Both the position numbers and the translations under genes were made by a program. Positions 1-64,000 of a stretch of 64,000 nt of DNA are shown piece by piece. The stretch's first letter is position 1; each line of letters opens with the position of its first letter. Origin of the DNA: Alphaproteobacteria bacterium (GTDB lineage Bacteria; Pseudomonadota; Alphaproteobacteria; MPNO01); NCBI GenBank assembly GCA_965248835.1, contig CBDFLJ010000002.1, forward strand, positions 544,001 through 608,000. Direction: 5' to 3'. The notes under the pieces are model-generated. The model did no database searches, was not told the origin of the DNA, and saw only the letters and a program-made list of their open reading frames with translations.

Positions 1-1
1 C

Positions 2-424
2 TCGCTCGCCGCGGCGATGGCCGGCGGCGGGCCGATGCCGCCGGCGGTTGTGCGCAATGCGGGCTCGGTCGCGGTCTCGATCGACGCGCCGCGGAGCACC
101 GCCCAGGCGGTCGCTGCCCTGCGCCGGACCGACGGGGTGGCCCTCACGCTTGACGACGCGGCGATCCTGGAAGCGCGCGCGCGGCTGGCGCGGCGCACCG
201 GCATGTTCCTCGAGGCATCCTCGGCCGCGGCGTTCGCCGCGATCGACCGGCTGTGCGGCGCCGGCACCATCGCCCGGGGTCAGAGCGTGGTCGCGGTGGC
301 GACGGCTTCGGGGCTAAAGGATATCGGGGCTGCGCCGGATGCGGCGTCACCGCTGCCGTCGGTGGCGCCGGATCTCGACAGCCTGGTCCTGGCTCTGCGG
401 GAGGCCTACGGTTTCGATGTCTGA
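2..424 (+). CDS. Threonine synthase-like PLP (fold type II) enzyme, C-terminal part (5' truncated by window)
   Basis: C-terminal motifs 'LARRTGMFLEASSAAAFAA' and 'VVAVATASGLKD' typical of ThrC-like enzymes. Confidence 0.75.
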   Translation, partial: SLAAAMAGGGPMPPAVVRNAGSVAVSIDAPRSTAQAVAALRRTDGVALTLDDAAILEARARLARRTGMFLEASSAAAFAAIDRLCGAGTIARGQSVVAVATASGLKDIGAAPDAASPLPSVAPDLDSLVLALREAYGFDV

Positions 425-1373
425 CTTCGGGATCTCGATCGACGGATTCACCCCGGCAAGTGCTGTCGCGGCCCAGGCTCAGGCGGCCGAAGCCGGCGGC
501 GCCAGGCGGCTGTGGCTGGCGAGCCACCTCTTCCTGCGTGATCCGGTGACGCTCGCGGCCGCCGCGCTGGCGGCGACCGAACGGCTGGAGATCGCGCTGA
601 TGGCGATGAGCCCCTACGCGCTTCACCCCGTCCATGCCGCGATGGCCGCTGCGACGCTGGATGAGCTTCATCCCGGCCGCGTGGTGCTGTCGCTGGGTGT
701 CGGCGCGCCGGGTGATCTGGCCGCGGCCGGGATCGCGACGCCGCACCCTGCCCGGACCTTGAGCGAGGCGATCGCGGTCTGTCGCACCCTATTCGCCGGC
801 GAGGCGGTCGCCCATGACGGCGCAGTCTTCCGGCTCAGCGGCCGGGGGCTTGCGAGCGGCGCGCACGCGGTCCCGATCATCCTCGCCGCCACCGGGCCGA
901 GGATGCTGGCGCTCGCCGGCAGCCGGGCCGACGGCGTGCTGATCTCCGGCGCGGTCTCGGTCCCCCATATGCGCCGATGCCTGGCGCGGGTGAACGCCGA
1001 AGCGGCCGGCCGCGACCTGATCAATTGCGGGCTGGTCTACGCGCTGCCCGGCCCGCCGAGCGCTGCGCTCAAGCGCACGCTCGGGTTCATCCTGCGCGGC
1101 GCCCACCATGCTCCCAACCTCGCCGCCGCCGGGGTCGCGCTCGATCAGGACGCGCTGCGGAATGCCTACGCGGCCGAGGACTGGCAGGAGGTCGACCGCC
1201 TGATCTCGCCGGAGGTGGTCGCGGGCCACGCCGCCTGCGGAGCGGAGGACGCGGTGCGCGCGCGTCTGGACGCCTACCGCGCCGCCGGCCTAGACCATAT
1301 CGTGCTCGCCGGGCTCGGTACGCCCGAGGAGATCGCCCGGACGCTTGCCGTTGCGGCCTCCGGCCCGCCGTGA
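417..1373 (+). CDS. LLM-class (luciferase-like, Mer-like) flavin/F420-dependent oxidoreductase
   Basis: 'DPVTLAAAALAATERL', 'ATLDELHPGRVVLSLGVG', 'PIILAATGPRMLALAGSRADGV'; ATG at 417 overlaps the upstream gene end. Confidence 0.85.
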   Translation: MSDFGISIDGFTPASAVAAQAQAAEAGGARRLWLASHLFLRDPVTLAAAALAATERLEIALMAMSPYALHPVHAAMAAATLDELHPGRVVLSLGVGAPGDLAAAGIATPHPARTLSEAIAVCRTLFAGEAVAHDGAVFRLSGRGLASGAHAVPIILAATGPRMLALAGSRADGVLISGAVSVPHMRRCLARVNAEAAGRDLINCGLVYALPGPPSAALKRTLGFILRGAHHAPNLAAAGVALDQDALRNAYAAEDWQEVDRLISPEVVAGHAACGAEDAVRARLDAYRAAGLDHIVLAGLGTPEEIARTLAVAASGPP

Positions 1374-1427
1374 CAGCTTTCGCGGCGGGCGGCATAATCC
1401 GGCGCCGGTTCATACGGGAGGGTGGCG

Positions 1428-2654
1428 ATGAACGACGCGCTCGACACCGCGGCGCGAACCAGCGATCCGCCGGCGCCGTCGGACATCGGGCAATGGCTCG
1501 CCCGGGTTGCCGCCGTCGGCCCGACGATCGAGGCGGCGGCGCCCGATGCCGACCGCGCTCGGCGGCTGACCACCGGCGCGATGGAAGCGATCCACAGCCA
1601 GGCGCTGCTGCGGCTCCTGCTGCCGCGCGACGTCGGCGGGATCGAGATGCCGCTGCCGCAGTTCTTCGCCGTCATCGAGGCCGTCGCGGGCTATGACGGC
1701 AGCGCCGCCTGGTGCATTTGCCAGGGCAATGCGTGCGCGATGCTGGCGGCCTATCTCGAACCGCCGTTCGCACGATCGATCTGGGCCGACGACCCCGGTG
1801 CCGTCCTCGCCTGGGGTCCGGGCAAGGCCGAGGCGCGCGCGGTCGACGGCGGCTACAGCATCACCGCCGACACCGGCTTCGCCAGCGGCAGCCACCACGC
1901 CAGTTGGCTCGCCGCGCACTGCACGGTGGTCGAGGCCGACGGCACGCCGCGACGCGACGAACAGGGCGTCCAGGAGAACCGGACGGCGCTGATCCCGGCC
2001 GACCAGGTCAGCCTGGGCGATCGCTGGGATGCGATCGGGCTCCGGGGCACCGGCAGCGACGGCTTCGTGGTCGAGGACCTGTTCGTGCCCGAGGACCACA
2101 CGATCGTGCGCGCCAACATGATCGAGGAGCGCCCGGTGCGCTCGCGCCTGCACGGCCTGCCGCTGATGAGCGTCTATGCCAGCGGGTTCGCCGCGGTGGC
2201 GCTGGGCATCGGCCGGGCTTTCCTCGATGCGTTCCTCGTGCTGGCGCAGGACAAGAAGCCGCGCGGCGTATCAGTGCCGCTGGCCGACAACCCGGTGGTC
2301 CAGGACGAGGTCGCCCGCGGCGAGGCGAGACTGTCGGCGGCCCGCGCTTTCCTGATCGAGGAGGTCGAGCGCGGCTGGCGCGAGATCGAGGCGACAGGCG
2401 GGATGTCGGTCCACCAGCGCATGCGGATCCGCCTGGCCGGCACGCATGCGATCCACGAGGCCAAGGCGGCCGTGGATACGCTTTACGACACCGCCGGCAC
2501 CAGCGCGGTGTTCGCCACAAGCCCGTTCGAGCGCCGGTTTCGCGACATCCATACCGTGGCGTTGCAGGTGCAGGGCCGCAAGCGGCATTTCCAGACTTAT
2601 GGCGGCTGGGCGATGGGCCAGGAGATCAACGCCACCAACATGTCGGTGATCTGA
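1428..2654 (+). CDS. Acyl-CoA dehydrogenase-fold flavin-dependent hydroxylase (HsaA/C2-HpaH-like, group D monooxygenase)
   Basis: 'GSAAWC', 'FASGSHHASW', 'WDAIGLRGTGS', 'FERRFRDIH'; GGGAGG RBS upstream. Confidence 0.85.
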   Translation: MNDALDTAARTSDPPAPSDIGQWLARVAAVGPTIEAAAPDADRARRLTTGAMEAIHSQALLRLLLPRDVGGIEMPLPQFFAVIEAVAGYDGSAAWCICQGNACAMLAAYLEPPFARSIWADDPGAVLAWGPGKAEARAVDGGYSITADTGFASGSHHASWLAAHCTVVEADGTPRRDEQGVQENRTALIPADQVSLGDRWDAIGLRGTGSDGFVVEDLFVPEDHTIVRANMIEERPVRSRLHGLPLMSVYASGFAAVALGIGRAFLDAFLVLAQDKKPRGVSVPLADNPVVQDEVARGEARLSAARAFLIEEVERGWREIEATGGMSVHQRMRIRLAGTHAIHEAKAAVDTLYDTAGTSAVFATSPFERRFRDIHTVALQVQGRKRHFQTYGGWAMGQEINATNMSVI

Positions 2655-2779
2655 GACCCGCCGCATCGGCAAAAGGCGGATCGAAGGCCGCAGCCCGGCA
2701 GCGCGGCGCCGTTCATCGTCCGGGGCGGGCGGCTACTCTGCAGCTTGCCGGACGCGTGGGCATCCTCTATCAGGGGGTC

Positions 2780-4141
2780 ATGAATCAGCCACGCCAACTG
2801 CGCCTGGGCGCCTTCATGCGGCCGGTGACCATCCATACCGGCTCGTGGCGCTATCCGGGCGCCCATCCGGATGCGAACTTCAACTTCGGCCACATCAAAC
2901 ACTTTGCCCGAACGCTGGAGCGAGGGCGCTTCGATGCGTTCTTCATGGCCGACCACCTGTCGGTGCTCAACATGCCGATGGAGGCGCTCAAGCGCAGCTC
3001 GACGACGACCTCCTTCGAGCCGATGACGCTGCTGCCGGCGCTGGCGATGGTCACCGACCATCTGGGGCTGGTCGCGACCGGCTCCACGACCTACGAGGAG
3101 CCCTATCACGTCGCCCGCCGTTTCGCCTCGCTCGACCATATCAGCGGCGGCCGGGCGGGCTGGAACGTGGTGACGACATCCAACCCCGACGCCTCGCGCA
3201 ATTTCGGCATGGAGGAGCACCTCGAGCATGCCGAGCGTTACCAGCGCGCGCGGGAGTTCTACGACGTCGTCACCGGCCTGTGGGATAGCTGGGCCGATGA
3301 CGCCTTCGTCCGCGATGTCGAGTCCGGCACCTTCTTCGATCCCGAGAAGCTCCATGTGCTGGACCACAAGGGGACGTATTTCTCGGTCCGCGGCCCGCTC
3401 AACATCGCCCGGCCGATCCAGGGCCACCCGGTGATCGTCCAGGCGGGATCCTCAGACGCCGGCCGCCAGCTCGCCGCCGAGACCGCCGAGGCGGTGTTCA
3501 CCTCGCACGGCACGCTCGAGGCCGCTCAGGCGTTCTATGCCGACGTCAAGGGGCGCGCCGCCAGGGTCGGGCGCAATCCGGATCACATCAAGATCCTGCC
3601 GGCGATGTTCGTGGTGATCGCCGACTCCGAGGCCGAGGCGCGCGAGAAACGCATGCATCTGGACAGCCTGGTCCATTACGACAGCGCCATCGCCTCGCTG
3701 TCGATCTCGCTCGGCCACGATGCGTCCGGCTTCGATCCGGACGGCCCGTTGCCGGAGATCCCCGAGAGCAACGCATCGAAGTCCGGGCGCGAGCGGGCGA
3801 TTGCGCTGGCGAAGCACGAGAATCTCACCGTCCGCCAGCTCGCCCAGCGTATGGGCGGCTATTCCGGTCACGCGATGATGGGCACGCCCGAGATGATCGC
3901 CGATGAGATGGAGGCCTGGCTGCACGCAAGGGGCAGCGACGGCTTCACGGTGATGTTTTCCTACCTGCCCGAGGGGCTGGAGGACTTCGTCGACCGGGTC
4001 GTGCCCGAATTACAGCGCCGCGGGCTGTTCCGCACCGAATACGAAGGCAAGACGCTGCGCGAGAACCTTGGCCTGCCGCGCCCGGAAAACCGGTTCTTCG
4101 CGGCGCCCGAGCGCATCAGCCGGGCTCGGCAGGCAGGATAA
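2780..4141 (+). CDS. NtaA/DmoA/DszA-family FMNH2-dependent monooxygenase (LLM)
   Basis: 'FDAFFMADHL', 'ARRFASLDHISGGRAGWNVVT', 'QGHPVIVQAGSS', 'VVPELQRRGLFRTEYEGKTLRENLGL'. Confidence 0.92.
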   Translation: MNQPRQLRLGAFMRPVTIHTGSWRYPGAHPDANFNFGHIKHFARTLERGRFDAFFMADHLSVLNMPMEALKRSSTTTSFEPMTLLPALAMVTDHLGLVATGSTTYEEPYHVARRFASLDHISGGRAGWNVVTTSNPDASRNFGMEEHLEHAERYQRAREFYDVVTGLWDSWADDAFVRDVESGTFFDPEKLHVLDHKGTYFSVRGPLNIARPIQGHPVIVQAGSSDAGRQLAAETAEAVFTSHGTLEAAQAFYADVKGRAARVGRNPDHIKILPAMFVVIADSEAEAREKRMHLDSLVHYDSAIASLSISLGHDASGFDPDGPLPEIPESNASKSGRERAIALAKHENLTVRQLAQRMGGYSGHAMMGTPEMIADEMEAWLHARGSDGFTVMFSYLPEGLEDFVDRVVPELQRRGLFRTEYEGKTLRENLGLPRPENRFFAAPERISRARQAG

Positions 4142-4181
4142 CGCCTCGGCCGCGGACTATTGCCGGGCCGGCGCGGCGCCC

Positions 4182-4547
4182 TCAGGGATCGCGGCTCAGA
4201 CCGGCCGCTTCGACGGCGGCGAGATAGGCCTGCCACAGCCGGTCCCGGTTCTCGCCCAGCTCGTAGAGATACTGCCAGGAATAGATGCCGGTGTCGTGCA
4301 GGTCATCGAAGATGATCCGGACCGCGTAGTTGCCGATCGGCTCCAGGTCCATGATCCCGACATGGCGCCGGCCGACGATCAGCTTCTTCTCGCCGGGGCC
4401 GTGGCCCTTGACCTCGGCGGACGGGCTCTCGACCCGGAGCAGCTCGGCCGGCAGCGAGGCCTGACTGCCGTCGTCGAAATCGATCTCCAGCCGCTTTTCC
4501 GCCTTCTTCAGGCGCAGTTCGACCGGCCAGCGCCCGGGTCCGCTCAC
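4182..4547 (-). CDS. DUF971 / GBBH N-terminal-like protein
   Basis: '[18 protein letters not shown]', '[20 protein letters not shown]'. Confidence 0.9.
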
Positions 4548-4774
4548 CGGCCGGCATCCTCGTCGGTTCGGCGGGCCTCGTCGACCAGCATGATCGGGAT
4601 GCCGTCGCGGATCGGAAAGGCGAGGCCGGCCTGCGGGCTGACCAGCTCCTGGGCGGCCTCGTCGTAGCGCAGCGGCCCCTTGGTCAATGGGCAGACCAGG
4701 ATCTCCAGCAGCTTGGGGTCGAGCCGGCGCCCGCGCGCGGGCGGCGGATCATCGGTGGGCTCTTGGTCGGACAT
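4544..4774 (-). CDS. Trm112/YcaR family protein
   Basis: '[18 protein letters not shown]...[17 protein letters not shown]'. Confidence 0.9.
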
Positions 4775-4785
4775 GCCGGACGGTC

Positions 4786-5451
4786 CTACTGCTTGACCCT
4801 GCCTTCATCGTTGCCGCGTTCGAGCAGCGCCATCTCCAGCAGCGTCACCATCACCTGGGCCCGGTCATCGAGCGTCGCGGCCTCGAGCAGCGCCTGCTTC
4901 TCGCTCGGCCGGAACGGACACATCATCGCCAACGAGGTGACCAGACGCGAATCCTCGGTGCCCTCGATTGCGTCCCAGTTCGCCTCCACGCCCTGATGGG
5001 TGAGGTAGGCCCGCAAGGCGCGCAGCAGCCGGTCGCGATCGATCGAAAGCGGCCTGGAGGTCTCGGCCAGGTCGTCGTGAAACTCCGCGTAGCTCGCGCG
5101 GATCCGCCGGTAGCCGCTGCGCAGCGGCAGTTCGTCGATCACCCGGAACCGCGCGATGCCCTTGAGCGTGATCAGATAGCGGCCGTCCTCGGTCTCGCCG
5201 AAAGAGATCATCCGGCCGGCGCAGCCGGTGGCGAACACCTCGGGATGATCGCCGGTGGTGCCGTCCTGCGGCTGGATCATGCCGATCAGGCGGTGCGGTG
5301 CGGCGAGCGCGGCGGCGGTCATGTTGAGATAGCGCGGCTCGAAGATGTTCAGCGGCAGCCGTCCGCCGGGCAGCAGCAGCGCGCCGGCCAGCGGGAAGAT
5401 CGGAATGACGTCCGGCAAGTCCTCGAATGCCGGATCGAAGGGGCTCGCCAT
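4786..5451 (-). CDS. LON peptidase substrate-binding domain protein
   Basis: '[26 protein letters not shown]', 'EKQALLEA'; usual position downstream of the thioredoxin-TPR gene. Confidence 0.9.
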
Positions 5452-6371
5452 CAGGAGAACAGGACCGCGGAGAACTTGCGCCGCCCCTCGACGGTTATCG
5501 GATCCGTCGGACCCAGCGCCTCGAAGAACTGGAGAAGCTGCTTGCGGGCGGCCTGATCGTTCCATTCGCGGTTGCGCCGGACGATCTCGACCAGGGCATC
5601 GATCGCCTCGTCCTTGCGGTCGTCGGCATAGAGCGCCAGCGCGAGGTCGAAGCGCGCCTGGTAGTCCTCCGCGTTCGCCGCCACGCGCTGCTCGAGCTCG
5701 GCGTGATCGCCGGCCTGAGCGGACTTTCCGGCCAGCTCGAAGGCCGAGATCGCGGCTGCCAGGGCGCTGTCGCCGCGCTCGGCCTCGGGGATGGTCTGGA
5801 TGAACTCGGCGGCCTTGTCGAGGTCGCCCAGCCCGACCAGGGCACGGACGAAGCCCGCCTTGGCGGCGACGTTGTCCGGCGCGTGCTCGATGACCTGGGC
5901 GAAGATCGACGCGGCGGCGCCGAAGTCGCCGGCTTCGAGCCGTTCGCCGGCCTGGGCGATCGCCTCCTCGACCGGCGAATCGACCTTGGTGCCGGCGGTG
6001 TCGACCAGCTTGTCGACGAAAGCCTTGACCTGGCTTTCGGGCAAGGCGCCGGCGAACCCGTCGACAGGCCGACCGCCGTGGAAGGCGAACACGGCGGGAA
6101 TCGACTGGATGCGGAGCTGCTGGGCGATCTCCGGGTTCTGGTCGATGTCGAGCTTGACCATCTTGACCGCGCCGGCGGCCGCGTTGACGACCTTCTCCAG
6201 GATCGGGCCGAGCTGCTTGCATGGGCCGCACCAGGGCGCCCAGAAGTCGACGATCACGGGAACATCCATCGAGGCTTCGATGACATCGGCCATGAAGTTC
6301 TCGGTGGTCGTATCCTTGATCAGGCCGGCCGGCACGCTCCCGTTACCGGGCTGTCCTAGTATCGGCTCCAT
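5451..6371 (-). CDS. cnoX: Thioredoxin-TPR chaperedoxin (YbbN/CnoX-like)
   Basis: 'DFWAPWCGPCKQL' active site followed by a TPR region ending 'ARKQLLQFFEALG...GRRKFSAVLFS'. Confidence 0.9.
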   Translation of the reverse strand: MEPILGQPGNGSVPAGLIKDTTTENFMADVIEASMDVPVIVDFWAPWCGPCKQLGPILEKVVNAAAGAVKMVKLDIDQNPEIAQQLRIQSIPAVFAFHGGRPVDGFAGALPESQVKAFVDKLVDTAGTKVDSPVEEAIAQAGERLEAGDFGAAASIFAQVIEHAPDNVAAKAGFVRALVGLGDLDKAAEFIQTIPEAERGDSALAAAISAFELAGKSAQAGDHAELEQRVAANAEDYQARFDLALALYADDRKDEAIDALVEIVRRNREWNDQAARKQLLQFFEALGPTDPITVEGRRKFSAVLFS

Positions 6372-6459
6372 TGTCTGGCCCCGTGAATCGCACTCGGCCG
6401 AACCGGCCCGCCACAGACCGACAAAATGGTCGAGGAACCGGCAAGAGGCAAGCCCGACG

Positions 6460-6975
6460 CTACCCCTCCAGCGTGGCCGGATCGAGGTCGACGACGGCCG
6501 GCGCGTGGCCGGTCGCCTCGGCAAACCGCAGCAGGTCGGCGGGCGCGATCGCGGTGGTCGCATCGTTGGAAAGCGGGTGGAAGTTCGCCAGATCGGCGTC
6601 CATCATCGCAGCATCGATCACCAGCCGGACCGCGCCCGCGCTGTCGTTGATCACTGCGAACGGGGTGACCGCGCCCGGCACCACGCCGAGATGCTCCGCC
6701 AGCCGCTCGGCGCTGCCGAAGGACAGCCGCGCCGCGCCGATCAGCGGCGCCAGCGCCTTGAGGTCGAGCCTGCGGTCCTCGATCGCGACGACCAGCCACA
6801 GCGCGCCCTTTTTGTCCTTCAAGAACAGAGACTTGAAATGCGCCCCGGGCAGCGCGCCGCGCACATCGCGGCTTTCCTGGACGGTAAACACCGGGCGATG
6901 CCGGTGGGTCTCGGTCGCGATCCCCAGCGTCTCCAGCATCTCGAACAGCGCGCGCCGCCGCCGCTCCAGATCCAT
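6460..6975 (-). CDS. YbaK/ProX family aminoacyl-tRNA deacylase (ProXp-ala-like)
   Basis: 'HRPVFTVQES', 'KSLFLKDKK', 'LGVVPGAVTPF', 'NFHPLSNDAT'; alternative start at 7002. Confidence 0.88.
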   Translation of the reverse strand: MDLERRRRALFEMLETLGIATETHRHRPVFTVQESRDVRGALPGAHFKSLFLKDKKGALWLVVAIEDRRLDLKALAPLIGAARLSFGSAERLAEHLGVVPGAVTPFAVINDSAGAVRLVIDAAMMDADLANFHPLSNDATTAIAPADLLRFAEATGHAPAVVDLDPATLEG

Positions 6976-7045
6976 GTCTCCGCGTCCGGTCGGCGCGCTC
7001 ATGGCCGCACGATAGGGACCGGCGCGCGGCCCGGCAACTCGGCGC

Positions 7046-7075
7046 TTGAATTGGACGGCGCCGGGCCAATATACT
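7046..7075 (+). promoter_or_regulatory. Putative sigma70 promoter of tRNA-Gly(GCC)
   Basis: TTGAAT-N18-TATACT ending 9 nt before the tRNA. Confidence 0.5.
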
Positions 7076-7084
7076 CCGCCCCGC

Positions 7085-7159
7085 GCGGGTGTAGCTCAGG
7101 GGTAGAGCGCAACCTTGCCAAGGTTGAAGTCGTCGGTTCGAATCCGATCACCCGCTCCA
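7085..7159 (+). tRNA. tRNA-Gly(GCC)
   Basis: GCGGGTG/CACCCGC acceptor stem, CAACC-TT-GCC-AA-GGTTG anticodon arm, GGTTCGAATCC T-arm, encoded CCA. Confidence 0.97.
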
Positions 7160-7193
7160 AAATCCCCAGAACGCGACCGATTCGTGCCGGCGT

Positions 7194-8525
7194 CTACGGC
7201 GTCACCGCGGCGATCCGGGCGGCGATCCGGGCGGCGAGCGCGCGGGCCTCGGCGGGCTCCGACAGGGCCCATCCGGCCGCGCTCAGCGATCGAATCTCGT
7301 CGTCTTCAAGACCAGCGGCTGCCAGGACGCGGGCGATCTTTTCGGCGAGCCCGGCATCGTCGAGCCGGTTGCCCGGGTCGCCCAACGCCTCGATGACGCG
7401 CCGCTCGCAGGATCGCCCGGCGGCCGTCACCGTGACCGCGGCGGGAAAGCGCGCGGGGAAGTGCGCCATCAGAGCGGGCGCGTCATCGGCGCCGACCGAG
7501 ACCCGTTCCATGAGGCCGATGATTTCCTCGTCGAACGGAAGGACGGACCGGGCGACGTCATAGGCCGCATCGGGGCGCAGCACCGCCAGGGCGATCTGGT
7601 AGGCGGCGCTGACCAGGGTGGAGGACCGGTCATCCGGTGTGGCCGTGCGCGCGATCATCCCGGCATAAGGCGGCGGCACCCGCACTTCGATGCGCTCGAT
7701 CGCCGATGGGTCGAGCCCGTCGGCGATCAACCCGCGCACCGCCTCGACCGCAGCGACGGCCTGTTTTGCCGAGCAGTACGGTTTGAGGCTGAGCGCGGCG
7801 TAGACGCAGGTCTCGCCCAGCCCGTCGGTGAGCCGGTCGGTGTCGGCCTCTATGCCGTGGGTCGCAAGCAGCCAATCCGGTCCGTCGAGCAGCCCGGCAT
7901 CGCCGCCGAACCCCGACGCCGCGGCCCGCGCGGCGGTCGCGCCGGCCTCGGCCGCCACGGCGATCAGCAGCCAGCGCGGGGCGCGCGGCGCGTCCCGGCG
8001 GCCGACCGCGCCGGCGGCAAGGTTCAGCGCGATGGCGAGTGCGTCCGCCATCCGCCCTTCATCGAGCCCGATCAGCCTGCCGATCGTGCCCGCCACGCCG
8101 ACCGGGGCGCAGAAACAGGTCGGCCAGATCCCGCGGTAGAGCAGCCGCGCCCCGTCGATCGCAGCACCCAGCCGGGTCATCAGCTCGGTCCCGACCCACA
8201 GCGCATCGGCCAGGCGGGCCGGATCGGCGGCCGGGTCCCGCTCGATTGCGGTCAGCGCCGCCGGCACGACCACCGACGACGGTGTCACGCAGGAGGCGCA
8301 ATGGATGTCGTCGACTTCGGTCAAACGGACCGCCGCCACCCGGTATCCGAGCGGCCGGTCGGGCAGAACGGCGCGCAGGGCGCGTGCGTCCTCGGTCGTA
8401 TGGCCGACGACGGCGGCCGCCAACGCGTCGACCACATGGCGCCGCTGGATTTCCGCCATTGCCGCGCCTTGCGAGCCCATCGTCGCGCTTGCGGCGAACC
8501 CGCCCAGGGCCGAAAGGACGCTCAT
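7194..8525 (-). CDS. MmgE/PrpD family protein (atypical active site)
   Basis: 'RLTEVDDIH', 'VVVPAAL', 'SLKPYCSAKQ', 'FPARFPAAVTV...GDPGNRL'; ATGA overlap with the upstream gene. Confidence 0.85.
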   Translation of the reverse strand: MSVLSALGGFAASATMGSQGAAMAEIQRRHVVDALAAAVVGHTTEDARALRAVLPDRPLGYRVAAVRLTEVDDIHCASCVTPSSVVVPAALTAIERDPAADPARLADALWVGTELMTRLGAAIDGARLLYRGIWPTCFCAPVGVAGTIGRLIGLDEGRMADALAIALNLAAGAVGRRDAPRAPRWLLIAVAAEAGATAARAAASGFGGDAGLLDGPDWLLATHGIEADTDRLTDGLGETCVYAALSLKPYCSAKQAVAAVEAVRGLIADGLDPSAIERIEVRVPPPYAGMIARTATPDDRSSTLVSAAYQIALAVLRPDAAYDVARSVLPFDEEIIGLMERVSVGADDAPALMAHFPARFPAAVTVTAAGRSCERRVIEALGDPGNRLDDAGLAEKIARVLAAAGLEDDEIRSLSAAGWALSEPAEARALAARIAARIAAVTP

Positions 8526-9670
8526 GACCGGCCCGAACGCCGCAGGATTTCCACCCGGTCCTCGCCGATGCACACCATCGCCGACAGGAGCGCGCACCCG
8601 CGCTCCGGATCCGCCGTCCCGACGCGCAGCGTGTATATGCCGCCGGGTTCGAGCACCGCCTCACCCTCGGGCTTCAGGTCGGGCGGCTCGGCCAGCGACA
8701 GACCGATGCGGTGGCCGAGGCAGCCGCCCAGCACAGGATGGGCCGGCCGGCCCTCGATCCGCGCCGCGGCGGCAAGCGCGCCGGCCCGGCTGCCCGGCCG
8801 CACCGCCCCCAGCAGCTTATCGAGCGCGGCCTGTGCGCCGGCGAGCGCATCCGACGGCCGATCGGCGAACGTCACGAAAGCATCCGCCCAATAGCCCGCA
8901 TATTTGACCGCGATATAGGCGAGCAACGGGTCCGGGCGCCCCTCCACCACGCCGAAGAAGGGCACAAGCGTTGCACCGCCGTCGGTGCTGAACAGAACCC
9001 GGACGTCGTGGGCGGCCTGCGCCCGGGCGCACCGTTCGGCCTCGATCGCGGCCTTCATGGCGTTCGCGCCGCCGCGCCAGGCCGATTCCATGGCCGCCGC
9101 GGCTTCATCGACGAGGCGGCAGGCCTCGCGGATCATCGCTACCTCGCGCGGCCGTCGCGCGTGCAGAACCGGCTCGAAGGCGGCGTCCGCCGGCGCCAGG
9201 GAGACCGTCCCGGCGAGGCTGTCGTTCAGCATGCCGACGAACGGCGCCCGCATCAGGTCCCGGCCGAGCAGGCCGACGGCGACAGCGGCGTGCGGCTGGC
9301 TTTCCAGGAACGCCGCGAGCCACGGATCGAACGTCTCCGGCCAGCTCCAGCCGGGGTGAACCTCGGCGATCCAGGTCATCAGGCGCATCGCCGGCATGTC
9401 GCGCGCGCCGATGGAGATCAACAGCCGCGGCTCGCCGTCGCGCGGCAGCATGGCGAACGCCCAGCGCATGCGCGGGATGAAGTTCGTCAGCCAGGCGAGG
9501 GCGCGGTGCTCGGTGGCGTCGCCGTAGACGAAAAGGGCGCGCCAGCCGTTGTCGTCCATCAGCGCGTTCGCCTGGCCCATGCGGATCTGGAACTCGTCGG
9601 CCGGCATCCGGTCGTGGTCGAGCCCATAGGCGCCGAGCAGGACGACAGGGTGCATCGTCGCCATGCTCAT
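8522..9670 (-). CDS. M24/creatinase-fold protein, metal ligands largely lost
   Basis: Creatinase-like N-domain ('EFQIRMGQ...LAWLTNF'); pita-bread C-domain 'YAGYWAD', 'LGHRIGL', 'LEPGGIYTL'. Confidence 0.75.
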   Translation of the reverse strand: MSMATMHPVVLLGAYGLDHDRMPADEFQIRMGQANALMDDNGWRALFVYGDATEHRALAWLTNFIPRMRWAFAMLPRDGEPRLLISIGARDMPAMRLMTWIAEVHPGWSWPETFDPWLAAFLESQPHAAVAVGLLGRDLMRAPFVGMLNDSLAGTVSLAPADAAFEPVLHARRPREVAMIREACRLVDEAAAAMESAWRGGANAMKAAIEAERCARAQAAHDVRVLFSTDGGATLVPFFGVVEGRPDPLLAYIAVKYAGYWADAFVTFADRPSDALAGAQAALDKLLGAVRPGSRAGALAAAARIEGRPAHPVLGGCLGHRIGLSLAEPPDLKPEGEAVLEPGGIYTLRVGTADPERGCALLSAMVCIGEDRVEILRRSGRS

Positions 9671-10800
9671 GGCGCGATCCTGTCGGGCGTTGCGGCATTG
9701 GCGCTCAATGCGCGGGCGCCGTCCGGGGTCACCACGACCGGCTCGCCGCACATCAAATAGCCGGTCTCGGGAAGGTACTGGTTCGGGTGGAGGACGAAGA
9801 CCATCCCGGTCTCGAGCACGGTCTCGTTGTCGGCCGACACGTCACCCGGAAGGTTGGAGGTCAAGCCGAGCCCGTGGCCGCGCACCCGCATGTAGGGCGG
9901 TCGGCAATACGCCCCATAGCCGGCCTGGCTGATCGCCTGGTTCACCGCCTCGGTCACATCGGCCATCCTCGCTCCCGGCACCGCCGCCTCCCGGCCGCGC
10001 TCCATCGCCGCCTGCAGGATGGCGTAGTTCTCTTCATAGCCGGGCGGACCGGTTCCGATCGCGACCGTGCGGCAGATCTGGACGAACTGCCCCTCGAAGC
10101 TCGGCGTGATCTCGGCAAGGATGAGGTCGCCTTCGGCCAGCACGCGCCCGCCGGCGGCCCGGACGGCGAGGTTGTGCTGCGAGGCGCTCATCAGAAGGAA
10201 GTTGTCGTCGCCGCCCTGGGCCTTCATGTGGCAGTAGATGTCGGCGGCGAGCGCGTATTCCCGCACGCCCGGCCGGGCAACCTCCAGCAGCCGCCGGTAT
10301 CCGCTTTCCGCGATCCGCGCGGCTTGCTCGGCGCGCGCGATCTCCTGCGCGCTGCGGCACCGCGCGATGGTGCGGACCAGCCCTTCCATCGCCCTCGCCT
10401 TGCCGCCGAACAGGTCCCCGAGCCGCTCGGCCAGGGGCAATGCCAGCAGCGACAGCCCGTCGGTGATGACCGAACCGCCGGAAAGCCGGTCGCGTGCCAG
10501 CACGCGCCCCACGGTCTCGACCAGGTCGTCGGTGCCCAGCGTTTCGTCGGCGGTCGCGGCGGCGGCGGCGCGGCCGGCGTCCCAGGCCGGCGTGATAATC
10601 AGCGTCGCCGGGCCGTCGCACCGGACGATCACGGCCGCATCGCCCATCTGCTTCACCCCGCTGAGGACGAAGACCGCGTTGGGCTCGAGAAAGGAATGGA
10701 ACCCGGACGCAAACGCGACGAGCGCGTCGGCGCCTTCGGCCTCCAGCCGCTCGACGACGGTCCGGCGGCGCATGACCGAGGTATCCAAGGCCGGGATCAT
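9667..10800 (-). CDS. M24 family (Xaa-Pro peptidase/creatinase-like) hydrolase with variant ligands
   Basis: 'RSAQEIA', 'RPGVREY', 'GDLILAEITP...QICRT', 'RGHGLG', 'GMVFVLHPNQY'. Confidence 0.85.
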   Translation of the reverse strand: MIPALDTSVMRRRTVVERLEAEGADALVAFASGFHSFLEPNAVFVLSGVKQMGDAAVIVRCDGPATLIITPAWDAGRAAAAATADETLGTDDLVETVGRVLARDRLSGGSVITDGLSLLALPLAERLGDLFGGKARAMEGLVRTIARCRSAQEIARAEQAARIAESGYRRLLEVARPGVREYALAADIYCHMKAQGGDDNFLLMSASQHNLAVRAAGGRVLAEGDLILAEITPSFEGQFVQICRTVAIGTGPPGYEENYAILQAAMERGREAAVPGARMADVTEAVNQAISQAGYGAYCRPPYMRVRGHGLGLTSNLPGDVSADNETVLETGMVFVLHPNQYLPETGYLMCGEPVVVTPDGARALSANAATPDRIAP

Positions 10801-10966
10801 GGATCGACAACCATCATTTTCCTCACTGCCGCGCATCATCCTATCCTATATGCCGGCCGACAGCCGCCGCCGCCTCGAGCGATGGATCGACGGCTGTCAG
10901 CGTTTCCTTGGAGCGCTGCGGGTCGCTATCGTCGCGCTCGCGACCGGTCCGAATCTGGAGATGACA

Positions 10967-13300
10967 ATGGGTGAATACGGGGTGGGGCAGTCGGTCCCGA
11001 GGCTTGAGGACGAAACCCTTCTGACCGGGCGGGGTTCGTTCAGCGACGATGACGACGGCGCGGGCGCGCTGCGCGGCCATGTCCTCCGCGCCCCGCACGC
11101 CCACGCCCGGATACTTTCGATAGACACCGCCGCCGCGGCGCGTTGCCCCGGGGTCGCGGCGGTGCTTGTCGGCGCCGACTACCGCGCCGATGGGCTCGGC
11201 GCGATCCCCCATATCGGCCCGCCGGTCAAACGCCGCGGCGGTGCGGATCTCGACGCGCCGCCCTACTACCCGCTCGCGGACCAGCGGGTGCGCCATGTCG
11301 GCGAGGGCGTGGCCTTCGTGCTCGCCGACACGCCGGAACAGGCAAAGGATGCCGCCGAGCGCGTCGTGGTCGACTACGAAGCGCTGCCGGCGGTCACGGC
11401 GACGGACGAGGCGCTGAAACCGGGCCGCCCCGGCGTCTGGGAGGGCTGCCCCGGCAACGAGGCCTTCGTGTACGCGATCGGCGATCGGGCGGCGACCGAC
11501 GCCGCCTTCGCCAAGGCCGACCATGTGGTCCGTCGACGGCTGGATATCTCGCGGGTGCTGGCCAACGCGATGGAGCCGCGCGGCTGCCTGGCGCATTACG
11601 ACCGGCGCCGCGGCGCCTTCCGGCTGCGCGCGCCGGTCCAGCACCCCTTCGTCGTGCGCGGCGTCCTGGCCCGCCAGATCTTCGGCATCGACGAGCGGCA
11701 GATCCATGTCGAGGTCGACGACGTGGGCGGCAGCTTCGGCATCAAGGCCAACATTTATCCGGAATATCTGTTGGCGCTCTGGGCGGCGCGGCGTCTCGGC
11801 CGGTCGGTCAAATGGACCAGCGAGCGCAGCGAAGGCTTTCTGTCGGACTTCCACGGCCGGGACAATCTCACCGAGGCCGAGCTCGCGCTCGATTCCGACG
11901 GACGGTTCCTCGGTCTGAGGGTGCGCACGATCGTCAATCTCGGGGCCTATCTGTCGCCGCTGGGCGCCGGGCCCGCGGTCAACAATCTCGGCAGCCTGGC
12001 CGGGGTCTATCGGACGCCGGCCGCCCATGTCGAGGTCCGCGGCGCCTTGAGCCACACCCAGCCGACGGCGCCCTATCGCGGGGCCGGCCGGCCCGAGGCG
12101 GCCTATGTCATCGAGCGCCTGATCGACGCGGCGGCGGCCGAGCTGGGGATCGACCGGATCGCGCTGCGGCGGCGCAACATCATCGCGCCGGACGCGCTGC
12201 CGTTCGCGACGCCGCTGGGGTTCACCTACGATTCGGGGGAATTCGAGGCCAACATGGACCAGGCCCTGGCGCTCGCCGACGCGCAAGGGTTCGCCGCACG
12301 CCGCTTCGCGGCCGCCGGGCGCGGCAAGCTGCGCGGGCTCGGCCTCGCCAACGCGATCGAGCGCGCGGCACCGCCCGGGCTGGAGTATGCCGAGATCCGT
12401 TTCGATCCCTCGGGCGCCGCGACCGTCCTGTGCGGGGCGACGTCCCAGGGCCAGGGCCATATGACGATCTTCGCCCAGGTCATCGCCGACCGGCTGGGGC
12501 TTGCACCGGATTCGCTGCGCTTCGTCCAGGGCGATACCGACCGGCTGGCCTTCGGGTTCGGTGCCGGCGGCTCGCGGATTTCGGCGATGGGGACGGCCGC
12601 GGTGATGCTCGCCGCCGACCGCGTCCTCGCCAAGGCCCGGATCATCGCCGCCCACGCGCTGGAGGCCGCCGAGGCCGACATCGCGTTCGACGACGGACGG
12701 TTCGTCATCGCCGGCACCGACCGGTCGATCGCCCTGGCCGAGGTCGCCAGGCGCGCCTTCCAGCCGGCGATGCTGCCGGCCGGCCTCGATCCCGGGCTCT
12801 ATGAGAGCGGGACCTATCGGGGGAGCGTGGCGTCCTATCCCAACGGCTGCCATGTCTGCGAGGTCGAGATCGACCGCGAGACCGGCGCCGTGGAGATCGT
12901 CCGCTACGTCGTGGTTGATGATTTCGGCACCCTGATCAACCCGCTGCTGGTCAAGGGCCAGGTCCATGGCGGGGTCGCGCAAGGCGCGGGTCAGGCGCTG
13001 ATGGAGGCGATGGTCTTCGACCGCGACAGCGGCCAGGTCCTCGCCGGCTCGTTCATGGACTACGCGATGCCGCGCGGCGCCGATCTGTGCGCGATCGAGG
13101 TCGAAAGCAATCCGGTGCCCACCGCGACCAACCCGCTGGGGGTCAAGGGGGCGGGCGAGGCCGGCAATGTCGGGGCGCTGCCGGTGGTCATCAGCGCGGT
13201 CGAAGATGCGCTGTCCGCCCTGGGGATCCGCGATTTCGCCATGCCGGCGACGCCCGAGCGGGTATGGCGGGCGATCGAAGGCGCGCGGGTCGGGCGGTGA
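10967..13300 (+). CDS. Xanthine dehydrogenase/CoxL-CutL family molybdopterin-binding large subunit
   Basis: 'GQSVPRLED..LLTGRG', 'DVGGSFGIK', 'PYRGAGRPE', 'QGQGH', 'GQVHGGVAQG', 'NPLGVKGAGEAG'. Confidence 0.93.
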   Translation: MGEYGVGQSVPRLEDETLLTGRGSFSDDDDGAGALRGHVLRAPHAHARILSIDTAAAARCPGVAAVLVGADYRADGLGAIPHIGPPVKRRGGADLDAPPYYPLADQRVRHVGEGVAFVLADTPEQAKDAAERVVVDYEALPAVTATDEALKPGRPGVWEGCPGNEAFVYAIGDRAATDAAFAKADHVVRRRLDISRVLANAMEPRGCLAHYDRRRGAFRLRAPVQHPFVVRGVLARQIFGIDERQIHVEVDDVGGSFGIKANIYPEYLLALWAARRLGRSVKWTSERSEGFLSDFHGRDNLTEAELALDSDGRFLGLRVRTIVNLGAYLSPLGAGPAVNNLGSLAGVYRTPAAHVEVRGALSHTQPTAPYRGAGRPEAAYVIERLIDAAAAELGIDRIALRRRNIIAPDALPFATPLGFTYDSGEFEANMDQALALADAQGFAARRFAAAGRGKLRGLGLANAIERAAPPGLEYAEIRFDPSGAATVLCGATSQGQGHMTIFAQVIADRLGLAPDSLRFVQGDTDRLAFGFGAGGSRISAMGTAAVMLAADRVLAKARIIAAHALEAAEADIAFDDGRFVIAGTDRSIALAEVARRAFQPAMLPAGLDPGLYESGTYRGSVASYPNGCHVCEVEIDRETGAVEIVRYVVVDDFGTLINPLLVKGQVHGGVAQGAGQALMEAMVFDRDSGQVLAGSFMDYAMPRGADLCAIEVESNPVPTATNPLGVKGAGEAGNVGALPVVISAVEDALSALGIRDFAMPATPERVWRAIEGARVGR

Positions 13301-13391
13301 CGAACCCCGCGCCCGCGCCGTCCGGATCCGTCGGGATAGGCCTGGATACCGGTTCTCGGAGGCGAGACATCGCCCTGTCCGGGAGGGGCGC

Positions 13392-13465
13392 TGGAGCGGG
13401 CAGCGGGAATCGAACCCGCACGAGCAGCTTGGGAAGCTGCCAGGCTACCACTACATCATGCCCGC
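13392..13465 (-). tRNA. tRNA-Gly(CCC)
   Basis: Reverse complement GCGGGCATGATGTAGTGGTAGCCTGGCAGCTTCCCAAGCTGCTCGTGCGGGTTCGATTCCCGCTGCCCGCTCCA; anticodon CCC, CCA end. Confidence 0.96.
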
Positions 13466-13476
13466 GTTCGGCGGCC

Positions 13477-13504
13477 ATTCTATCGCCGGGGCGGGCCATC
13501 ACAA
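13477..13504 (-). promoter_or_regulatory. Putative sigma70 promoter of tRNA-Gly(CCC)
   Basis: Minus strand TTGTGA-N16-TAGAAT, 11 nt upstream of the tRNA. Confidence 0.45.
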
Positions 13505-13655
13505 GCGCCGAGTTTCCCTGGACCCGCCGGGCGGGCGATGTCATTACCGACGCCGGATCAATGGACGTGCGCCGGGAGAACGGCATGGGACCCGGTCCTT
13601 GCGAAGACGACCCGACGGGGCCGGTGGCGGGCGTGCGGGGCGTACGGGGCATGCC

Positions 13656-14051
13656 ATGAGCGCGGCGCTGGTCGGACGCCTTGCCAGCGGAATCGGCCAG
13701 GGCCGGCACTTCACCCGGCTCGCCTGGGCGCGTGCGCAATTCATCGACAAGCTCGGCATCGATCCCCATCCCGGCACCGTCAACGTCATCATCGACGACC
13801 CCGATGCGATCACCGTCTGGGTGCGGCTGAAGCGCACCGACGGGATCAGGATCGACAACCCTGATGATGGCCCGCACGATTGCGACGCACGCTGCTTCAA
13901 GGTCGCGATCGAGGGCCGGATCGAGGCGGCCATCGTGCTGCCGGAGGTCGACCACTATCCGCCGGCCCAGGTCGAGATGATCGCCGCCGCGAATGTGCGC
14001 GACGCGTTGGGGATCGAGGACGGCGATCCGGTGCGGATCGAGATCCGGTGA
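13656..14051 (+). CDS. CTP-dependent riboflavin kinase, archaeal type (DUF120)
   Basis: 'GRLASGIGQGRHF...FIDKLGIDPHPGTVN' and 'AAIVLP...VEMIA..NVRDALGIEDGDPVRI' parallel the archaeal RibK pattern GxVxSGxGEG...LGFxPYxGTLN...EIIAPxxLRxxxxLxDGD. Confidence 0.8.
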   Translation: MSAALVGRLASGIGQGRHFTRLAWARAQFIDKLGIDPHPGTVNVIIDDPDAITVWVRLKRTDGIRIDNPDDGPHDCDARCFKVAIEGRIEAAIVLPEVDHYPPAQVEMIAAANVRDALGIEDGDPVRIEIR

Positions 14052-14064
14052 GGGGAGGGTGCCG

Positions 14065-15150
14065 GTGAAGGGACGCTACGACTCGGCCGAAACGGAGCTG
14101 TGGCGCTACCCCCTGTCGGGTCCGACGGGCGGCTCGGGGATGACCGCGGTCGATGTCATCGTCGTCACTCTCGTGGATTCGCAGGGGCGCAGCGGGATGG
14201 GCTTCAGCTACGTCCTCGGCGGCGCCGGCGGGGCGGTCGTGCGCGCCATGGCCGCCGACCTGCTCGCGCGGTTCGTCGCCGGCCAGGACTGCATCCCGCC
14301 CCAGGCGCTGTGGCGCCGGCTCGCCGGGGCGCTCAACCGGCTGGGGCGCGGCACGGGGTATCTGGCGGTCGCCGCGATCGATGTCGCGGCCTGGGACCTC
14401 CACGCCAAGGCTCTGGGGATGCCGCTCTACGCCGCGCTCGGCGGGACCGCCCGCGCCGTGCCGGTCTACGGCTCCGGCGGGTTCCGGCCCGACCAGGACC
14501 CGCAGGAAGCGCTTGAGCGGGCGCTCGCCCATGTCGCGCGCGGCTGCAAGGCGGTGAAGCTGCGGCTGGCCGGTGATCGCGGCGACGCCGCGCGCATGCG
14601 CACCGTTGCCGACGGCCTGCCGGCGGGCATCGACGTGATGGTCGATGCCAACGAGCGCTGCGACCTCACGCGCGCTCGATGGCTTGCCAACCGGTGCGGC
14701 GAGATCGGCGCGCTGTTTTTCGAGGAGCCGTTGCCGGCCGATGCGCTCGACGGCTATGCCGCGCTCGCGGCGGCCTCGCCGGTGCCGATCGCGACCGGCG
14801 AGCACTTGCAGGGCGTGGTCGAACTGGCGCCCTATTTCGCCGCCCGGGCCTGTGCGGTCATCCAACCCGACATCGCGATGATGGGCGGGATGTCCGAATG
14901 CCTGCGGGCCGGCCAGTTCGCCGCCTGCCACGATGTCGCGGTCTCGCCGCATTTCCTGCCGGCGCTGTTCGTCCATCTGGCCTGTGCGCTGCCCAACGTG
15001 GCCTGGCTGGAGGATTTCCCGCTGCTCGAGCCGCTGTTCGACGACCCGGTCGCGATGGACGGCGCCGCCATGATCACGCCGCGCGAGGTCCCGGGGCACG
15101 GCATAAGCTGGGCACCGGGCGCGCGGGAGGCATATTTGAGCAAGGAGTAG
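14065..15150 (+). CDS. Mandelate racemase/muconate lactonizing enzyme (enolase superfamily)
   Basis: 'AIDVAAWDLHAKALGMPLYAALGG', KxK 'KAVKLR', 'MVDAN', 'FFEEP', 'IATGE', 'QPDIAMMGG', 'SPH'; GTG start uncertain. Confidence 0.9.
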   Translation: MKGRYDSAETELWRYPLSGPTGGSGMTAVDVIVVTLVDSQGRSGMGFSYVLGGAGGAVVRAMAADLLARFVAGQDCIPPQALWRRLAGALNRLGRGTGYLAVAAIDVAAWDLHAKALGMPLYAALGGTARAVPVYGSGGFRPDQDPQEALERALAHVARGCKAVKLRLAGDRGDAARMRTVADGLPAGIDVMVDANERCDLTRARWLANRCGEIGALFFEEPLPADALDGYAALAAASPVPIATGEHLQGVVELAPYFAARACAVIQPDIAMMGGMSECLRAGQFAACHDVAVSPHFLPALFVHLACALPNVAWLEDFPLLEPLFDDPVAMDGAAMITPREVPGHGISWAPGAREAYLSKE

Positions 15151-15158
15151 GAGGCGCC

Positions 15159-16022
15159 ATGAAGCTCGCCCGCTACAACGCCGACAAGCTCGGCCTGGTG
15201 AGAAACGAGCAGCTCATCGACGTCACCGAGGCGATCGATGCGATCGAGACGGCTGGGCAAGCCGGTTGGCCGCTGCCGCCGGGCGACCGGCTGATCGCCG
15301 CGATCGATGCGGTGCGCGCGCGCGTCGACGCGTTGCGCAAATCGGGCTTCGTCCAGCTCCATACCAGCGTCAGCCTCAAAAGCCCGGTGGCCAACCCGAC
15401 CAAGGTGATCGGCGCTCCGGCCAACTACCGTGCGCATATCGACGAGGCGAACGCCGATCCCGGCATCACCTTCGGGACCACGACGACGACGATCGAGGAC
15501 TACGGGCTGTTCCTCAAGAACCCCGTCCCGGTCGGCCCGGGCGAAGGGATTGCGCTGCCGTTTGCCGACCGCCGCACCGACCACGAGGTCGAGCTCGCGA
15601 TGATCATCGGCCGGACCGCCAGGAACGTCGCCCGGGCCGATGCGCTCGACTGCGTCGCCGGATACGCCATCGGCCTCGACATGACCGTGCGCGGGCGGGA
15701 GGAGCGCAGCCTCCGGAAGGCAGCCGACGGCTTCTCGGTGCTCGGCCCGTGGCTGGTCACCGCCGACGAGATCCCCGATCCCGATTCGCTGGCTCTCAGG
15801 CTCAGCGTAAACGGGGAATTGCGCCAGGACTCCTCGACCGCGATGCAGATCTTCGATTGCCGGCGGCTGATCGCCTACGCCTCGCGGTTCTACACGCTCT
15901 ATCCCGGCGACGTGATCATGACCGGCACGCCCGAGGGCGTCGGCCCGGTCGTGCCGGGCGACGTCATGACCTGCGAGATCGAAGGGATCGGCGCGATGGA
16001 GGTCGCGGTTCGCGCCGCTTGA
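15159..16022 (+). CDS. Fumarylacetoacetate hydrolase family protein
   Basis: 'ANYRAH', 'DHEVELAMIIG', 'GYAIGLDMT', 'LGPWLVT', 'LYPGDVIMTGTPEGVG'. Confidence 0.92.
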   Translation: MKLARYNADKLGLVRNEQLIDVTEAIDAIETAGQAGWPLPPGDRLIAAIDAVRARVDALRKSGFVQLHTSVSLKSPVANPTKVIGAPANYRAHIDEANADPGITFGTTTTTIEDYGLFLKNPVPVGPGEGIALPFADRRTDHEVELAMIIGRTARNVARADALDCVAGYAIGLDMTVRGREERSLRKAADGFSVLGPWLVTADEIPDPDSLALRLSVNGELRQDSSTAMQIFDCRRLIAYASRFYTLYPGDVIMTGTPEGVGPVVPGDVMTCEIEGIGAMEVAVRAA

Positions 16023-16033
16023 GCGGTCCCCGC

Positions 16034-17242
16034 CTACTTCTCCAGATCGAAGATCCGCTTGGCGTTGAGGCCGAGGATGTTGCGCTTGGCGTCTTCGTCG
16101 AGGAACGGGATGTCCCAGATCACCGCCGGCGGGTCGAAGTCCCAATGCGGCCAGTCCGAGGCGTAGAGGAGCTGGGTCCCGGCGTTGACCATCTCGAACG
16201 TCAGCTCCAGCGCCTTGGCGTGGTCGGTCTCCAGCGGCTGGCTGGTGTAGTACATCTCGGCCATGTATTCCGACGGCCGGCGCTTGAGCAGCGGCGCCTC
16301 CGAAGTGCGCATCATGTAGGTGTGATCGAGCCGCTGCATCAGCCACGGCACCCATGACAGCCCGCTCTCCATCCACACCACCGGCAGGTCCGGGAACCGC
16401 TCGGGCAGGCCGTTCATCACCCAGTTGGTCATATGCAGCACGTTGCACCAGACGAACGACAGCGCGTGCATCGAGCCGAAACGGTTGATCTGCATCATCG
16501 AGGGGTCCTGCCAGTAATAGCCGGCGTGAAAGCCGATCGGCAGGCGGCGCTCCTCGAGCGCGCGGTAGACCTTCATGTAGTGGTTGTGATGGACCGGCTT
16601 GTTGCGGACCGAGGTGACCATGAAGCCGACGATCCCCGGCGCGTCGCCGAACTTCTCGACCGTCTTCAGCGCCTCATCGGCGTCGTTGAACGGCAGGAAG
16701 GCCATGCTCTTGAGGTTCTTGTCCTGGGCGAGCAGGGTCTCGACCGTCCAGCGGTTGTAGGCGTTGCCCAGCAGCGGCTCCATGTCGAACTGCGGATGCA
16801 TGCCGAGGAACAGCATCGGCGTCGGGAAGACGATCTGCTTGTCGATCGACATCGACTGATAGGCGCGCCTGGCCAGCACCACGTCGCGGTGCAGCCCGTC
16901 CTCGGCCGCGTTCTCGCGCCGCGCGGCCTGGTGCGGGATGCGCCCGCCGCAATCCTGATAGCGCAGCGCGAGGTCGCCGTTCAGACCATAGGGCGGCGAC
17001 CCGGTCCGGTTCTGCAGGAAGTCCTCGGCCTGGCTGCGGATCACCTCGTCGTCGAGATAGCCGACGATGTCCGCCCAGGACTCGCTCTCGGTATGGTGGG
17101 AATCCATATCGACAATGAACACGTCGTCGAAATTGCGCGCATCGGCCTGACGCCGGGCGCGGGCGAGGATGTCGCGGGTGTCGGTCGCGACGCCGATCTG
17201 CCGTATCGGGTTCTCCCGTTGCGGCTCGAGTCCGGAATCCAT
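16034..17242 (-). CDS. Amidohydrolase-2 fold protein, candidate dimetal oxygenase subunit
   Basis: 'VDMDSHH', 'AYNRW', 'IGFHAG', 'NGLPERFPDL..VWMESG', 'LLYASDWPHWDFD', 'ILGLNA'. Confidence 0.85.
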   Translation of the reverse strand: MDSGLEPQRENPIRQIGVATDTRDILARARRQADARNFDDVFIVDMDSHHTESESWADIVGYLDDEVIRSQAEDFLQNRTGSPPYGLNGDLALRYQDCGGRIPHQAARRENAAEDGLHRDVVLARRAYQSMSIDKQIVFPTPMLFLGMHPQFDMEPLLGNAYNRWTVETLLAQDKNLKSMAFLPFNDADEALKTVEKFGDAPGIVGFMVTSVRNKPVHHNHYMKVYRALEERRLPIGFHAGYYWQDPSMMQINRFGSMHALSFVWCNVLHMTNWVMNGLPERFPDLPVVWMESGLSWVPWLMQRLDHTYMMRTSEAPLLKRRPSEYMAEMYYTSQPLETDHAKALELTFEMVNAGTQLLYASDWPHWDFDPPAVIWDIPFLDEDAKRNILGLNAKRIFDLEK

Positions 17243-17277
17243 TCAGTGTGCTCCCAATAGAGATTGCCGCCCGGCGG

Positions 17278-17595
17278 TCAGCCGTCCGTGCCCGGCCGGG
17301 GCCGGCGGAACCACATCGCCAGGTCGAAGGTGTTTAGGTTGCCGGCGTGCAGCATTTCGGTGACGGTCACCACGATGTCCGTCGCGGTCGCCGACTCGGT
17401 GGACAGGAACGGCAGGAAAACCCGGTCCTCCATCTCGACCTTGTTGGCGAACAGCCGGGCCCCGGCGGTCAGAAGCTGCTGGACGACCTCGTCGGGGACC
17501 GCCTCGGTCGCGCCGTCGTCCAGGGCCTTCTCGGCGATCGCGAGTGCCTTGGCGGCCGCCTCGCGGATCACCGCGATGTCGTCAGACGACGACAT
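17278..17595 (-). CDS. Small hypothetical protein coupled between Rieske and amidohydrolase genes
   Basis: 105-aa ORF with normal high-GC codon usage; overlaps the Rieske stop; C-terminal 'TATDIVVTVTEMLHAGNLNTFDLAMW'. Confidence 0.7.
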   Translation of the reverse strand: MSSSDDIAVIREAAAKALAIAEKALDDGATEAVPDEVVQQLLTAGARLFANKVEMEDRVFLPFLSTESATATDIVVTVTEMLHAGNLNTFDLAMWFRRPRPGTDG

Positions 17596-17953
17596 AGACC
17601 TCCCCTCCGTCGACCTTGACGTCGTATGGCTTGAGCCGGACGTTCCGGTCCCCGGGATGTCGGCCGGTCTTCAGGTTGTACTCGTAGCCGTGCCACGGGC
17701 AGACGATGTGCACGTCGGTCTCGGAGAATTTGAGGCCCTTGCTGGTCTTGTCCTCGCCCAGCACCTCCTCGACCTTGCCCAGGATCTTGCCCTGGCAGAC
17801 CGGCCCGCCCTGATGCACGCAGTTGTTCTCGTAGGCATAGAACTCGCCGCCGACATGGAAGACGCCGATCTCGATGTCGCCCTGGGCAACGATCTTCCGG
17901 TCACGGTCGCCGAAATCGGCCTGCTTGCCGACATAAATTTCCGCCACGCTCAT
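17582..17953 (-). CDS. Rieske [2Fe-2S] ferredoxin
   Basis: 'NNCVHQGGP' and 'IVCPWHGYEY' (CxH...CxxH). Confidence 0.93.
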   Translation of the reverse strand: MSVAEIYVGKQADFGDRDRKIVAQGDIEIGVFHVGGEFYAYENNCVHQGGPVCQGKILGKVEEVLGEDKTSKGLKFSETDVHIVCPWHGYEYNLKTGRHPGDRNVRLKPYDVKVDGGEVYVVV

Positions 17954-18026
17954 CCCCTTTCTGGATCCGTTGGTTTCACCGGCCCAGTTTAACGGTTAAG
18001 ACACCGAGACTCCAACGCCGCGCGCC

Positions 18027-19004
18027 TCAGGCCCGCAAGGCCTCGCAAAACACCGCCGGATCGACGTTGCCGCCCGAGCAGACGACGACCACCGTTCGCC
18101 CGCTCGCATCGAAGCCGCCGGACAACAGCGCCGCCATGGCGACCGCGCCGCCGGGCTCGGCGACGAGCTTGAGCCCGGAGAAGATCGCGGCCATCGCGCG
18201 CGCCACCTCGCGGTCGGACACGGCGATCCCGCGGGCCAGCAGCCGGCGGTTGATCGCGAAGGTAAGCGCACCCGGTTTCGGCGCGCGCAAGGCATCGCAG
18301 AACGTCTCTGCGCTCGGCGCGACCGACTCGCGGCTTCCGGCCAGGAGCGACCGCGCGGTGTCGTCGAAGCCGGCAGGCTCGACCGCGATCATCTCGACCG
18401 CGGGGAAGGCGTCCTTCATCGCGACCGCGATGCCGGCGATCAGCCCGCCGCCGCCGACCGGAACCAGGACGGCGTCGGGCACGATCCCCAGCCGGTCGAG
18501 GTCCTGGGCGATCTCCAGCCCGACCGTGCCCTGTCCGGCGATGATCCGCGGATCGTCGAACGGCGGGATCATGCGAGCGCCGGTCTCCTCGGCGATGGCA
18601 GCGGCCAGGTTCTCGCGGACCTCGGTGGTGCGGTCGTAGGCCACGATCCGCGCGCCCCACGCGCGGGTTGCCGCGATCTTCACCGCGGGCGCATCCGACG
18701 GCATGACGATCGTGGCCGAAACGCCATGGGCCGAAGCGGCCGCTGCGACCGCCTGGCCGTGGTTGCCCGACGAGTAGGCGATCACGCCCGCGCGGCGCCC
18801 GGCCTCGCCGAGGCTCGCGACCGCGTTCCAGGCGCCGCGGATCTTGAAGGCGCCGGTGCGCTGCAACATCTCAGGCTTGACCAGGATGCGCCCGCCGCCG
18901 CGCGCGCCGGTCTCCGGCCACGCCAACAGCGGCGTGCGGACGATCTTGCCGGCAAGCCGCGCCGCGGCCCGGGCGATGTCCTGCGGTCCGGGCTCAGATA
19001 CCAT
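18027..19004 (-). CDS. Threonine/serine dehydratase (PLP fold II)
   Basis: 'KPEMLQRTGAFKIRGA', 'SSGNHGQAVA', 'GQGTVGLE', 'PVGGGGL', 'EPGGA', 'SGGNVD'. Confidence 0.92.
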   Translation of the reverse strand: MVSEPGPQDIARAAARLAGKIVRTPLLAWPETGARGGGRILVKPEMLQRTGAFKIRGAWNAVASLGEAGRRAGVIAYSSGNHGQAVAAAASAHGVSATIVMPSDAPAVKIAATRAWGARIVAYDRTTEVRENLAAAIAEETGARMIPPFDDPRIIAGQGTVGLEIAQDLDRLGIVPDAVLVPVGGGGLIAGIAVAMKDAFPAVEMIAVEPAGFDDTARSLLAGSRESVAPSAETFCDALRAPKPGALTFAINRRLLARGIAVSDREVARAMAAIFSGLKLVAEPGGAVAMAALLSGGFDASGRTVVVVCSGGNVDPAVFCEALRA

Positions 19005-19842
19005 CGAGGAACGCATCGACCGCGGCCACGCATTCCGGCTCGGTCAGGGTCGGCGCATGGCCGGTGTCGCGGACCGTCACGCGCTCCAGACCGGGGTGTT
19101 CGGCGGCCATCTTGTCGAAGCATTCGGTGGTCAGCAGGCCCGACTTCTCGCCCCGGAATGCCAGCGTCGGGATGGCGCGCAAGCCGCGAAACAGCGGCCA
19201 CAGGTCGGGGACGCGCGTGCCGTTCTCGATCGTTGGACGGATGATGTCGACGTCCCAGTCGAAATGCAGCATCCCGTCCTCGCCCTCGCGGAAGGTGTTG
19301 CCGAGCATGCTCTCGAACATGGCCTCGGTCTGGAAGCACAGATCGGGCAGGAGCGCGCGCATCGATTGCCCGGCGGTCTCCCAGTCCGGCTGGGGCCGAT
19401 CGACGCGAAGATAGTCGATGATGGTCTTCAGCCCGGCGGGCCTCAGCTCCGGCCCGATGTCGTTGAGGATCACACCCGCCAGCGCCGCGGGCCGCGCCGC
19501 GCCGAGCCCCATCGCCAGCAGCCCGCCGAGCGAAGTGCCGACGACAACAACCTTGTGCAGATTGGCCAGACTCAGAAGCTGGATGATGTCGTTGAGGTAG
19601 GTCCGCGGATCGTAGTTGCGCCAATCGGGATCGTAGTCGGACCGGCCGCGGCCCCGGAGATCGGGGCACAGCACCCGCCGGTCGGCTGCGAGCCGGCTTG
19701 CGAAGCCTTCGAAATCCTTGGCGTTGCGGGTCAGCCCGGCCAGGCACAGGACCGGCACGCGCGGCGACAGCGCGTCGCCGTAGTCGCGGTAGTAAAGCCC
19801 CATCCCGTCCTGTGCGGTGTATCTTCGCGCGCGGTAGTCCAT
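18994..19842 (-). CDS. Alpha/beta fold hydrolase
   Basis: 'GLTRNAKDF', 'DLRGRGRSD', nucleophile 'GTSLGG', 'LNDIGP', 'GHAPTL'. Confidence 0.9.
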   Translation of the reverse strand: MDYRARRYTAQDGMGLYYRDYGDALSPRVPVLCLAGLTRNAKDFEGFASRLAADRRVLCPDLRGRGRSDYDPDWRNYDPRTYLNDIIQLLSLANLHKVVVVGTSLGGLLAMGLGAARPAALAGVILNDIGPELRPAGLKTIIDYLRVDRPQPDWETAGQSMRALLPDLCFQTEAMFESMLGNTFREGEDGMLHFDWDVDIIRPTIENGTRVPDLWPLFRGLRAIPTLAFRGEKSGLLTTECFDKMAAEHPGLERVTVRDTGHAPTLTEPECVAAVDAFLDGI

Positions 19843-19856
19843 CGCTGCGGTGACGG

Positions 19857-20543
19857 CTAGCCGATCACCAGCGGCGGCAGGTCTTCCAGCGTTGTCAGTT
19901 CGGCGTGAACCTCCCCGGGCAGCACCTCGGCCGGCTGGCCGAACCGGTTTATCCACGCCACGCGGAAGCCGAAGGCGGCGGCCCCGTTGGCGTCCCAGCC
20001 ATTGGCCGATTGGAAGCTGATCCGGTTGGCCGGCAGCTTCAACGCGTCGACCGCGATCTGATAGACCGTGGGGTGGGGTTTGAAGATGCCCGCCCGGTCG
20101 ACCGACAGGATCGAATCGATGACGTCGTCCAGCCCCGCATTCTTGACCGCCGCCACCAGCATCGTCGAGGAGCCGTTCGACAGGATCGCCGTCCTCAAGC
20201 CCGCCTCCTTGAGTGTTTCCAACGGCTTGCGAACGTCGGGATAGGCCTCCAGCGCGAGGTAGAGCTGCATCAGCCGGGCACGCAGCTCGGGATCGGACAG
20301 CCCCACCGCGCTCATCGCGTAGTCGAGCGCCGCGCCCGTGACCTGCCAGAAATCCTCGTACCGGCCCATCAGGCTGCGCAGCCAGGTGTATTGAAGCTGT
20401 TTCTGCCGCCACAGGGCGGACAGCTCATCGGCGCGTTCGCCGATCGAATCCCGGCAGCGGTCCACTGCGGAGTTGAAATCGAACAGCGTGCCGTAAGCGT
20501 CGAACACGCAGGCGCCGATGTCGTCAAAGGCCGGTGCGGTCAT
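19857..20543 (-). CDS. Haloacid dehalogenase type II (L-2-HAD-like)
   Basis: 'VFDAYGTLFD', 'WRQKQLQYTW', 'ILSNG', 'FKPHP', 'SANGWD'. Confidence 0.92.
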   Translation of the reverse strand: MTAPAFDDIGACVFDAYGTLFDFNSAVDRCRDSIGERADELSALWRQKQLQYTWLRSLMGRYEDFWQVTGAALDYAMSAVGLSDPELRARLMQLYLALEAYPDVRKPLETLKEAGLRTAILSNGSSTMLVAAVKNAGLDDVIDSILSVDRAGIFKPHPTVYQIAVDALKLPANRISFQSANGWDANGAAAFGFRVAWINRFGQPAEVLPGEVHAELTTLEDLPPLVIG

Positions 20544-20621
20544 CGGGACTCTCATCAGGGATTCGCATCACCCCGCACTATACCGCACACCCCCGCCGGG
20601 GCGGCGACAATCGAGACCCGG

Positions 20622-22649
20622 TCAGGGCGCGGGATCGACCATGCCGGCGGGCGCCGGCGTCTCGGCCACCAGCCCGGCCGCATCCCGGGTCATGGCGGGC
20701 GCGCCGAGCCAGGGCGCCGGACCGGGCGTGCCGAGCCGGTCGCGGTATATCTCCAGCCCCTCCAGCACCCGCTGGACATAGTTGCGGGTCTCCGGGAACG
20801 GCACCGATTCGATCCAATCGATCAGGTCGGTGTCGGGATCCCGCGGATCGCCGAAGGCGCGGATCCACCGGTCCGCGGCCCGGCGCCCGGCGTTGTAGGC
20901 CACGAGCGCCGGAACGTAATGGTTGTCGTAGCGATCCAGCAGGTCGCCCAGGTGGGACATGGCCAGACCGATATTGTACGCGGCGTCCCTGGTCAGCCGT
21001 GCGCGGCTGTAGCGCTGTCTGATCTTGCGCGCCGTCGCCCGGGCAGTCCCCGGCATGAGCTGCATTATCCCGCGCGCACCGGAACGGGAGATCGCGTTGA
21101 CCGCGAAATTGCTTTCCTGCCGGCCGATCGCCAGCATCAGCGCCGGCTCGATGGCTGTCCTGGGCATGTCTATCAGCGGGTAGGCGGCGTCCTCGATCGT
21201 CACGCCCTGCCGATAGGCGTAACGCGCGATGCGCACGCCGAGGTCCCGCCGACCGATGCCGCGCACCAGCGCGACGACCGGAAGCAGCCGTCGCGGGTCG
21301 GGATCCAACCGCGCGAGCCTGCCGGCGAACAGCGCGACCAGCTTGTCGCGCCCGATCTGATCGAGCAGCCGGACGGTGCGCACCAGCTCGCTGCCCTCGA
21401 ATGCGGCCCGTCCGGCCGGGTCCTCGCCGCGCGGCGGCGGCGGGCTCCGATCGTCCGCCCTGCCGATCATGCGGGCGGCAACCTGGCCGTAGAACGTCGC
21501 CCCGAACCGGGCCGCCTCGCGATACCACCGCTCAGCCGCCGCCGGATCCTCGAGGACCGTTGCCGCGCGCCCGGCCCAATAGGCCGCCCGTGCGCGGCTG
21601 ATCGGGAACCGCACCGTCGCGTACAGCCGTTCGAAGCGCATCAGCGCCTCGGCCGGGCGGTCGAGAAAGCGCAGCGCGAGCCAGCCGGTCAGCCATTCGG
21701 CTCTGGCGAATGATGCCGAGCCCGGCCACATCCCGTGATTGGACGTCAGCGCGAAAGCCTCGAGATATCTGCCTTCCTTCAGCTTGCCGCGCGCGATGAT
21801 CACCCGTTCCGTCCACCAGCGCTCGGCGTAGAGCAGGTCTTCGGGCAGGCCCGCCAACATTTCGAAGGCATCGTGCAGGCGGCCCTTGCGGCGGCGCCAG
21901 CGAACCCGCTCATACAGCAGGCCCGGATCCCTCTGCAGATGTGCAGGGACCCGACGGATCGCGCCATCGACCCCACCGCGCATCCGCGCGAGCCTCATCC
22001 GGGCACGCGCGAGCGCGCGCCGGGCCGCGCCCACCCTGGGCAGCATGCGCCGGACCTCCCGCCACCGCCGATCCCAGACCAGCCGGTCGAGCCGCCGCGC
22101 GTGCTCGGCGGCGCCCAGCGCGCCGCCGAACCGCAGCAGCAGGCGGCGCTCGGGCGCGCCTTTCAGGTTGCTGTGGATCCAGATGTTGCGCGCCAGCGCC
22201 GTCGCCCGCTCGGACTTGCCGATCGCGTCAAGCGCATCGAGCAGGGCGATGCGGCCCTCGCTCGTAAGCGGCGGGTAGCGGTCGAGCCAGGCGATGACCG
22301 CCTCGGGCGGCAGATCCGTTTTGTCGGGATCGGTCAGCGCCTCCTCGGCACGGCGCCGCAGCGAGAACGGCAAGGGCCAATCTGGGTTGGCCGCGATGAA
22401 CCCGGAAAGCGCATGGAAGGTGGCCTCGTTGCCGGCCTTGGTCATGGAAAGCCAGCGAAGCACCTTGTTCGGCAGCTTGTTTTCGGCACGACGCGAAAGG
22501 CTGAACGCCGCAGTCCAGTCCGATGCGTCCGCTGCGGCAAAGGCCCGGCGATAGATGTCCCGGTCCGTCTTTGACAGGATCTCCTGGCCGTGGACGGGAC
22601 CGCACGCGAGGATGAGGATCAGCGCCGTGGCGTTCAGAAGGCGGACCAA
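20622..22649 (-). CDS. slt: Soluble lytic murein transglycosylase (Slt70-like)
   Basis: Signal peptide, superhelical region, 'RQESNF', 'GARGIMQLMPGTA', 'AYNAG', 'IESVPFPETRNYVQRV'; divergent from dapA. Confidence 0.92.
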   Translation of the reverse strand: MVRLLNATALILILACGPVHGQEILSKTDRDIYRRAFAAADASDWTAAFSLSRRAENKLPNKVLRWLSMTKAGNEATFHALSGFIAANPDWPLPFSLRRRAEEALTDPDKTDLPPEAVIAWLDRYPPLTSEGRIALLDALDAIGKSERATALARNIWIHSNLKGAPERRLLLRFGGALGAAEHARRLDRLVWDRRWREVRRMLPRVGAARRALARARMRLARMRGGVDGAIRRVPAHLQRDPGLLYERVRWRRRKGRLHDAFEMLAGLPEDLLYAERWWTERVIIARGKLKEGRYLEAFALTSNHGMWPGSASFARAEWLTGWLALRFLDRPAEALMRFERLYATVRFPISRARAAYWAGRAATVLEDPAAAERWYREAARFGATFYGQVAARMIGRADDRSPPPPRGEDPAGRAAFEGSELVRTVRLLDQIGRDKLVALFAGRLARLDPDPRRLLPVVALVRGIGRRDLGVRIARYAYRQGVTIEDAAYPLIDMPRTAIEPALMLAIGRQESNFAVNAISRSGARGIMQLMPGTARATARKIRQRYSRARLTRDAAYNIGLAMSHLGDLLDRYDNHYVPALVAYNAGRRAADRWIRAFGDPRDPDTDLIDWIESVPFPETRNYVQRVLEGLEIYRDRLGTPGPAPWLGAPAMTRDAAGLVAETPAPAGMVDPAP

Positions 22650-22839
22650 GCGTGCTCGCTATGGATGATCGGCTGCCATCGGATCATACAAGTGCGCTGC
22701 GGCTTGACAAACGCTCATGATCGGTGGGCCGCGCGCCCCAGATGCGGCTTGCTTGCCGGCCATTCGCCCCGGAAGTACTGTGTCGTCAAAGCCCGCTGGC
22801 CGAGCCTCGGCGGGCGCCACCGGATCGCAGGAGAGTACG

Positions 22840-23715
22840 ATGTTCAGCGGCTCCATTTGCGCGTTGATCACACCGTTTCAGGACGGTGCCGTTGACGAGG
22901 ACCGTTTCGCTGCGTTCGTCGATTGGCAGATCGAGCAGGGCACGCGGGCCTTGGTGCCATGCGGCACGACCGGCGAATCGCCGACGCTCAGCCACGATGA
23001 GCACCGCCGGGTGACCGAGATCTGCATCGGGGTCGCCAAGGGCCGGGTTCCGGTGATCGCCGGCACCGGCTCGAACTCGACCGCGGAGGCGATCGCGCTG
23101 ACGCGGCACGCCAAGGAGGCCGGCGCCGATGCCGCATTGGTGGTCACGCCGTACTACAACAAGCCGACCCAGGAAGGAATGTACCGCCATTTCAAGGCGC
23201 TGAACGACGCCGTCGATCTGCCGATCATAATCTACAATATCCCCGGTCGCAGCGTGATCGACATGAAGACCGAGACCATGGCGCGGCTCGCCGCGCTGTC
23301 CAACATCATCGGGGTCAAGGACGCCACGGCCGACGTCAGCCGCGCGACCCAGCAGCGCCTCGCGGCCGGCGAGGATTTCTGCCAGCTCTCGGGTGAGGAC
23401 GTCACCCAGGTCGGATTCCTCGCCCAAGGCGGCGACGGCTGCATCTCGGTGACCGCGAATATCGCGCCCAAGGAGATGTCGGCGATGCACGCCGCCTGGA
23501 AGGACGGCGAGATCGCGACGATGCAGCGGCTCAACGAGCGGCTGATGCCGCTGCATACGGGCCTTTTCTGCGAGACCAGCCCGGGCCCGGTGAAGTACGG
23601 CGCGAGCCTGCTGGGCAAGTGCTCGCCGGAGACCCGGCTGCCGCTGTGCGAGATCGCCGAGAGTTCGAAGCGGACCGTCGAGGACGCGATGCGCTCGGCA
23701 GGCATCCTCAACTGA
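22840..23715 (+). CDS. dapA: 4-hydroxy-tetrahydrodipicolinate synthase
   Basis: 'GTTGESPTL', 'TPYYNKPTQ', 'YNIPGRS', 'GVKDAT'. Confidence 0.96.
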
Positions 23716-23719
23716 GCGC

Positions 23720-24193
23720 ATGCGCGCCAAGGCCGACAGCAACATCCGGGTCACCGCGGAAAACCGGAAGGCACGGCACAACTACGCGATCGAGGACACC
23801 TTCGAGGCCGGCCTCATGCTGACCGGCAGCGAGGTCAAGTCGCTGCGCGCCGGCCGCGCCAATATCAACGAGGCCTATGCGCGGCCGATCGACGGGCAGC
23901 TGTTCCTGGTCAACGCCCACATCAACGAGTACGCGCAAGCCGGACCGGCCAACCACGAGCCGCGCCGGCCCCGCAAGCTGCTGCTGCACCGGCGCCAGAT
24001 CGACCGCCTGCTGGGCGCCGTTCAGCGTGACGGCGCGACCGTGGTCCCGCTCAAGCTCTATTTCAACGAGCGCGGCATTGCCAAGCTGCTCATCGGTCTG
24101 GCGCACGGCAAACGCAGGCACGACAAGCGCGAGGCCGAGAAGAAACGCGATTGGGATCGCCAACGCAGCCGGCTGCTGCGGGCAAAGGGCTGA
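23720..24193 (+). CDS. smpB: SsrA-binding protein
   Basis: 'NRKARHNY', '[15 protein letters not shown]', 'RKLLLH', 'GKRRHDKRE'. Confidence 0.97.
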
Positions 24194-24199
24194 GCAGCG

Positions 24200-24865
24200 A
24201 TGGACGGGAACGAGCCTGAAGCCCTGGCCGGCTACCGCGAGAAGCTGGTCCGGCGCAAGCAGGAGTGGGCGCGCGACGGCCGCCTGCTGAGCGAGGCGGC
24301 GCCGTCCGACGGCGAGCGGTTGCCGCCCGGCCAGCGCGAAGTCAGGAACTGGCCGGTGCTCGACCTCGGCGTCCGGCCGGAGATCGCCGCCGAAGACTGG
24401 CGCCTTACCGTCGACGGTCTGGTCGAGGCGCCGCTGATTTGGGATTGGCGGACCTTCATGGACCAGCCCCAGGTCCGGCTGGTCTCCGACATCCATTGCG
24501 TCACCGGCTGGTCACGGTTCGACAACGCCTGGACCGGGGTCCACGTCGCCCATCTGCTGGATATGGTGCGCCCCAAGGCCGAGGCCGCGCACTGCATCTT
24601 CCACAGCCATGACGGTTATACCACGAACGTCCGGATCGACCGGTTCGCCGAGGCGGACGTCCTGCTTGCCCATTCCTGGAACGGTGCGCCGTTGGCGCCC
24701 GCCCACGGCGGGCCGGTGCGGGTGGTGATCCCCAAATGGTATTTTTGGAAATCCGCAAAATGGGTCCGGCGCATCGAGTTCCGCCGCGACGACAAACCCG
24801 GGTTCTGGGAAGTCCGCGGATACAATAATGACGGCGATCCGTGGCGCGAGCAGCGCTACGGCTGA
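24200..24865 (+). CDS. Sulfite oxidase-like molybdopterin oxidoreductase
   Basis: 'RLPPGQ', 'DIHCVTGWS', 'HGGPVR', 'YFWKSAKW', 'GFWEVRGY'. Confidence 0.9.
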   Translation: MDGNEPEALAGYREKLVRRKQEWARDGRLLSEAAPSDGERLPPGQREVRNWPVLDLGVRPEIAAEDWRLTVDGLVEAPLIWDWRTFMDQPQVRLVSDIHCVTGWSRFDNAWTGVHVAHLLDMVRPKAEAAHCIFHSHDGYTTNVRIDRFAEADVLLAHSWNGAPLAPAHGGPVRVVIPKWYFWKSAKWVRRIEFRRDDKPGFWEVRGYNNDGDPWREQRYG

Positions 24866-24872
24866 GCCGGCC

Positions 24873-25508
24873 TCAGCCGAGCTCGCGGCCGACCGCCTCG
24901 AACACCGCCCGGAACATCGGCTCGGTCAACCGGCCGGTGTTCGTGTTGTAGCGCGAGCAATGATAGCTGTCGGCGATCACCAGCCCGTCCGCGGGCCGAT
25001 GGACCGCCCCGTGTCCGAACTTGAACGCCGCCGCCCTGAGGCCCAGCGTGCGCAGCACCGAGGCATGGGACAGCCCGCCGAGCGCCAGGATCACCTTCAG
25101 GTTGGTCATCGCCGCGATCTCGCCGGCGAGGAAGGCGCGGCAGGCATTGATCTCCCCGCCGACGGGCTTGTTTTCCGGCGGTACGCAGCGCACGGCGTTG
25201 GTGATCCGACAGTCGCGGAGCATCAGACCGTCATCGGGACGGGAGTCGTAGCGGCCGGTCGCGTATCCGAAGTCGCCCAGCGTCTCATAGAGCAGGTCGC
25301 CCGCGAAATCGCCGGTGAAAGGCCGGCCCGTCCGGTTGGCGCCGCGCAGCCCCGGCGCGAGGCCGACGATCAGCAATCGGGCCTCCAGCGGCCCGAAGCT
25401 TTCGACCGGGGCGTTGTGCCAGTCCGGCTCCGCCGCGCGATAGCGCTCGCGGAACGCCGCCAGACGCGGGCATAGCGGGCAGTCCCGCCCCGGAAGCGGC
25501 GGGGCCAT
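24873..25508 (-). CDS. Uracil-DNA glycosylase (family 5/UDGb-like, Fe-S)
   Basis: 'CPLCPRL', 'GLAPGLRGANRTGRPFTGD', 'RCVPPENKP', 'SYHCSRYN'. Confidence 0.92.
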   Translation of the reverse strand: MAPPLPGRDCPLCPRLAAFRERYRAAEPDWHNAPVESFGPLEARLLIVGLAPGLRGANRTGRPFTGDFAGDLLYETLGDFGYATGRYDSRPDDGLMLRDCRITNAVRCVPPENKPVGGEINACRAFLAGEIAAMTNLKVILALGGLSHASVLRTLGLRAAAFKFGHGAVHRPADGLVIADSYHCSRYNTNTGRLTEPMFRAVFEAVGRELG

Positions 25509-25527
25509 GGCGATGGATCCGTCCGGC

Positions 25528-26154
25528 TCAGTCCGCTTCGACGATATGGGGGTCCGGGCGTGCCGGAGTCGGGGCCTGGTAATCCGACCGCGCCGGGCTC
25601 GGCACCTCATGCGGTCTGACCGCCCGGGCGATCTTGGACGACAGGTCCTGGAGCTCGATGAAGTTGTCGGCCTGCCGGCGCAGCTCGTCTGCGACCATCG
25701 GCGGCGAGGAGCGGAAGGTGCTGACGATGCTCACCTGCACCCCCTTGCGCTGCACCGCCTCGACCAGGCGCCGGAAGTCGCCGTCACCGGAGAACAGTAC
25801 GATATGATCGAGGTGTTCGGCCATCTCCAGCATGTCGATGGCCAGCTCGATGTCCATATTGCCCTTGATCTTCCGCCGGCCGGTCGAATCGGTGAACTCC
25901 TTGGTCGGCTTGGTGACCAGGGTGTAGCCGTTATAGTCAAGCCAGTCGATCAGCGGACGGATCGGTGAGTATTCCTGGTCCTCGATCAGGGCGGTGTAAT
26001 AGAAGGCGCGCACCATCTGGCCCTCGGCCGAGAACAGCTCGAGAAGACTCTTGTAGTCGATATCGAAACCCAGGCCGCGCGCGGCCGAATAGAGATTGGA
26101 GCCGTCGATGAACAGGGCGATGCGCTCGTGCGGATGAAAATTCAGCTTAGTCAT
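25528..26154 (-). CDS. NYN domain (LabA/DUF88) protein
   Basis: 'LFIDGSNL', 'KGNMDIELAID', 'LFSGDGDF', 'LRRQAD'. Confidence 0.92.
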   Translation of the reverse strand: MTKLNFHPHERIALFIDGSNLYSAARGLGFDIDYKSLLELFSAEGQMVRAFYYTALIEDQEYSPIRPLIDWLDYNGYTLVTKPTKEFTDSTGRRKIKGNMDIELAIDMLEMAEHLDHIVLFSGDGDFRRLVEAVQRKGVQVSIVSTFRSSPPMVADELRRQADNFIELQDLSSKIARAVRPHEVPSPARSDYQAPTPARPDPHIVEAD

Positions 26155-26266
26155 TGGATCTTTCAATGCCAGTTACGGAGATGGATCCGACCGGGCCATG
26201 CACCGGAATCGGCCAAGGCGGGTGTCGCCTCGTGCAATGTTCCGGCCCGGGCAGGGTGAACGCAAT

Positions 26267-26854
26267 ATGGGAATAAACACGCTGAATGCAAACAAAACCC
26301 ACCCCGGGCCGACCGGCGGGGAAGGGCCGGGGGCTGCGCCGGAGGAGGCAATTCTGGTTGCGCTGGGCGCCAATCTTCCCGGCGTGGCCGGCGCGGCGCC
26401 GATCGAGACCTGCACCCGCGCACTCGACATCATGCCCAGGTTCGGCGTCGCGGTTCTGCAGCGGTCGCGGTGGTTCGCGTCGGCTCCCCTAGCGGCCGCC
26501 GATCAGCCGGATTTCGTCAACGGCGTCGCCCGGGTCTCGACCGCACTCGGCCCGGAGGCGCTCCTGGCCGCGCTCCATAGGATCGAGGAGGCGTTCGGGC
26601 GGGACCGTCCGTACCCCAATGCCGCCCGTATCATCGATCTCGATCTGATAGCCCATGGCCGGACAAGGTGCGGTGCCGACGGTGAGGCTGCGGGCGGCCT
26701 CGTCCTGCCGCACCCGAGGCTGCACGAACGCGCCTTCGTCCTGCTGCCGATGGCTGATGTGGCGCCCGATTGGCGCCATCCGGGGAGCGGCGCTTCGCTT
26801 GCCGCGATGATCGCCATGCTGCCGCCGGGCCAGCACTGCGCGCCGATCGCGTAA
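26267..26854 (+). CDS. folK: 2-amino-4-hydroxy-6-hydroxymethyldihydropteridine diphosphokinase
   Basis: 'LVALGANL', 'QPDFVNGV', 'ARIIDLDLI', 'LPHPRLHERAFVLLP'; start uncertain. Confidence 0.9.
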   Translation: MGINTLNANKTHPGPTGGEGPGAAPEEAILVALGANLPGVAGAAPIETCTRALDIMPRFGVAVLQRSRWFASAPLAAADQPDFVNGVARVSTALGPEALLAALHRIEEAFGRDRPYPNAARIIDLDLIAHGRTRCGADGEAAGGLVLPHPRLHERAFVLLPMADVAPDWRHPGSGASLAAMIAMLPPGQHCAPIA

Positions 26855-26888
26855 GGCCTGACAGATCGTCGCGATCCCCTTGATTTCC

Positions 26889-26917
26889 TTGATCTTCGCC
26901 GAGTCCGTATCTATATT
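26889..26917 (+). promoter_or_regulatory. Putative sigma70 promoter of rpoZ-rsh operon
   Basis: TTGATC-N17-TATATT about 32 nt upstream of the rpoZ ATG. Confidence 0.6.
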
Positions 26918-26949
26918 CTTCCGATCACACCTTCCAGGAGCGCCGCACG

Positions 26950-27387
26950 ATGGCCCGGGTTACCGTTGAAGACTGTATTGTCAGGATCCCCAATCGGTTC
27001 GAGCTTGTCATGACCGCCGCGCAACGTTCGCGCGAACTGTCGGTGGGCGCCGAGCTGACCGTCGATCGCGACAATGACAAGAACCCGGTCGTCGCGCTGC
27101 GCGAGATCGCCGATGAGACGGTCGATGTGATCGAGCTCGAGGACTCGCTGATCCGCGGACTGCAGAAGCACGTCGACATCGAGGAGCCCGTCGAGGAAGG
27201 CGACGAGTTCCTCGCCGCCGAAGAAGCGCTCAGCAATTTCGCCGCAATGGGGTTTGGCGGGGCGCTGTCCTCGCCGGTGCCGGATGCCGCCGGCGAGGCG
27301 AAGCCCGACGGCCCGGTGCTGGTCGGGTTCGAGGATATCGGCGAGGCCGAAGCGGCGGCGGAAGGCGACGAGCCGCAGGAAATTTGA
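26950..27387 (+). CDS. rpoZ: RNA polymerase omega subunit
   Basis: 'MARVTVEDC...NRFELV...[12 protein letters not shown]' plus acidic alphaproteobacterial tail. Confidence 0.97.
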
Positions 27388-27474
27388 ACACGACCATCGA
27401 CCGCTCTCTGATCGAGACGCGACGCGGCCGGCGCCCGGTCTCAACGCGCCCGCCGGCATGAGCGGATCACCGCG

Positions 27475-29655
27475 ATGATGCGGCAATACGAGCTGGTCGA
27501 GCATGTGCGGGCCTACGATCCCGATGTGGACGAGGACGCGCTCAACCGCGCCTACGTCTTCTCGATGAAGGCGCACGGATCGCAGATGCGGGCATCGGGC
27601 GATCCCTATTTTTCCCATCCGGTCGAAGTCGCCGGGATCCTGGCCGAGCTCAAGCTCGACGCCGCCTCGATCGCCACCGGCCTGCTGCACGACACCGTCG
27701 AGGATACGGTCGCGACGCTGGACGAGATCGAGACCCTGTTCGGCGCGGAGGTCGCCCGGCTGGTCGACGGCGTCACCAAGCTGTCGATGATCGAGCTGCA
27801 ATCGACCGACACCCGCCAGGCGGAGAATTTTCGCAAGTTCCTGCTGGCGACCTCGCAGGATATCCGCGTGCTGCTGATCAAGCTCGCCGATCGGCTGCAC
27901 AACATGCGTACGTTGCATCATCTGGAGCCGGCGGCCAAGCGCAGGCAGGTCGCCGCCGAGACCATGGAGATCTACGCCCCGCTCGCCGAGCGAATCGGCA
28001 TGGAGCGGATCAAGGACGAGCTCGAGGAGCTGGCCTTCGCTCAGCTCAACCCCGATGCCGCCGCCACGATCGAGGCGCGGCTGGAGGTGATGCGCCAAGC
28101 CAGTGACGACATCATCCCGCGCATTGTCGACAGCATGCGCGAGACCTTGCGCGAACACGGCCTGGCGGCCGAGGTGTCGGGCCGGCGCAAGCAGCTCCAT
28201 TCGATCTGGCGCAAGATGCAGCGCAAGAACGTCGAGTTCGAGCAGCTTTCCGACGTGATCGCCTTCCGGGTGGTGGTGGCCACGCCCGAGGACTGCTACC
28301 GGGCGCTGGGCATCATTCACACCACCTATCCCGTGGTCCCCGAACAGTTCGACGACTACATCTCGACCCCGAAGACGAACGGCTACCGATCGCTTCATAC
28401 CTGCGTGATCGGCCCGGCGCGCCATCGGATCGAGGTGCAGATCCGCACCGAGGAGATGCACCAGATCGCCGAGTACGGCGTGGCCGCGCATTGGCGCTAC
28501 AAGCAGGCCGACGCCAGGACCGACGGCCTGCAATACCGCTGGGTGCGCCACATGCTCGACATCCTCGACCAGGCCTCCGGGCCCGAGGAGTTCCTCGAGC
28601 ACACCAAGCTCGAGATGTACCAGGACCAGGTGTTCTGCTTCACGCCGGCGGGCGAGCTGATCGCTCTGCCGCGCGGCGCGACGCCGGTCGATTTTGCCTT
28701 TGCCGTCCATTCCGAGGTCGGCGACCGTTGCGTCGGCGCCAAGATCAACGGCCGGATGATGCCGCTGCGCTCCCAGCTCAAGAACGGCGACCAGATCGAG
28801 ATCATCACTTCGGAGACCGGAACGCCGGCGCCGGCGTGGGAAGACATGGTGGTGACCGGCAAGGCACGCGCCCGGATCCGCCGCTTCATCCGCAACGAGC
28901 AGCGCGCGGAATTCATCCGCCTGGGCAAGGCGATCCTTCAGAAGAGCTATGGCGAGGCCGGCTACAAGCCGTCCAACGCGGTGATCGAGAAGGTGATCGG
29001 CAATTTCGACGCAAAGACCATCGATGACCTCTATGCCCTGATCGGCCGCGGCGAGGTGACCGGCGCGGATGTCCTGGCGGCGGTCGGACCCAAGCGCCGC
29101 CGCGGGCGCAGGGTTGCGAGCCGCGACGGTGCGGCCGGCGAGGACAACGTCGTACCCTTCCCGCCGAAACAGGGAAGGGCCGGCATCGACGACACCGTGC
29201 CGGTGCCGATCCGCGGCCTGATCGCCGGCGTTGCCGTCCATTACGCCAATTGCTGCCACCCGCTGCCGGGCGACCGCATCGTCGGCATCGTCACCGCCGG
29301 CAAGGGCGTGTCGATCCACACCATCGATTGCGAAAGCCTGCTGAGCTTCGAGGCCACGCCCGAGCGCTGGCTCGACGTGGCCTGGGACGTCGATGCGGTC
29401 TCCGCGGACATCCATGTCGGGCGGATCACCATCGTGGTCTCCAACGAACCCGGCACGCTGGGCAGCCTGACGACGATGATCGGCAGGCACCTGGGCAACA
29501 TCAACAACTTGAAGATCACCAACCGGACGCACGACTTCTTTGAAATGGTGCTCGACATCGAGGTCAGCGACGCCGCCCACCTGACCGATATCATCGCGGC
29601 GCTGCGCGCGACTCCGGCGGTGACCTCGGTCGAGCGGGCCCAGGGTCAGAATTGA
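27475..29655 (+). CDS. spoT: Bifunctional (p)ppGpp synthetase/hydrolase (Rel/SpoT homolog)
   Basis: HD domain 'LLHDTVEDT', '[11 protein letters not shown]', 'NGYRSLHT', 'EVQIRT', TGS, ZFD 'CCHPLPGD', ACT. Confidence 0.96.
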
Positions 29656-29686
29656 CACCGCGGGATGCCCGAAGCGGAGGGATCCG

Positions 29687-30442
29687 ATGCAAGGCCATCT
29701 GAGGCTTGGGGTGAATATCGATCACGTCGCGACCATCCGGAACGCGCGCGGCGGCGGTCATCCCGACACCGTCAAGGCCGCCCGCGTGGCCGCCGCCGCC
29801 GGGGCGGACGGCATAACCGCCCATCTGCGCGAAGACCGGCGGCACATGACCGATGCCGATATCGAGCGGCTGATCGGCGCCATCGATCTGCCGCTCAATC
29901 TGGAGATGGCCGCGACCGAGGAAATGCTGGAGATCGCGCTGCGCCACCGCCCGCACGCGGCCTGCATCGTGCCCGAGCGCCGCGCCGAGCGGACCACCGA
30001 GGGCGGGCTCGATGCGGCAGGCTCGATCGACACCCTGCGGCCGCTGGTCGCACGGCTCAACGAGGCCGGGATCCGGACGTCGCTGTTCATCGAAGCCGAT
30101 CGGTCCCAGATCGAGGCCGCGGTGGCGCTGGGCGCGCCGGTTGTCGAGCTGCACACCGGCGCCTATTGCGAGGCCCAAGGCGCGGCACGGGCGCGCGCGC
30201 TGCGGCGGATCGAGGATGCCGCGGAACGCGCCCACGCCATGGGGCTCGAATGCCATGCCGGGCATGGCCTCAGCTTCGAGACCGTCGGTGCGATCGCCCG
30301 CATCCCGGTGTTGGCCGAGCTCAACATCGGCCACTTCCTGATCGGCGAGGCGATATTCAGCGGGCTGGACAGCGCGATCAAGCGGATGCGCTCGCTGATG
30401 GACCGCGCCCGCGCGGAGTCCGGCAGCGCCCGTTCGGCGTGA
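29687..30442 (+). CDS. pdxJ: Pyridoxine 5'-phosphate synthase
   Basis: '[15 protein letters not shown]', 'HLREDRRH', 'TTEGGLD', 'ELNIGHFL'. Confidence 0.97.
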
Positions 30443-30452
30443 GGGCGGCGGC

Positions 30453-30860
30453 GTGATCATCGGCATCGGCGACGACCTGATCGACATCCGCCGCATCGAG
30501 CGGACGCTGGAACGCTTCGGCGACAGGTTCATCCAGCGCGTCTTCACCGAGACCGAGCGCCGGCGCTCGGAGCGGCGCGCCGGGCGGGCGGCGAGCTACG
30601 CCAAGCGCTTCGCCGCCAAGGAAGCGTGCTCCAAGGCTCTGGGCACCGGTTTTCGCGCCGGCGTGTTCTGGCGCGACCTGGGCGTGGTCAACCTGCGCAG
30701 CGGCAAGCCGACGCTCGCGCTCACCGGCGGGGCGGCCGCGCGGCTGAAGGCGCTGACGCCGGCCGGCATGACCGCTCAGCTCGACCTGACCATGACGGAT
30801 GAGCCGCCGATGGCGCATGCGATGGTGATCATATCCGCGGTTCCGACCGACGCTACATGA
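30453..30860 (+). CDS. acpS: Holo-ACP synthase
   Basis: 'IIGIG.D', '[17 protein letters not shown]', 'SGKP'. Confidence 0.96.
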
Positions 30861-30977
30861 GACGTCGTCGCGCCGAAGCTTGCGCTTGACAGGTCCCGCC
30901 GCGCCGTGCTTGATCGGACACGGCGACCGACTTGTTCAAGTATTGAATAAATAACAATCCCTTACAGAACGAACTTT

Positions 30978-31718
30978 ATGCCGAAGAAAAAGTCCGGCGG
31001 GCTCTGGGATACCGTCAAGACGATCGTCTATGCGGTCTTGATCGCCTTGGTGATTCGGACCGTGGCCTTCGAGCCGTTCAATATCCCCTCGGGTTCGATG
31101 ATCCCGACCCTGCTGGTCGGCGACTATCTGTTCGTTTCCAAATACTCCTACGGCTACAGCCGCCACTCGCTGCCGCTGAGCCTGCCGCTGATCCCCGGCC
31201 GGCTGTTCATGTCCGAGCCCGAGCGCGGCGATGTCGCGGTCTTCAAGCTGCCGGCCGACAACAAGACGGACTACATCAAGCGGATCATCGGGCTGCCCGG
31301 CGACCGCGTTCAGATGAAGCAGGGCCGGCTTTACGTCAACGGGAAGAGACTTGCGCGCAAGCGGATCGAGGACTTCGTCTTCACCGACGACTACGGCAGG
31401 ATCCTGCGCATCGCCCAGTTCGTCGAGACCCTGCCCGGCGGGCGCACGCACCGCATCCTCGAGTTGACCGACCGCGGCCATCTCGACGACACCCGCGAAT
31501 TTGTCGTACCGCGCGGACATTTCTTCGCTATGGGCGACAACCGGGACAACTCGCTCGACAGCCGTGTGCTCGGCGGCGTCGGCTTCGTCCCGGCGAAGAA
31601 CCTGGTCGGAAGGGCGGAGATCCTGTTCTTCTCGACCAACGGAACGGCGCGCTTGTGGGAATTCTGGCGTTGGCCGATGTCGATTCGCTTCACCCGTTTC
31701 TTCAACCTCGTGGGCTAG
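30978..31718 (+). CDS. lepB: Signal peptidase I
   Basis: 'IPSGSMIPTL', 'DYIKRIIGLPGD', 'MGDNRDNSLDSR'. Confidence 0.96.
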   Translation: MPKKKSGGLWDTVKTIVYAVLIALVIRTVAFEPFNIPSGSMIPTLLVGDYLFVSKYSYGYSRHSLPLSLPLIPGRLFMSEPERGDVAVFKLPADNKTDYIKRIIGLPGDRVQMKQGRLYVNGKRLARKRIEDFVFTDDYGRILRIAQFVETLPGGRTHRILELTDRGHLDDTREFVVPRGHFFAMGDNRDNSLDSRVLGGVGFVPAKNLVGRAEILFFSTNGTARLWEFWRWPMSIRFTRFFNLVG

Positions 31719-31725
31719 GGCGGAC

Positions 31726-32412
31726 TTGGCCCCCGGCAACAGCTTGGCGGAGCTCCAGCAGGCGCTGGGCCATGGCTTCGCCAATCCCACCCTGCTGCGC
31801 CAGGCGGTCACCCATGCCAGCGCCGCCGGCGGGGCCGGGGCCGCGTCGCTGGAACGCCTGGAGTTCCTCGGCGACCGCGTGCTGGGGCTGGCGCTGGCCA
31901 CGATGCTGCTGCGGGAATTTCCCGCCGAAGCCCCCGGCGATCTCGCCCGTCGCCATGCGGCGCTGGCAAGCGGCGAGGCGCTGGCTTCGGTCGGCCGGTC
32001 GATCGGCCTGCACCGCCATCTCGAAATCCAGCCCGGCATGGCCCGTGACCGCGAGGCGCTGCCGATTTCGGTGATCGAAGATGCCTGCGAGGCGGTGATC
32101 GGCGCGGTCTACCTCGATGCCGGCCACGACGCGGCCTGCGCGGTGATCGAGCGCTTCTGGGGGCCGATGCTGCCCGGCGCCCCGCCGCGCGATGCCAAGA
32201 CCGCGCTGCAGGAATGGGCGCAGGCCCGCGGCCTGCCGCTGCCGGCCTACCGCATGGCCGACCGCGAGGGTCCCGACCACGTTCCGGTCTTCACCGTCGA
32301 GGCTAGGATCGAAGGCTTCCCGGAGGTCGAGGCCTCGGCCGGCTCCAAGCGCGCCGCCGAGCGCGCCGCGGCCAGGCTGCTGCTGGATCTGGTCGATGAC
32401 AGCCGACGTTGA
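31726..32412 (+). CDS. rnc: Ribonuclease III
   Basis: 'ERLEFLGDRVLGL', 'DACEAVIGAVYLD', dsRBD 'KTALQEWAQ...GPDH'; TTG start assumed. Confidence 0.93.
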   Translation: MAPGNSLAELQQALGHGFANPTLLRQAVTHASAAGGAGAASLERLEFLGDRVLGLALATMLLREFPAEAPGDLARRHAALASGEALASVGRSIGLHRHLEIQPGMARDREALPISVIEDACEAVIGAVYLDAGHDAACAVIERFWGPMLPGAPPRDAKTALQEWAQARGLPLPAYRMADREGPDHVPVFTVEARIEGFPEVEASAGSKRAAERAAARLLLDLVDDSRR

Positions 32413-33319
32413 CCGCGGCCGGCAGAGCGAACCGCGCTGCGGTTTCATCGCCATCATCGGGGCGCCCAACGTCGGCAAGTCGACCCTGACCAACCGGCTG
32501 GTCGGCGCGAAGGTGAGCATCGTCACCTCCAAGGTCCAGACGACGCGAAGCCGGGTGTTGGGCGTGGCGACCGCCGGCCCGGCGCAGCTCGTCTATGTCG
32601 ACACGCCCGGGATCTTCGCGCCGCGCCGGCGGCTCGACCGCGCAATGGTCGCCGCCGCCTGGGGCGGTGCGGCCGACGCCGACGTGGTGATGATGCTGAT
32701 CGATGCGAAGAAGGGTCTGGATTCCGACGCCCGCCGGATCCTGGCCGGGCTCGAGGCGCCCCGCCGGGCCACAATCCTGGTGCTCAACAAGATCGACCTG
32801 GTGCCGCGCCCCAGGCTGCTGTCCCTCACTGCGGCGATCAACACCGAGCGTCGGTTCGACGAGACCTTCATGGTCTCGGCGCTGTCGGGCGACGGGGTGG
32901 ACGATCTGACCACCTGCCTGGCCAAGATCGTCCCCGACGGCCCGTGGCTGTTTCCCCAGGACCAGCTTTCGGACATGAACGAGCGGCTGTTCGCCGCCGA
33001 GATCACCCGCGAGAAGCTGTTCGAGCAGCTCCATCAGGAGCTGCCCTATGCGCTGACCGTCGAGACCGAGGAATGGGATCCGTTCGCCGACGGCAGCCTG
33101 CGGATCGCCCAGACCGTCTATGTCGGGCGCGACAGCCAGAAGGCGATCGTGCTCGGCCGCCACGGGGCGCGGGTGCGCGCGGTGCGCGAGCAGGCGATGG
33201 CCGAGATGGCCGAAATCCTTGGCCGCAAGGTGCATCTGTTCCTGTTCGTCAAGGTCCGTCAAAAATGGGACGAGGATCCAGAGCGCTACCGCATCTGGGG
33301 CCTGGACTACGACGCCTGA
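32396..33319 (+). CDS. era: GTPase Era
   Basis: 'GAPNVGKSTL', 'KVQTTR', 'DTPG', 'NKID', KH domain. Confidence 0.96.
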   Translation: MTADVDRGRQSEPRCGFIAIIGAPNVGKSTLTNRLVGAKVSIVTSKVQTTRSRVLGVATAGPAQLVYVDTPGIFAPRRRLDRAMVAAAWGGAADADVVMMLIDAKKGLDSDARRILAGLEAPRRATILVLNKIDLVPRPRLLSLTAAINTERRFDETFMVSALSGDGVDDLTTCLAKIVPDGPWLFPQDQLSDMNERLFAAEITREKLFEQLHQELPYALTVETEEWDPFADGSLRIAQTVYVGRDSQKAIVLGRHGARVRAVREQAMAEMAEILGRKVHLFLFVKVRQKWDEDPERYRIWGLDYDA

Positions 33320-33335
33320 AAGATCGGATCCGGCG

Positions 33336-34094
33336 ATGGATTGGCAGGACGACGGCATTGTGATCGCGCGCCGCAGGCACGGCGAAACGTCGCTGATCGC
33401 CACGCTGTTGACCCGCGCGCATGGCCGCCACGCCGGGCTGGTGCGTGGCGGGACCGGACACCGGGCGCGGGCGACCTACCAGATCGGCAACCTTGTCCAG
33501 GCCGCCTGGCGGGCGCGCCTGGCCGAGCATCTGGGCACCTATCAGGCCGAAACCACGACGGCTTATGCGGCTGCGCTGCTCGACAGCCCGCGCCCGCTGG
33601 CTGCGCTCGGCGCTGCGGCCGCGCTGGTCGAGGCGGCGCTGCCCGAGCGTGAGCCGAATGGCGAGGTGTTCGATGCCTTGATCGTGCTGCTCGATGCGCT
33701 GGGCGGACCCGATTGGGCGTCTTCCTATGCCCGCTTCGAGCTCGCGCTGCTGGCGGCGCTGGGCTATGGGCTGGACCTCGAAAGATGTGCTGCGACCGGA
33801 ACGACGGAGGATCTGGCCTATGTCTCGCCGCGCACCGGAAGGGCGGTCTCGCGCCAGGCGGGCGCGCCCTATGCGCGCCGCCTGCTCGGCCTGCCCCGGT
33901 TCCTGATCGGCACCGGAGAGCGGCCCGACGGCGCGGCGATCACCGCGGCGATACGCCTGACCGGGCATTTTTTCGAACACCAGGTGTTCGTGCCGGCCGG
34001 CCGGCGCATGCCGCAAGCGCGTGCGGTGCTCTATGATGCTATTCTCCGAGATACCACAACATCTGGCGGTAAAGACACAGCCGGGACACAATGA
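33336..34094 (+). CDS. recO: DNA repair protein RecO
   Basis: 'RRHGE', '[11 protein letters not shown]', '[14 protein letters not shown]', '[11 protein letters not shown]'. Confidence 0.95.
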
Positions 34095-36319
34095 CTGACC
34101 AACAAGACCTCTTCGCGCCGGAAATTCGCGACATCCCGCTGACTCGGGCACTGGGCGAGCGCTACCTCGCCTATGCGCTGTCGACCATCACCTCGCGCTC
34201 ACTGCCCGATTCGCGCGACGGGCTGAAGCCGGTCCACCGGCGGCTGCTCTACGCGATGCGCCAGCTCAGGCTCGACCCCGATGCCGGGTTCAAGAAATGC
34301 GCCCGCGTCGTCGGCGACGTGATGGGCCGCTACCATCCTCACGGCGACCAGGCGATCTACGACGCGATGGTCCGCATGGCGCAGGACTTCTCGGTGCGTT
34401 ATCCGACCGTCGAGGGCCAGGGCAATTTCGGCAATATCGACGGCGATAACCCCGCGGCGATGCGCTACACCGAAGCGCGGCTGACCCGCTACGCGCTGGC
34501 GCTGCTCGACGGCATCGACGAGGACGCGGTCGATTTCCGGCCCAACTATGACGGCACCGAGGACGAGCCGGCGGTGTTGCCGGCGAGCGTGCCGAATCTG
34601 TTGTGCAACGGCGCAAGCGGCATTGCCGTGGGCATGGCGACAAGCATCCCGCCGCACAATTTGGGCGAGGTGTGCGATGCCGCGCTGCATCTGATCGATC
34701 ATCCCGATACCGGCAACGCGAAGCTGGTCGATCTGGTTCCGGGGCCGGACTTCCCGACCGGCGGCGTGCTTGCGGAGTCCCGGGCGGTGATCGAGGAGGC
34801 CTACGCGACCGGCCGCGGCAGCCTGCGCCTGCGCGCCCGCTGGTCGGTCGAGCCGCTCAGGCACGGCATGTACCAGATCGTGGTCACCGAGATCCCCTAC
34901 CAGACCCAGAAGGGCCGCCTGGTCGAGCGCATCGCCGAGCTGATCACCCGGCGCAAGCTGCACATGCTGGCGGACGTGCGCGACGAGTCGGCCGAGGATT
35001 TGCGCCTGGTGCTCGAGCCGCGCAGCCGCGCGGTCGAGCCCGGCGTCCTGATGGAGCAGCTCTTCCGCCACACCGAGCTGGAGACCCGCGTCTCGCTGAA
35101 CATGAACGTGCTCGACGGCGGCAAGGTGCCGCAGGTCATGAACCTGCGCCAGCTTCTCCAGGCCTTCCTCGATCACCGCCATGAGGTGCTGGTCCGGCGC
35201 ACGCGTCACCGGCTGGACAAGATCGCCCGCCGGCTGGAGGTCCTCGCCGGCTACCTGATCGCCTACGCCAATCTCGATGAGGTCATCCGCGTCATCCGCG
35301 AGGCGGACGAGCCCAGGGCCGAGATGATGCGGCGCTGGTCGATGAGCGAGGTCCAGGCCGAGGCCATCCTCAACATGCGGCTGCGCGCGCTGCGCCGGCT
35401 CGAGGAAGTCGAGATCAGGAAAGAGCACAAGGCGCTGACGCAAGAACAGAAGGCGCTCAAGGGTCTGCTCGCCAAGGGAGACCGCCGCTGGGCAAGGATC
35501 GCCGAGGAAATCCGCGCCGTCCGCGACCGTTTCGGGGCACAATCACCCGGCGGCCCGAGGCGCACCGAGATCGTCGATGCGCCGGATCCGGTCGAGGTGC
35601 CGGTCGAGGCCGTCATCGAGCGCGAGCCGATCACCGTCATCGGCTCGCAGAAGGGCTGGATCCGCGCGGTCCGCGGGCACCTCGAGGATGTCTCCGACCT
35701 CAAGTTCAAGGACGGCGACCGCAGCCGCCTGGTGTTGCGCGCCCAGACCACCGACAAGCTGCTCGCCTTCGGCACCAATGGCCGGTTCTACACCCTGGCC
35801 TGCGGCAAGCTGCCGGGCGGGCGCGGACACGGCGAGCCGATCCGGCTGATGATCGATCTCGGCAACGACCAGGACATCGTCGCGCTCCTGGTCCATGAGC
35901 CCGGGCGCAAGCTCCTGGTCGCGGCCTCGGACGGCCGCGGCTTCGTCGTGCCCGAGGACGAGGTGCTGGCCCAGACCAAGACCGGCAAGCAGGTGCTCAA
36001 CGTCTCGGCCGGAGCCGAGGCCCAGGCCTGCGTCCCGGTCACCGGCGACGCGGTCGCCGTGGTCGGGACCAACCGCAAAATGATCGTCTTCCCGGTCGCC
36101 GAACTGCCCGAAATGACCCGCGGCCGCGGCGTGATTCTGCAGCGCTACAAGGACGGCGGCCTGTCCGACGTTACGGTCTTCGCGATGGAACAAGGGTTGA
36201 AGTGGCGCGCCGGCGAACGCACCCGGACCGAGACCGCGCTCGATGGCTGGATCGGCAAGCGCGCCGGCGCCGGCCGGATCGTGCCCCGGGGCTTCCCGCG
36301 CTCGATCCGGTTCGGCTGA
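34091..36319 (+). CDS. parC: DNA topoisomerase IV subunit A
   Basis: '[10 protein letters not shown]', 'GRYHPHGD', '[10 protein letters not shown]', short ParC-type C-terminus. Confidence 0.96.
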
Positions 36320-36453
36320 GAAGGCCGGGCGGTTCCCCGCCGCCGCCGGCGGCGGTCCCGGACCCGCGGCGTGCATGGGCAGGCCGATTGAGGCGGCGGG
36401 CGCTTTCTGCTACCACACACGGGAGCGGAACGAACGAGAGGGAGCGCACAAAC

Positions 36454-37548
36454 ATGAAACGCCGTAAATTCATTGCCAAGGCCGGTGTGGCCGGCGTCGC
36501 CGGCGCCGCAGCAACGACCTTCGCCGCGCCGGCGGTCGCGCAGAAGCGCATCGACATGGTCATGGTTACAACCTGGCCGCGCGATTTCCCGGGCCTGGGC
36601 ACCGGCGCCCAGCGCCTCGCCAGCCGCATTTCGGACATGACCGAGGGCCGTATCCAGGTCCAGTACTTTGCCGCCAAGGAGCGGGTCGGCGCCTTCGATT
36701 CCTTCGACGAGGTCGCCTCGGGCAATGCCCAGGCCTACCATGCCGCGGACTACTACTGGAAAGGCAAGCACCCCGGCTGGGCCTATTTCACCGCCGTTCC
36801 TTTCGGGCTGACTTATACCGAAATCAACGCTTGGATCCGCTTCGGCGGCGGCCAGGCGCTGTGGGACGAGCTCGCCGGCAATTACGGCCTGAAATGCGTC
36901 ATGGCCGGCAATACCGGCGTCCAGATGGGCGGTTGGTTCAACAAGGAGATCAACTCGTCGGACGATCTCAAGGGCCTGAAAATGCGTATTCCGGGCCTCG
37001 GCGGCGACGTGATGGCCAAGCTCGGCGCCTCTCCGGTCTCGCTGCCCGGCGGGCAGATCTACGAGAACCTGGTCTCCGGAGCGATCGATGCCACCGAGTG
37101 GGTGGGGCCGTGGAACGACAGCTTCATGAAGTTCTACGAGGCGGCCAAGTACTACTACTACCCCGGCATGCATGAGCCCGGCTCGATGCTGTCCATGGGC
37201 ATGAACGCGTCCTGGTGGGGCAAGCTCAAAAAGTCCGATCAGATCGCCATCGAGGCTGCGGCCGGGATGGAAAACGACGTGATGATGTCGGAGTACAACG
37301 CCAAGAACGGCTCCTCGCTGGCCAAGCTGGTGAACGATCACGGCGTGAAGCTGCGCAAGTTCAACGACGACGTCTATGACAGCTTCGGCGAGGCGGCCGA
37401 AGAGGTCTTCGAGGGCGTGCAGGCGCACAGCGAACTCTCCAAGCGTATCCATGAGAGCTTTGCACGTGCCCGGAAGGACCTTGGCGCCTGGTCGAAGATC
37501 TCCGACCAGGCCTACATCGCCCAGCGCAACCGCGTCCTGGGCGTCTGA
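36454..37548 (+). CDS. TRAP transporter solute-binding protein (DctP/TakP-like), Tat-type signal
   Basis: 'MKRRKFI...AAPAVAQ', 'GNTGVQMGGWF', 'KMRIPGLGG', 'EWVGPWND'. Confidence 0.93.
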   Translation: MKRRKFIAKAGVAGVAGAAATTFAAPAVAQKRIDMVMVTTWPRDFPGLGTGAQRLASRISDMTEGRIQVQYFAAKERVGAFDSFDEVASGNAQAYHAADYYWKGKHPGWAYFTAVPFGLTYTEINAWIRFGGGQALWDELAGNYGLKCVMAGNTGVQMGGWFNKEINSSDDLKGLKMRIPGLGGDVMAKLGASPVSLPGGQIYENLVSGAIDATEWVGPWNDSFMKFYEAAKYYYYPGMHEPGSMLSMGMNASWWGKLKKSDQIAIEAAAGMENDVMMSEYNAKNGSSLAKLVNDHGVKLRKFNDDVYDSFGEAAEEVFEGVQAHSELSKRIHESFARARKDLGAWSKISDQAYIAQRNRVLGV

Positions 37549-37550
37549 AC

Positions 37551-37570
37551 CGGTCGCCGGCGGGCGACCG
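37551..37570 (+). other. GC hairpin after dctP (mRNA stabiliser or weak terminator)
   Basis: CGGTCGCC-ggcg-GGCGACCG, 8-bp stem, no U tail. Confidence 0.4.
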
Positions 37571-37661
37571 CGCCGGCGCGGGGCCGCCATACCCCGCGCC
37601 GGCCGTCCGTGCGGCCGGCAGCCATGGTCTTGACTCGCCATAGCGCCGATCGGGCGGGCTC

Positions 37662-38621
37662 GTGATCGGCCCGGACCAGGGCCGGGCGGCGTTGCGGGCC
37701 TGCGCGCTTTCGGTGGCAGCCGTCGGGCTGCTGTTCCCGGTCAACAACTATCTGATCTTCTGGCGCGGCTGGCCCGGTGTCGGCCCGGTCTTCGACGGCG
37801 CCGCACCGGCGCTGAGCTGGTTCCAGCTCGCCCTGTATGCCGCCGCGGTCGGGGCTGCGATCGTCTTCGCCCTGCGTAGCGCCGCGCGCCCCTTGACGGC
37901 CGATGCCGAGGACCTGTCGGCGATCGCCGCCTACATCGCCCGGGCGGCGTTCTGGGGGGTCCTGCTGGTCGGCCTCGCCGACATGGCGATTTCGTTCATG
38001 CGCGTGGAGGGGCTGCTCGGCGCGGTGTTCGGCACCGAACTCGCCGAGGCGCTGGGACGCTCGTGGTTCCGCGGCGCCTACGTCCACTACCCGCTGATCG
38101 CGGTCGGAATGGTCATCGCCGCGGTGACGCGGGCGATCGGCTTCGCCTGGCTCGCGCTTCTGATCGTGCTGGCCGAGCTGCAGATCGTTATCGCCCGGTT
38201 CATCTTCTCCTACGAACAGGCCTTCATGGGCGATCTGGTGCGGTTCTGGTATGCCGCGCTGTTCCTGTTCGCCAGCGCCTACACCCTGCTCCACGAGGGC
38301 CATGTCCGGGTCGACGTGCTCTATACCGGGTTCGGCGCGCGCGGCAAGGCGTGGTCCAACGCCGTCGGCTCGGTGCTGCTCGGCGTGCCGCTGTGCTGGG
38401 TCGTCCTGACCCGCGGCATGTGGGACAAGGCCAACCTGATCAACGCCCCGCTGTTGAGCTACGAGGTCACCCAGTCCGGCTACGGCATGTACGTCAAATA
38501 CCTGATGGCGGGCTTCCTGCTGGTCTATGCGGTCTCGATGCTGATGCAGTTTCTGAGCCAGCTTCTCAGCAGCGCCGCGATCCTGCTCGGTGACGCCGAA
38601 GCCGAAAGCGCTGCCGGGTAA
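37662..38621 (+). CDS. TRAP small permease (DctQ) with N-terminal extra TM segments
   Basis: 'FLFASAYTLLHEGHVRVDVLY' DctQ motif in the C-terminal half; extra hydrophobic segments in the N-terminal half. Confidence 0.85.
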   Translation: MIGPDQGRAALRACALSVAAVGLLFPVNNYLIFWRGWPGVGPVFDGAAPALSWFQLALYAAAVGAAIVFALRSAARPLTADAEDLSAIAAYIARAAFWGVLLVGLADMAISFMRVEGLLGAVFGTELAEALGRSWFRGAYVHYPLIAVGMVIAAVTRAIGFAWLALLIVLAELQIVIARFIFSYEQAFMGDLVRFWYAALFLFASAYTLLHEGHVRVDVLYTGFGARGKAWSNAVGSVLLGVPLCWVVLTRGMWDKANLINAPLLSYEVTQSGYGMYVKYLMAGFLLVYAVSMLMQFLSQLLSSAAILLGDAEAESAAG

Positions 38622-41275
38622 TGGAAACGCTGTTCCTGGTGATCCTGATTCTGACGATGGCGTGTGCGCTCGCCTCGGGCTATCCGGTGGCCTTCGCGCT
38701 GCCCGGTTCGGCGATCCTGACCATCGGGCTGGCCACGCTCAGCGGCTATCTGATCGAGGCCGATTCGGGTGCTTATTTCAGCCATGGCGGTCCGGTGCAG
38801 TGGCTGAATGCGGGCGTGACCAACTTCCGCGGCATCTATTGGGAGGTCGAGCGCGACACGCTGATTGCGATCCCGCTGTTCGTGTTCATGGGGATCATGC
38901 TCGAGCGCTCCAAGGTCGCCGAGGACCTGCTGGTGACCATGGCCCAACTCTTCGGCCCGATCCCCGGCGGTCTCGGGATCGCGGTGGTCTTTGTCGGCGC
39001 CCTCCTGGCCGCGACCACCGGGATCGTCGGCGCCACCGTGATCGCCATGGGTCTGATCTCGCTGCCGGTGATGCTGCGCAACAACTACTCGCGGTCGCTG
39101 GCCACCGGGACGATCGCCGCGTCGGGGACGCTGGGCCAGATCATTCCACCCTCGATCGTGCTGATCATCCTCGCCGACCAGCTTTCCAACGCCACCGATC
39201 AGGCCAGCACCCTGCGCAAGGCCGAATACAAGGAGGCCACCGGCCAGCTCACGCTGCCGACCGAGTTCGACCTGACCTCGACCAGCGCCGGCGACATGTT
39301 CCTCGGCGCGTTGCTGCCCGGCGCGGTTCTGGTCGGGCTCTACATGGCCTATATCCTGATCGTGTCGATGATCCGGCCGCGCATGGCCCCGCCGGTGCCG
39401 TTCGCCGGCAATCGCGATTTCCGGTTCCTCGGCAAGGTTGCGCTGGCGCTGTTCCCACCCCTGGCGCTGATCTTCCTCGTCCTGGGCTCGATCATCATGG
39501 GCGTGGCGACGGTCAACCAGGCCGGCGCCATCGGCGCCGTCGGGGCACTGGTCATGGCCGGCTACCGGCTGAAGGAAGGCAGTCGCAGCGCCTTCGTGCC
39601 CGCGGCGCTCGCGGTCGGCGCAACCACGGCGCTGATGGTTCTGGTCAGCGTGCATGACATCAACGTCAAGAACATCAGGGATGAACAGGACGGGCTCGTG
39701 GTGGCGCTGGCCGGCATCGCGGCGCTGGTGCTGCTCTACGCGATCGGGTGGAGCGCCTGGCGCGCGCACAAGATCGCCCGGACGCTGGAAGGCGTGATGA
39801 TCGAGACCGCCAAGACGACATCGCTGGTCTTCATCATCCTGCTCGGTGCGGCGATGTTGACGGCGGCGTTCCGCGCCTTCGGCGGCGAGGAGCTGGTGCG
39901 CGACTTCCTGACCGGGCTGCCCGGCGGGTTCATCGCCAAGTTCGTCGTGGTGATGGCGGTGATCTTCATCCTGGGTTTCTTCCTCGACTTCATCGAGATC
40001 GCGGTCGTCGTGGTGCCCATCGTCGCGCCGATCCTGCTCGCCGATACCACCGCCAACGTGAGCGCGGTGTGGCTGGGGGTCATGATCGGGGTCAACATGC
40101 AGACCTCGTTCCTGACGCCGCCCTTCGGGTTCGCGCTGTTCTACTTGCGCGGCGTCGCCCCGCCCGATGTCAAGACGACGCAGATGTATCTGGGTGTGGT
40201 CCCGTTCATCACCCTTCAGCTCCTCGCGCTCGGCATCGTCGGCGCCTTCCCCAGCCTGGTGAACTATCTGCCCAACCGGGTGTACCTGACCTCGGAGACC
40301 GCTCCGCCGCCCAAGAGCCCACGGCTCCAGGCCTGTCTGGAGGCGTATTTGTTCCCCGCGTACGACCGCGAGGGCACGCGCCTGCGCGCTGCGATCGCCG
40401 AGGTCAAGGCGCTCGATCTGAACGCTCTGCCCGATCGGCACCGCCGCGCGCTTGGCGAGAGCCTTCAGGCGGCCGAGGCGACGTTCGGCCTGGTCGAAAA
40501 GGTCCGGGCTGCCGAAGCGGCGCGAGTCGCGGCCCTGCCGGGCTACCGACCGCTGCAACGCCAAATGCGGGCTCTGCGCGTCGAGAGGCACGGGCTCGCC
40601 TCGGACATCGAGCGGCTGAAGACCGATCTTCGCCGGCTGCCTGAGGATGCGCTATCCGTGCGCACGACTCTGGCCGCACGGATCGACGGGCTCGAGCGGG
40701 ATATCAAAAGCGTGGACGCGCGGATGCCGAGCAACGCGGCGGCCGAACGGAAACGCTACAGGGCGCTGGTGGCCGCCGAGCGCCGTGCGCGTCTCGCCTA
40801 CCGGCGCAACGTCGATGATGCCTATCAGGGCGTGGTCGCGCTGCGTGCGATGGTCGCGGACGCGGACGCGCTGGCCGGGCTCGGGGGAACCCTGCACGGA
40901 CTGCGCTCGGCGGTCGCATCTGCACAGCCCAAGGAAGCGGTCGCCCAACTCCGCGCCGCGCAGACCGCGGTCGGCAAGATCGCCGGCGCCGGTCACATCC
41001 GCAGCAAGATCTCGCGGGCCGGCCGGGCGTTGCGCCGGGGCACGCCGGATCGGGCCAAGGCCGCCCGCGAGCTCGATCAGGCCCTCACGCGCTACGCCGC
41101 GGAGACGGACTGGCGCAACCGCGCCAGGGCGGCGCTTGCGCCGGGGCTGACCGCCTTCGATGCCGCTATTGCCGGAACCATCGGGCTGCGCCACCAGGAG
41201 CGGTTGACCGGCGCGCAGGCCAGAGAGATCGCGAGCTGCCAGGCGCATCACCGCGATATCTCGTTGAGTTTTTAA
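38621..41275 (+). CDS. TRAP large permease (DctM) with long C-terminal extension
   Basis: 'AIPLFVFMG', 'SGTLGQIIPPS', 'GFFLDFIEI', 'QTSFLTPPFGFALFYL'; about 330 extra hydrophilic residues. Confidence 0.9.
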   Translation: METLFLVILILTMACALASGYPVAFALPGSAILTIGLATLSGYLIEADSGAYFSHGGPVQWLNAGVTNFRGIYWEVERDTLIAIPLFVFMGIMLERSKVAEDLLVTMAQLFGPIPGGLGIAVVFVGALLAATTGIVGATVIAMGLISLPVMLRNNYSRSLATGTIAASGTLGQIIPPSIVLIILADQLSNATDQASTLRKAEYKEATGQLTLPTEFDLTSTSAGDMFLGALLPGAVLVGLYMAYILIVSMIRPRMAPPVPFAGNRDFRFLGKVALALFPPLALIFLVLGSIIMGVATVNQAGAIGAVGALVMAGYRLKEGSRSAFVPAALAVGATTALMVLVSVHDINVKNIRDEQDGLVVALAGIAALVLLYAIGWSAWRAHKIARTLEGVMIETAKTTSLVFIILLGAAMLTAAFRAFGGEELVRDFLTGLPGGFIAKFVVVMAVIFILGFFLDFIEIAVVVVPIVAPILLADTTANVSAVWLGVMIGVNMQTSFLTPPFGFALFYLRGVAPPDVKTTQMYLGVVPFITLQLLALGIVGAFPSLVNYLPNRVYLTSETAPPPKSPRLQACLEAYLFPAYDREGTRLRAAIAEVKALDLNALPDRHRRALGESLQAAEATFGLVEKVRAAEAARVAALPGYRPLQRQMRALRVERHGLASDIERLKTDLRRLPEDALSVRTTLAARIDGLERDIKSVDARMPSNAAAERKRYRALVAAERRARLAYRRNVDDAYQGVVALRAMVADADALAGLGGTLHGLRSAVASAQPKEAVAQLRAAQTAVGKIAGAGHIRSKISRAGRALRRGTPDRAKAARELDQALTRYAAETDWRNRARAALAPGLTAFDAAIAGTIGLRHQERLTGAQAREIASCQAHHRDISLSF

Positions 41276-42012
41276 GCGCCTTCGCCGTCCGCACCCTGAT
41301 AGACGACCCAGCCGTTCGGTCCGAGGATCTCGACCGGGCGAAAGCGAACCTTGTAGGACATCTTGGCGCTCTCGGCGATCCAGTAGCCGAGATAGACATG
41401 GCCGAGACCGCGGGCCCGCGCGTTTTCGACCAGCCAAAGCACCAGGTATGTGCCGAGGCTGCGGCGCGCAAGCTCCGGCGCGAAGAAGCTGTAGACCGCC
41501 GACAGCGAGTCTGCCAGCCGGTCGGCCAGCATCGCGCCGACGAGCGCGCCGTCGCTCTGGCGGAACTCGATGAGCCTGGTGTCGACCGGGGTGTCCTCGA
41601 CCATCGAGCGGTAGTCGTTGAACGACATCGAGGACATGTCGCCGCCGCCGTGGCGCGAGCGCTGATAGCGGGCGAACAGGCGATACTGCTCCATGGTCGC
41701 CACCGCGCCCAGATCCTCGGCCGCGAGATCGGCGTTCAGCCGCAGGACGCGGCGGATCGACCGGGTCGTCTCGAAACCCCGCACGCGGATCCGGATCGGC
41801 ACGCAGGAAGAGCACCCTGGGCAGGCCGGCCGATAGGCGAGTCCATGGCTGCGCCGGAAGCCCGCACGCGACATCCGCTCGTAAAGATCGGCTGCCTGGG
41901 GCCCGCCAAGCTCGGTAACCACCTTGCGCTCCTGCCGGCCCTGAACGTACGGGCAGGGCAGCACGCGCGTGCCGAAGAAGAACCGGTCGGGGCGGCTCAG
42001 CGGTTGGTTCAT
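41272..42012 (-). CDS. bpt: Bpt/Ate-like aminoacyl-tRNA-protein transferase
   Basis: 'PCPY', 'GFRRS...YRPAC..CSSC', 'RHGGGDM', 'LSAVYSFF', 'SLGTY', 'YLGYWI..S.KM.YK'. Confidence 0.9.
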   Translation of the reverse strand: MNQPLSRPDRFFFGTRVLPCPYVQGRQERKVVTELGGPQAADLYERMSRAGFRRSHGLAYRPACPGCSSCVPIRIRVRGFETTRSIRRVLRLNADLAAEDLGAVATMEQYRLFARYQRSRHGGGDMSSMSFNDYRSMVEDTPVDTRLIEFRQSDGALVGAMLADRLADSLSAVYSFFAPELARRSLGTYLVLWLVENARARGLGHVYLGYWIAESAKMSYKVRFRPVEILGPNGWVVYQGADGEGA

Positions 42013-42140
42013 CGCTTGGGGCGAACCGTCACGAATCGGTCGGCTCCTCCTGTCGGTCCCGGTAATTGCGGCTGATAATAGCGGCTGAACGGAATCCACA
42101 AAACCCGGCGGCCGCGCCGGGCAGGGAGGACAGCGGGTCG

Positions 42141-44015
42141 ATGTCGTTTCTCGAGCAATCGGTGTTGTTCCTGGCCGCCGCCGTGATCGCGGTGCCGGTC
42201 ACCAGGCGTCTCGGGCTGGGCGCGGTGTTGGGCTACCTGGCCGGCGGAATCGTGATCGGGCCGTGGGGCTTGGCGCTGGTCGGCGAGGTGGAGACGGTCT
42301 TCCATATCGCCGAGATCGGCGTGGTCCTGCTGCTGTTCATCATCGGACTGGAGGTCGAGCCGACGCGGCTGTGGACCATGCGGCGCTATGTCTTCGGCCT
42401 GGGCGCCGCCCAGGTGCTGCTCAGCGCCGCGGCGCTGGGACTGCTGGCGGCGCTGGCCGGCTTAGGGACCGCCGCCGCCGTGGTCGCGGGGTTCGCGCTG
42501 GCGCTGTCCTCGACCGCTTTTGCCCTGCAGCTCCTGGCCGAGAAGAAGGCGCTGACCTCGCGGCACGGGCGCGCCGCGTTCTCGGTCCTGTTGTTTCAGG
42601 ACCTTGCCGTCGTGCCGCTGCTGGCGCTGGTGCCGCTGCTGGGCGCCGGCGTCGGTGCGGGCGGCGATCCGCTATGGGCGGTGGTCGAAGCGCTGGGCGT
42701 GATCGTGCTGGTTGTCCTCATCGGCCGCTACCTGATCCGCTATGCACTGAGGATGATCGCCGCGACCGGGATCGATGAGATCTTCACCGCTGCCGCGCTG
42801 CTGACGGTGGTCGGCACCGCCCTGGTGATGGAAGCCGTCGGGTTGTCGATGGCGCTCGGCGCCTTCATCGCCGGCATGCTGCTCGCGGATTCGGACTACC
42901 GCCATGCGCTGGAGGCCGACATCGGCCCCTTCAAGGGGCTGTTGCTCGGACTGTTCTTCATCGCCGTCGGGATGAGTGTCAATGTCGGCCTGATCCTGGA
43001 GCGGCCGGTTCTGGTGCTCGCCCTGGCGGTCGGTCTGGTCGCGGTCAAGGCGGCGGTTCTGTGGCCGCTGGCCAGGCTGTTCGGCCTGGACGGCGCGCCG
43101 GCACGGCGCCTGGCGGGTACGATCTCCCAGGGCGGCGAGTTCGCCTTCGTGCTGTTCGCGCTGGCGGTGGGTGCCGGTGTCATGGAGCGGTCTCAAGTCG
43201 ATCTGCTGATCGCCGTGGTGATCGTTTCGATGGCGTTGACACCGCTCCTCCTCGAAGCAGACGAGCGGCTGATCGGCCGCCTGGGCAGCGCGCCCGCACC
43301 GGCGCCGGCCGAGCCGATCGGACAGGCGCAGACCGTGATCATCGCAGGCTTCGGCCGAGTCGGGCAGATCGTCGCTCGCACGCTGCGCGCCCGCGGCATC
43401 GCGTTCACCGCCCTGGAGATCCGTCCGGAACAGGTTGACTTCGTGCGCCGCTACGGCAACCGCATCTACTACGGCGACGCCGCGCGGCTGGAAATGCTGC
43501 GCGCGGCCAATGCCCGCAGCGCGCGCGCCATCGTGGTCGCAGTCGACGATCCGGAAGCCGCATTGCGCATCGTGCGCATCGCGAAGGTCCATTTCCCGGA
43601 AGTCGCGGTTTTCGCGCGGGCGCACGATCGCCAGCACGCCTATCGCCTGATGGACCTCGGCGCCGATGGCGTGGTGCGCGAGACCTTCCATTCGAGCCTG
43701 GTGCTCGCACGTCAGTTGCTGGCCGCACTCGGGCTGAGCGACTGGCAGAGCGAGCGCACGGTCGAAGCCTTCCGGGCGCACGACGAACGCGTGCTGGCCG
43801 AGCAGTTCGCGGTCCGCGACGATGAGCAGAAGATGATCCTGCTGACCCGGCGGGCGGCAGAGGAGCTCGAGGCGCTGTTCGGTCGCGACGCCGGACCGGA
43901 GGCCGCACCCGACGGCGGAACCCGTGCCGGTCCGCCGCCGTCGCACCGGTCGGCCGCCGGGCACGCAGACGAAAACCGCGGCGCTGCCGATGATCAGGAC
44001 CGCGGCGTTTCGTGA
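42141..44015 (+). CDS. CPA2 K+/H+ antiporter (KefB/KefC-like)
   Basis: 'LGAVLGYL.GG..IGP', 'LLFQDLA', 'PFKGLLLGLFF', 'QGGEFAFV', KTN 'IIAGFGRVGQ'. Confidence 0.92.
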   Translation: MSFLEQSVLFLAAAVIAVPVTRRLGLGAVLGYLAGGIVIGPWGLALVGEVETVFHIAEIGVVLLLFIIGLEVEPTRLWTMRRYVFGLGAAQVLLSAAALGLLAALAGLGTAAAVVAGFALALSSTAFALQLLAEKKALTSRHGRAAFSVLLFQDLAVVPLLALVPLLGAGVGAGGDPLWAVVEALGVIVLVVLIGRYLIRYALRMIAATGIDEIFTAAALLTVVGTALVMEAVGLSMALGAFIAGMLLADSDYRHALEADIGPFKGLLLGLFFIAVGMSVNVGLILERPVLVLALAVGLVAVKAAVLWPLARLFGLDGAPARRLAGTISQGGEFAFVLFALAVGAGVMERSQVDLLIAVVIVSMALTPLLLEADERLIGRLGSAPAPAPAEPIGQAQTVIIAGFGRVGQIVARTLRARGIAFTALEIRPEQVDFVRRYGNRIYYGDAARLEMLRAANARSARAIVVAVDDPEAALRIVRIAKVHFPEVAVFARAHDRQHAYRLMDLGADGVVRETFHSSLVLARQLLAALGLSDWQSERTVEAFRAHDERVLAEQFAVRDDEQKMILLTRRAAEELEALFGRDAGPEAAPDGGTRAGPPPSHRSAAGHADENRGAADDQDRGVS

Positions 44016-44095
44016 GGCCGGCAGAGGGCTCACGGCAGCCGAGACGATCCGATACAATGGCACGCAACCGATCCGAGCACCGACAAGAGGCGCAG

Positions 44096-44518
44096 ATGGC
44101 TGAAAATGTGGTAACGGCGGACAAGCTGGAAGCCCGGCTGACCGCCAATCCGTTCAACGCCTGGATGGGTCTGCACCTGATCGCGCTCGACGAGGACGGG
44201 CTGAGGCTCGGCTTGAGATGGCGCGAGGAAATGATCTCCAACCCCGGCGCGCGGGTGACCCATGGCGGCATCCTGGGCGCGCTGATCGACGTCGCGGCGG
44301 ACTTCGCGATCGCCGCCAAGATCGGCACACCGGTCCCGACCGTCGACATGCGGGTCGATTTTCACCGCGCAGCCCGGCCCGGCGACCTGACTGCCAATGC
44401 CCGGGTTGTCCGCATCGGCGGCACGAACTCGGTCGCGGAGGCCGAGGTGCATGACGGCGAGGGCAACCTGATCGCCAGCGGCCGCGGGGTCTATTTTACC
44501 GCCGCCGCGAAATCGTAG
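44096..44518 (+). CDS. PaaI family thioesterase
   Basis: 'THGGILGALID', 'PTVDMRVDFHR'. Confidence 0.9.
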   Translation: MAENVVTADKLEARLTANPFNAWMGLHLIALDEDGLRLGLRWREEMISNPGARVTHGGILGALIDVAADFAIAAKIGTPVPTVDMRVDFHRAARPGDLTANARVVRIGGTNSVAEAEVHDGEGNLIASGRGVYFTAAAKS

Positions 44519-44628
44519 ACGGCGCTGCATGCTTTCGAGCGCTGGAACGGTGGGATAGACTGTTGCCCTGGCGTTCGGCGACCGACCGTACGGAACGGGG
44601 TGGAGCGGGGTAAGAGGACGGATCCCAA

Positions 44629-45111
44629 ATGGCAATCGACACCAGGGCGCTACGCGATGCGTTCGGCTGCTTCGCGACTGGTATCACGATCGTCACGACG
44701 GTGGACGGCGACGGGGCGTTCTACGGCGTGACCGCGAACTCGTTCACCTCGCTGTCGCTCGACCCGCCGCTGTGTCTGTTCTGCCTCGACTACAAGGCGA
44801 TGAGCTTCGAGGCCTTCCGGCAGACCAAGCATTTCGCGGTCAACGTCCTGGCGGAGCACCAGGAGGATCTGTCGTCCAGCTTTGCCCGGTCGAACACCGA
44901 CAAGTGGAAAGGCGTCGATTTCGAGACCTGGGCGACGGGCACCCCGATCCTGTCCGGCTGCATCGCCAACCTCGAATGCGATCTGGAGGCGATCTACGAA
45001 GGCGGCGATCACGTGATCGTGGTCGGCCGGGTCACCGAAATGGCCTATCAGGACGGCGAATGCCGGCCGTTGCTGTACTACAAGGGCCGCTACAACGCCT
45101 TGTCCGTCTGA
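44629..45111 (+). CDS. Flavin reductase (HpaC/DIM6-NTAB family)
   Basis: 'LRDAFGCFATGITIVT', 'TANSFTSLSLDPP', 'GGDHVI', 'PLLYYKG'. Confidence 0.93.
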   Translation: MAIDTRALRDAFGCFATGITIVTTVDGDGAFYGVTANSFTSLSLDPPLCLFCLDYKAMSFEAFRQTKHFAVNVLAEHQEDLSSSFARSNTDKWKGVDFETWATGTPILSGCIANLECDLEAIYEGGDHVIVVGRVTEMAYQDGECRPLLYYKGRYNALSV

Positions 45112-45186
45112 CCGGCGGTCGGCCAAGCGCATCCACCCGATAACCGTCCGCGCGCAGCGCGGCGCGCACGTCTTCGATCCCCACCC

Positions 45187-47589
45187 TCATCGCGCCACCG
45201 GGACCAGCCGCAGCAGGCCGAACGCATCCTGCGTCTTCCGGCCGTCCAGTTGCGGCATCCTCACATACCGCCCTGCCGCCCATAGCGGGGTCAGATCCCG
45301 GTAATTCCTCGACAACGGATTGCCCGATTGGCCGGTCGCGATCACGAACAGCGAGCGGTCTAGATCGCTCAGATCATAGACCGCGCGCAGGCCCGGGCCG
45401 TGCACGCTCGCATAGGGCGCGCGCTGGTTGGAGATCCGGTTCTGCGCGCGGTTGACGGTGAAAGCCCCGCCGTCGGCCGCGATATCGATATCGCCGATCC
45501 GTTTGAGGAGCGGAATCCAGCCCAGCATCGGGTGACGAAAATGGGCGTAGTGCGCATCGCCCCAGCGCCAGGCCGCGATGTCCTCGCCATGGGCCTCGGA
45601 AAGCTCGGCGAGCGCGATGTCCAGGGAAGCGGCGAGCCTGTCCGGGCAGGATTCGCGCCGCGCGGTGCCGACGTCGTCGCACCAGGTCCCCTGGCCGCGC
45701 AGCACGTTGCGCACGAAGACCGGGCGCAGCCGCCAGGCTTGTGGAAACAGCGGTCCCAGCTCATCGGCGTAAAGCAGTCGGTTGAACGCCTTCAGCCAGG
45801 CGGTGAAGATCAGCGGCTCGGGCCGGTCCGCCGCCATGCGCCCGTCCCATCGGCGCAGCAGGTCGCGTGCGCGGGCGGCGCGCGCGCCGCCCGGCGCGAT
45901 CGCCGCCATCAGCGGCACGAGCTCGCGCGCGGCGAGCGAGAGAGCATCGGACTGCATCCCGCCGGCCTTTTCCGCCGTCGCCGATCGGCCCTGGTCGAGC
46001 ATCGCGTGGATGCGCTGCGCGCGGTATGGCGGCGTGTCCCCGGAGCCTAGGTGATAAGGGTAGTCCGGACCGACGATCGGGTGGTTCGCGTTGACGATCC
46101 GGCCGCTCGCCGGGTTGAACGATCGGGGCAGCGCCTCGAACGGGATCAGCCCGTCCCAGTCATGGCTTCCCGTCCATCCCGGCGCCGGCGCGTTGCCGTC
46201 GCCGGCGCGCCGGATCGGCACCCGGCCCGGAGCGATAAAGCCGATATTTCCGTCGATGTCGGCATAGGAGACGTTCTGTTGCGGGGCGTGAAAATGCGCC
46301 ATCGCCGCGATGAAGCCGTCCCATGATCTGGCCCGGTTGAGACGCCAGATGGCTTCGGCCGTGCGGTCGTCCGGGCGCAGTGCGGTCGCGGCCAGCGCGA
46401 CCACGTGATCCGTCCCGTCCCGGCGCATTGCCTCCGAATCGAGGTCGGAGACCACCGGTCCGTGACGGGTTGCCCGGATGGTGACGGTGATCGGCTGTTC
46501 GCCGCGAACCCCGATCGTCTCGGTGCGGATTGCGAACGGCCTGGGTCCGTCGGGGGTCAGATAGCGCCCGGCATCGGTCGGGTCGAGCTTTTCGAGGAAC
46601 AGGTCCTGGGTGTCGCTGTCGGTCGTGGTAAACCCCCAGGCGATGGTGCCGTTATGGCCGAGGATGGTCAGCGGCACCCCGGGCGCGGTCGCACCGGCAA
46701 GCGACAAGGTCGGGGTCTCGATCCGCGCGAGGTACCACAGCACCGGCGCGCGGAACCCGAGATGGGGGTCGTTGGCAAGGATCGGCCGTCCGGTCTCGGT
46801 CCGGCTGCCGGCCACCACCCAGGAATTCGACGCGGTGACCGGGGCCAGCGCGTCGGGCCAGGAGCGCATGAGCCCGGCAAAAAGCGTCCGGATCTTGTCC
46901 GGTTCCGCCGTGCCCAGGCTCGGGGCCATCTCGCGGGTCATGTCGGGCCACAAGGCATCGATCTGGTCGGGCCTCAGCCGTTCGGCCAGACGCGCGCGCA
47001 GCGCCTCGCTCCGGAGATTGCCCGACAGCCGCATCGCCATGATGCGTGCCCAGACCAGCGAGTCGGCCGGCCGCCAGGGCTCGGGACGGCCGGATATCGC
47101 GACCAGTTCCGGCGCCAGCACGCCCGGGTGGGTCTGGATGTAGGCGTTGACCCCCCTGGCGTAGGCCTCGAACGCCGACCGCGGTCCCGGCCCGAGATGC
47201 TCGAAGGCGGCCTGGGCAAGCCGGTGGAGTCCGAAGACCCGCATCCGCCGGTCGAGCGCAAGCGTCGGCTTGCCGACCAGCTCCGAGAGCCTGCCGGCGC
47301 CCAGCCGGCGCATGAACTCCATCTGGAACAGCCGATCCTGGGCATGGACGAAGCCGAGCGCGAAATAGGCATCCTGGTCGGTCTCGGCACGGATGTGGGG
47401 AATGCCATGGCGGTCGCGCAGGATCTCGACCGGCGCGGCGATGCCGGCCAGCCGGAGCGTCCCGGACGTTTGCGGCAGCGAGCTGCGCAGCCAGAGATAG
47501 CCGCCCGCCGCGGCCAGAACGACGGCCGCAAGCAGGCCGAGCAGGCCTCGCCCCAGCCATCGCCAGCGGTTGCGCCGGTGCCGGCTCAA
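45187..47589 (-). CDS. Penicillin acylase family (Ntn) amidase, membrane anchored
   Basis: 'RDRHGIPHI', 'GFVHAQDRLFQM', beta-subunit nucleophile 'SNSWVV...LANDPHL', 'GQSGNP'. Confidence 0.93.
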   Translation of the reverse strand: MSRHRRNRWRWLGRGLLGLLAAVVLAAAGGYLWLRSSLPQTSGTLRLAGIAAPVEILRDRHGIPHIRAETDQDAYFALGFVHAQDRLFQMEFMRRLGAGRLSELVGKPTLALDRRMRVFGLHRLAQAAFEHLGPGPRSAFEAYARGVNAYIQTHPGVLAPELVAISGRPEPWRPADSLVWARIMAMRLSGNLRSEALRARLAERLRPDQIDALWPDMTREMAPSLGTAEPDKIRTLFAGLMRSWPDALAPVTASNSWVVAGSRTETGRPILANDPHLGFRAPVLWYLARIETPTLSLAGATAPGVPLTILGHNGTIAWGFTTTDSDTQDLFLEKLDPTDAGRYLTPDGPRPFAIRTETIGVRGEQPITVTIRATRHGPVVSDLDSEAMRRDGTDHVVALAATALRPDDRTAEAIWRLNRARSWDGFIAAMAHFHAPQQNVSYADIDGNIGFIAPGRVPIRRAGDGNAPAPGWTGSHDWDGLIPFEALPRSFNPASGRIVNANHPIVGPDYPYHLGSGDTPPYRAQRIHAMLDQGRSATAEKAGGMQSDALSLAARELVPLMAAIAPGGARAARARDLLRRWDGRMAADRPEPLIFTAWLKAFNRLLYADELGPLFPQAWRLRPVFVRNVLRGQGTWCDDVGTARRESCPDRLAASLDIALAELSEAHGEDIAAWRWGDAHYAHFRHPMLGWIPLLKRIGDIDIAADGGAFTVNRAQNRISNQRAPYASVHGPGLRAVYDLSDLDRSLFVIATGQSGNPLSRNYRDLTPLWAAGRYVRMPQLDGRKTQDAFGLLRLVPVAR

Positions 47590-47635
47590 CCCGACCTCCG
47601 CTGTGTCCTGGCGGTGCTGACGGCCGAGACCGCGC

Positions 47636-48676
<1,041 letters not shown>

Positions 48677-48788
48677 TCAACGCGCATCTTGTATCGGTTC
48701 GCCCCAGGCACCGCAACCGCGCCCGCGACCAAGAGTTCAAAGGAAAACGGCATGGCTTTGCCAGACAAGCACGCCAAGCGGTCCAGGC

Positions 48789-49667
48789 TCAATTGAGCGA
48801 CAGGTCCTTGGCGTCGGCGCGCTCGGCCATGATCTGGCGCAGCTTGGTCAGCGCCTTGGCCTCGATCTGGCGGATCCGCTCCTTGGTGACGCCGAAGCTC
48901 TCGCCGATCTCGGCGAGCGTGTTCTTGTTCTCTTCAAGGAAGCGCCGCGTGATCACCTGCTGCTCGCGCGGGCTCAGCACCCCGATCGCATCGCGCAGCC
49001 AGGCATTGCGCACCGCGAAATCGTGGTCTTCCTGGACGATCTCCTCGGGCGAGGGGCCGGTATCGGCCAGGAAATCCTGCGCCTCGTCGCCGTCATCGCC
49101 CAGGACGCTTGCGTTGAGCGACCGGTCGGGATGCGAAAGATGGGCTTCCATCCGCTCGACCGCGGCGATCGGCACGCCGAGCTCGGTTGCAATCAGTCGG
49201 CGATCGTCGTCGCTCATCGAAACGCTGGCGTTGTCGGTCAGCTGCGCGCGCAGCCGGCGCAGGTTGAAGAACAGGCTCTTTTGCGCCGGCGTCGTGCCGA
49301 TGCGCACGATCGAGGCGTTGCGCACGATGTATTCCTGGATCGCGGCCAGGATCCACCATGTCGCGTAGGTCGAATACCGGACCTGGCGGGTGACATCGAA
49401 ACGGTTCGCCGCCTCCAGAAGGCCGATATTGCCCTCCTGGATCAGGTCGCCGATCGGCAGGCCGTAGCCGCGAAATTTGGAGGCGATGCGCACGACCAGG
49501 CGGATATGGCTGGTGACCAGCTCGTCCAACGCCTGCTGGTCGCCTTTCTCGCGCCAGCGCCGGGCGAGATTGGCCTCGTATCCGCGCTCCAGGATCGGCG
49601 CGTCCATGACGGTGGAGATGTAACGCCGGTCCGCGGGGTCGGGATAGTTGCCGCTGCCGTGTGCCAT
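48789..49667 (-). CDS. rpoH: RNA polymerase sigma-32 family factor (RpoH2-like)
   Basis: 'DLIQEGNIGL', RpoH box 'TTPAQKSLFFNLRR', 'GVTKERIRQIE'. Confidence 0.92.
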   Translation of the reverse strand: MAHGSGNYPDPADRRYISTVMDAPILERGYEANLARRWREKGDQQALDELVTSHIRLVVRIASKFRGYGLPIGDLIQEGNIGLLEAANRFDVTRQVRYSTYATWWILAAIQEYIVRNASIVRIGTTPAQKSLFFNLRRLRAQLTDNASVSMSDDDRRLIATELGVPIAAVERMEAHLSHPDRSLNASVLGDDGDEAQDFLADTGPSPEEIVQEDHDFAVRNAWLRDAIGVLSPREQQVITRRFLEENKNTLAEIGESFGVTKERIRQIEAKALTKLRQIMAERADAKDLSLN

Positions 49668-49686
49668 GACTCGGATCCAATTGCTA

Positions 49687-49761
49687 TCGAGTCGCTATTA
49701 TATGGCTGGCAACCAGACGCAGCAACAACAATATCGACTCGAAACTAATTCCTCGATTCGG
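49687..49761. promoter_or_regulatory. Repeated TCGA-N-TCG(A) boxes in the divergent rpoH/marR intergenic region
   Basis: TCGAGTCGC (49687), TCGACTCGA (49734), TCGATTCGG (49753); 49687-49699 and 49730-49742 form a 12/13 inverted repeat. Confidence 0.45.
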
Positions 49762-49829
49762 CCCGTCCGGCGCATTTTTTTGCCCGTCGGGGTGGTCGGC
49801 GGATCGTTTGGGTTCTAAGTAACGCGTTC

Positions 49830-50423
49830 ATGTCCGAATGCCTGCGTATCGCCGAACTGGTCGACCGATTGGGCCGCATCGCCCACGGGCTGCAATACGC
49901 CTCCGGGTTGAACCCGGCCCAGTGGGAGGCGCTGCGGTTCATTGCCCGGGCCAACCGGTTCTCGCGCTACCCGGGCGCGATTGCCCGCTATCTGGGAACC
50001 ACGCGGGGCACCGTCTCCCAGACGCTGATCGCGCTCGAAAGCAAGGGCTATATCGCACGCTCGCGCTGTGCGGCGGACCGTCGGGCGATCGTCATCGAGC
50101 TGACGCAACAGGGACGCGTGTTGATCGAAGAGGACCCGCTGTGCCTGGTGCTGCGGGCCGCCGATGCGCTGAGCGGCGAGGCCCAGGGCCAGCTCGCCGA
50201 CGGGCTCGAAGGCCTGGTCCGCGCGGTGCAGGATGCCAAGGGCATTCCCGAGATCGGCCCGTGCCTGAGCTGCATTCATTTTCGCCCGGGCGCCGATGAC
50301 GATCCCGAGGCGGCGTGTCATTGCGCCCTCAACGACGCGCCGCTGTCGCTGGCGGAGACCCGCCAGCTCTGCATCGCGTTCCAGACGCCTCCGGTGGAGG
50401 AAGCAATCGCCGAGGCGGGCTAG
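49830..50423 (+). CDS. MarR family regulator with Cys-rich C-terminal domain
   Basis: wHTH 'LNPAQWEALRF...TRGTVSQTL..LE.KG...DRR...LT..G'; C-terminal 'CLSCIHF...CHCAL...LC'. Confidence 0.88.
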   Translation: MSECLRIAELVDRLGRIAHGLQYASGLNPAQWEALRFIARANRFSRYPGAIARYLGTTRGTVSQTLIALESKGYIARSRCAADRRAIVIELTQQGRVLIEEDPLCLVLRAADALSGEAQGQLADGLEGLVRAVQDAKGIPEIGPCLSCIHFRPGADDDPEAACHCALNDAPLSLAETRQLCIAFQTPPVEEAIAEAG

Positions 50424-51427
50424 CGTTTCAGGCGCGGGAACACCGACCTGACGTTGTCCTCGAAGATCGCTTGCCGCTCGGCCGGGCCCAAATCCTGCGC
50501 GTTGTCGATATAACGCTTGGTGTCGTCGAAAGCGAAGCCGGTCTCCGGATCGATGCCGCGCACCGCCCCGACCATCTCCGAAGCGAACAGGATGTTCTTG
50601 GTCGGGATCACCTTGGTCAGCAGGTCGATGCCCGGCTGGTGATAGACGCAGGTATCGAAATAGACGTTGTCCAGCAGCAGCTCGTCCAAGGGCGGCAGGC
50701 CCATGTCCTGGGCGAGCCCGCGATAGCGCCCCCAGTGGAACGGCACCGCCCCGCCGCCGTGCGGGATGATGAACTTCAGGCTCGGGAAGTCCTGGAACAG
50801 CTTCGAGGTCAGGAACTGCATGAAGGCCGCGGTGTCTCCGTTGATGTAATGCGCGCCGGTGAAATGGAAGTTCGGGTTGCATGACGACGAGACATGGACC
50901 ATCGCCGGGACCTCGAGCTCGACCATCTTCTCGTAGAGCGGATACCACCATCGGTCGAACAGCGGCGGGTCGGTCCAATAGCCGCCGGTCGGATCGGGGT
51001 TGAGGTTGAGGCCGATGAAGCCAAGCTCGTTGACGCACCGCTCGAGCTCGGGGATGCAGTTGGCCGGCGCGACGCGTGGGACCTGCGGCAATTGGCACAC
51101 CGCAACGAAGTTCTCCGGATAGAGCGTGCAGACCCGGTGGATCATGTCGTTGCAGATCTCCGACCAGTACCGGTTTGTGGTCTCGTTGCCGTCCTGGTGG
51201 GCCATGCCGGCGGCCCGCGGCGAGAAGACGGTCAGGTCGGTGCCGCGCTCGCGCTGGAGCTTGAGCTGCGCGCCCTCGACGCTGTCTCGGATCTCATCGT
51301 CGCTGATCGAAAGGTCGAAGGGCAGAAGCTTGTGGGCCGGATCGCCCAGTCCGGCGACCTGCGCGGCGCGGTAGGTCTTCAGCACCTCGGGTGCGGTGGT
51401 GTAGTGGCCATGGCAATCGATGATCAT
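50420..51427 (-). CDS. ligJ: 4-oxalomesaconate hydratase-like amidohydrolase
   Basis: 'MIIDCHGHYTTAP', 'FSPRA..MAH', 'NLNPDP.GG', 'PHGGGAVP.HWGRYRG', 'LFASEMVGAVRGIDP'. Confidence 0.9.
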   Translation of the reverse strand: MIIDCHGHYTTAPEVLKTYRAAQVAGLGDPAHKLLPFDLSISDDEIRDSVEGAQLKLQRERGTDLTVFSPRAAGMAHQDGNETTNRYWSEICNDMIHRVCTLYPENFVAVCQLPQVPRVAPANCIPELERCVNELGFIGLNLNPDPTGGYWTDPPLFDRWWYPLYEKMVELEVPAMVHVSSSCNPNFHFTGAHYINGDTAAFMQFLTSKLFQDFPSLKFIIPHGGGAVPFHWGRYRGLAQDMGLPPLDELLLDNVYFDTCVYHQPGIDLLTKVIPTKNILFASEMVGAVRGIDPETGFAFDDTKRYIDNAQDLGPAERQAIFEDNVRSVFPRLKR

Positions 51428-52290
51428 CGCGTCCGTCCTGTCACTTCGAGACCTTTCTCCAGCCCGTCATAGCTGCGCACCGGGGCGGCCATCAGGAAGG
51501 TGTAGCCTTCGGCAAGCACCCGCTCGAGGTTCCCGACATTGACGTGCGGATGGCCGACGGCCACGCCGTTGGCCTTGCAGGTGGCGACGATTTCGGCCAT
51601 GGCCTCCCGCACCGCAGGGTGATCGTATTGGCGCGGGAAGCCGAGCTCCTGGCTGAGATCGCCCTCGCCGATCAGGACCGCGCCGATGCCCGGCACCGAC
51701 TTCAGCATGTCGGCGAGATTCGCGATGCCCACGGTATCCTCGATCATCAGGATCACCAGGATCTCGCCGGCGGGATCCAGCGGCCAGACATCGGCCTTCC
51801 CGTAATAGGCCTGCTGGCCGAGGCCCCAGTAGCGCGCCGCCGCCGTCGGGCCGTCGCCGCGCACCCCTGCGGGCTCGTAGCGCTCGGCCGTGCGCAGCCG
51901 CGGGTAGCGGCACGCCGCGACCGCGTTATGGGCCTGATCGACGGTGCTGACATGCGGCCAGACGATCCCGTAAACGCCGAGATCCAGCGCCTGCTTGGCG
52001 TGCCACTGGCCCTTCTCCTCGCCGTTGGTGGGGACCCGGACCATCGGGGTGACCGCCGGTGCGAGCGAGCCCTTACCGGCGATCTGCGCCCGGTTGAGCA
52101 GGTATTGGAGGCAATCCCTTAGCGCGCCGCCATCCCACGGGTTGTGCTCCATCTCGAAGACGATCCCGTCATAGCGCGTGGTCGAAAACGCGAGCGCCGT
52201 AACGACATCGGCGGTGGCGAAGGACGTGAACGCCGGCTGGCCGTTCTCCAGCGCGCCGATCACGCCGTTGAGCCGTGGCATTTCGGGCAT
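51424..52290 (-). CDS. HpcH/HpaI class II pyruvate aldolase family protein
   Basis: 'FEMEH', 'PMVRVP', 'ALDLG', 'CRYP', 'MIED', 'IGEGDLSQELG'; ATGA overlap with ligJ. Confidence 0.88.
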   Translation of the reverse strand: MPEMPRLNGVIGALENGQPAFTSFATADVVTALAFSTTRYDGIVFEMEHNPWDGGALRDCLQYLLNRAQIAGKGSLAPAVTPMVRVPTNGEEKGQWHAKQALDLGVYGIVWPHVSTVDQAHNAVAACRYPRLRTAERYEPAGVRGDGPTAAARYWGLGQQAYYGKADVWPLDPAGEILVILMIEDTVGIANLADMLKSVPGIGAVLIGEGDLSQELGFPRQYDHPAVREAMAEIVATCKANGVAVGHPHVNVGNLERVLAEGYTFLMAAPVRSYDGLEKGLEVTGRTR

Positions 52291-52429
52291 GGACCCCCCT
52301 TTGGCGGCCTGCGGTGCGCCGCAGCGGCAGCATGCGGCATTCGATGACAGTCGGCCCCAAGCCTAGCATGATCATGCCGGCGGTGCTGCGAGAACCGCCG
52401 ACCAACGGGATATCGCGGTCCGGGCCGGC

Positions 52430-52873
52430 TCAGCCGGCCGCGCCGCGGCAGCGCTTCAGATAGGCTTCCATGCGGGCGCGCATGGGTTGGGGGATCTCGA
52501 TCGATCGGCCGGCGGAGCGCCGGCCGATCGAATTGACGATATTGACCCGGAACGCCTCCTCGCCGTCGGTGCGGCCGATGCAGGCGTAGTGGATCGACGA
52601 TCTGCCGAGCTTGGTCAACAGGAGCGAGATTTCCAATTCGTCGCCCATCCGGACCGCCTTCTTGAAATCGGCGTCGCTGTGGACGACGGGGAACATGCGG
52701 TCGTGGACGAAGAATTCGTCGGCGAACGGGATGCCCAGATGGTCGACCAGCCAGTCCTCGAACAGCGTGTTGCACATGCGGTAGAATTCGACGAAGAAGA
52801 CGATGCCCGCCGGGTCGCAATTGCTGAACTCGATACGCCTGCGGATCGAATAGAGCGGGCCGTTCTCGGACAT
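52430..52873 (-). CDS. Acyl-CoA thioesterase (4-HBT/YbgC hotdog)
   Basis: 'IEFSNCDPAGIVFF', 'FPVVH..ADF', 'GRSSI'. Confidence 0.88.
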   Translation of the reverse strand: MSENGPLYSIRRRIEFSNCDPAGIVFFVEFYRMCNTLFEDWLVDHLGIPFADEFFVHDRMFPVVHSDADFKKAVRMGDELEISLLLTKLGRSSIHYACIGRTDGEEAFRVNIVNSIGRRSAGRSIEIPQPMRARMEAYLKRCRGAAG

Positions 52874-53144
52874 CTTGTCTCCTGGCGGCTGGGCCGGCCC
52901 ACTCTATAGTGAGCGTGCCGGGCGCGGGCAAGGCGGGCGGCGGTCATCGTCGACCAAAGCCCGGCGCGGCGTTCGATGCCCGCCCTGCGCATCTGGCACC
53001 GCTTGCGGTCTATCTGATAAGCTGCCGCCGACGAAGAGCTGTTGAGACCGACCTGGGTTCGCATGCTTGAAGCGATGCCGAACAGCGCTGCCCGCCGCGC
53101 CACGCCGCGGCGGTGAGTCGAGCCGTCCAACCGCGCCCGCAGGC

Positions 53145-54059
53145 ATGGAATATTTCCTGCAGCAGTTGATCAACGGGGTGACGCTGGGCGCCGTCTACGG
53201 GCTGATCGCGATCGGCTACACGATGGTCTACGGCATCATCGGGATGATCAATTTCGCCCATGGCGAGATCTATATGATCGGCGCCTTCATCGCGCTGATC
53301 ACCTTCCTGATTCTGGGGCCCGCGGGCGGCGGATTCCTGGTCCTGGCGCTGCTGATCGTCCTCCTGGTCTCGATGATGCTGACCGCGGTCTACGGATGGA
53401 CCCTGGAGCGGCTGGCCTACCGGCCGCTGCGCGGCTCGCCCCGTCTGGCCGCCCTGATCTCGGCGATCGGGATGTCGATCGCCTTGCAGAACTATGTCCA
53501 GCTGACCCAGGGCGCGCGCACCAAGGCGATCCCGCCGGTGATCCCCGGCGGTCTCGAGCTCGCCGCCAAGGACGGCTTCGTCGTCTCGCTGAGCTACATG
53601 CAGATCATCATCGTCGTGCTCACGCTCGCGCTGATGGCGGTGTTCTCGCTTGTCATCGCCCGTACCGCGCTCGGCCGCGCCCAACGCGCGTGCGAACAGG
53701 ACCGGACGATGGCAGCCCTGGTCGGCATCGATGTCGACCGGACGATCGCGGTCACCTTCATCATCGGCGCATCGCTGGCCGCCGTCGCGGGGACCATCGC
53801 CACGCTCTATTACGGCGTGATCGACTTCTTCATCGGCTTCCTGGCCGGGATCAAGGCCTTCACCGCGGCGGTGCTCGGCGGCATCGGCTCGATCCCCGGC
53901 GCGATGTTGGGCGGGCTGCTGATCGGGCTGATCGAGGCCTTCTGGTCGGGCTATTTCACCACCGAATACAAGGATGTCGCAGCGTTCTCGATCCTCGTGC
54001 TGGTGTTGATCTTCCGTCCCACCGGCCTGCTCGGCCGGCCCGAAGTCGAGAAGGTCTGA
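53145..54059 (+). CDS. livH: Branched-chain amino acid ABC permease
   Basis: 'QQLING...YGLIAIGYTMVYGIIGMINFAHGE', 'KAFTAAVLGGIGS'. Confidence 0.95.
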   Translation: MEYFLQQLINGVTLGAVYGLIAIGYTMVYGIIGMINFAHGEIYMIGAFIALITFLILGPAGGGFLVLALLIVLLVSMMLTAVYGWTLERLAYRPLRGSPRLAALISAIGMSIALQNYVQLTQGARTKAIPPVIPGGLELAAKDGFVVSLSYMQIIIVVLTLALMAVFSLVIARTALGRAQRACEQDRTMAALVGIDVDRTIAVTFIIGASLAAVAGTIATLYYGVIDFFIGFLAGIKAFTAAVLGGIGSIPGAMLGGLLIGLIEAFWSGYFTTEYKDVAAFSILVLVLIFRPTGLLGRPEVEKV

Positions 54060-54062
54060 AGC

Positions 54063-55471
<1,409 letters not shown>

Positions 55472-55475
<4 letters not shown>

Positions 55476-56266
55476 CCACGCCGCTGCTTGCGGTCGAGCA
55501 TATGACGATGCGCTTCGGTGGGCTGGTCGCCGTCGATGACGTCGGCTTCGAGGCGCGCTCGGGCCAGATCACCGCCCTGATCGGTCCCAACGGGGCAGGC
55601 AAGACCACCGTGTTCAACTGCCTGACCGGTTTCTACAAGCCGAGCGTCGGCCGCCTTGCGCTGGCCCGCGACGGCCGTGTCCATCTGCTCGAGCGGCTTG
55701 AAGACTTCCGCATCGCGCGCGAGGCCGGCGTCGCGCGCACCTTCCAGAACATCCGGGTGTTCCCCCACATGTCCGTGCTGGAGAACCTGATGGTCGCCCA
55801 GCACAACCGGCTCATGCGCGCCTCCGGGTTCACGCTTCTCGGGCTGTTCGGCATGCCCGGCTACCGCGCCGCCGAGGCGCAGGCGGTCGAGCGTGCGCGC
55901 TATTGGCTGGACAAGACCGGCCTGGCCGATCGGGCCGATACCGATGCCGGGAACCTGCCCTATGGCGATCAGCGCCGGCTGGAGATCGCGCGCGCGATGT
56001 GCACGCAACCGGTGCTGTTGTGCCTGGACGAGCCGGCGGCCGGACTCAACCCGCGCGAGACCGAGGCGCTCAACGATCTGCTGCGGACGATCCGCGGCGA
56101 GCATCGGATCGGGATCCTCCTGATCGAGCACGACATGTCGGTGGTGATGGGCATCTCCGATCACGTCGTGGTCCTCGATTATGGCCGCAAGATCGCGCAA
56201 GGCACCCCCGAGGCGGTGCGCAGCGACCCGGCGGTGATCCGCGCCTATCTTGGCGACGACGCGTGA
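55472..56266 (+). CDS. livG: BCAA ABC ATP-binding protein
   Basis: 'FGGLVAV', 'GPNGAGKTT', 'RTFQNIR', 'LDEPAAGLN', 'IEHDM'. Confidence 0.95.
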
Positions 56267-56270
56267 GCCG

Positions 56271-56985
<715 letters not shown>

Positions 56986-56993
<8 letters not shown>

Positions 56994-57324
56994 GTTCAAC
57001 TGGCCGGTCTTCATCGGTCTGACCGTGGTGATCATCGGCGGGGCGGGGTTTCTCACCGGCCATGCGCTGGCGCGCGGCTGGCGGCCGGCCTGGCAGGTCG
57101 TTCTCTATTCGGCGTTGCTGGGGCTGGCCGACCGGTTCCTGAACTACGCCCTGTTCGACGGCGTGCTGCTGTCGCTGTCGGGCTACCTGATCGGGACGGC
57201 GGTGATCTGCGGCCTCGGCCTGCTTGCTTATCGCCTCACCCGGGTCGGCACGATGGTCGCGCAATATCCCTGGCTCTACGAGCGTGCGGGCTTGTTCGCC
57301 TGGCGCGAGAAGGACGGCGGCTGA
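56986..57324 (+). CDS. Small membrane protein commonly following livF in Alphaproteobacteria (DUF6867-like)
   Basis: Three hydrophobic segments, 'RFLNYALF.G.LLS', 'MVAQYPWLYER.G..AW'. Confidence 0.75.
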
Positions 57325-57383
57325 GTTGAAGCACCGTCCGGGCTTGGCTACACCTTGAGGCGCATAACAGACGGGAGGCGGGG

Positions 57384-58340
57384 ATGACCACGCTGATCAC
57401 AGGCGCCGGCCTGGTCGGGACGAGCTATGCCCTATGCGCGTCGGCGCGCGGCGAGAAAGTCGTCTTCCTCGACCCGCTGCCGCGCGAGGACTACCTGAAG
57501 ACCAGGCTGGGCGACGCGGACTACGCCATCGAGCGCGAGGACGTGCGCCATCTGGCCGGTCTCGTCGATGCGATCCGCAGGCATGAGGCCGACACCGTGC
57601 TCCACACCGCAGGCCTGATCGGGCGCAAGGTCGAGGAGCCGCTGCACAACGGCATCGACCTCAACATCAACGGCGCGATCGCGGTCTGCGAGGCCGCCCG
57701 CCTGACCGGCGTTCGCCGGCTCATGTCGATCTCGACCTTCGGTGCCTATGACTGGCGCAAGGACGCGCCGGGCGGGATCATCAAGGAGGACTTCGCCCGC
57801 GGCAGCGGCCTGCCCTATTCCAACACCAAGGCCGCCCAGGAGCTGATCATGGAGGCCTATCAGTATCAGTACGGCTTCGATGTCGCGATCGTCAGGCCCG
57901 CCAACGTCTTCGGCGTCGGTCATTTCTGGGGCGGCTCCGGCGGCGGCGAGAAGTGCCATGCCCTGGTCGAGGCCGGCATCCGCGGCACGCCGGCGAAGAT
58001 CCCCGAGGAACAGACGATGTCCTTCGAATACATCTATTCCAAGGATATCGGCCGCGCGCTCGATCTGTGCGCGACCCGCGATCTGCCGAAATATTCGGTC
58101 TTCAATATCGGTATCGGCGCGGTCACCACCTTCGAGGCGCTGGTCGCCGCGGTCCGCGCCACCCTGCCCAACCTCGAAATCGACATCGTGCCCGGCCGCG
58201 CGCCGGTCTCGCGCACCGATCACATGGACATCGGCCACGCGCGCGACGTGCTCGGCTGGCAGCCCGAATACACGCTGGAGTCCGGCTTTGCCGCCTATGT
58301 CGAGGAGATGCGCGCGGTGATGGGCGCGAACGCACCGTAA
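57384..58340 (+). CDS. NAD-dependent epimerase/dehydratase (extended SDR)
   Basis: 'LITGAGLVG', 'HTAG', YxxxK 'YSNTK', 'RPANVFG'. Confidence 0.88.
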   Translation: MTTLITGAGLVGTSYALCASARGEKVVFLDPLPREDYLKTRLGDADYAIEREDVRHLAGLVDAIRRHEADTVLHTAGLIGRKVEEPLHNGIDLNINGAIAVCEAARLTGVRRLMSISTFGAYDWRKDAPGGIIKEDFARGSGLPYSNTKAAQELIMEAYQYQYGFDVAIVRPANVFGVGHFWGGSGGGEKCHALVEAGIRGTPAKIPEEQTMSFEYIYSKDIGRALDLCATRDLPKYSVFNIGIGAVTTFEALVAAVRATLPNLEIDIVPGRAPVSRTDHMDIGHARDVLGWQPEYTLESGFAAYVEEMRAVMGANAP

Positions 58341-58397
58341 GGGCGGCGATCCACCCGCCGCCGCGCTTCACGATCTGGAGCTTGTCCGGAACACCCT

Positions 58398-59384
58398 TTA
58401 GCCGGGTGGCTCGTAGCGCACGACCTTCTGGTCGATGACGCCGAAGACCGCGTTTCCGACGGCATCGCGCATCTCGATCCGCACCCGGTCGCCGAAGCGC
58501 ATGAAGGGAGTCTCCGGGGCGCCGCGCTCGATGGTCTCCACGGTGCGAACCTCGGCCAGGCAGGCCGAGCCGACCGCGCGCTCGTGGTTGGAGATCGTGC
58601 CCGAGCCCAGGATCGTGCCGGCCGCGAGCGTGCGGCTCTTGGCGGCATGAGCGATCAGCCGGGGCATGTCGAAATACATGTCGGTGCCGGCATTGGGGTG
58701 GCCGATCGCAACCCCGTTGAGCGAGACCCGCATGTCGAGGGTCATCTTGGTGCCGTCCCAGGCCGCGCTCAGGGCATCGGGCGTGACGAACACCGGCGAG
58801 AACGCCGTCGTCGGCTTGCCCTGGAGAAAGCCGAACCCCTTGGCCAGCTCGTTCGGAATCAGGTTCCGCAGGCTGACGTCGTTGCACAGCCCGATCAGCT
58901 TGATATGCGCTGCCGCGTCCTGGGCGCCGATGCCCATCGGCACGTCGTCGAGGATGGCCACGACCTCCGCCTCCATGTCGATGCCCCAGGCCTCGTCCGC
59001 CAATGCGATGTCATCGCACGGCCCGATCAGGCTGTCCGAGGCGCCCTGATACATCAGCGGATCGTCATAGAGCTGCTCCGGCATCTCCGCCCCGCGCGCC
59101 TTGCGCACCAGCTCGACGTGGCTGAGATAGGCGCTCGCGTCGACCCACTGGTAGGCGCGCGGCAGGATCGCGGCGCAGTCCTCGGGCCGGAACGCGAACG
59201 TCGCCGCATCGCCGCGGTTGACCGCGGCGGCGAGGCTTTCCAGCAACGGTGCCGCGCTCGCCCATTCATCGATCGCCGCCTGCATGGTCTTCGCGATCGA
59301 AGCAGCCTCGGCCGCCCGCGTCAGCCCGTCATCGACGACCACCAGCCGCCCGTCGCGCCCGCCCTTCAGCGTTGCGAGTTTCAT
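58398..59384 (-). CDS. Fumarylacetoacetate hydrolase family protein
   Basis: 'MKLATLK..RDGRLVVV', 'PRAYQWVD.SAY', 'IDMEAEV', 'NDVSLRNLIP.EL.KGFGF.Q.KP', 'GSGTISN'. Confidence 0.92.
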   Translation of the reverse strand: MKLATLKGGRDGRLVVVDDGLTRAAEAASIAKTMQAAIDEWASAAPLLESLAAAVNRGDAATFAFRPEDCAAILPRAYQWVDASAYLSHVELVRKARGAEMPEQLYDDPLMYQGASDSLIGPCDDIALADEAWGIDMEAEVVAILDDVPMGIGAQDAAAHIKLIGLCNDVSLRNLIPNELAKGFGFLQGKPTTAFSPVFVTPDALSAAWDGTKMTLDMRVSLNGVAIGHPNAGTDMYFDMPRLIAHAAKSRTLAAGTILGSGTISNHERAVGSACLAEVRTVETIERGAPETPFMRFGDRVRIEMRDAVGNAVFGVIDQKVVRYEPPG

Positions 59385-59516
59385 CAACCGACCCTCGAAA
59401 TTCCGGGAGAACAGGAAACGTGCTAGTCATAAACAGCGTCGCGATGTCGTTCAACGCGCGCGATGCGGCCTACCGGCCCGCCGCAATGTCCGGTCCGGCA
59501 ACGGAGGATCGATCCG

Positions 59517-60308
59517 ATGGCGCTTCACCGCGACTCCCGTGCCGTGGAAGCCCGGCTGCGTGTCGAAATCGCCTCCATGACCCGTATCCTGGTGGCCGAG
59601 GGCATCATGGACTATAGCGGCCATGTCAGCGCCCGCCTGCCCGACGGCGATTTTTTCCTGATCCAGCCCATGGCCACGCCGCGCGGCGAGCTGCGCCCCG
59701 AAGACGCGCTCGAGGCCGGGCTCGACGGCCGTCCGCGGCGGGTGGGCCAGGGTCCGGCGCCCCCGGCGGAGATCTTCATACACGCCGAGATCTACCGCGC
59801 CCGCCCGGAGCTGCGGGCGATCCTGCATTGCCACCCCGAGAGCGCGATCCTGTTCACCCTGGCCGAGGGCGCCCGTCTGGTGCCGGTCCGCAACCACGCC
59901 TCGCGGTGGGCGGCCGGCATACCGGTCCATCCCGACCCCGGCCATATCGACACCGCCGCGCGCGGCGCGGCGCTGGCACGCAGCCTGGGAGATTGCTTTG
60001 CGTTGCTGATCCGCGCCCACGGCGTCGTGCTGGCCGCCGAATCGGTCCCGGCACTGCTGTCCGATGCGGTCCATTTCGAGGAGAACGCCCGTGCCCAGCT
60101 CGCAGCCAGCCAACTCGGCCCGGTCGATCCGCTGAGCGCCCAGGACATGGCCGGGTTCCTCGACCGGTTCGACCGCACCGCCCACGCCGCGAAGCTGTGG
60201 GCCTACTACACCGGAAAGGCACGTGCGGCCGGCAAGCTGCCGGAGGCTTGGGCAGCCGAGATGGGCGAGGGACTGGCCGGCAGCGAAGTCGGTATCGAAG
60301 GCGATTGA
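59517..60308 (+). CDS. Class II aldolase/adducin family protein (possible decarboxylase)
   Basis: 'GHVSAR', 'EIFIHAEIYRARP', 'HCHP', 'LIRAHG'. Confidence 0.88.
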   Translation: MALHRDSRAVEARLRVEIASMTRILVAEGIMDYSGHVSARLPDGDFFLIQPMATPRGELRPEDALEAGLDGRPRRVGQGPAPPAEIFIHAEIYRARPELRAILHCHPESAILFTLAEGARLVPVRNHASRWAAGIPVHPDPGHIDTAARGAALARSLGDCFALLIRAHGVVLAAESVPALLSDAVHFEENARAQLAASQLGPVDPLSAQDMAGFLDRFDRTAHAAKLWAYYTGKARAAGKLPEAWAAEMGEGLAGSEVGIEGD

Positions 60309-60362
60309 TGCCGGACAAGGTCGTGTCCTAGGCTGACACCAGGATCATGGGGAGACCGCACC

Positions 60363-61475
60363 ATGACGCGCAAAGCCACCCGAATGTACAACGCGAACCG
60401 GTTCAAGCTCGGCCTGTTCGCACCGAACTGCTCGAACGGGCTTGCGATCACCACCGTGCCCGAGCGCTGGGACGCATCCTGGGACAACAATGTCGCGCTT
60501 GCCTGCCAGGCCGAGGCGGCGGGGCTGGAGTTCATCCTGCCGATCGCCCGCTGGCACGGCTACGACGGCGATGAGGTGTCCACCCAGGGCGAGACCCTGG
60601 AGACCATCGCCTGGGCCATCGGCCTGCTCGCCCGGACTCAGGAGATCTGCTTCTTCGGCACCGTCCATGCGCCGTTAATCAACCCGGTCTTCGCGGCCAA
60701 GCAGATCGCGACCGCCGATCATGTCGGTCAAGGCCGGTTCGGCCTCAACGTCGTCTCCGGCTGGAACCAGACCGAGTTCAACATGTTCGGCGTGGGCTTG
60801 CGCGCGCACGACGACCGCTACGCGTACGCCGAGGAATGGCTCGGCATCGTCAAGCGTATCTGGACCGAGGATGCCCCGTTCGATCATGACGGTGCGTTCA
60901 TGACGCTGAAAGGCGTTATCGGCTCACCCAAGCCGTGCTTCGGCGAGACCCCGATGCTGATGAGCGCCGGCTCGTCCCAGGCAGGCCGCGCGTTCGCCGC
61001 GCGCAGCGCCGATTGCCTGTTCATGCTGATCGTCGATGAGGACAAGCTGGAGCCGGAGATCGCCGCGACGCGCGCGCTTGCGGCCGGGCGCCACATCGGG
61101 GTCTACGCATCAGGCCATGTCGTCACCCGGGCGACCCAGAAGGAGGCGGAGGACTACTACGTCTACTACGCCGAGGAGAAGGCCGATGCGGCCGGGGTCG
61201 ACTACCTGATGGAAGGCCGCAAGAACACCCAGTCGCTGCCGGCCGAGCTGATGCCGAAGATGCGCCGCCGGATGGCGAGCGGGCTCGGCACCTATCCGAT
61301 CGTCGGTTCGCCCGACCATGTCGCGCAGACCTTCGCGAAGCTCAACCGCGCCGGGCTCGACGGGATGGCCTTCGGGCTGGTGAACTTCATCGACGAGCTG
61401 CCGTTCTTCGCCGCCGAGGTGCTGCCGCGGATGGAGTGGCTGGGCCTGCGGGAGACGCGTCTCGCTGCTGCCTGA
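60363..61475 (+). CDS. LLM-class flavin-dependent monooxygenase (SfnG/RutA-like clade)
   Basis: 'FKLGLFAPNCS.G', 'LPIARWHGY', 'AAKQIATADHV..GRFGLNVVSGW', 'MSAGSS..GR.FAA'. Confidence 0.9.
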   Translation: MTRKATRMYNANRFKLGLFAPNCSNGLAITTVPERWDASWDNNVALACQAEAAGLEFILPIARWHGYDGDEVSTQGETLETIAWAIGLLARTQEICFFGTVHAPLINPVFAAKQIATADHVGQGRFGLNVVSGWNQTEFNMFGVGLRAHDDRYAYAEEWLGIVKRIWTEDAPFDHDGAFMTLKGVIGSPKPCFGETPMLMSAGSSQAGRAFAARSADCLFMLIVDEDKLEPEIAATRALAAGRHIGVYASGHVVTRATQKEAEDYYVYYAEEKADAAGVDYLMEGRKNTQSLPAELMPKMRRRMASGLGTYPIVGSPDHVAQTFAKLNRAGLDGMAFGLVNFIDELPFFAAEVLPRMEWLGLRETRLAAA

Positions 61476-61649
61476 GCGCCGCGCTTGCCGAGCCTGCCCC
61501 GCGCCGGGCGAAACAGCCCGGCCGGCGCGGCTCCATCGCCCTGTCCATTCGCGTTTCGCGATCCCTGTGATGCCGACAATGTATTGGTATTCGTCCGCCG
61601 CAGCCGGTAGTTTCCCCACCGTCCGGGAAGCACAGGCAGGAGAGGCACG

Positions 61650-63161
61650 ATGGCCGACGACATGGGCAATGTGATCGGCAAGGTCGCCGGAGACGGCGCG
61701 GCGCCGCGGATGGAGAACGAGCTCCGCATCCCCTATACCGACTTGCGCGAATGGCTCGAGGAGGCCGAGAAGCTGGGCGAGGTCAAGCACGTCCAGGGCG
61801 CGAGCTGGGAGCGCGACATCGGCATGGCCGCCGAGGTCGTCCTGCACGACGACAAGGCGCCCTGCGTGGTCTTCGAGGATGTGCCCGGCACGATCGAGGG
61901 CAGCCGTGTGCTGACCAACTTCTTTTCGTCCAAGCGTATGGGCTTGACGCTGGGCTTCCCCTCCGAGCTGTCCAAGATCGAGCTGACGGACGCTTTCCGG
62001 GCCAACTACATGGAGGATCTCAAGGAGATCCCCCACGTGTTCGTGGAGTCCGGGCCGGTCTGCGAGAACATCATGGAAGGCGATGACATCGACGTCGAAG
62101 TCTTCCCGACGCCCAAGTGGCACGACCAGGACGGCGGCCGCTATATCGGCACCGGCAGCTACAACGTGACCCGCGATCCTGACTCCGGCTGGATCAACAT
62201 CGGCACCTACCGGGTGATGATCCAGTCCAAGACCTCGGTCGGCTTCTACATCTCGCCCGGCAAGCACGGCCGCATCCACCGCGACAAATACCAGCAGCGC
62301 AAGGAGCCGATGCCGGCCGTCATCGTCTGCGGCGGCGACCCGATGACCTTCCTGATGGGCTGCTCCGAGGTGCCTCCCGGCGTGTGCGAGTTCGATGTCG
62401 TCGGCGGCTTTCGCGGCGAGGCGATGAAAATGATCAAGGGCAGGCACACCGGCCTGCCGTTCCCGGCCAATGCCGAGCTGGTGCTGGAGGGCTTCATCGA
62501 GCCCGACAACATGAAGGAGGAGGGTCCGTTCGGCGAGTGGACCGGTTATTACGGCTCCAAGATGCGCCGCGAGCCGGTGATGGACATCAAGGCGATTTAT
62601 TACCGCAACAACCCGATCCTCCTGGGCTGCCCGCCCCAGCGGCCGCCGGACGAGCTTGCCCGCTACCGCGCGGTCACCCGTTCGGCGCTGCTCAAGGAGA
62701 ACATAGCCAAGGCCGGTGTCCCCGACGTGACCGCGGCGTGGCTGCACGAGGTGGGCACCGCGCGCATGCTGGTCGCAGTCTCGATCAAGCAGCGCTATCC
62801 GGGCCACGCCAAGCAGGCCGGCCACATCGCCTGCCAGTGCCATGTCGGGGCCTATGCCGGCAAGTACGTCATCGTCACCGACGAGGATATCGATGTCTCC
62901 AACCTCGAGGAGCTGATCTGGGCGATGCTGACCCGGTCGGACCCCGCGACCTCGATCGACATCATCACCAACGCCTGGTCGACCCATCTCGACCCGCGCA
63001 TCCCGCCGTGGGAGAAGGAGAAGGGCAATCTGACCAACAGCCGGGCGATCATCGATGCCTGCCGGCCGTTTCACTGGAAGGACGAGTTCCCGCCGGTCAA
63101 CGCGCCGCCGCCGGCGATGGCGCGCGAGGCCCGCGAGAAGTGGGGCTGGCTCTGCGACTGA
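61650..63161 (+). CDS. UbiD family prFMN-dependent (de)carboxylase
   Basis: 'DLREWL', 'DGGRYIGT', 'NIGTYR', 'EGPFGEWTGYY', 'DEDID', 'IIDACRP'. Confidence 0.93.
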   Translation: MADDMGNVIGKVAGDGAAPRMENELRIPYTDLREWLEEAEKLGEVKHVQGASWERDIGMAAEVVLHDDKAPCVVFEDVPGTIEGSRVLTNFFSSKRMGLTLGFPSELSKIELTDAFRANYMEDLKEIPHVFVESGPVCENIMEGDDIDVEVFPTPKWHDQDGGRYIGTGSYNVTRDPDSGWINIGTYRVMIQSKTSVGFYISPGKHGRIHRDKYQQRKEPMPAVIVCGGDPMTFLMGCSEVPPGVCEFDVVGGFRGEAMKMIKGRHTGLPFPANAELVLEGFIEPDNMKEEGPFGEWTGYYGSKMRREPVMDIKAIYYRNNPILLGCPPQRPPDELARYRAVTRSALLKENIAKAGVPDVTAAWLHEVGTARMLVAVSIKQRYPGHAKQAGHIACQCHVGAYAGKYVIVTDEDIDVSNLEELIWAMLTRSDPATSIDIITNAWSTHLDPRIPPWEKEKGNLTNSRAIIDACRPFHWKDEFPPVNAPPPAMAREAREKWGWLCD

Positions 63162-63207
63162 GGGCCGGCGGTTCCGATTCCGTATCGGCGTAAGCGTCAG
63201 TACTCTG

Positions 63208-63240
63208 AACCGCCGCGGTGGCAACGCCGCGGCGGTTTTT
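63208..63240 (+). terminator. Intrinsic terminator-like hairpin between the two UbiD genes
   Basis: AACCGCCGCGG-TG-GCAA-CG-CCGCGGCGGTT followed by TTT; GNRA loop, 11 perfect bp plus 2. Confidence 0.65.
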
Positions 63241-63256
63241 GCGAGAGGCCGGATCA

Positions 63257-64000
63257 ATGCAGCCCAACGATGCGATCCAGACCGATCTGAGGGCCTTCCT
63301 GGCCGCGGTCGAAGACGGCGGCGAGTTGAAATCCGTCACCGGTGCCCATTGGAACCGTGAAATCGGTGCGGTGACCGAGGTGCTCTACCGCGAGAAGGTC
63401 GACAAGTCTCCGCTGCTCCTGTTCGACGACGTGCCCGGGTACCCCAGCGGCATGCGCTGCCTGTACGGCATGCTGGGCTCGCCGCTGCGGCTTGCGCTCG
63501 GGCTCGGGCTCGGGCTCGATGCGGCCCGATCGGACGACCGGCGGGCGATGCTCGATGCCTATCGGGCGCGCATCAAGCAGCACGACCCGATCCCGCCGCG
63601 CGTGGTCGACACCGGCCCGGTGATGGAAAACATCGACCGCGACGGCGCGGTCGACCTGCTGAAATTCCCGGTGCCGATCCATCACGAGCAGGACGGCGGG
63701 CGCTATATCGGCACCGCCTGCGGCGTGGTCACCCGCGATCCGGACAGCGGGCGCATCAATGTCGGCACCTACCGGGTCCAGGTGAACGGCCCCAACATCG
63801 CGACCTCCTACATCTCCAACGGCAAGCAGGGCCGCATCCAGCGCGACAAGTACCTGGCCGCCGGCAAGCCGTGCCCAATGGCGATCATCGTCGGCATCGA
63901 CCCCGCAACCTATATCGCGGCCCGCTACACGCTGTCCGATCAGATCCCGGAGCTCGACTGGGCCGGCGGGCTGACCGGCCGGCCGATCGAGGTCGTCGAA
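63257..64000 (+). CDS. Second UbiD family decarboxylase (3' truncated by window)
   Basis: Translated by hand: 'MQPNDAIQTDLRAFL...EIGAV...PLLLFDDVPGY...DLLKFPVPIHHEQDGGRYIGT...NVGTYRVQ'. Confidence 0.9.
   Translation, partial: MQPNDAIQTDLRAFLAAVEDGGELKSVTGAHWNREIGAVTEVLYREKVDKSPLLLFDDVPGYPSGMRCLYGMLGSPLRLALGLGLGLDAARSDDRRAMLDAYRARIKQHDPIPPRVVDTGPVMENIDRDGAVDLLKFPVPIHHEQDGGRYIGTACGVVTRDPDSGRINVGTYRVQVNGPNIATSYISNGKQGRIQRDKYLAAGKPCPMAIIVGIDPATYIAARYTLSDQIPELDWAGGLTGRPIEVVE

Follow-up and report, generated by a model that had tools for sequence, protein, structure and literature searches.

Why a gene for a Rieske ferredoxin should overlap an open reading frame of no assigned family and be followed by a gene for an amidohydrolase-fold protein is the question raised by this alphaproteobacterial locus, in which the first-pass annotation saw a candidate new dimetal monooxygenase system with a small accessory protein. 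Oxygenases of the amidohydrolase fold, the AROs, were recognized only between 2019 and 2026; their cofactors, Fe2, Mn/Fe or Mn2, enable them to hydroxylate unactivated C–H bonds. The window analyzed here is the whole stretch of 64,000 nucleotides in which the locus lies.

Layout of the locus

Three minus-strand genes make up the locus (Table 1). The ORF list confirms the arrangement described in the first pass: the stop of the Rieske gene and the start of the small ORF overlap by 14 nt (17582–17595), and 35 nt (17243–17277) separate the small ORF from the gene of the 402-aa protein. The third-position GC of the three ORFs is 0.92, 0.93 (the small ORF) and 0.87, values that match real genes of a genome with 69% GC, and a Shine-Dalgarno-like motif lies ahead of each. 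A promoter and terminator scan of positions 15800–20800 gave nothing above shuffled sequences. The neighbour annotation from 5451 to 31718 contains no reductase gene adjacent to the three genes and no second PF04909 gene, which bears out two further statements of the first pass, namely that a reductase is missing next to the locus and that, unlike in AibH1H2, there is a single barrel subunit. In Aminobacter a "FAD-dependent oxidoreductase" is encoded beside the Rieske gene; it was rejected as a candidate reductase because its N-terminal motif and many paralogs look like those of a flavin monooxygenase.

Table 1. Genes of the locus and their upstream neighbours, with coordinates in the window.
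Feature	Coordinates	Strand	Description
Predicted ARO catalytic subunit gene	16034..17242	minus	402 aa, ATG, P0001, PF04909 TIM barrel
Small conserved protein gene	17278..17595	minus	105 aa, ATG, P0002, no assigned family
Rieske [2Fe-2S] ferredoxin gene	17582..17953	minus	123 aa, ATG, P0003, PF00355
PLP-dependent serine/threonine-dehydratase-family protein	18027..19016	minus	73 nt upstream of the Rieske gene
Alpha/beta-hydrolase	domain ~19764 down to 18994	minus	further upstream neighbour
Type II haloacid-dehalogenase-family HAD hydrolase	19857-20555	minus	TIGR01428, 231 bits (cut-off 125)

The barrel protein belongs to the ARO family

All motifs named in the first pass (DMDSH, FHAG, MESG and SDWPHWDFD) are found in the translation of the 402-aa protein, the first of them within VDMDSHH. 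Pfam assigns residues 154–400 to PF04909 (Amidohydro_2) at 2.8e-24. According to PMC13154177, AROs are recognized by the PF04909 fold, an N-terminal D-x-H and a C-terminal D-x-P-H-x-D/E that follows after at least about 200 residues, and section 7 of that paper describes these motifs as absent from any characterized hydrolase or decarboxylase of the fold. Alignment to solved AROs predicts D47, H49, H239, E292, D363 and H366 as metal ligands and D368 of D-W-P-H-W-D as a second-sphere residue. D47-S48-H49 lies within predicted β1 (strand 44–50 of the AF2 model) and aligns, in weak-scoring N-terminal segments, with the D-V/I-H of 8sm6, 8sm7, 8sm8 and 8sm9; by column counts the D-x-H is invariant in the ARO clade of this protein (26/26 members). 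D363-W-P-H366-W-D368 aligns with the D-Y-P-H-W/F-D of 8sm7, 8sm9, 8sm6 (SfbO) and AibH2 (6m1w_B), and the D-x-P-H-x-D motif is kept in 25 of the 26 members. H239 (of FHAG) and E292 (of MESG) align with the His and Glu of 8sm7, 8sm6 and 6m1w_B and are kept in 26 and 25 members, respectively.

In the PDB profile search, the ARO structures 8sm7 (3.5e-51), 8sm9 (5.7e-40), 8sm6 (6.1e-39) and AibH2 (1.4e-34) were matched, with 8sm8 also among the phmmer and profile matches, and the best non-redox decarboxylase was 3s4t at 5e-15. The AF2 model, of moderate confidence (pLDDT 78), has eight β–α units with β2 at residues 135–140; the loop with H366 falls below pLDDT 50. The clade has an N-terminal helix of its own and, at residues 66–118, ~45 inserted residues modelled with low confidence. 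Searched with Foldseek, the model matched ARO chains at all of ranks 1–17 (query-normalized TM 0.66–0.71).

The Pfam label, which reads only Amidohydro_2, and matches to the decarboxylases LigW, ACMSD and γ-resorcylate decarboxylase (1e-11 to 5e-15) would also fit a PF04909 enzyme without redox function, a plain hydrolase or decarboxylase beside which the Rieske gene lies by coincidence. This is highly improbable in view of the presence of both ARO-specific motifs, the lead of 20–35 orders of magnitude that ARO structures hold over the decarboxylases, and the adjacency of Rieske genes to AROs, which recurs across phyla in the genome and metagenome loci. On motifs, alignment and fold, the 402-aa protein is identified as a member of the ARO family. 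The first-pass reading of an oxygenase of the PtmU3/AibH2/SfbO type that receives its electrons from the Rieske protein, and not of a hydrolase, agrees with the match of six predicted ligand positions and both family motifs; the predicted ligands of both metal sites align with those of the known enzymes, the nearest structures are AROs, and the linkage to Rieske genes is conserved among homologs. As a new dimetal monooxygenase system, however, the claim does not hold, since the enzyme is itself a further member of a kind already in print (PMC10811679, PMC13154177). The superfamily is given as ~17,000 sequences, 3,307 of them first detected via Rieske adjacency, and single-subunit AROs with a Rieske partner, such as SfbO, were published in 2024 and 2026 (PMC10811679, PMC13154177).

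Metal class of the clade

The residues at the published predictor positions are γ1 S48, γ2 F139, γ3 A361, γ4 W367 and γ5 F369, where γ2 was assigned by HMM alignment with the Thr of SfbO and by the predicted end of β2, not by a solved structure. Table 1 of PMC13154177 gives a hydrophobic γ1, a hydrophilic γ2 and an aromatic γ4, all required, for Mn-dependent low-potential AROs, and a hydrophilic γ1, a hydrophobic γ2 and a non-aromatic γ4, again all required, for diiron high-potential AROs; the same paper describes Rieske neighbours as largely absent from the high-potential enzymes, whose γ4 is variable and mostly non-aromatic. From the Mn set only the aromatic γ4, Trp367, is found here. From the diiron set γ1 Ser and γ2 Phe fit, but the aromatic γ4 and the Rieske partner do not. 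Within the clade, γ1 is Ser in 15, Ala in 10 and Cys in one of the 26 members, and γ4 is aromatic in 25. Judged by these residues, the clade seems to mix the published metal predictors, being diiron-like in Ser/Phe and Mn-like in its aromatic γ4 and Rieske partner. The cofactor would be Fe2 or Mn/Fe, with a modest preference for Fe2. Among the AROs tested in the published work, A0A2K8M2W4, which also has a hydrophilic γ1, gave no Mn(III)Fe(III) signal and does not appear in Table 1 of PMC13154177.

The Rieske ferredoxin

The translated Rieske gene carries the cluster ligands C45-x-H47 and C85-P-W-H88 and matches PF00355 (9.5e-12) as well as PF13806 and PF22543. Because orthologous proteins begin with M-A-E/D-I/L-Y, translation probably begins with the GTG at 17947, for a product of 121 aa, and not with the ATG at 17953. 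W87 of C-P-W-H is invariant in an alignment of 24 Rieske proteins, and γ5 of the AROs is Phe in 23 and Met in three of the 26 clade members. In SfbO, a surface Trp of the Rieske partner stacks on ARO residue γ5 (PMC13154177, section 12), and the invariant W87 together with the γ5 pattern would match this published Trp/aromatic docking contact. The long spacer between His and Cys of the Rieske protein was considered as a mark of dependence on the small protein and dropped, since Rieske proteins of ARO pairs free of the small protein have a similar one.

A small, predicted helical protein without Pfam, PDB or fold relatives

The product of the small ORF (11.3 kDa, pI 4.4, acidic, no Cys) is predicted to form four helices at residues 3–26, 35–56, 71–84 and 89–96 (AF2 pLDDT 93.6). 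Its conservation in 291 protein clusters (90% clustering; 334 clusters at 50% identity) marks the ORF as a genuine gene rather than a chance reading frame; in a metagenome scan, 438 stretches were found to encode a relative. Across 81 diverse family members a single residue, W95, is invariant, with T72 and F90 close behind. The one His is unconserved, Cys or His reaches at most 23% in any column, and several carboxylates are conserved, none of them invariantly.

P0002 has no Pfam match at E ≤ 0.1, and a Pfam scan of the 81 family members at E ≤ 1 gave scattered chance matches only, with the MmoB/DmpM-type effector and DmpK-type assembly families unmatched among the 25 families listed. A PDB profile search with the 81 sequences returned two chance matches (E 2.4 and 5.3), and Foldseek with the model returned 0 PDB matches at E ≤ 10. 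VIA-align of the model against 48,161 chains retrieved generic helical hairpins only, below the stated helical noise level (best Z 5.8, covering residues 1–61), and the matches in the ESM Atlas, with a best score of 0.84, were all annotated as "hypothetical protein". A complex prediction for the ARO, the Rieske protein and the small protein, run without controls, had a score of 0.00 and a mark of 0.32 and weighs neither for nor against binding. An apparent fusion of 344 aa, composed of an ARO fragment (180–340), ~100 residues that match neither gene and the small protein, occurs on a single contig and is read as a frameshifted gene call, not as a true fusion. The small protein is possibly a new partner, outside the known Pfam families and folds and undescribed in the text of the ARO papers cited here.

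Linkage of the small gene to its two neighbours

The linkage of the small gene to the Rieske gene is tighter than that to the ARO gene. It adjoins a Rieske gene in 51 of 52 genome loci, the lone exception being cut at a contig end, and in 74 of 80 metagenome loci, the other six having <330 nt of upstream sequence; wherever the sequence suffices, the two genes are found side by side (51/51 and 74/74). Of 48 genome loci assessed by our own ORF calls, 47 show the two genes overlapping, 30 of them by the identical 14 nt. Among 301 genomes sampled evenly from the class there are nine small-protein genes, which lie directly after the nine Rieske matches of >150 bits, and 0 of 13 weaker Rieske matches carry one. 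An ARO gene adjoins the small gene in 49/52 genome and 70/80 metagenome loci, and eight metagenome loci have 580–3015 nt of downstream sequence with no ARO. Three genomes with an ARO-less Rieske+small pair possess five, four and seven ARO matches of the same clade elsewhere, three of the seven in the third genome lying at contig ends or being partial, and the source genome has eight ARO paralogs for two Rieske+small pairs. In loci with an ARO the small gene is always between or beside both other genes, the order ARO–small–Rieske occurring in two of the 52 genome loci and on plasmid pAA01 of Aminobacter aminovorans. Five Rieske+ARO pairs in the 301 genomes belong to another ARO clade, and for them no small-protein homolog was found even at E ≤ 10; Table 1 of PMC7782822 lists no small-protein gene in the aib cluster.

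A survey of the neighbourhoods of small-ORF homologs, as foreseen in the first pass, has thus found near-universal Rieske linkage and looser ARO linkage. The first-pass view of the small protein as an accessory component survives in part: a possibly new component it remains, but the suggested roles of structural subunit or metal chaperone fit less well, because with a small gene that follows the Rieske gene so closely a partner of the Rieske module is the better fit.

Neighbouring genes and the substrate

The best NCBIfam model for the PLP-dependent protein upstream is threo-3-hydroxy-L-aspartate ammonia-lyase, at 316 bits and under the 452-bit cut-off. Such a PLP dehydratase is found within the flank covered in 20 of the 52 related genome loci, the α/β-hydrolase in 25 and the HAD hydrolase in 28, and downstream a FAH gene occurs in 34 and an enolase-superfamily gene in 27. 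All five neighbour families recur only among related Alphaproteobacteria and were undetected in the distant loci examined; in loci L028 and L052, unrelated opposite-strand genes stand between the PLP dehydratase and the Rieske gene. A functional tie between this dehydratase and the oxygenase is uncertain. Since the neighbour families are confined to relatives and the PLP dehydratase is separable, the derivation of a substrate from neighbour genes was dropped. A paper on riboflavin catabolism (PMC12746152) was set aside as irrelevant, its Rieske and amidohydrolase terms referring to classical enzymes.

Comparison with known systems

SfbO of Litorilinea aerophila and its Rieske ferredoxin SfbR (PDB 8SM6, 8SMA, 9BU9 and 9BUA; PMC10811679, PMC13154177) resemble the present locus in that a single-barrel ARO is encoded with a small Rieske ferredoxin. 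The two share their six ligand positions, the motifs D-x-D-x-H and D-x-P-H-W-D and, by the published description of SfbO, the aromatic γ4 and γ5 and a Trp in the Rieske C-P-W-H loop; SfbO holds Foldseek rank 2 next to its profile E of 6.1e-39, with only ~21% identity. It differs in γ1 Val and γ2 Thr, described as low-potential and Mn-preferring, against Ser and Phe here, and the text of PMC10811679 and PMC13154177 mentions no small third protein. PDB 8SM7, "G. y4 TruffO", which is the orphan ARO D3EI84 of Geobacillus sp. Y412MC10 according to the published list, is the best match to the 402-aa protein in sequence (5.4e-35 with the single sequence, 3.5e-51 with the profile) and in fold (Foldseek E 1.5e-19, TM 0.71/0.81, 26% identity). 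This ARO, too, is Rieske-associated, has the conserved ligands and is without an assigned function, but it has γ1 Val and γ2 Thr in place of Ser and Phe and is ~50 residues shorter, without the N-terminal helix and the 66–118 insertion.

The 2-aminoisobutyrate hydroxylase of Rhodococcus wratislaviensis, AibH1H2–AibG–AibF (PDB 6M1W, 8FUL–8FUO; PMC7782822, PMC10401708), likewise relies on a catalytic subunit of the ARO type, AibH2 (profile E 1.4e-34), that is fed by a Rieske ferredoxin of the same operon. It is described as hydroxylating a C–H bond with O2, a chemistry that may be the same here. The AibH1H2 heterotetramer includes a degenerate second barrel, AibH1, and the reductase AibF is encoded alongside (PMC7782822, Table 1), whereas one barrel and a small helical protein are encoded at this locus; between positions 5451 and 31718 neither a second, degenerate PF04909 subunit nor a same-operon FNR-type reductase was found. 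PtmU3 and DitZ are diiron high-potential AROs (PDB 6OMP–6OMR and 8UYR; PMC13154177). They share with the 402-aa protein the ARO motifs, a hydrophilic γ1 (Ser in PtmU3) and γ2 Phe, but are far more distant (PtmU3 profile E 2.2e-14 and Foldseek rank 39; DitZ 4e-6).

Effectors of the MmoB/DmpM type and assembly proteins of the DmpK/MmoD type are cofactor-less proteins of ~10–16 kDa, and their genes sit between the hydroxylase and the ferredoxin or reductase genes of dinuclear O2-activating enzymes. The small protein would be analogous to them in size, lack of a cofactor and gene position, with no sequence relation among the families listed in the Pfam scan of the 81 members at E ≤ 1. The fold of MmoB-type effectors is α/β, whereas the small protein is predicted to be all-helical.

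Proposed role of the small protein

We consider it fairly probable that the locus encodes a Rieske-dependent ARO system in which the small protein, itself without a cofactor, acts as a partner in electron delivery. In the scheme that we infer, with its metal identity, O2 chemistry, substrate oxidation and small-protein contact or effect, the 402-aa barrel would bind two metal ions via D47, H49, H239, E292, D363 and H366, and the reduced dinuclear cluster would activate O2 and oxidize a C–H bond of a small substrate. The Rieske ferredoxin of 121–123 aa would supply electrons singly to the ARO and would itself be reduced by a reductase whose gene lies elsewhere. Synthesis of the 105-aa protein is presumably coupled to that of the Rieske protein by the overlap of their genes; the 105-aa protein would form with its partner a shared electron-delivery module serving several ARO paralogs, and could dock, gate or stabilize the Rieske:ARO encounter. 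This partnership is deduced from gene order and co-occurrence, in which a trans-acting assembly factor would look much alike; that other Rieske+ARO pairs work without the small protein also counts against it.

More tentatively, the small helical protein might be an obligatory effector of a distinct ARO class, gating electron delivery or O2 activation via its invariant Trp and, by analogy with the small effectors of methane and toluene monooxygenases, binding to the Rieske protein or the Rieske:ARO interface; the clade would then pair a diiron-like first shell (γ1 Ser/Ala, γ2 Phe) with a docking surface like that of the Mn class. A different part is played by the small cofactor-less assembly proteins that the operons of phenol hydroxylase and methane monooxygenase encode, and on their model the small protein would be a factor for assembly or metallation that the ARO requires a single time, when Fe or Mn is loaded, and not in turnover. 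Its small size, lack of a cofactor and place inside an oxygenase operon suit such a factor, as do the pI of 4.4 and the several conserved carboxylates; action in trans would explain both the two copies per eight ARO paralogs and the Rieske+small pairs that have no ARO beside them. For AibH1H2, Powell et al. 2023 consider it possible that Mn is delivered by chaperones (PMC10401708). We nevertheless regard a metallation factor as unlikely, given that W95 is the only invariant residue in the 81 members, with neither a Cys/His column nor an invariant carboxylate, that the overlap ties the small gene to the Rieske gene and not to the ARO gene, that other ARO clades do without the protein, and that solved AROs were metallated in E. 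coli in its absence (PMC10811679). Somewhat less likely again is a structural hydroxylase subunit that replaces the degenerate AibH1 and shapes the active-site lid or the oligomer. The abutting ARO genes in 49/52 genome and 70/80 metagenome loci and the absence of an adjacent second barrel gene would agree with such a subunit, and the clade's N-terminal helix and insertion (residues 66–118) could need a partner, but the gene-count stoichiometry of eight AROs to two small genes, the existence of Rieske+small pairs without an adjacent ARO and a translational coupling that is to the Rieske gene all argue against it.

Implications for the ARO family

In the ARO papers cited here, ascorbate took the place of the native Rieske chain in driving activity (PMC10811679, PMC10401708), and the authors of the AibH1H2 work call native protein–protein contacts, possibly including chaperones, unexplored (PMC10401708). 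A conserved protein outside Pfam whose gene is so closely linked to that of the Rieske protein offers a concrete candidate for a component that ARO systems as studied so far may lack, and one that would escape neighbourhood statistics ranking by Pfam family, such as those in the 2024 supplement (methods and Table S1). If the small protein were an obligatory effector, one Rieske+effector module would drive four to eight ARO paralogs of different substrates, and native turnover could not be reconstituted without it. The practical value is modest until the substrate of the ARO is found. What goes beyond the ARO work in the papers cited is the linkage of the small protein to the Rieske gene and the mixed metal predictors of the clade, which violates the published rule tying second-sphere residues, metal choice and Rieske partnership to one another and would therefore be a useful test case for it.

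Gene Arrangement and Assignment of the Oxygenase

Three minus-strand genes encode a Rieske protein, a small protein and a PF04909 protein (see the table for coordinates). The ORF listing and the translations bear out the arrangement and every motif quoted in the first-pass annotation, with identical coordinates. The stop of the Rieske gene overlaps the start of the small ORF by 14 nt, and a 35-nt spacer with the motif GGGAG separates the small ORF from the 402-aa gene. The GC3 values of the three ORFs (0.92, 0.93, and 0.87, at a genome GC content of ~69%) are a signature of genuine coding frames. Comparison with orthologs suggests that the Rieske gene starts not at the ATG but at a GTG 6 nt further on.

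Coordinates of the genes discussed. G000 is the genome that contains the window (contigs C1 and C2), G133 and G169 belong to the 301-genome class sample, and L numbers are related loci.
Feature	Coordinates	Strand	Basis
402-aa PF04909 protein (ARO)	16034-17242	minus	ORF listing, Pfam
105-aa small protein	17278-17595	minus	ORF listing, no Pfam family
Rieske protein, 123 aa	17582-17953	minus	ORF listing, PF00355
ARO paralog	C1:838493-839659
ARO paralog	C1:1908435-1909601
ARO paralog	C2:2165667-2166857
ARO paralog	C1:177530-178723
ARO paralog	C2:2514337-2515488
ARO paralog	C2:2489285-2490436
ARO paralog, degenerate site	C2:438989-440125 (= L015:7926-9173)
Cassette variant, two ARO genes	G133:C7:262063-265255
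Cassette variant, two ARO genes	G169:C22:54244-57463
ARO annotated as two pieces	L069 (CP090555.1), 7280-8508
Distant locus, cassette with TauE/SafE gene	L064:3681-4601
Distant locus, cassette with TauE/SafE gene	L067:1113-4519
ORF with riboflavin kinase domain	13167-14051	plus	PF01982/DUF120
Molybdenum hydroxylase large subunit	about 11000-13300
Catabolic trio (two M24-family genes, MmgE/PrpD-family gene)	8522-10839 and 7194-8597	minus

Amidohydrolase-related dinuclear oxygenases (AROs) have been defined by two motifs, D-x-H near the N terminus and D-x-P-H-x-D/E near the C terminus (Liu, Nguyen, Britt and Rittle, 2026; PMC13154177). That study counts ~17,000 sequences with these motifs and reports that no characterized hydrolase or decarboxylase sharing the fold contains them. 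Both motifs are present in the 402-aa protein, which makes it an ARO by this in silico definition; its metal content and O2 chemistry we infer. When the sequence alone was searched against every PDB chain, five ARO chains ranked far ahead of any decarboxylase: 8sm7 (the best match, 5.4e-35), 8sm9, 6m1w_B (AibH2), 8sm6 (SfbO), and 8sm8. A profile of 26 clade members widened the gap (8sm7, 3.5e-51; SfbO, 6.1e-39; best non-redox enzyme, 5e-15). The resulting alignments place H239, E292, and D363-x-P-H366-x-D368 on the equivalent residues of the solved AROs, and D45-x-D47-x-H49 on their D-x-D-x-H within weakly scoring N-terminal segments. The AlphaFold2 model (pLDDT 78) shows the barrel, with strand 1 carrying D47 and H49; a Foldseek search with this model returned ARO chains throughout ranks 1–17, with PtmU3 at rank 39.

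The arrangement of a single barrel with a Rieske ferredoxin is already described. AROs have been found by seeking PF04909 genes beside small Rieske genes, and four single-subunit members, among them SfbO, have been solved (PMC10811679, 2024); the AibH1H2-AibG-AibF system had been described in 2021 (PMC7782822). Thus, the proposal of a candidate new dimetal monooxygenase was right as to the kind of enzyme but not as to the novelty of the scheme. The 402-aa enzyme is a new, uncharacterized member of the AROs, and what may be new here is the small Rieske-coupled protein and a mixed second-sphere signature.

Second-Sphere Signature and Predicted Metal Preference

Metal use of AROs has been predicted from three residues: Mn enzymes combine a hydrophobic γ1, a hydrophilic γ2, and an aromatic γ4, diiron enzymes a hydrophilic γ1, a hydrophobic γ2, and a non-aromatic γ4, and Rieske neighbors accompany the Mn class but are largely missing from the diiron class (PMC13154177). 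In the 402-aa protein γ1 is Ser48, a residue termed hydrophilic at γ1 of PtmU3 (PMC13154177); γ2 is Phe139, assigned from the position of the SfbO Thr in an HMM alignment and from where predicted strand 2 ends; γ4 is Trp367 and γ5 is Phe369. Across the clade (n = 26) γ1 is Ser in 15, Ala in 10, and Cys in one, γ2 is Phe in 25, γ4 is aromatic in 25, and γ5 is Phe in 23 and Met in three. By these residue counts the clade belongs to neither published class, although it is linked to Rieske genes. We lean toward a diiron cofactor, because γ1 and γ2 are treated as shaping the first coordination shell (PMC13154177). One protein tested in the same study has a hydrophilic γ1 but “higher homology to the low-potential class.” A0A2K8M2W4, for which no Mn(III)Fe(III) signal was obtained, is absent from Table 1 of that study.

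A Small Protein Coupled to the Rieske Gene

The small protein (11.3 kDa, pI 4.4) has no Cys and one, non-conserved His. A search of 5.8 billion clustered proteins yielded 291 homologs, and the 120 of these listed bear only the name “hypothetical protein” and no Pfam domain. At 50% identity 334 clusters were retrieved (40 at ≤1e-10), with lengths of 62–159 aa in all 150 listed, and 438 metagenome stretches encode a relative. The AlphaFold2 model consists of four helices (pLDDT 93.6); PDB profile search, ESM Atlas, Foldseek, and all-against-all structural alignment found no convincing relatives, nor did a Pfam scan of 81 diverse members.

A survey of its gene neighborhoods, as the first-pass annotation had suggested, links the small gene firmly to the Rieske gene. 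The two adjoin in 51 of 52 genome loci, and the exception begins at a contig end. Most of the 52 come from alphaproteobacterial MAGs, with Acidobacteria, Eremiobacterota/Vulcanimicrobiota, and Actinomycetota also represented. By our own ORF calls, the Rieske and small reading frames overlap at 47 of 48 loci, at 30 of them by the identical 14 nt. An ARO gene adjoins in 49 of the 52, in the order Rieske-small-ARO (47) or ARO-small-Rieske (2). Of 80 metagenome loci, 74 have the Rieske gene immediately upstream, and the remaining six have <330 nt of upstream sequence; the ARO gene follows the small gene in 68, precedes the Rieske gene in two, and is absent from 10, eight of which extend 580–3015 nt downstream. 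Cultured carriers of the cassette are Aminobacter and Neorhizobium plasmids (12 records).

Within an evenly drawn class sample of 301 genomes, the small gene occurs in seven genomes at nine places, which coincide with all nine Rieske matches >150 bits, while none of 13 weaker Rieske matches has it. AROs >500 bits are confined to the same seven genomes. For five weaker ARO and Rieske pairs of another clade in this sample, no small-protein homolog was found even at E ≤ 10.

Cassette variants with two same-clade ARO genes occur in G133 and G169, one ordered Rieske-small-ARO-ARO and the other with the small and Rieske genes flanked by an ARO gene on both sides, and a metagenome locus (L076) has two AROs in tandem. 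The annotation of a Neorhizobium galegae plasmid (L069) splits the ARO that follows the Rieske and small genes into a “hypothetical protein” of 176 aa and an “amidohydrolase” of 223 aa, which suggests that the gene is broken in that strain.

The aib cluster table of the AibH1H2-AibG-AibF system lists no small protein, though locus tag 000805 is skipped (PMC7782822). In a term search of the main texts of PMC10811679, PMC13154177, and PMC10401708, no protein described as small, accessory, or hypothetical was found in connection with ARO operons. The neighborhood count in the supplement of PMC10811679 tabulates neighbors by Pfam family and would therefore miss a protein without one.

Genomic Context and Substrate

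Upstream on the same (minus) strand lie genes for a PLP dehydratase (serine/threonine family), an alpha/beta-hydrolase, and a type II HAD dehalogenase-family protein; convergent genes downstream encode an FAH-family and an enolase-superfamily protein. All five families recur among related Alphaproteobacteria only and are interrupted or absent elsewhere, so we name no substrate. The conserved core of the cassette includes no transporter, regulator, or reductase gene. The genome's one putidaredoxin-reductase-type gene (PF14759) lies at a distance of ~155 kb, and 1.1 kb from it there is a weak Rieske-like match; this gene is a candidate reductase at most.

The neighbors of more distant cassettes are hydantoinase genes or genes for transporters (TauE, SsuA-like), and this variety indicates that the module serves varied chemistry. 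Two distant proteobacterial loci (L064, L067) have the cassette beside a TauE/SafE sulfite-exporter gene, L067 additionally beside an SsuA/NMT1-type ABC importer, which hints at organosulfonate oxidation in this sub-branch, as likewise proposed for SfbO.

Elsewhere in the window, one ORF has a C-terminal half (residues 173–293) that matches the domain of CTP-dependent riboflavin kinase (NCBIfam model NF040694, “ribK_Meth”); the ORF is flanked by a molybdenum hydroxylase large subunit (CODH/XDH family) and an enolase-superfamily dehydratase. Two tandem M24-family peptidase/creatinase-like genes, one weakly similar to ectoine hydrolase DoeA, and then an MmgE/PrpD-family gene form an uncharacterized catabolic trio ~5 kb from the oxygenase operon.

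Paralogs and a Proposed Role of the Small Protein

The genome contains eight ARO paralogs, the 402-aa protein and the seven others tabulated (44–58% identity), and only two Rieske and small gene pairs. Paralog settings are catabolic and varied: aconitase-like large and small subunits with PhyH, TRAP transporters with amidase, UbiD decarboxylase with aldehyde dehydrogenase, RidA with P450, and TctA/DctPQM (TTT and TRAP transporters). One operon comprises ABC permeases, Rieske, small protein, ARO, MmgE/PrpD, and a PEP-mutase-family protein. In the paralog at L015 (44% identity) the metal site is degenerate (D363 to N, H366 to A, E292 to D; γ2 Ser), recalling the non-catalytic AibH1 subunit; its neighbors are an SDR gene on one side and a UbiD decarboxylase gene on the other, and no Rieske gene is close by. 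The three genomes whose pair lacks an adjoining ARO have five, four, and seven matches of the same clade at other sites; of the seven, three are partial or at contig ends.

Two less probable readings are that the small protein acts in trans as a metallation factor, or that it replaces AibH1 as a structural subunit. Among the 81 members W95 is the sole invariant residue, followed by T72 (80/81) and F90 (75/81), and no column exceeds 23% Cys or His; the family lacks a conserved metal- or cluster-ligand set, and its conserved Trp, Phe, and Thr look interface-like. A published docking model sets the aromatic ARO residue γ5 against a Rieske Trp (PMC13154177), and both are conserved in the families of this locus. 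From the tight linkage of the small gene to the Rieske gene and the pattern of copy numbers, we read the Rieske and small proteins as a shared electron-delivery module for several AROs, in which the small protein would be made in step with the Rieske protein and could plausibly be a third, aromatic-bearing partner at the Rieske:ARO interface.
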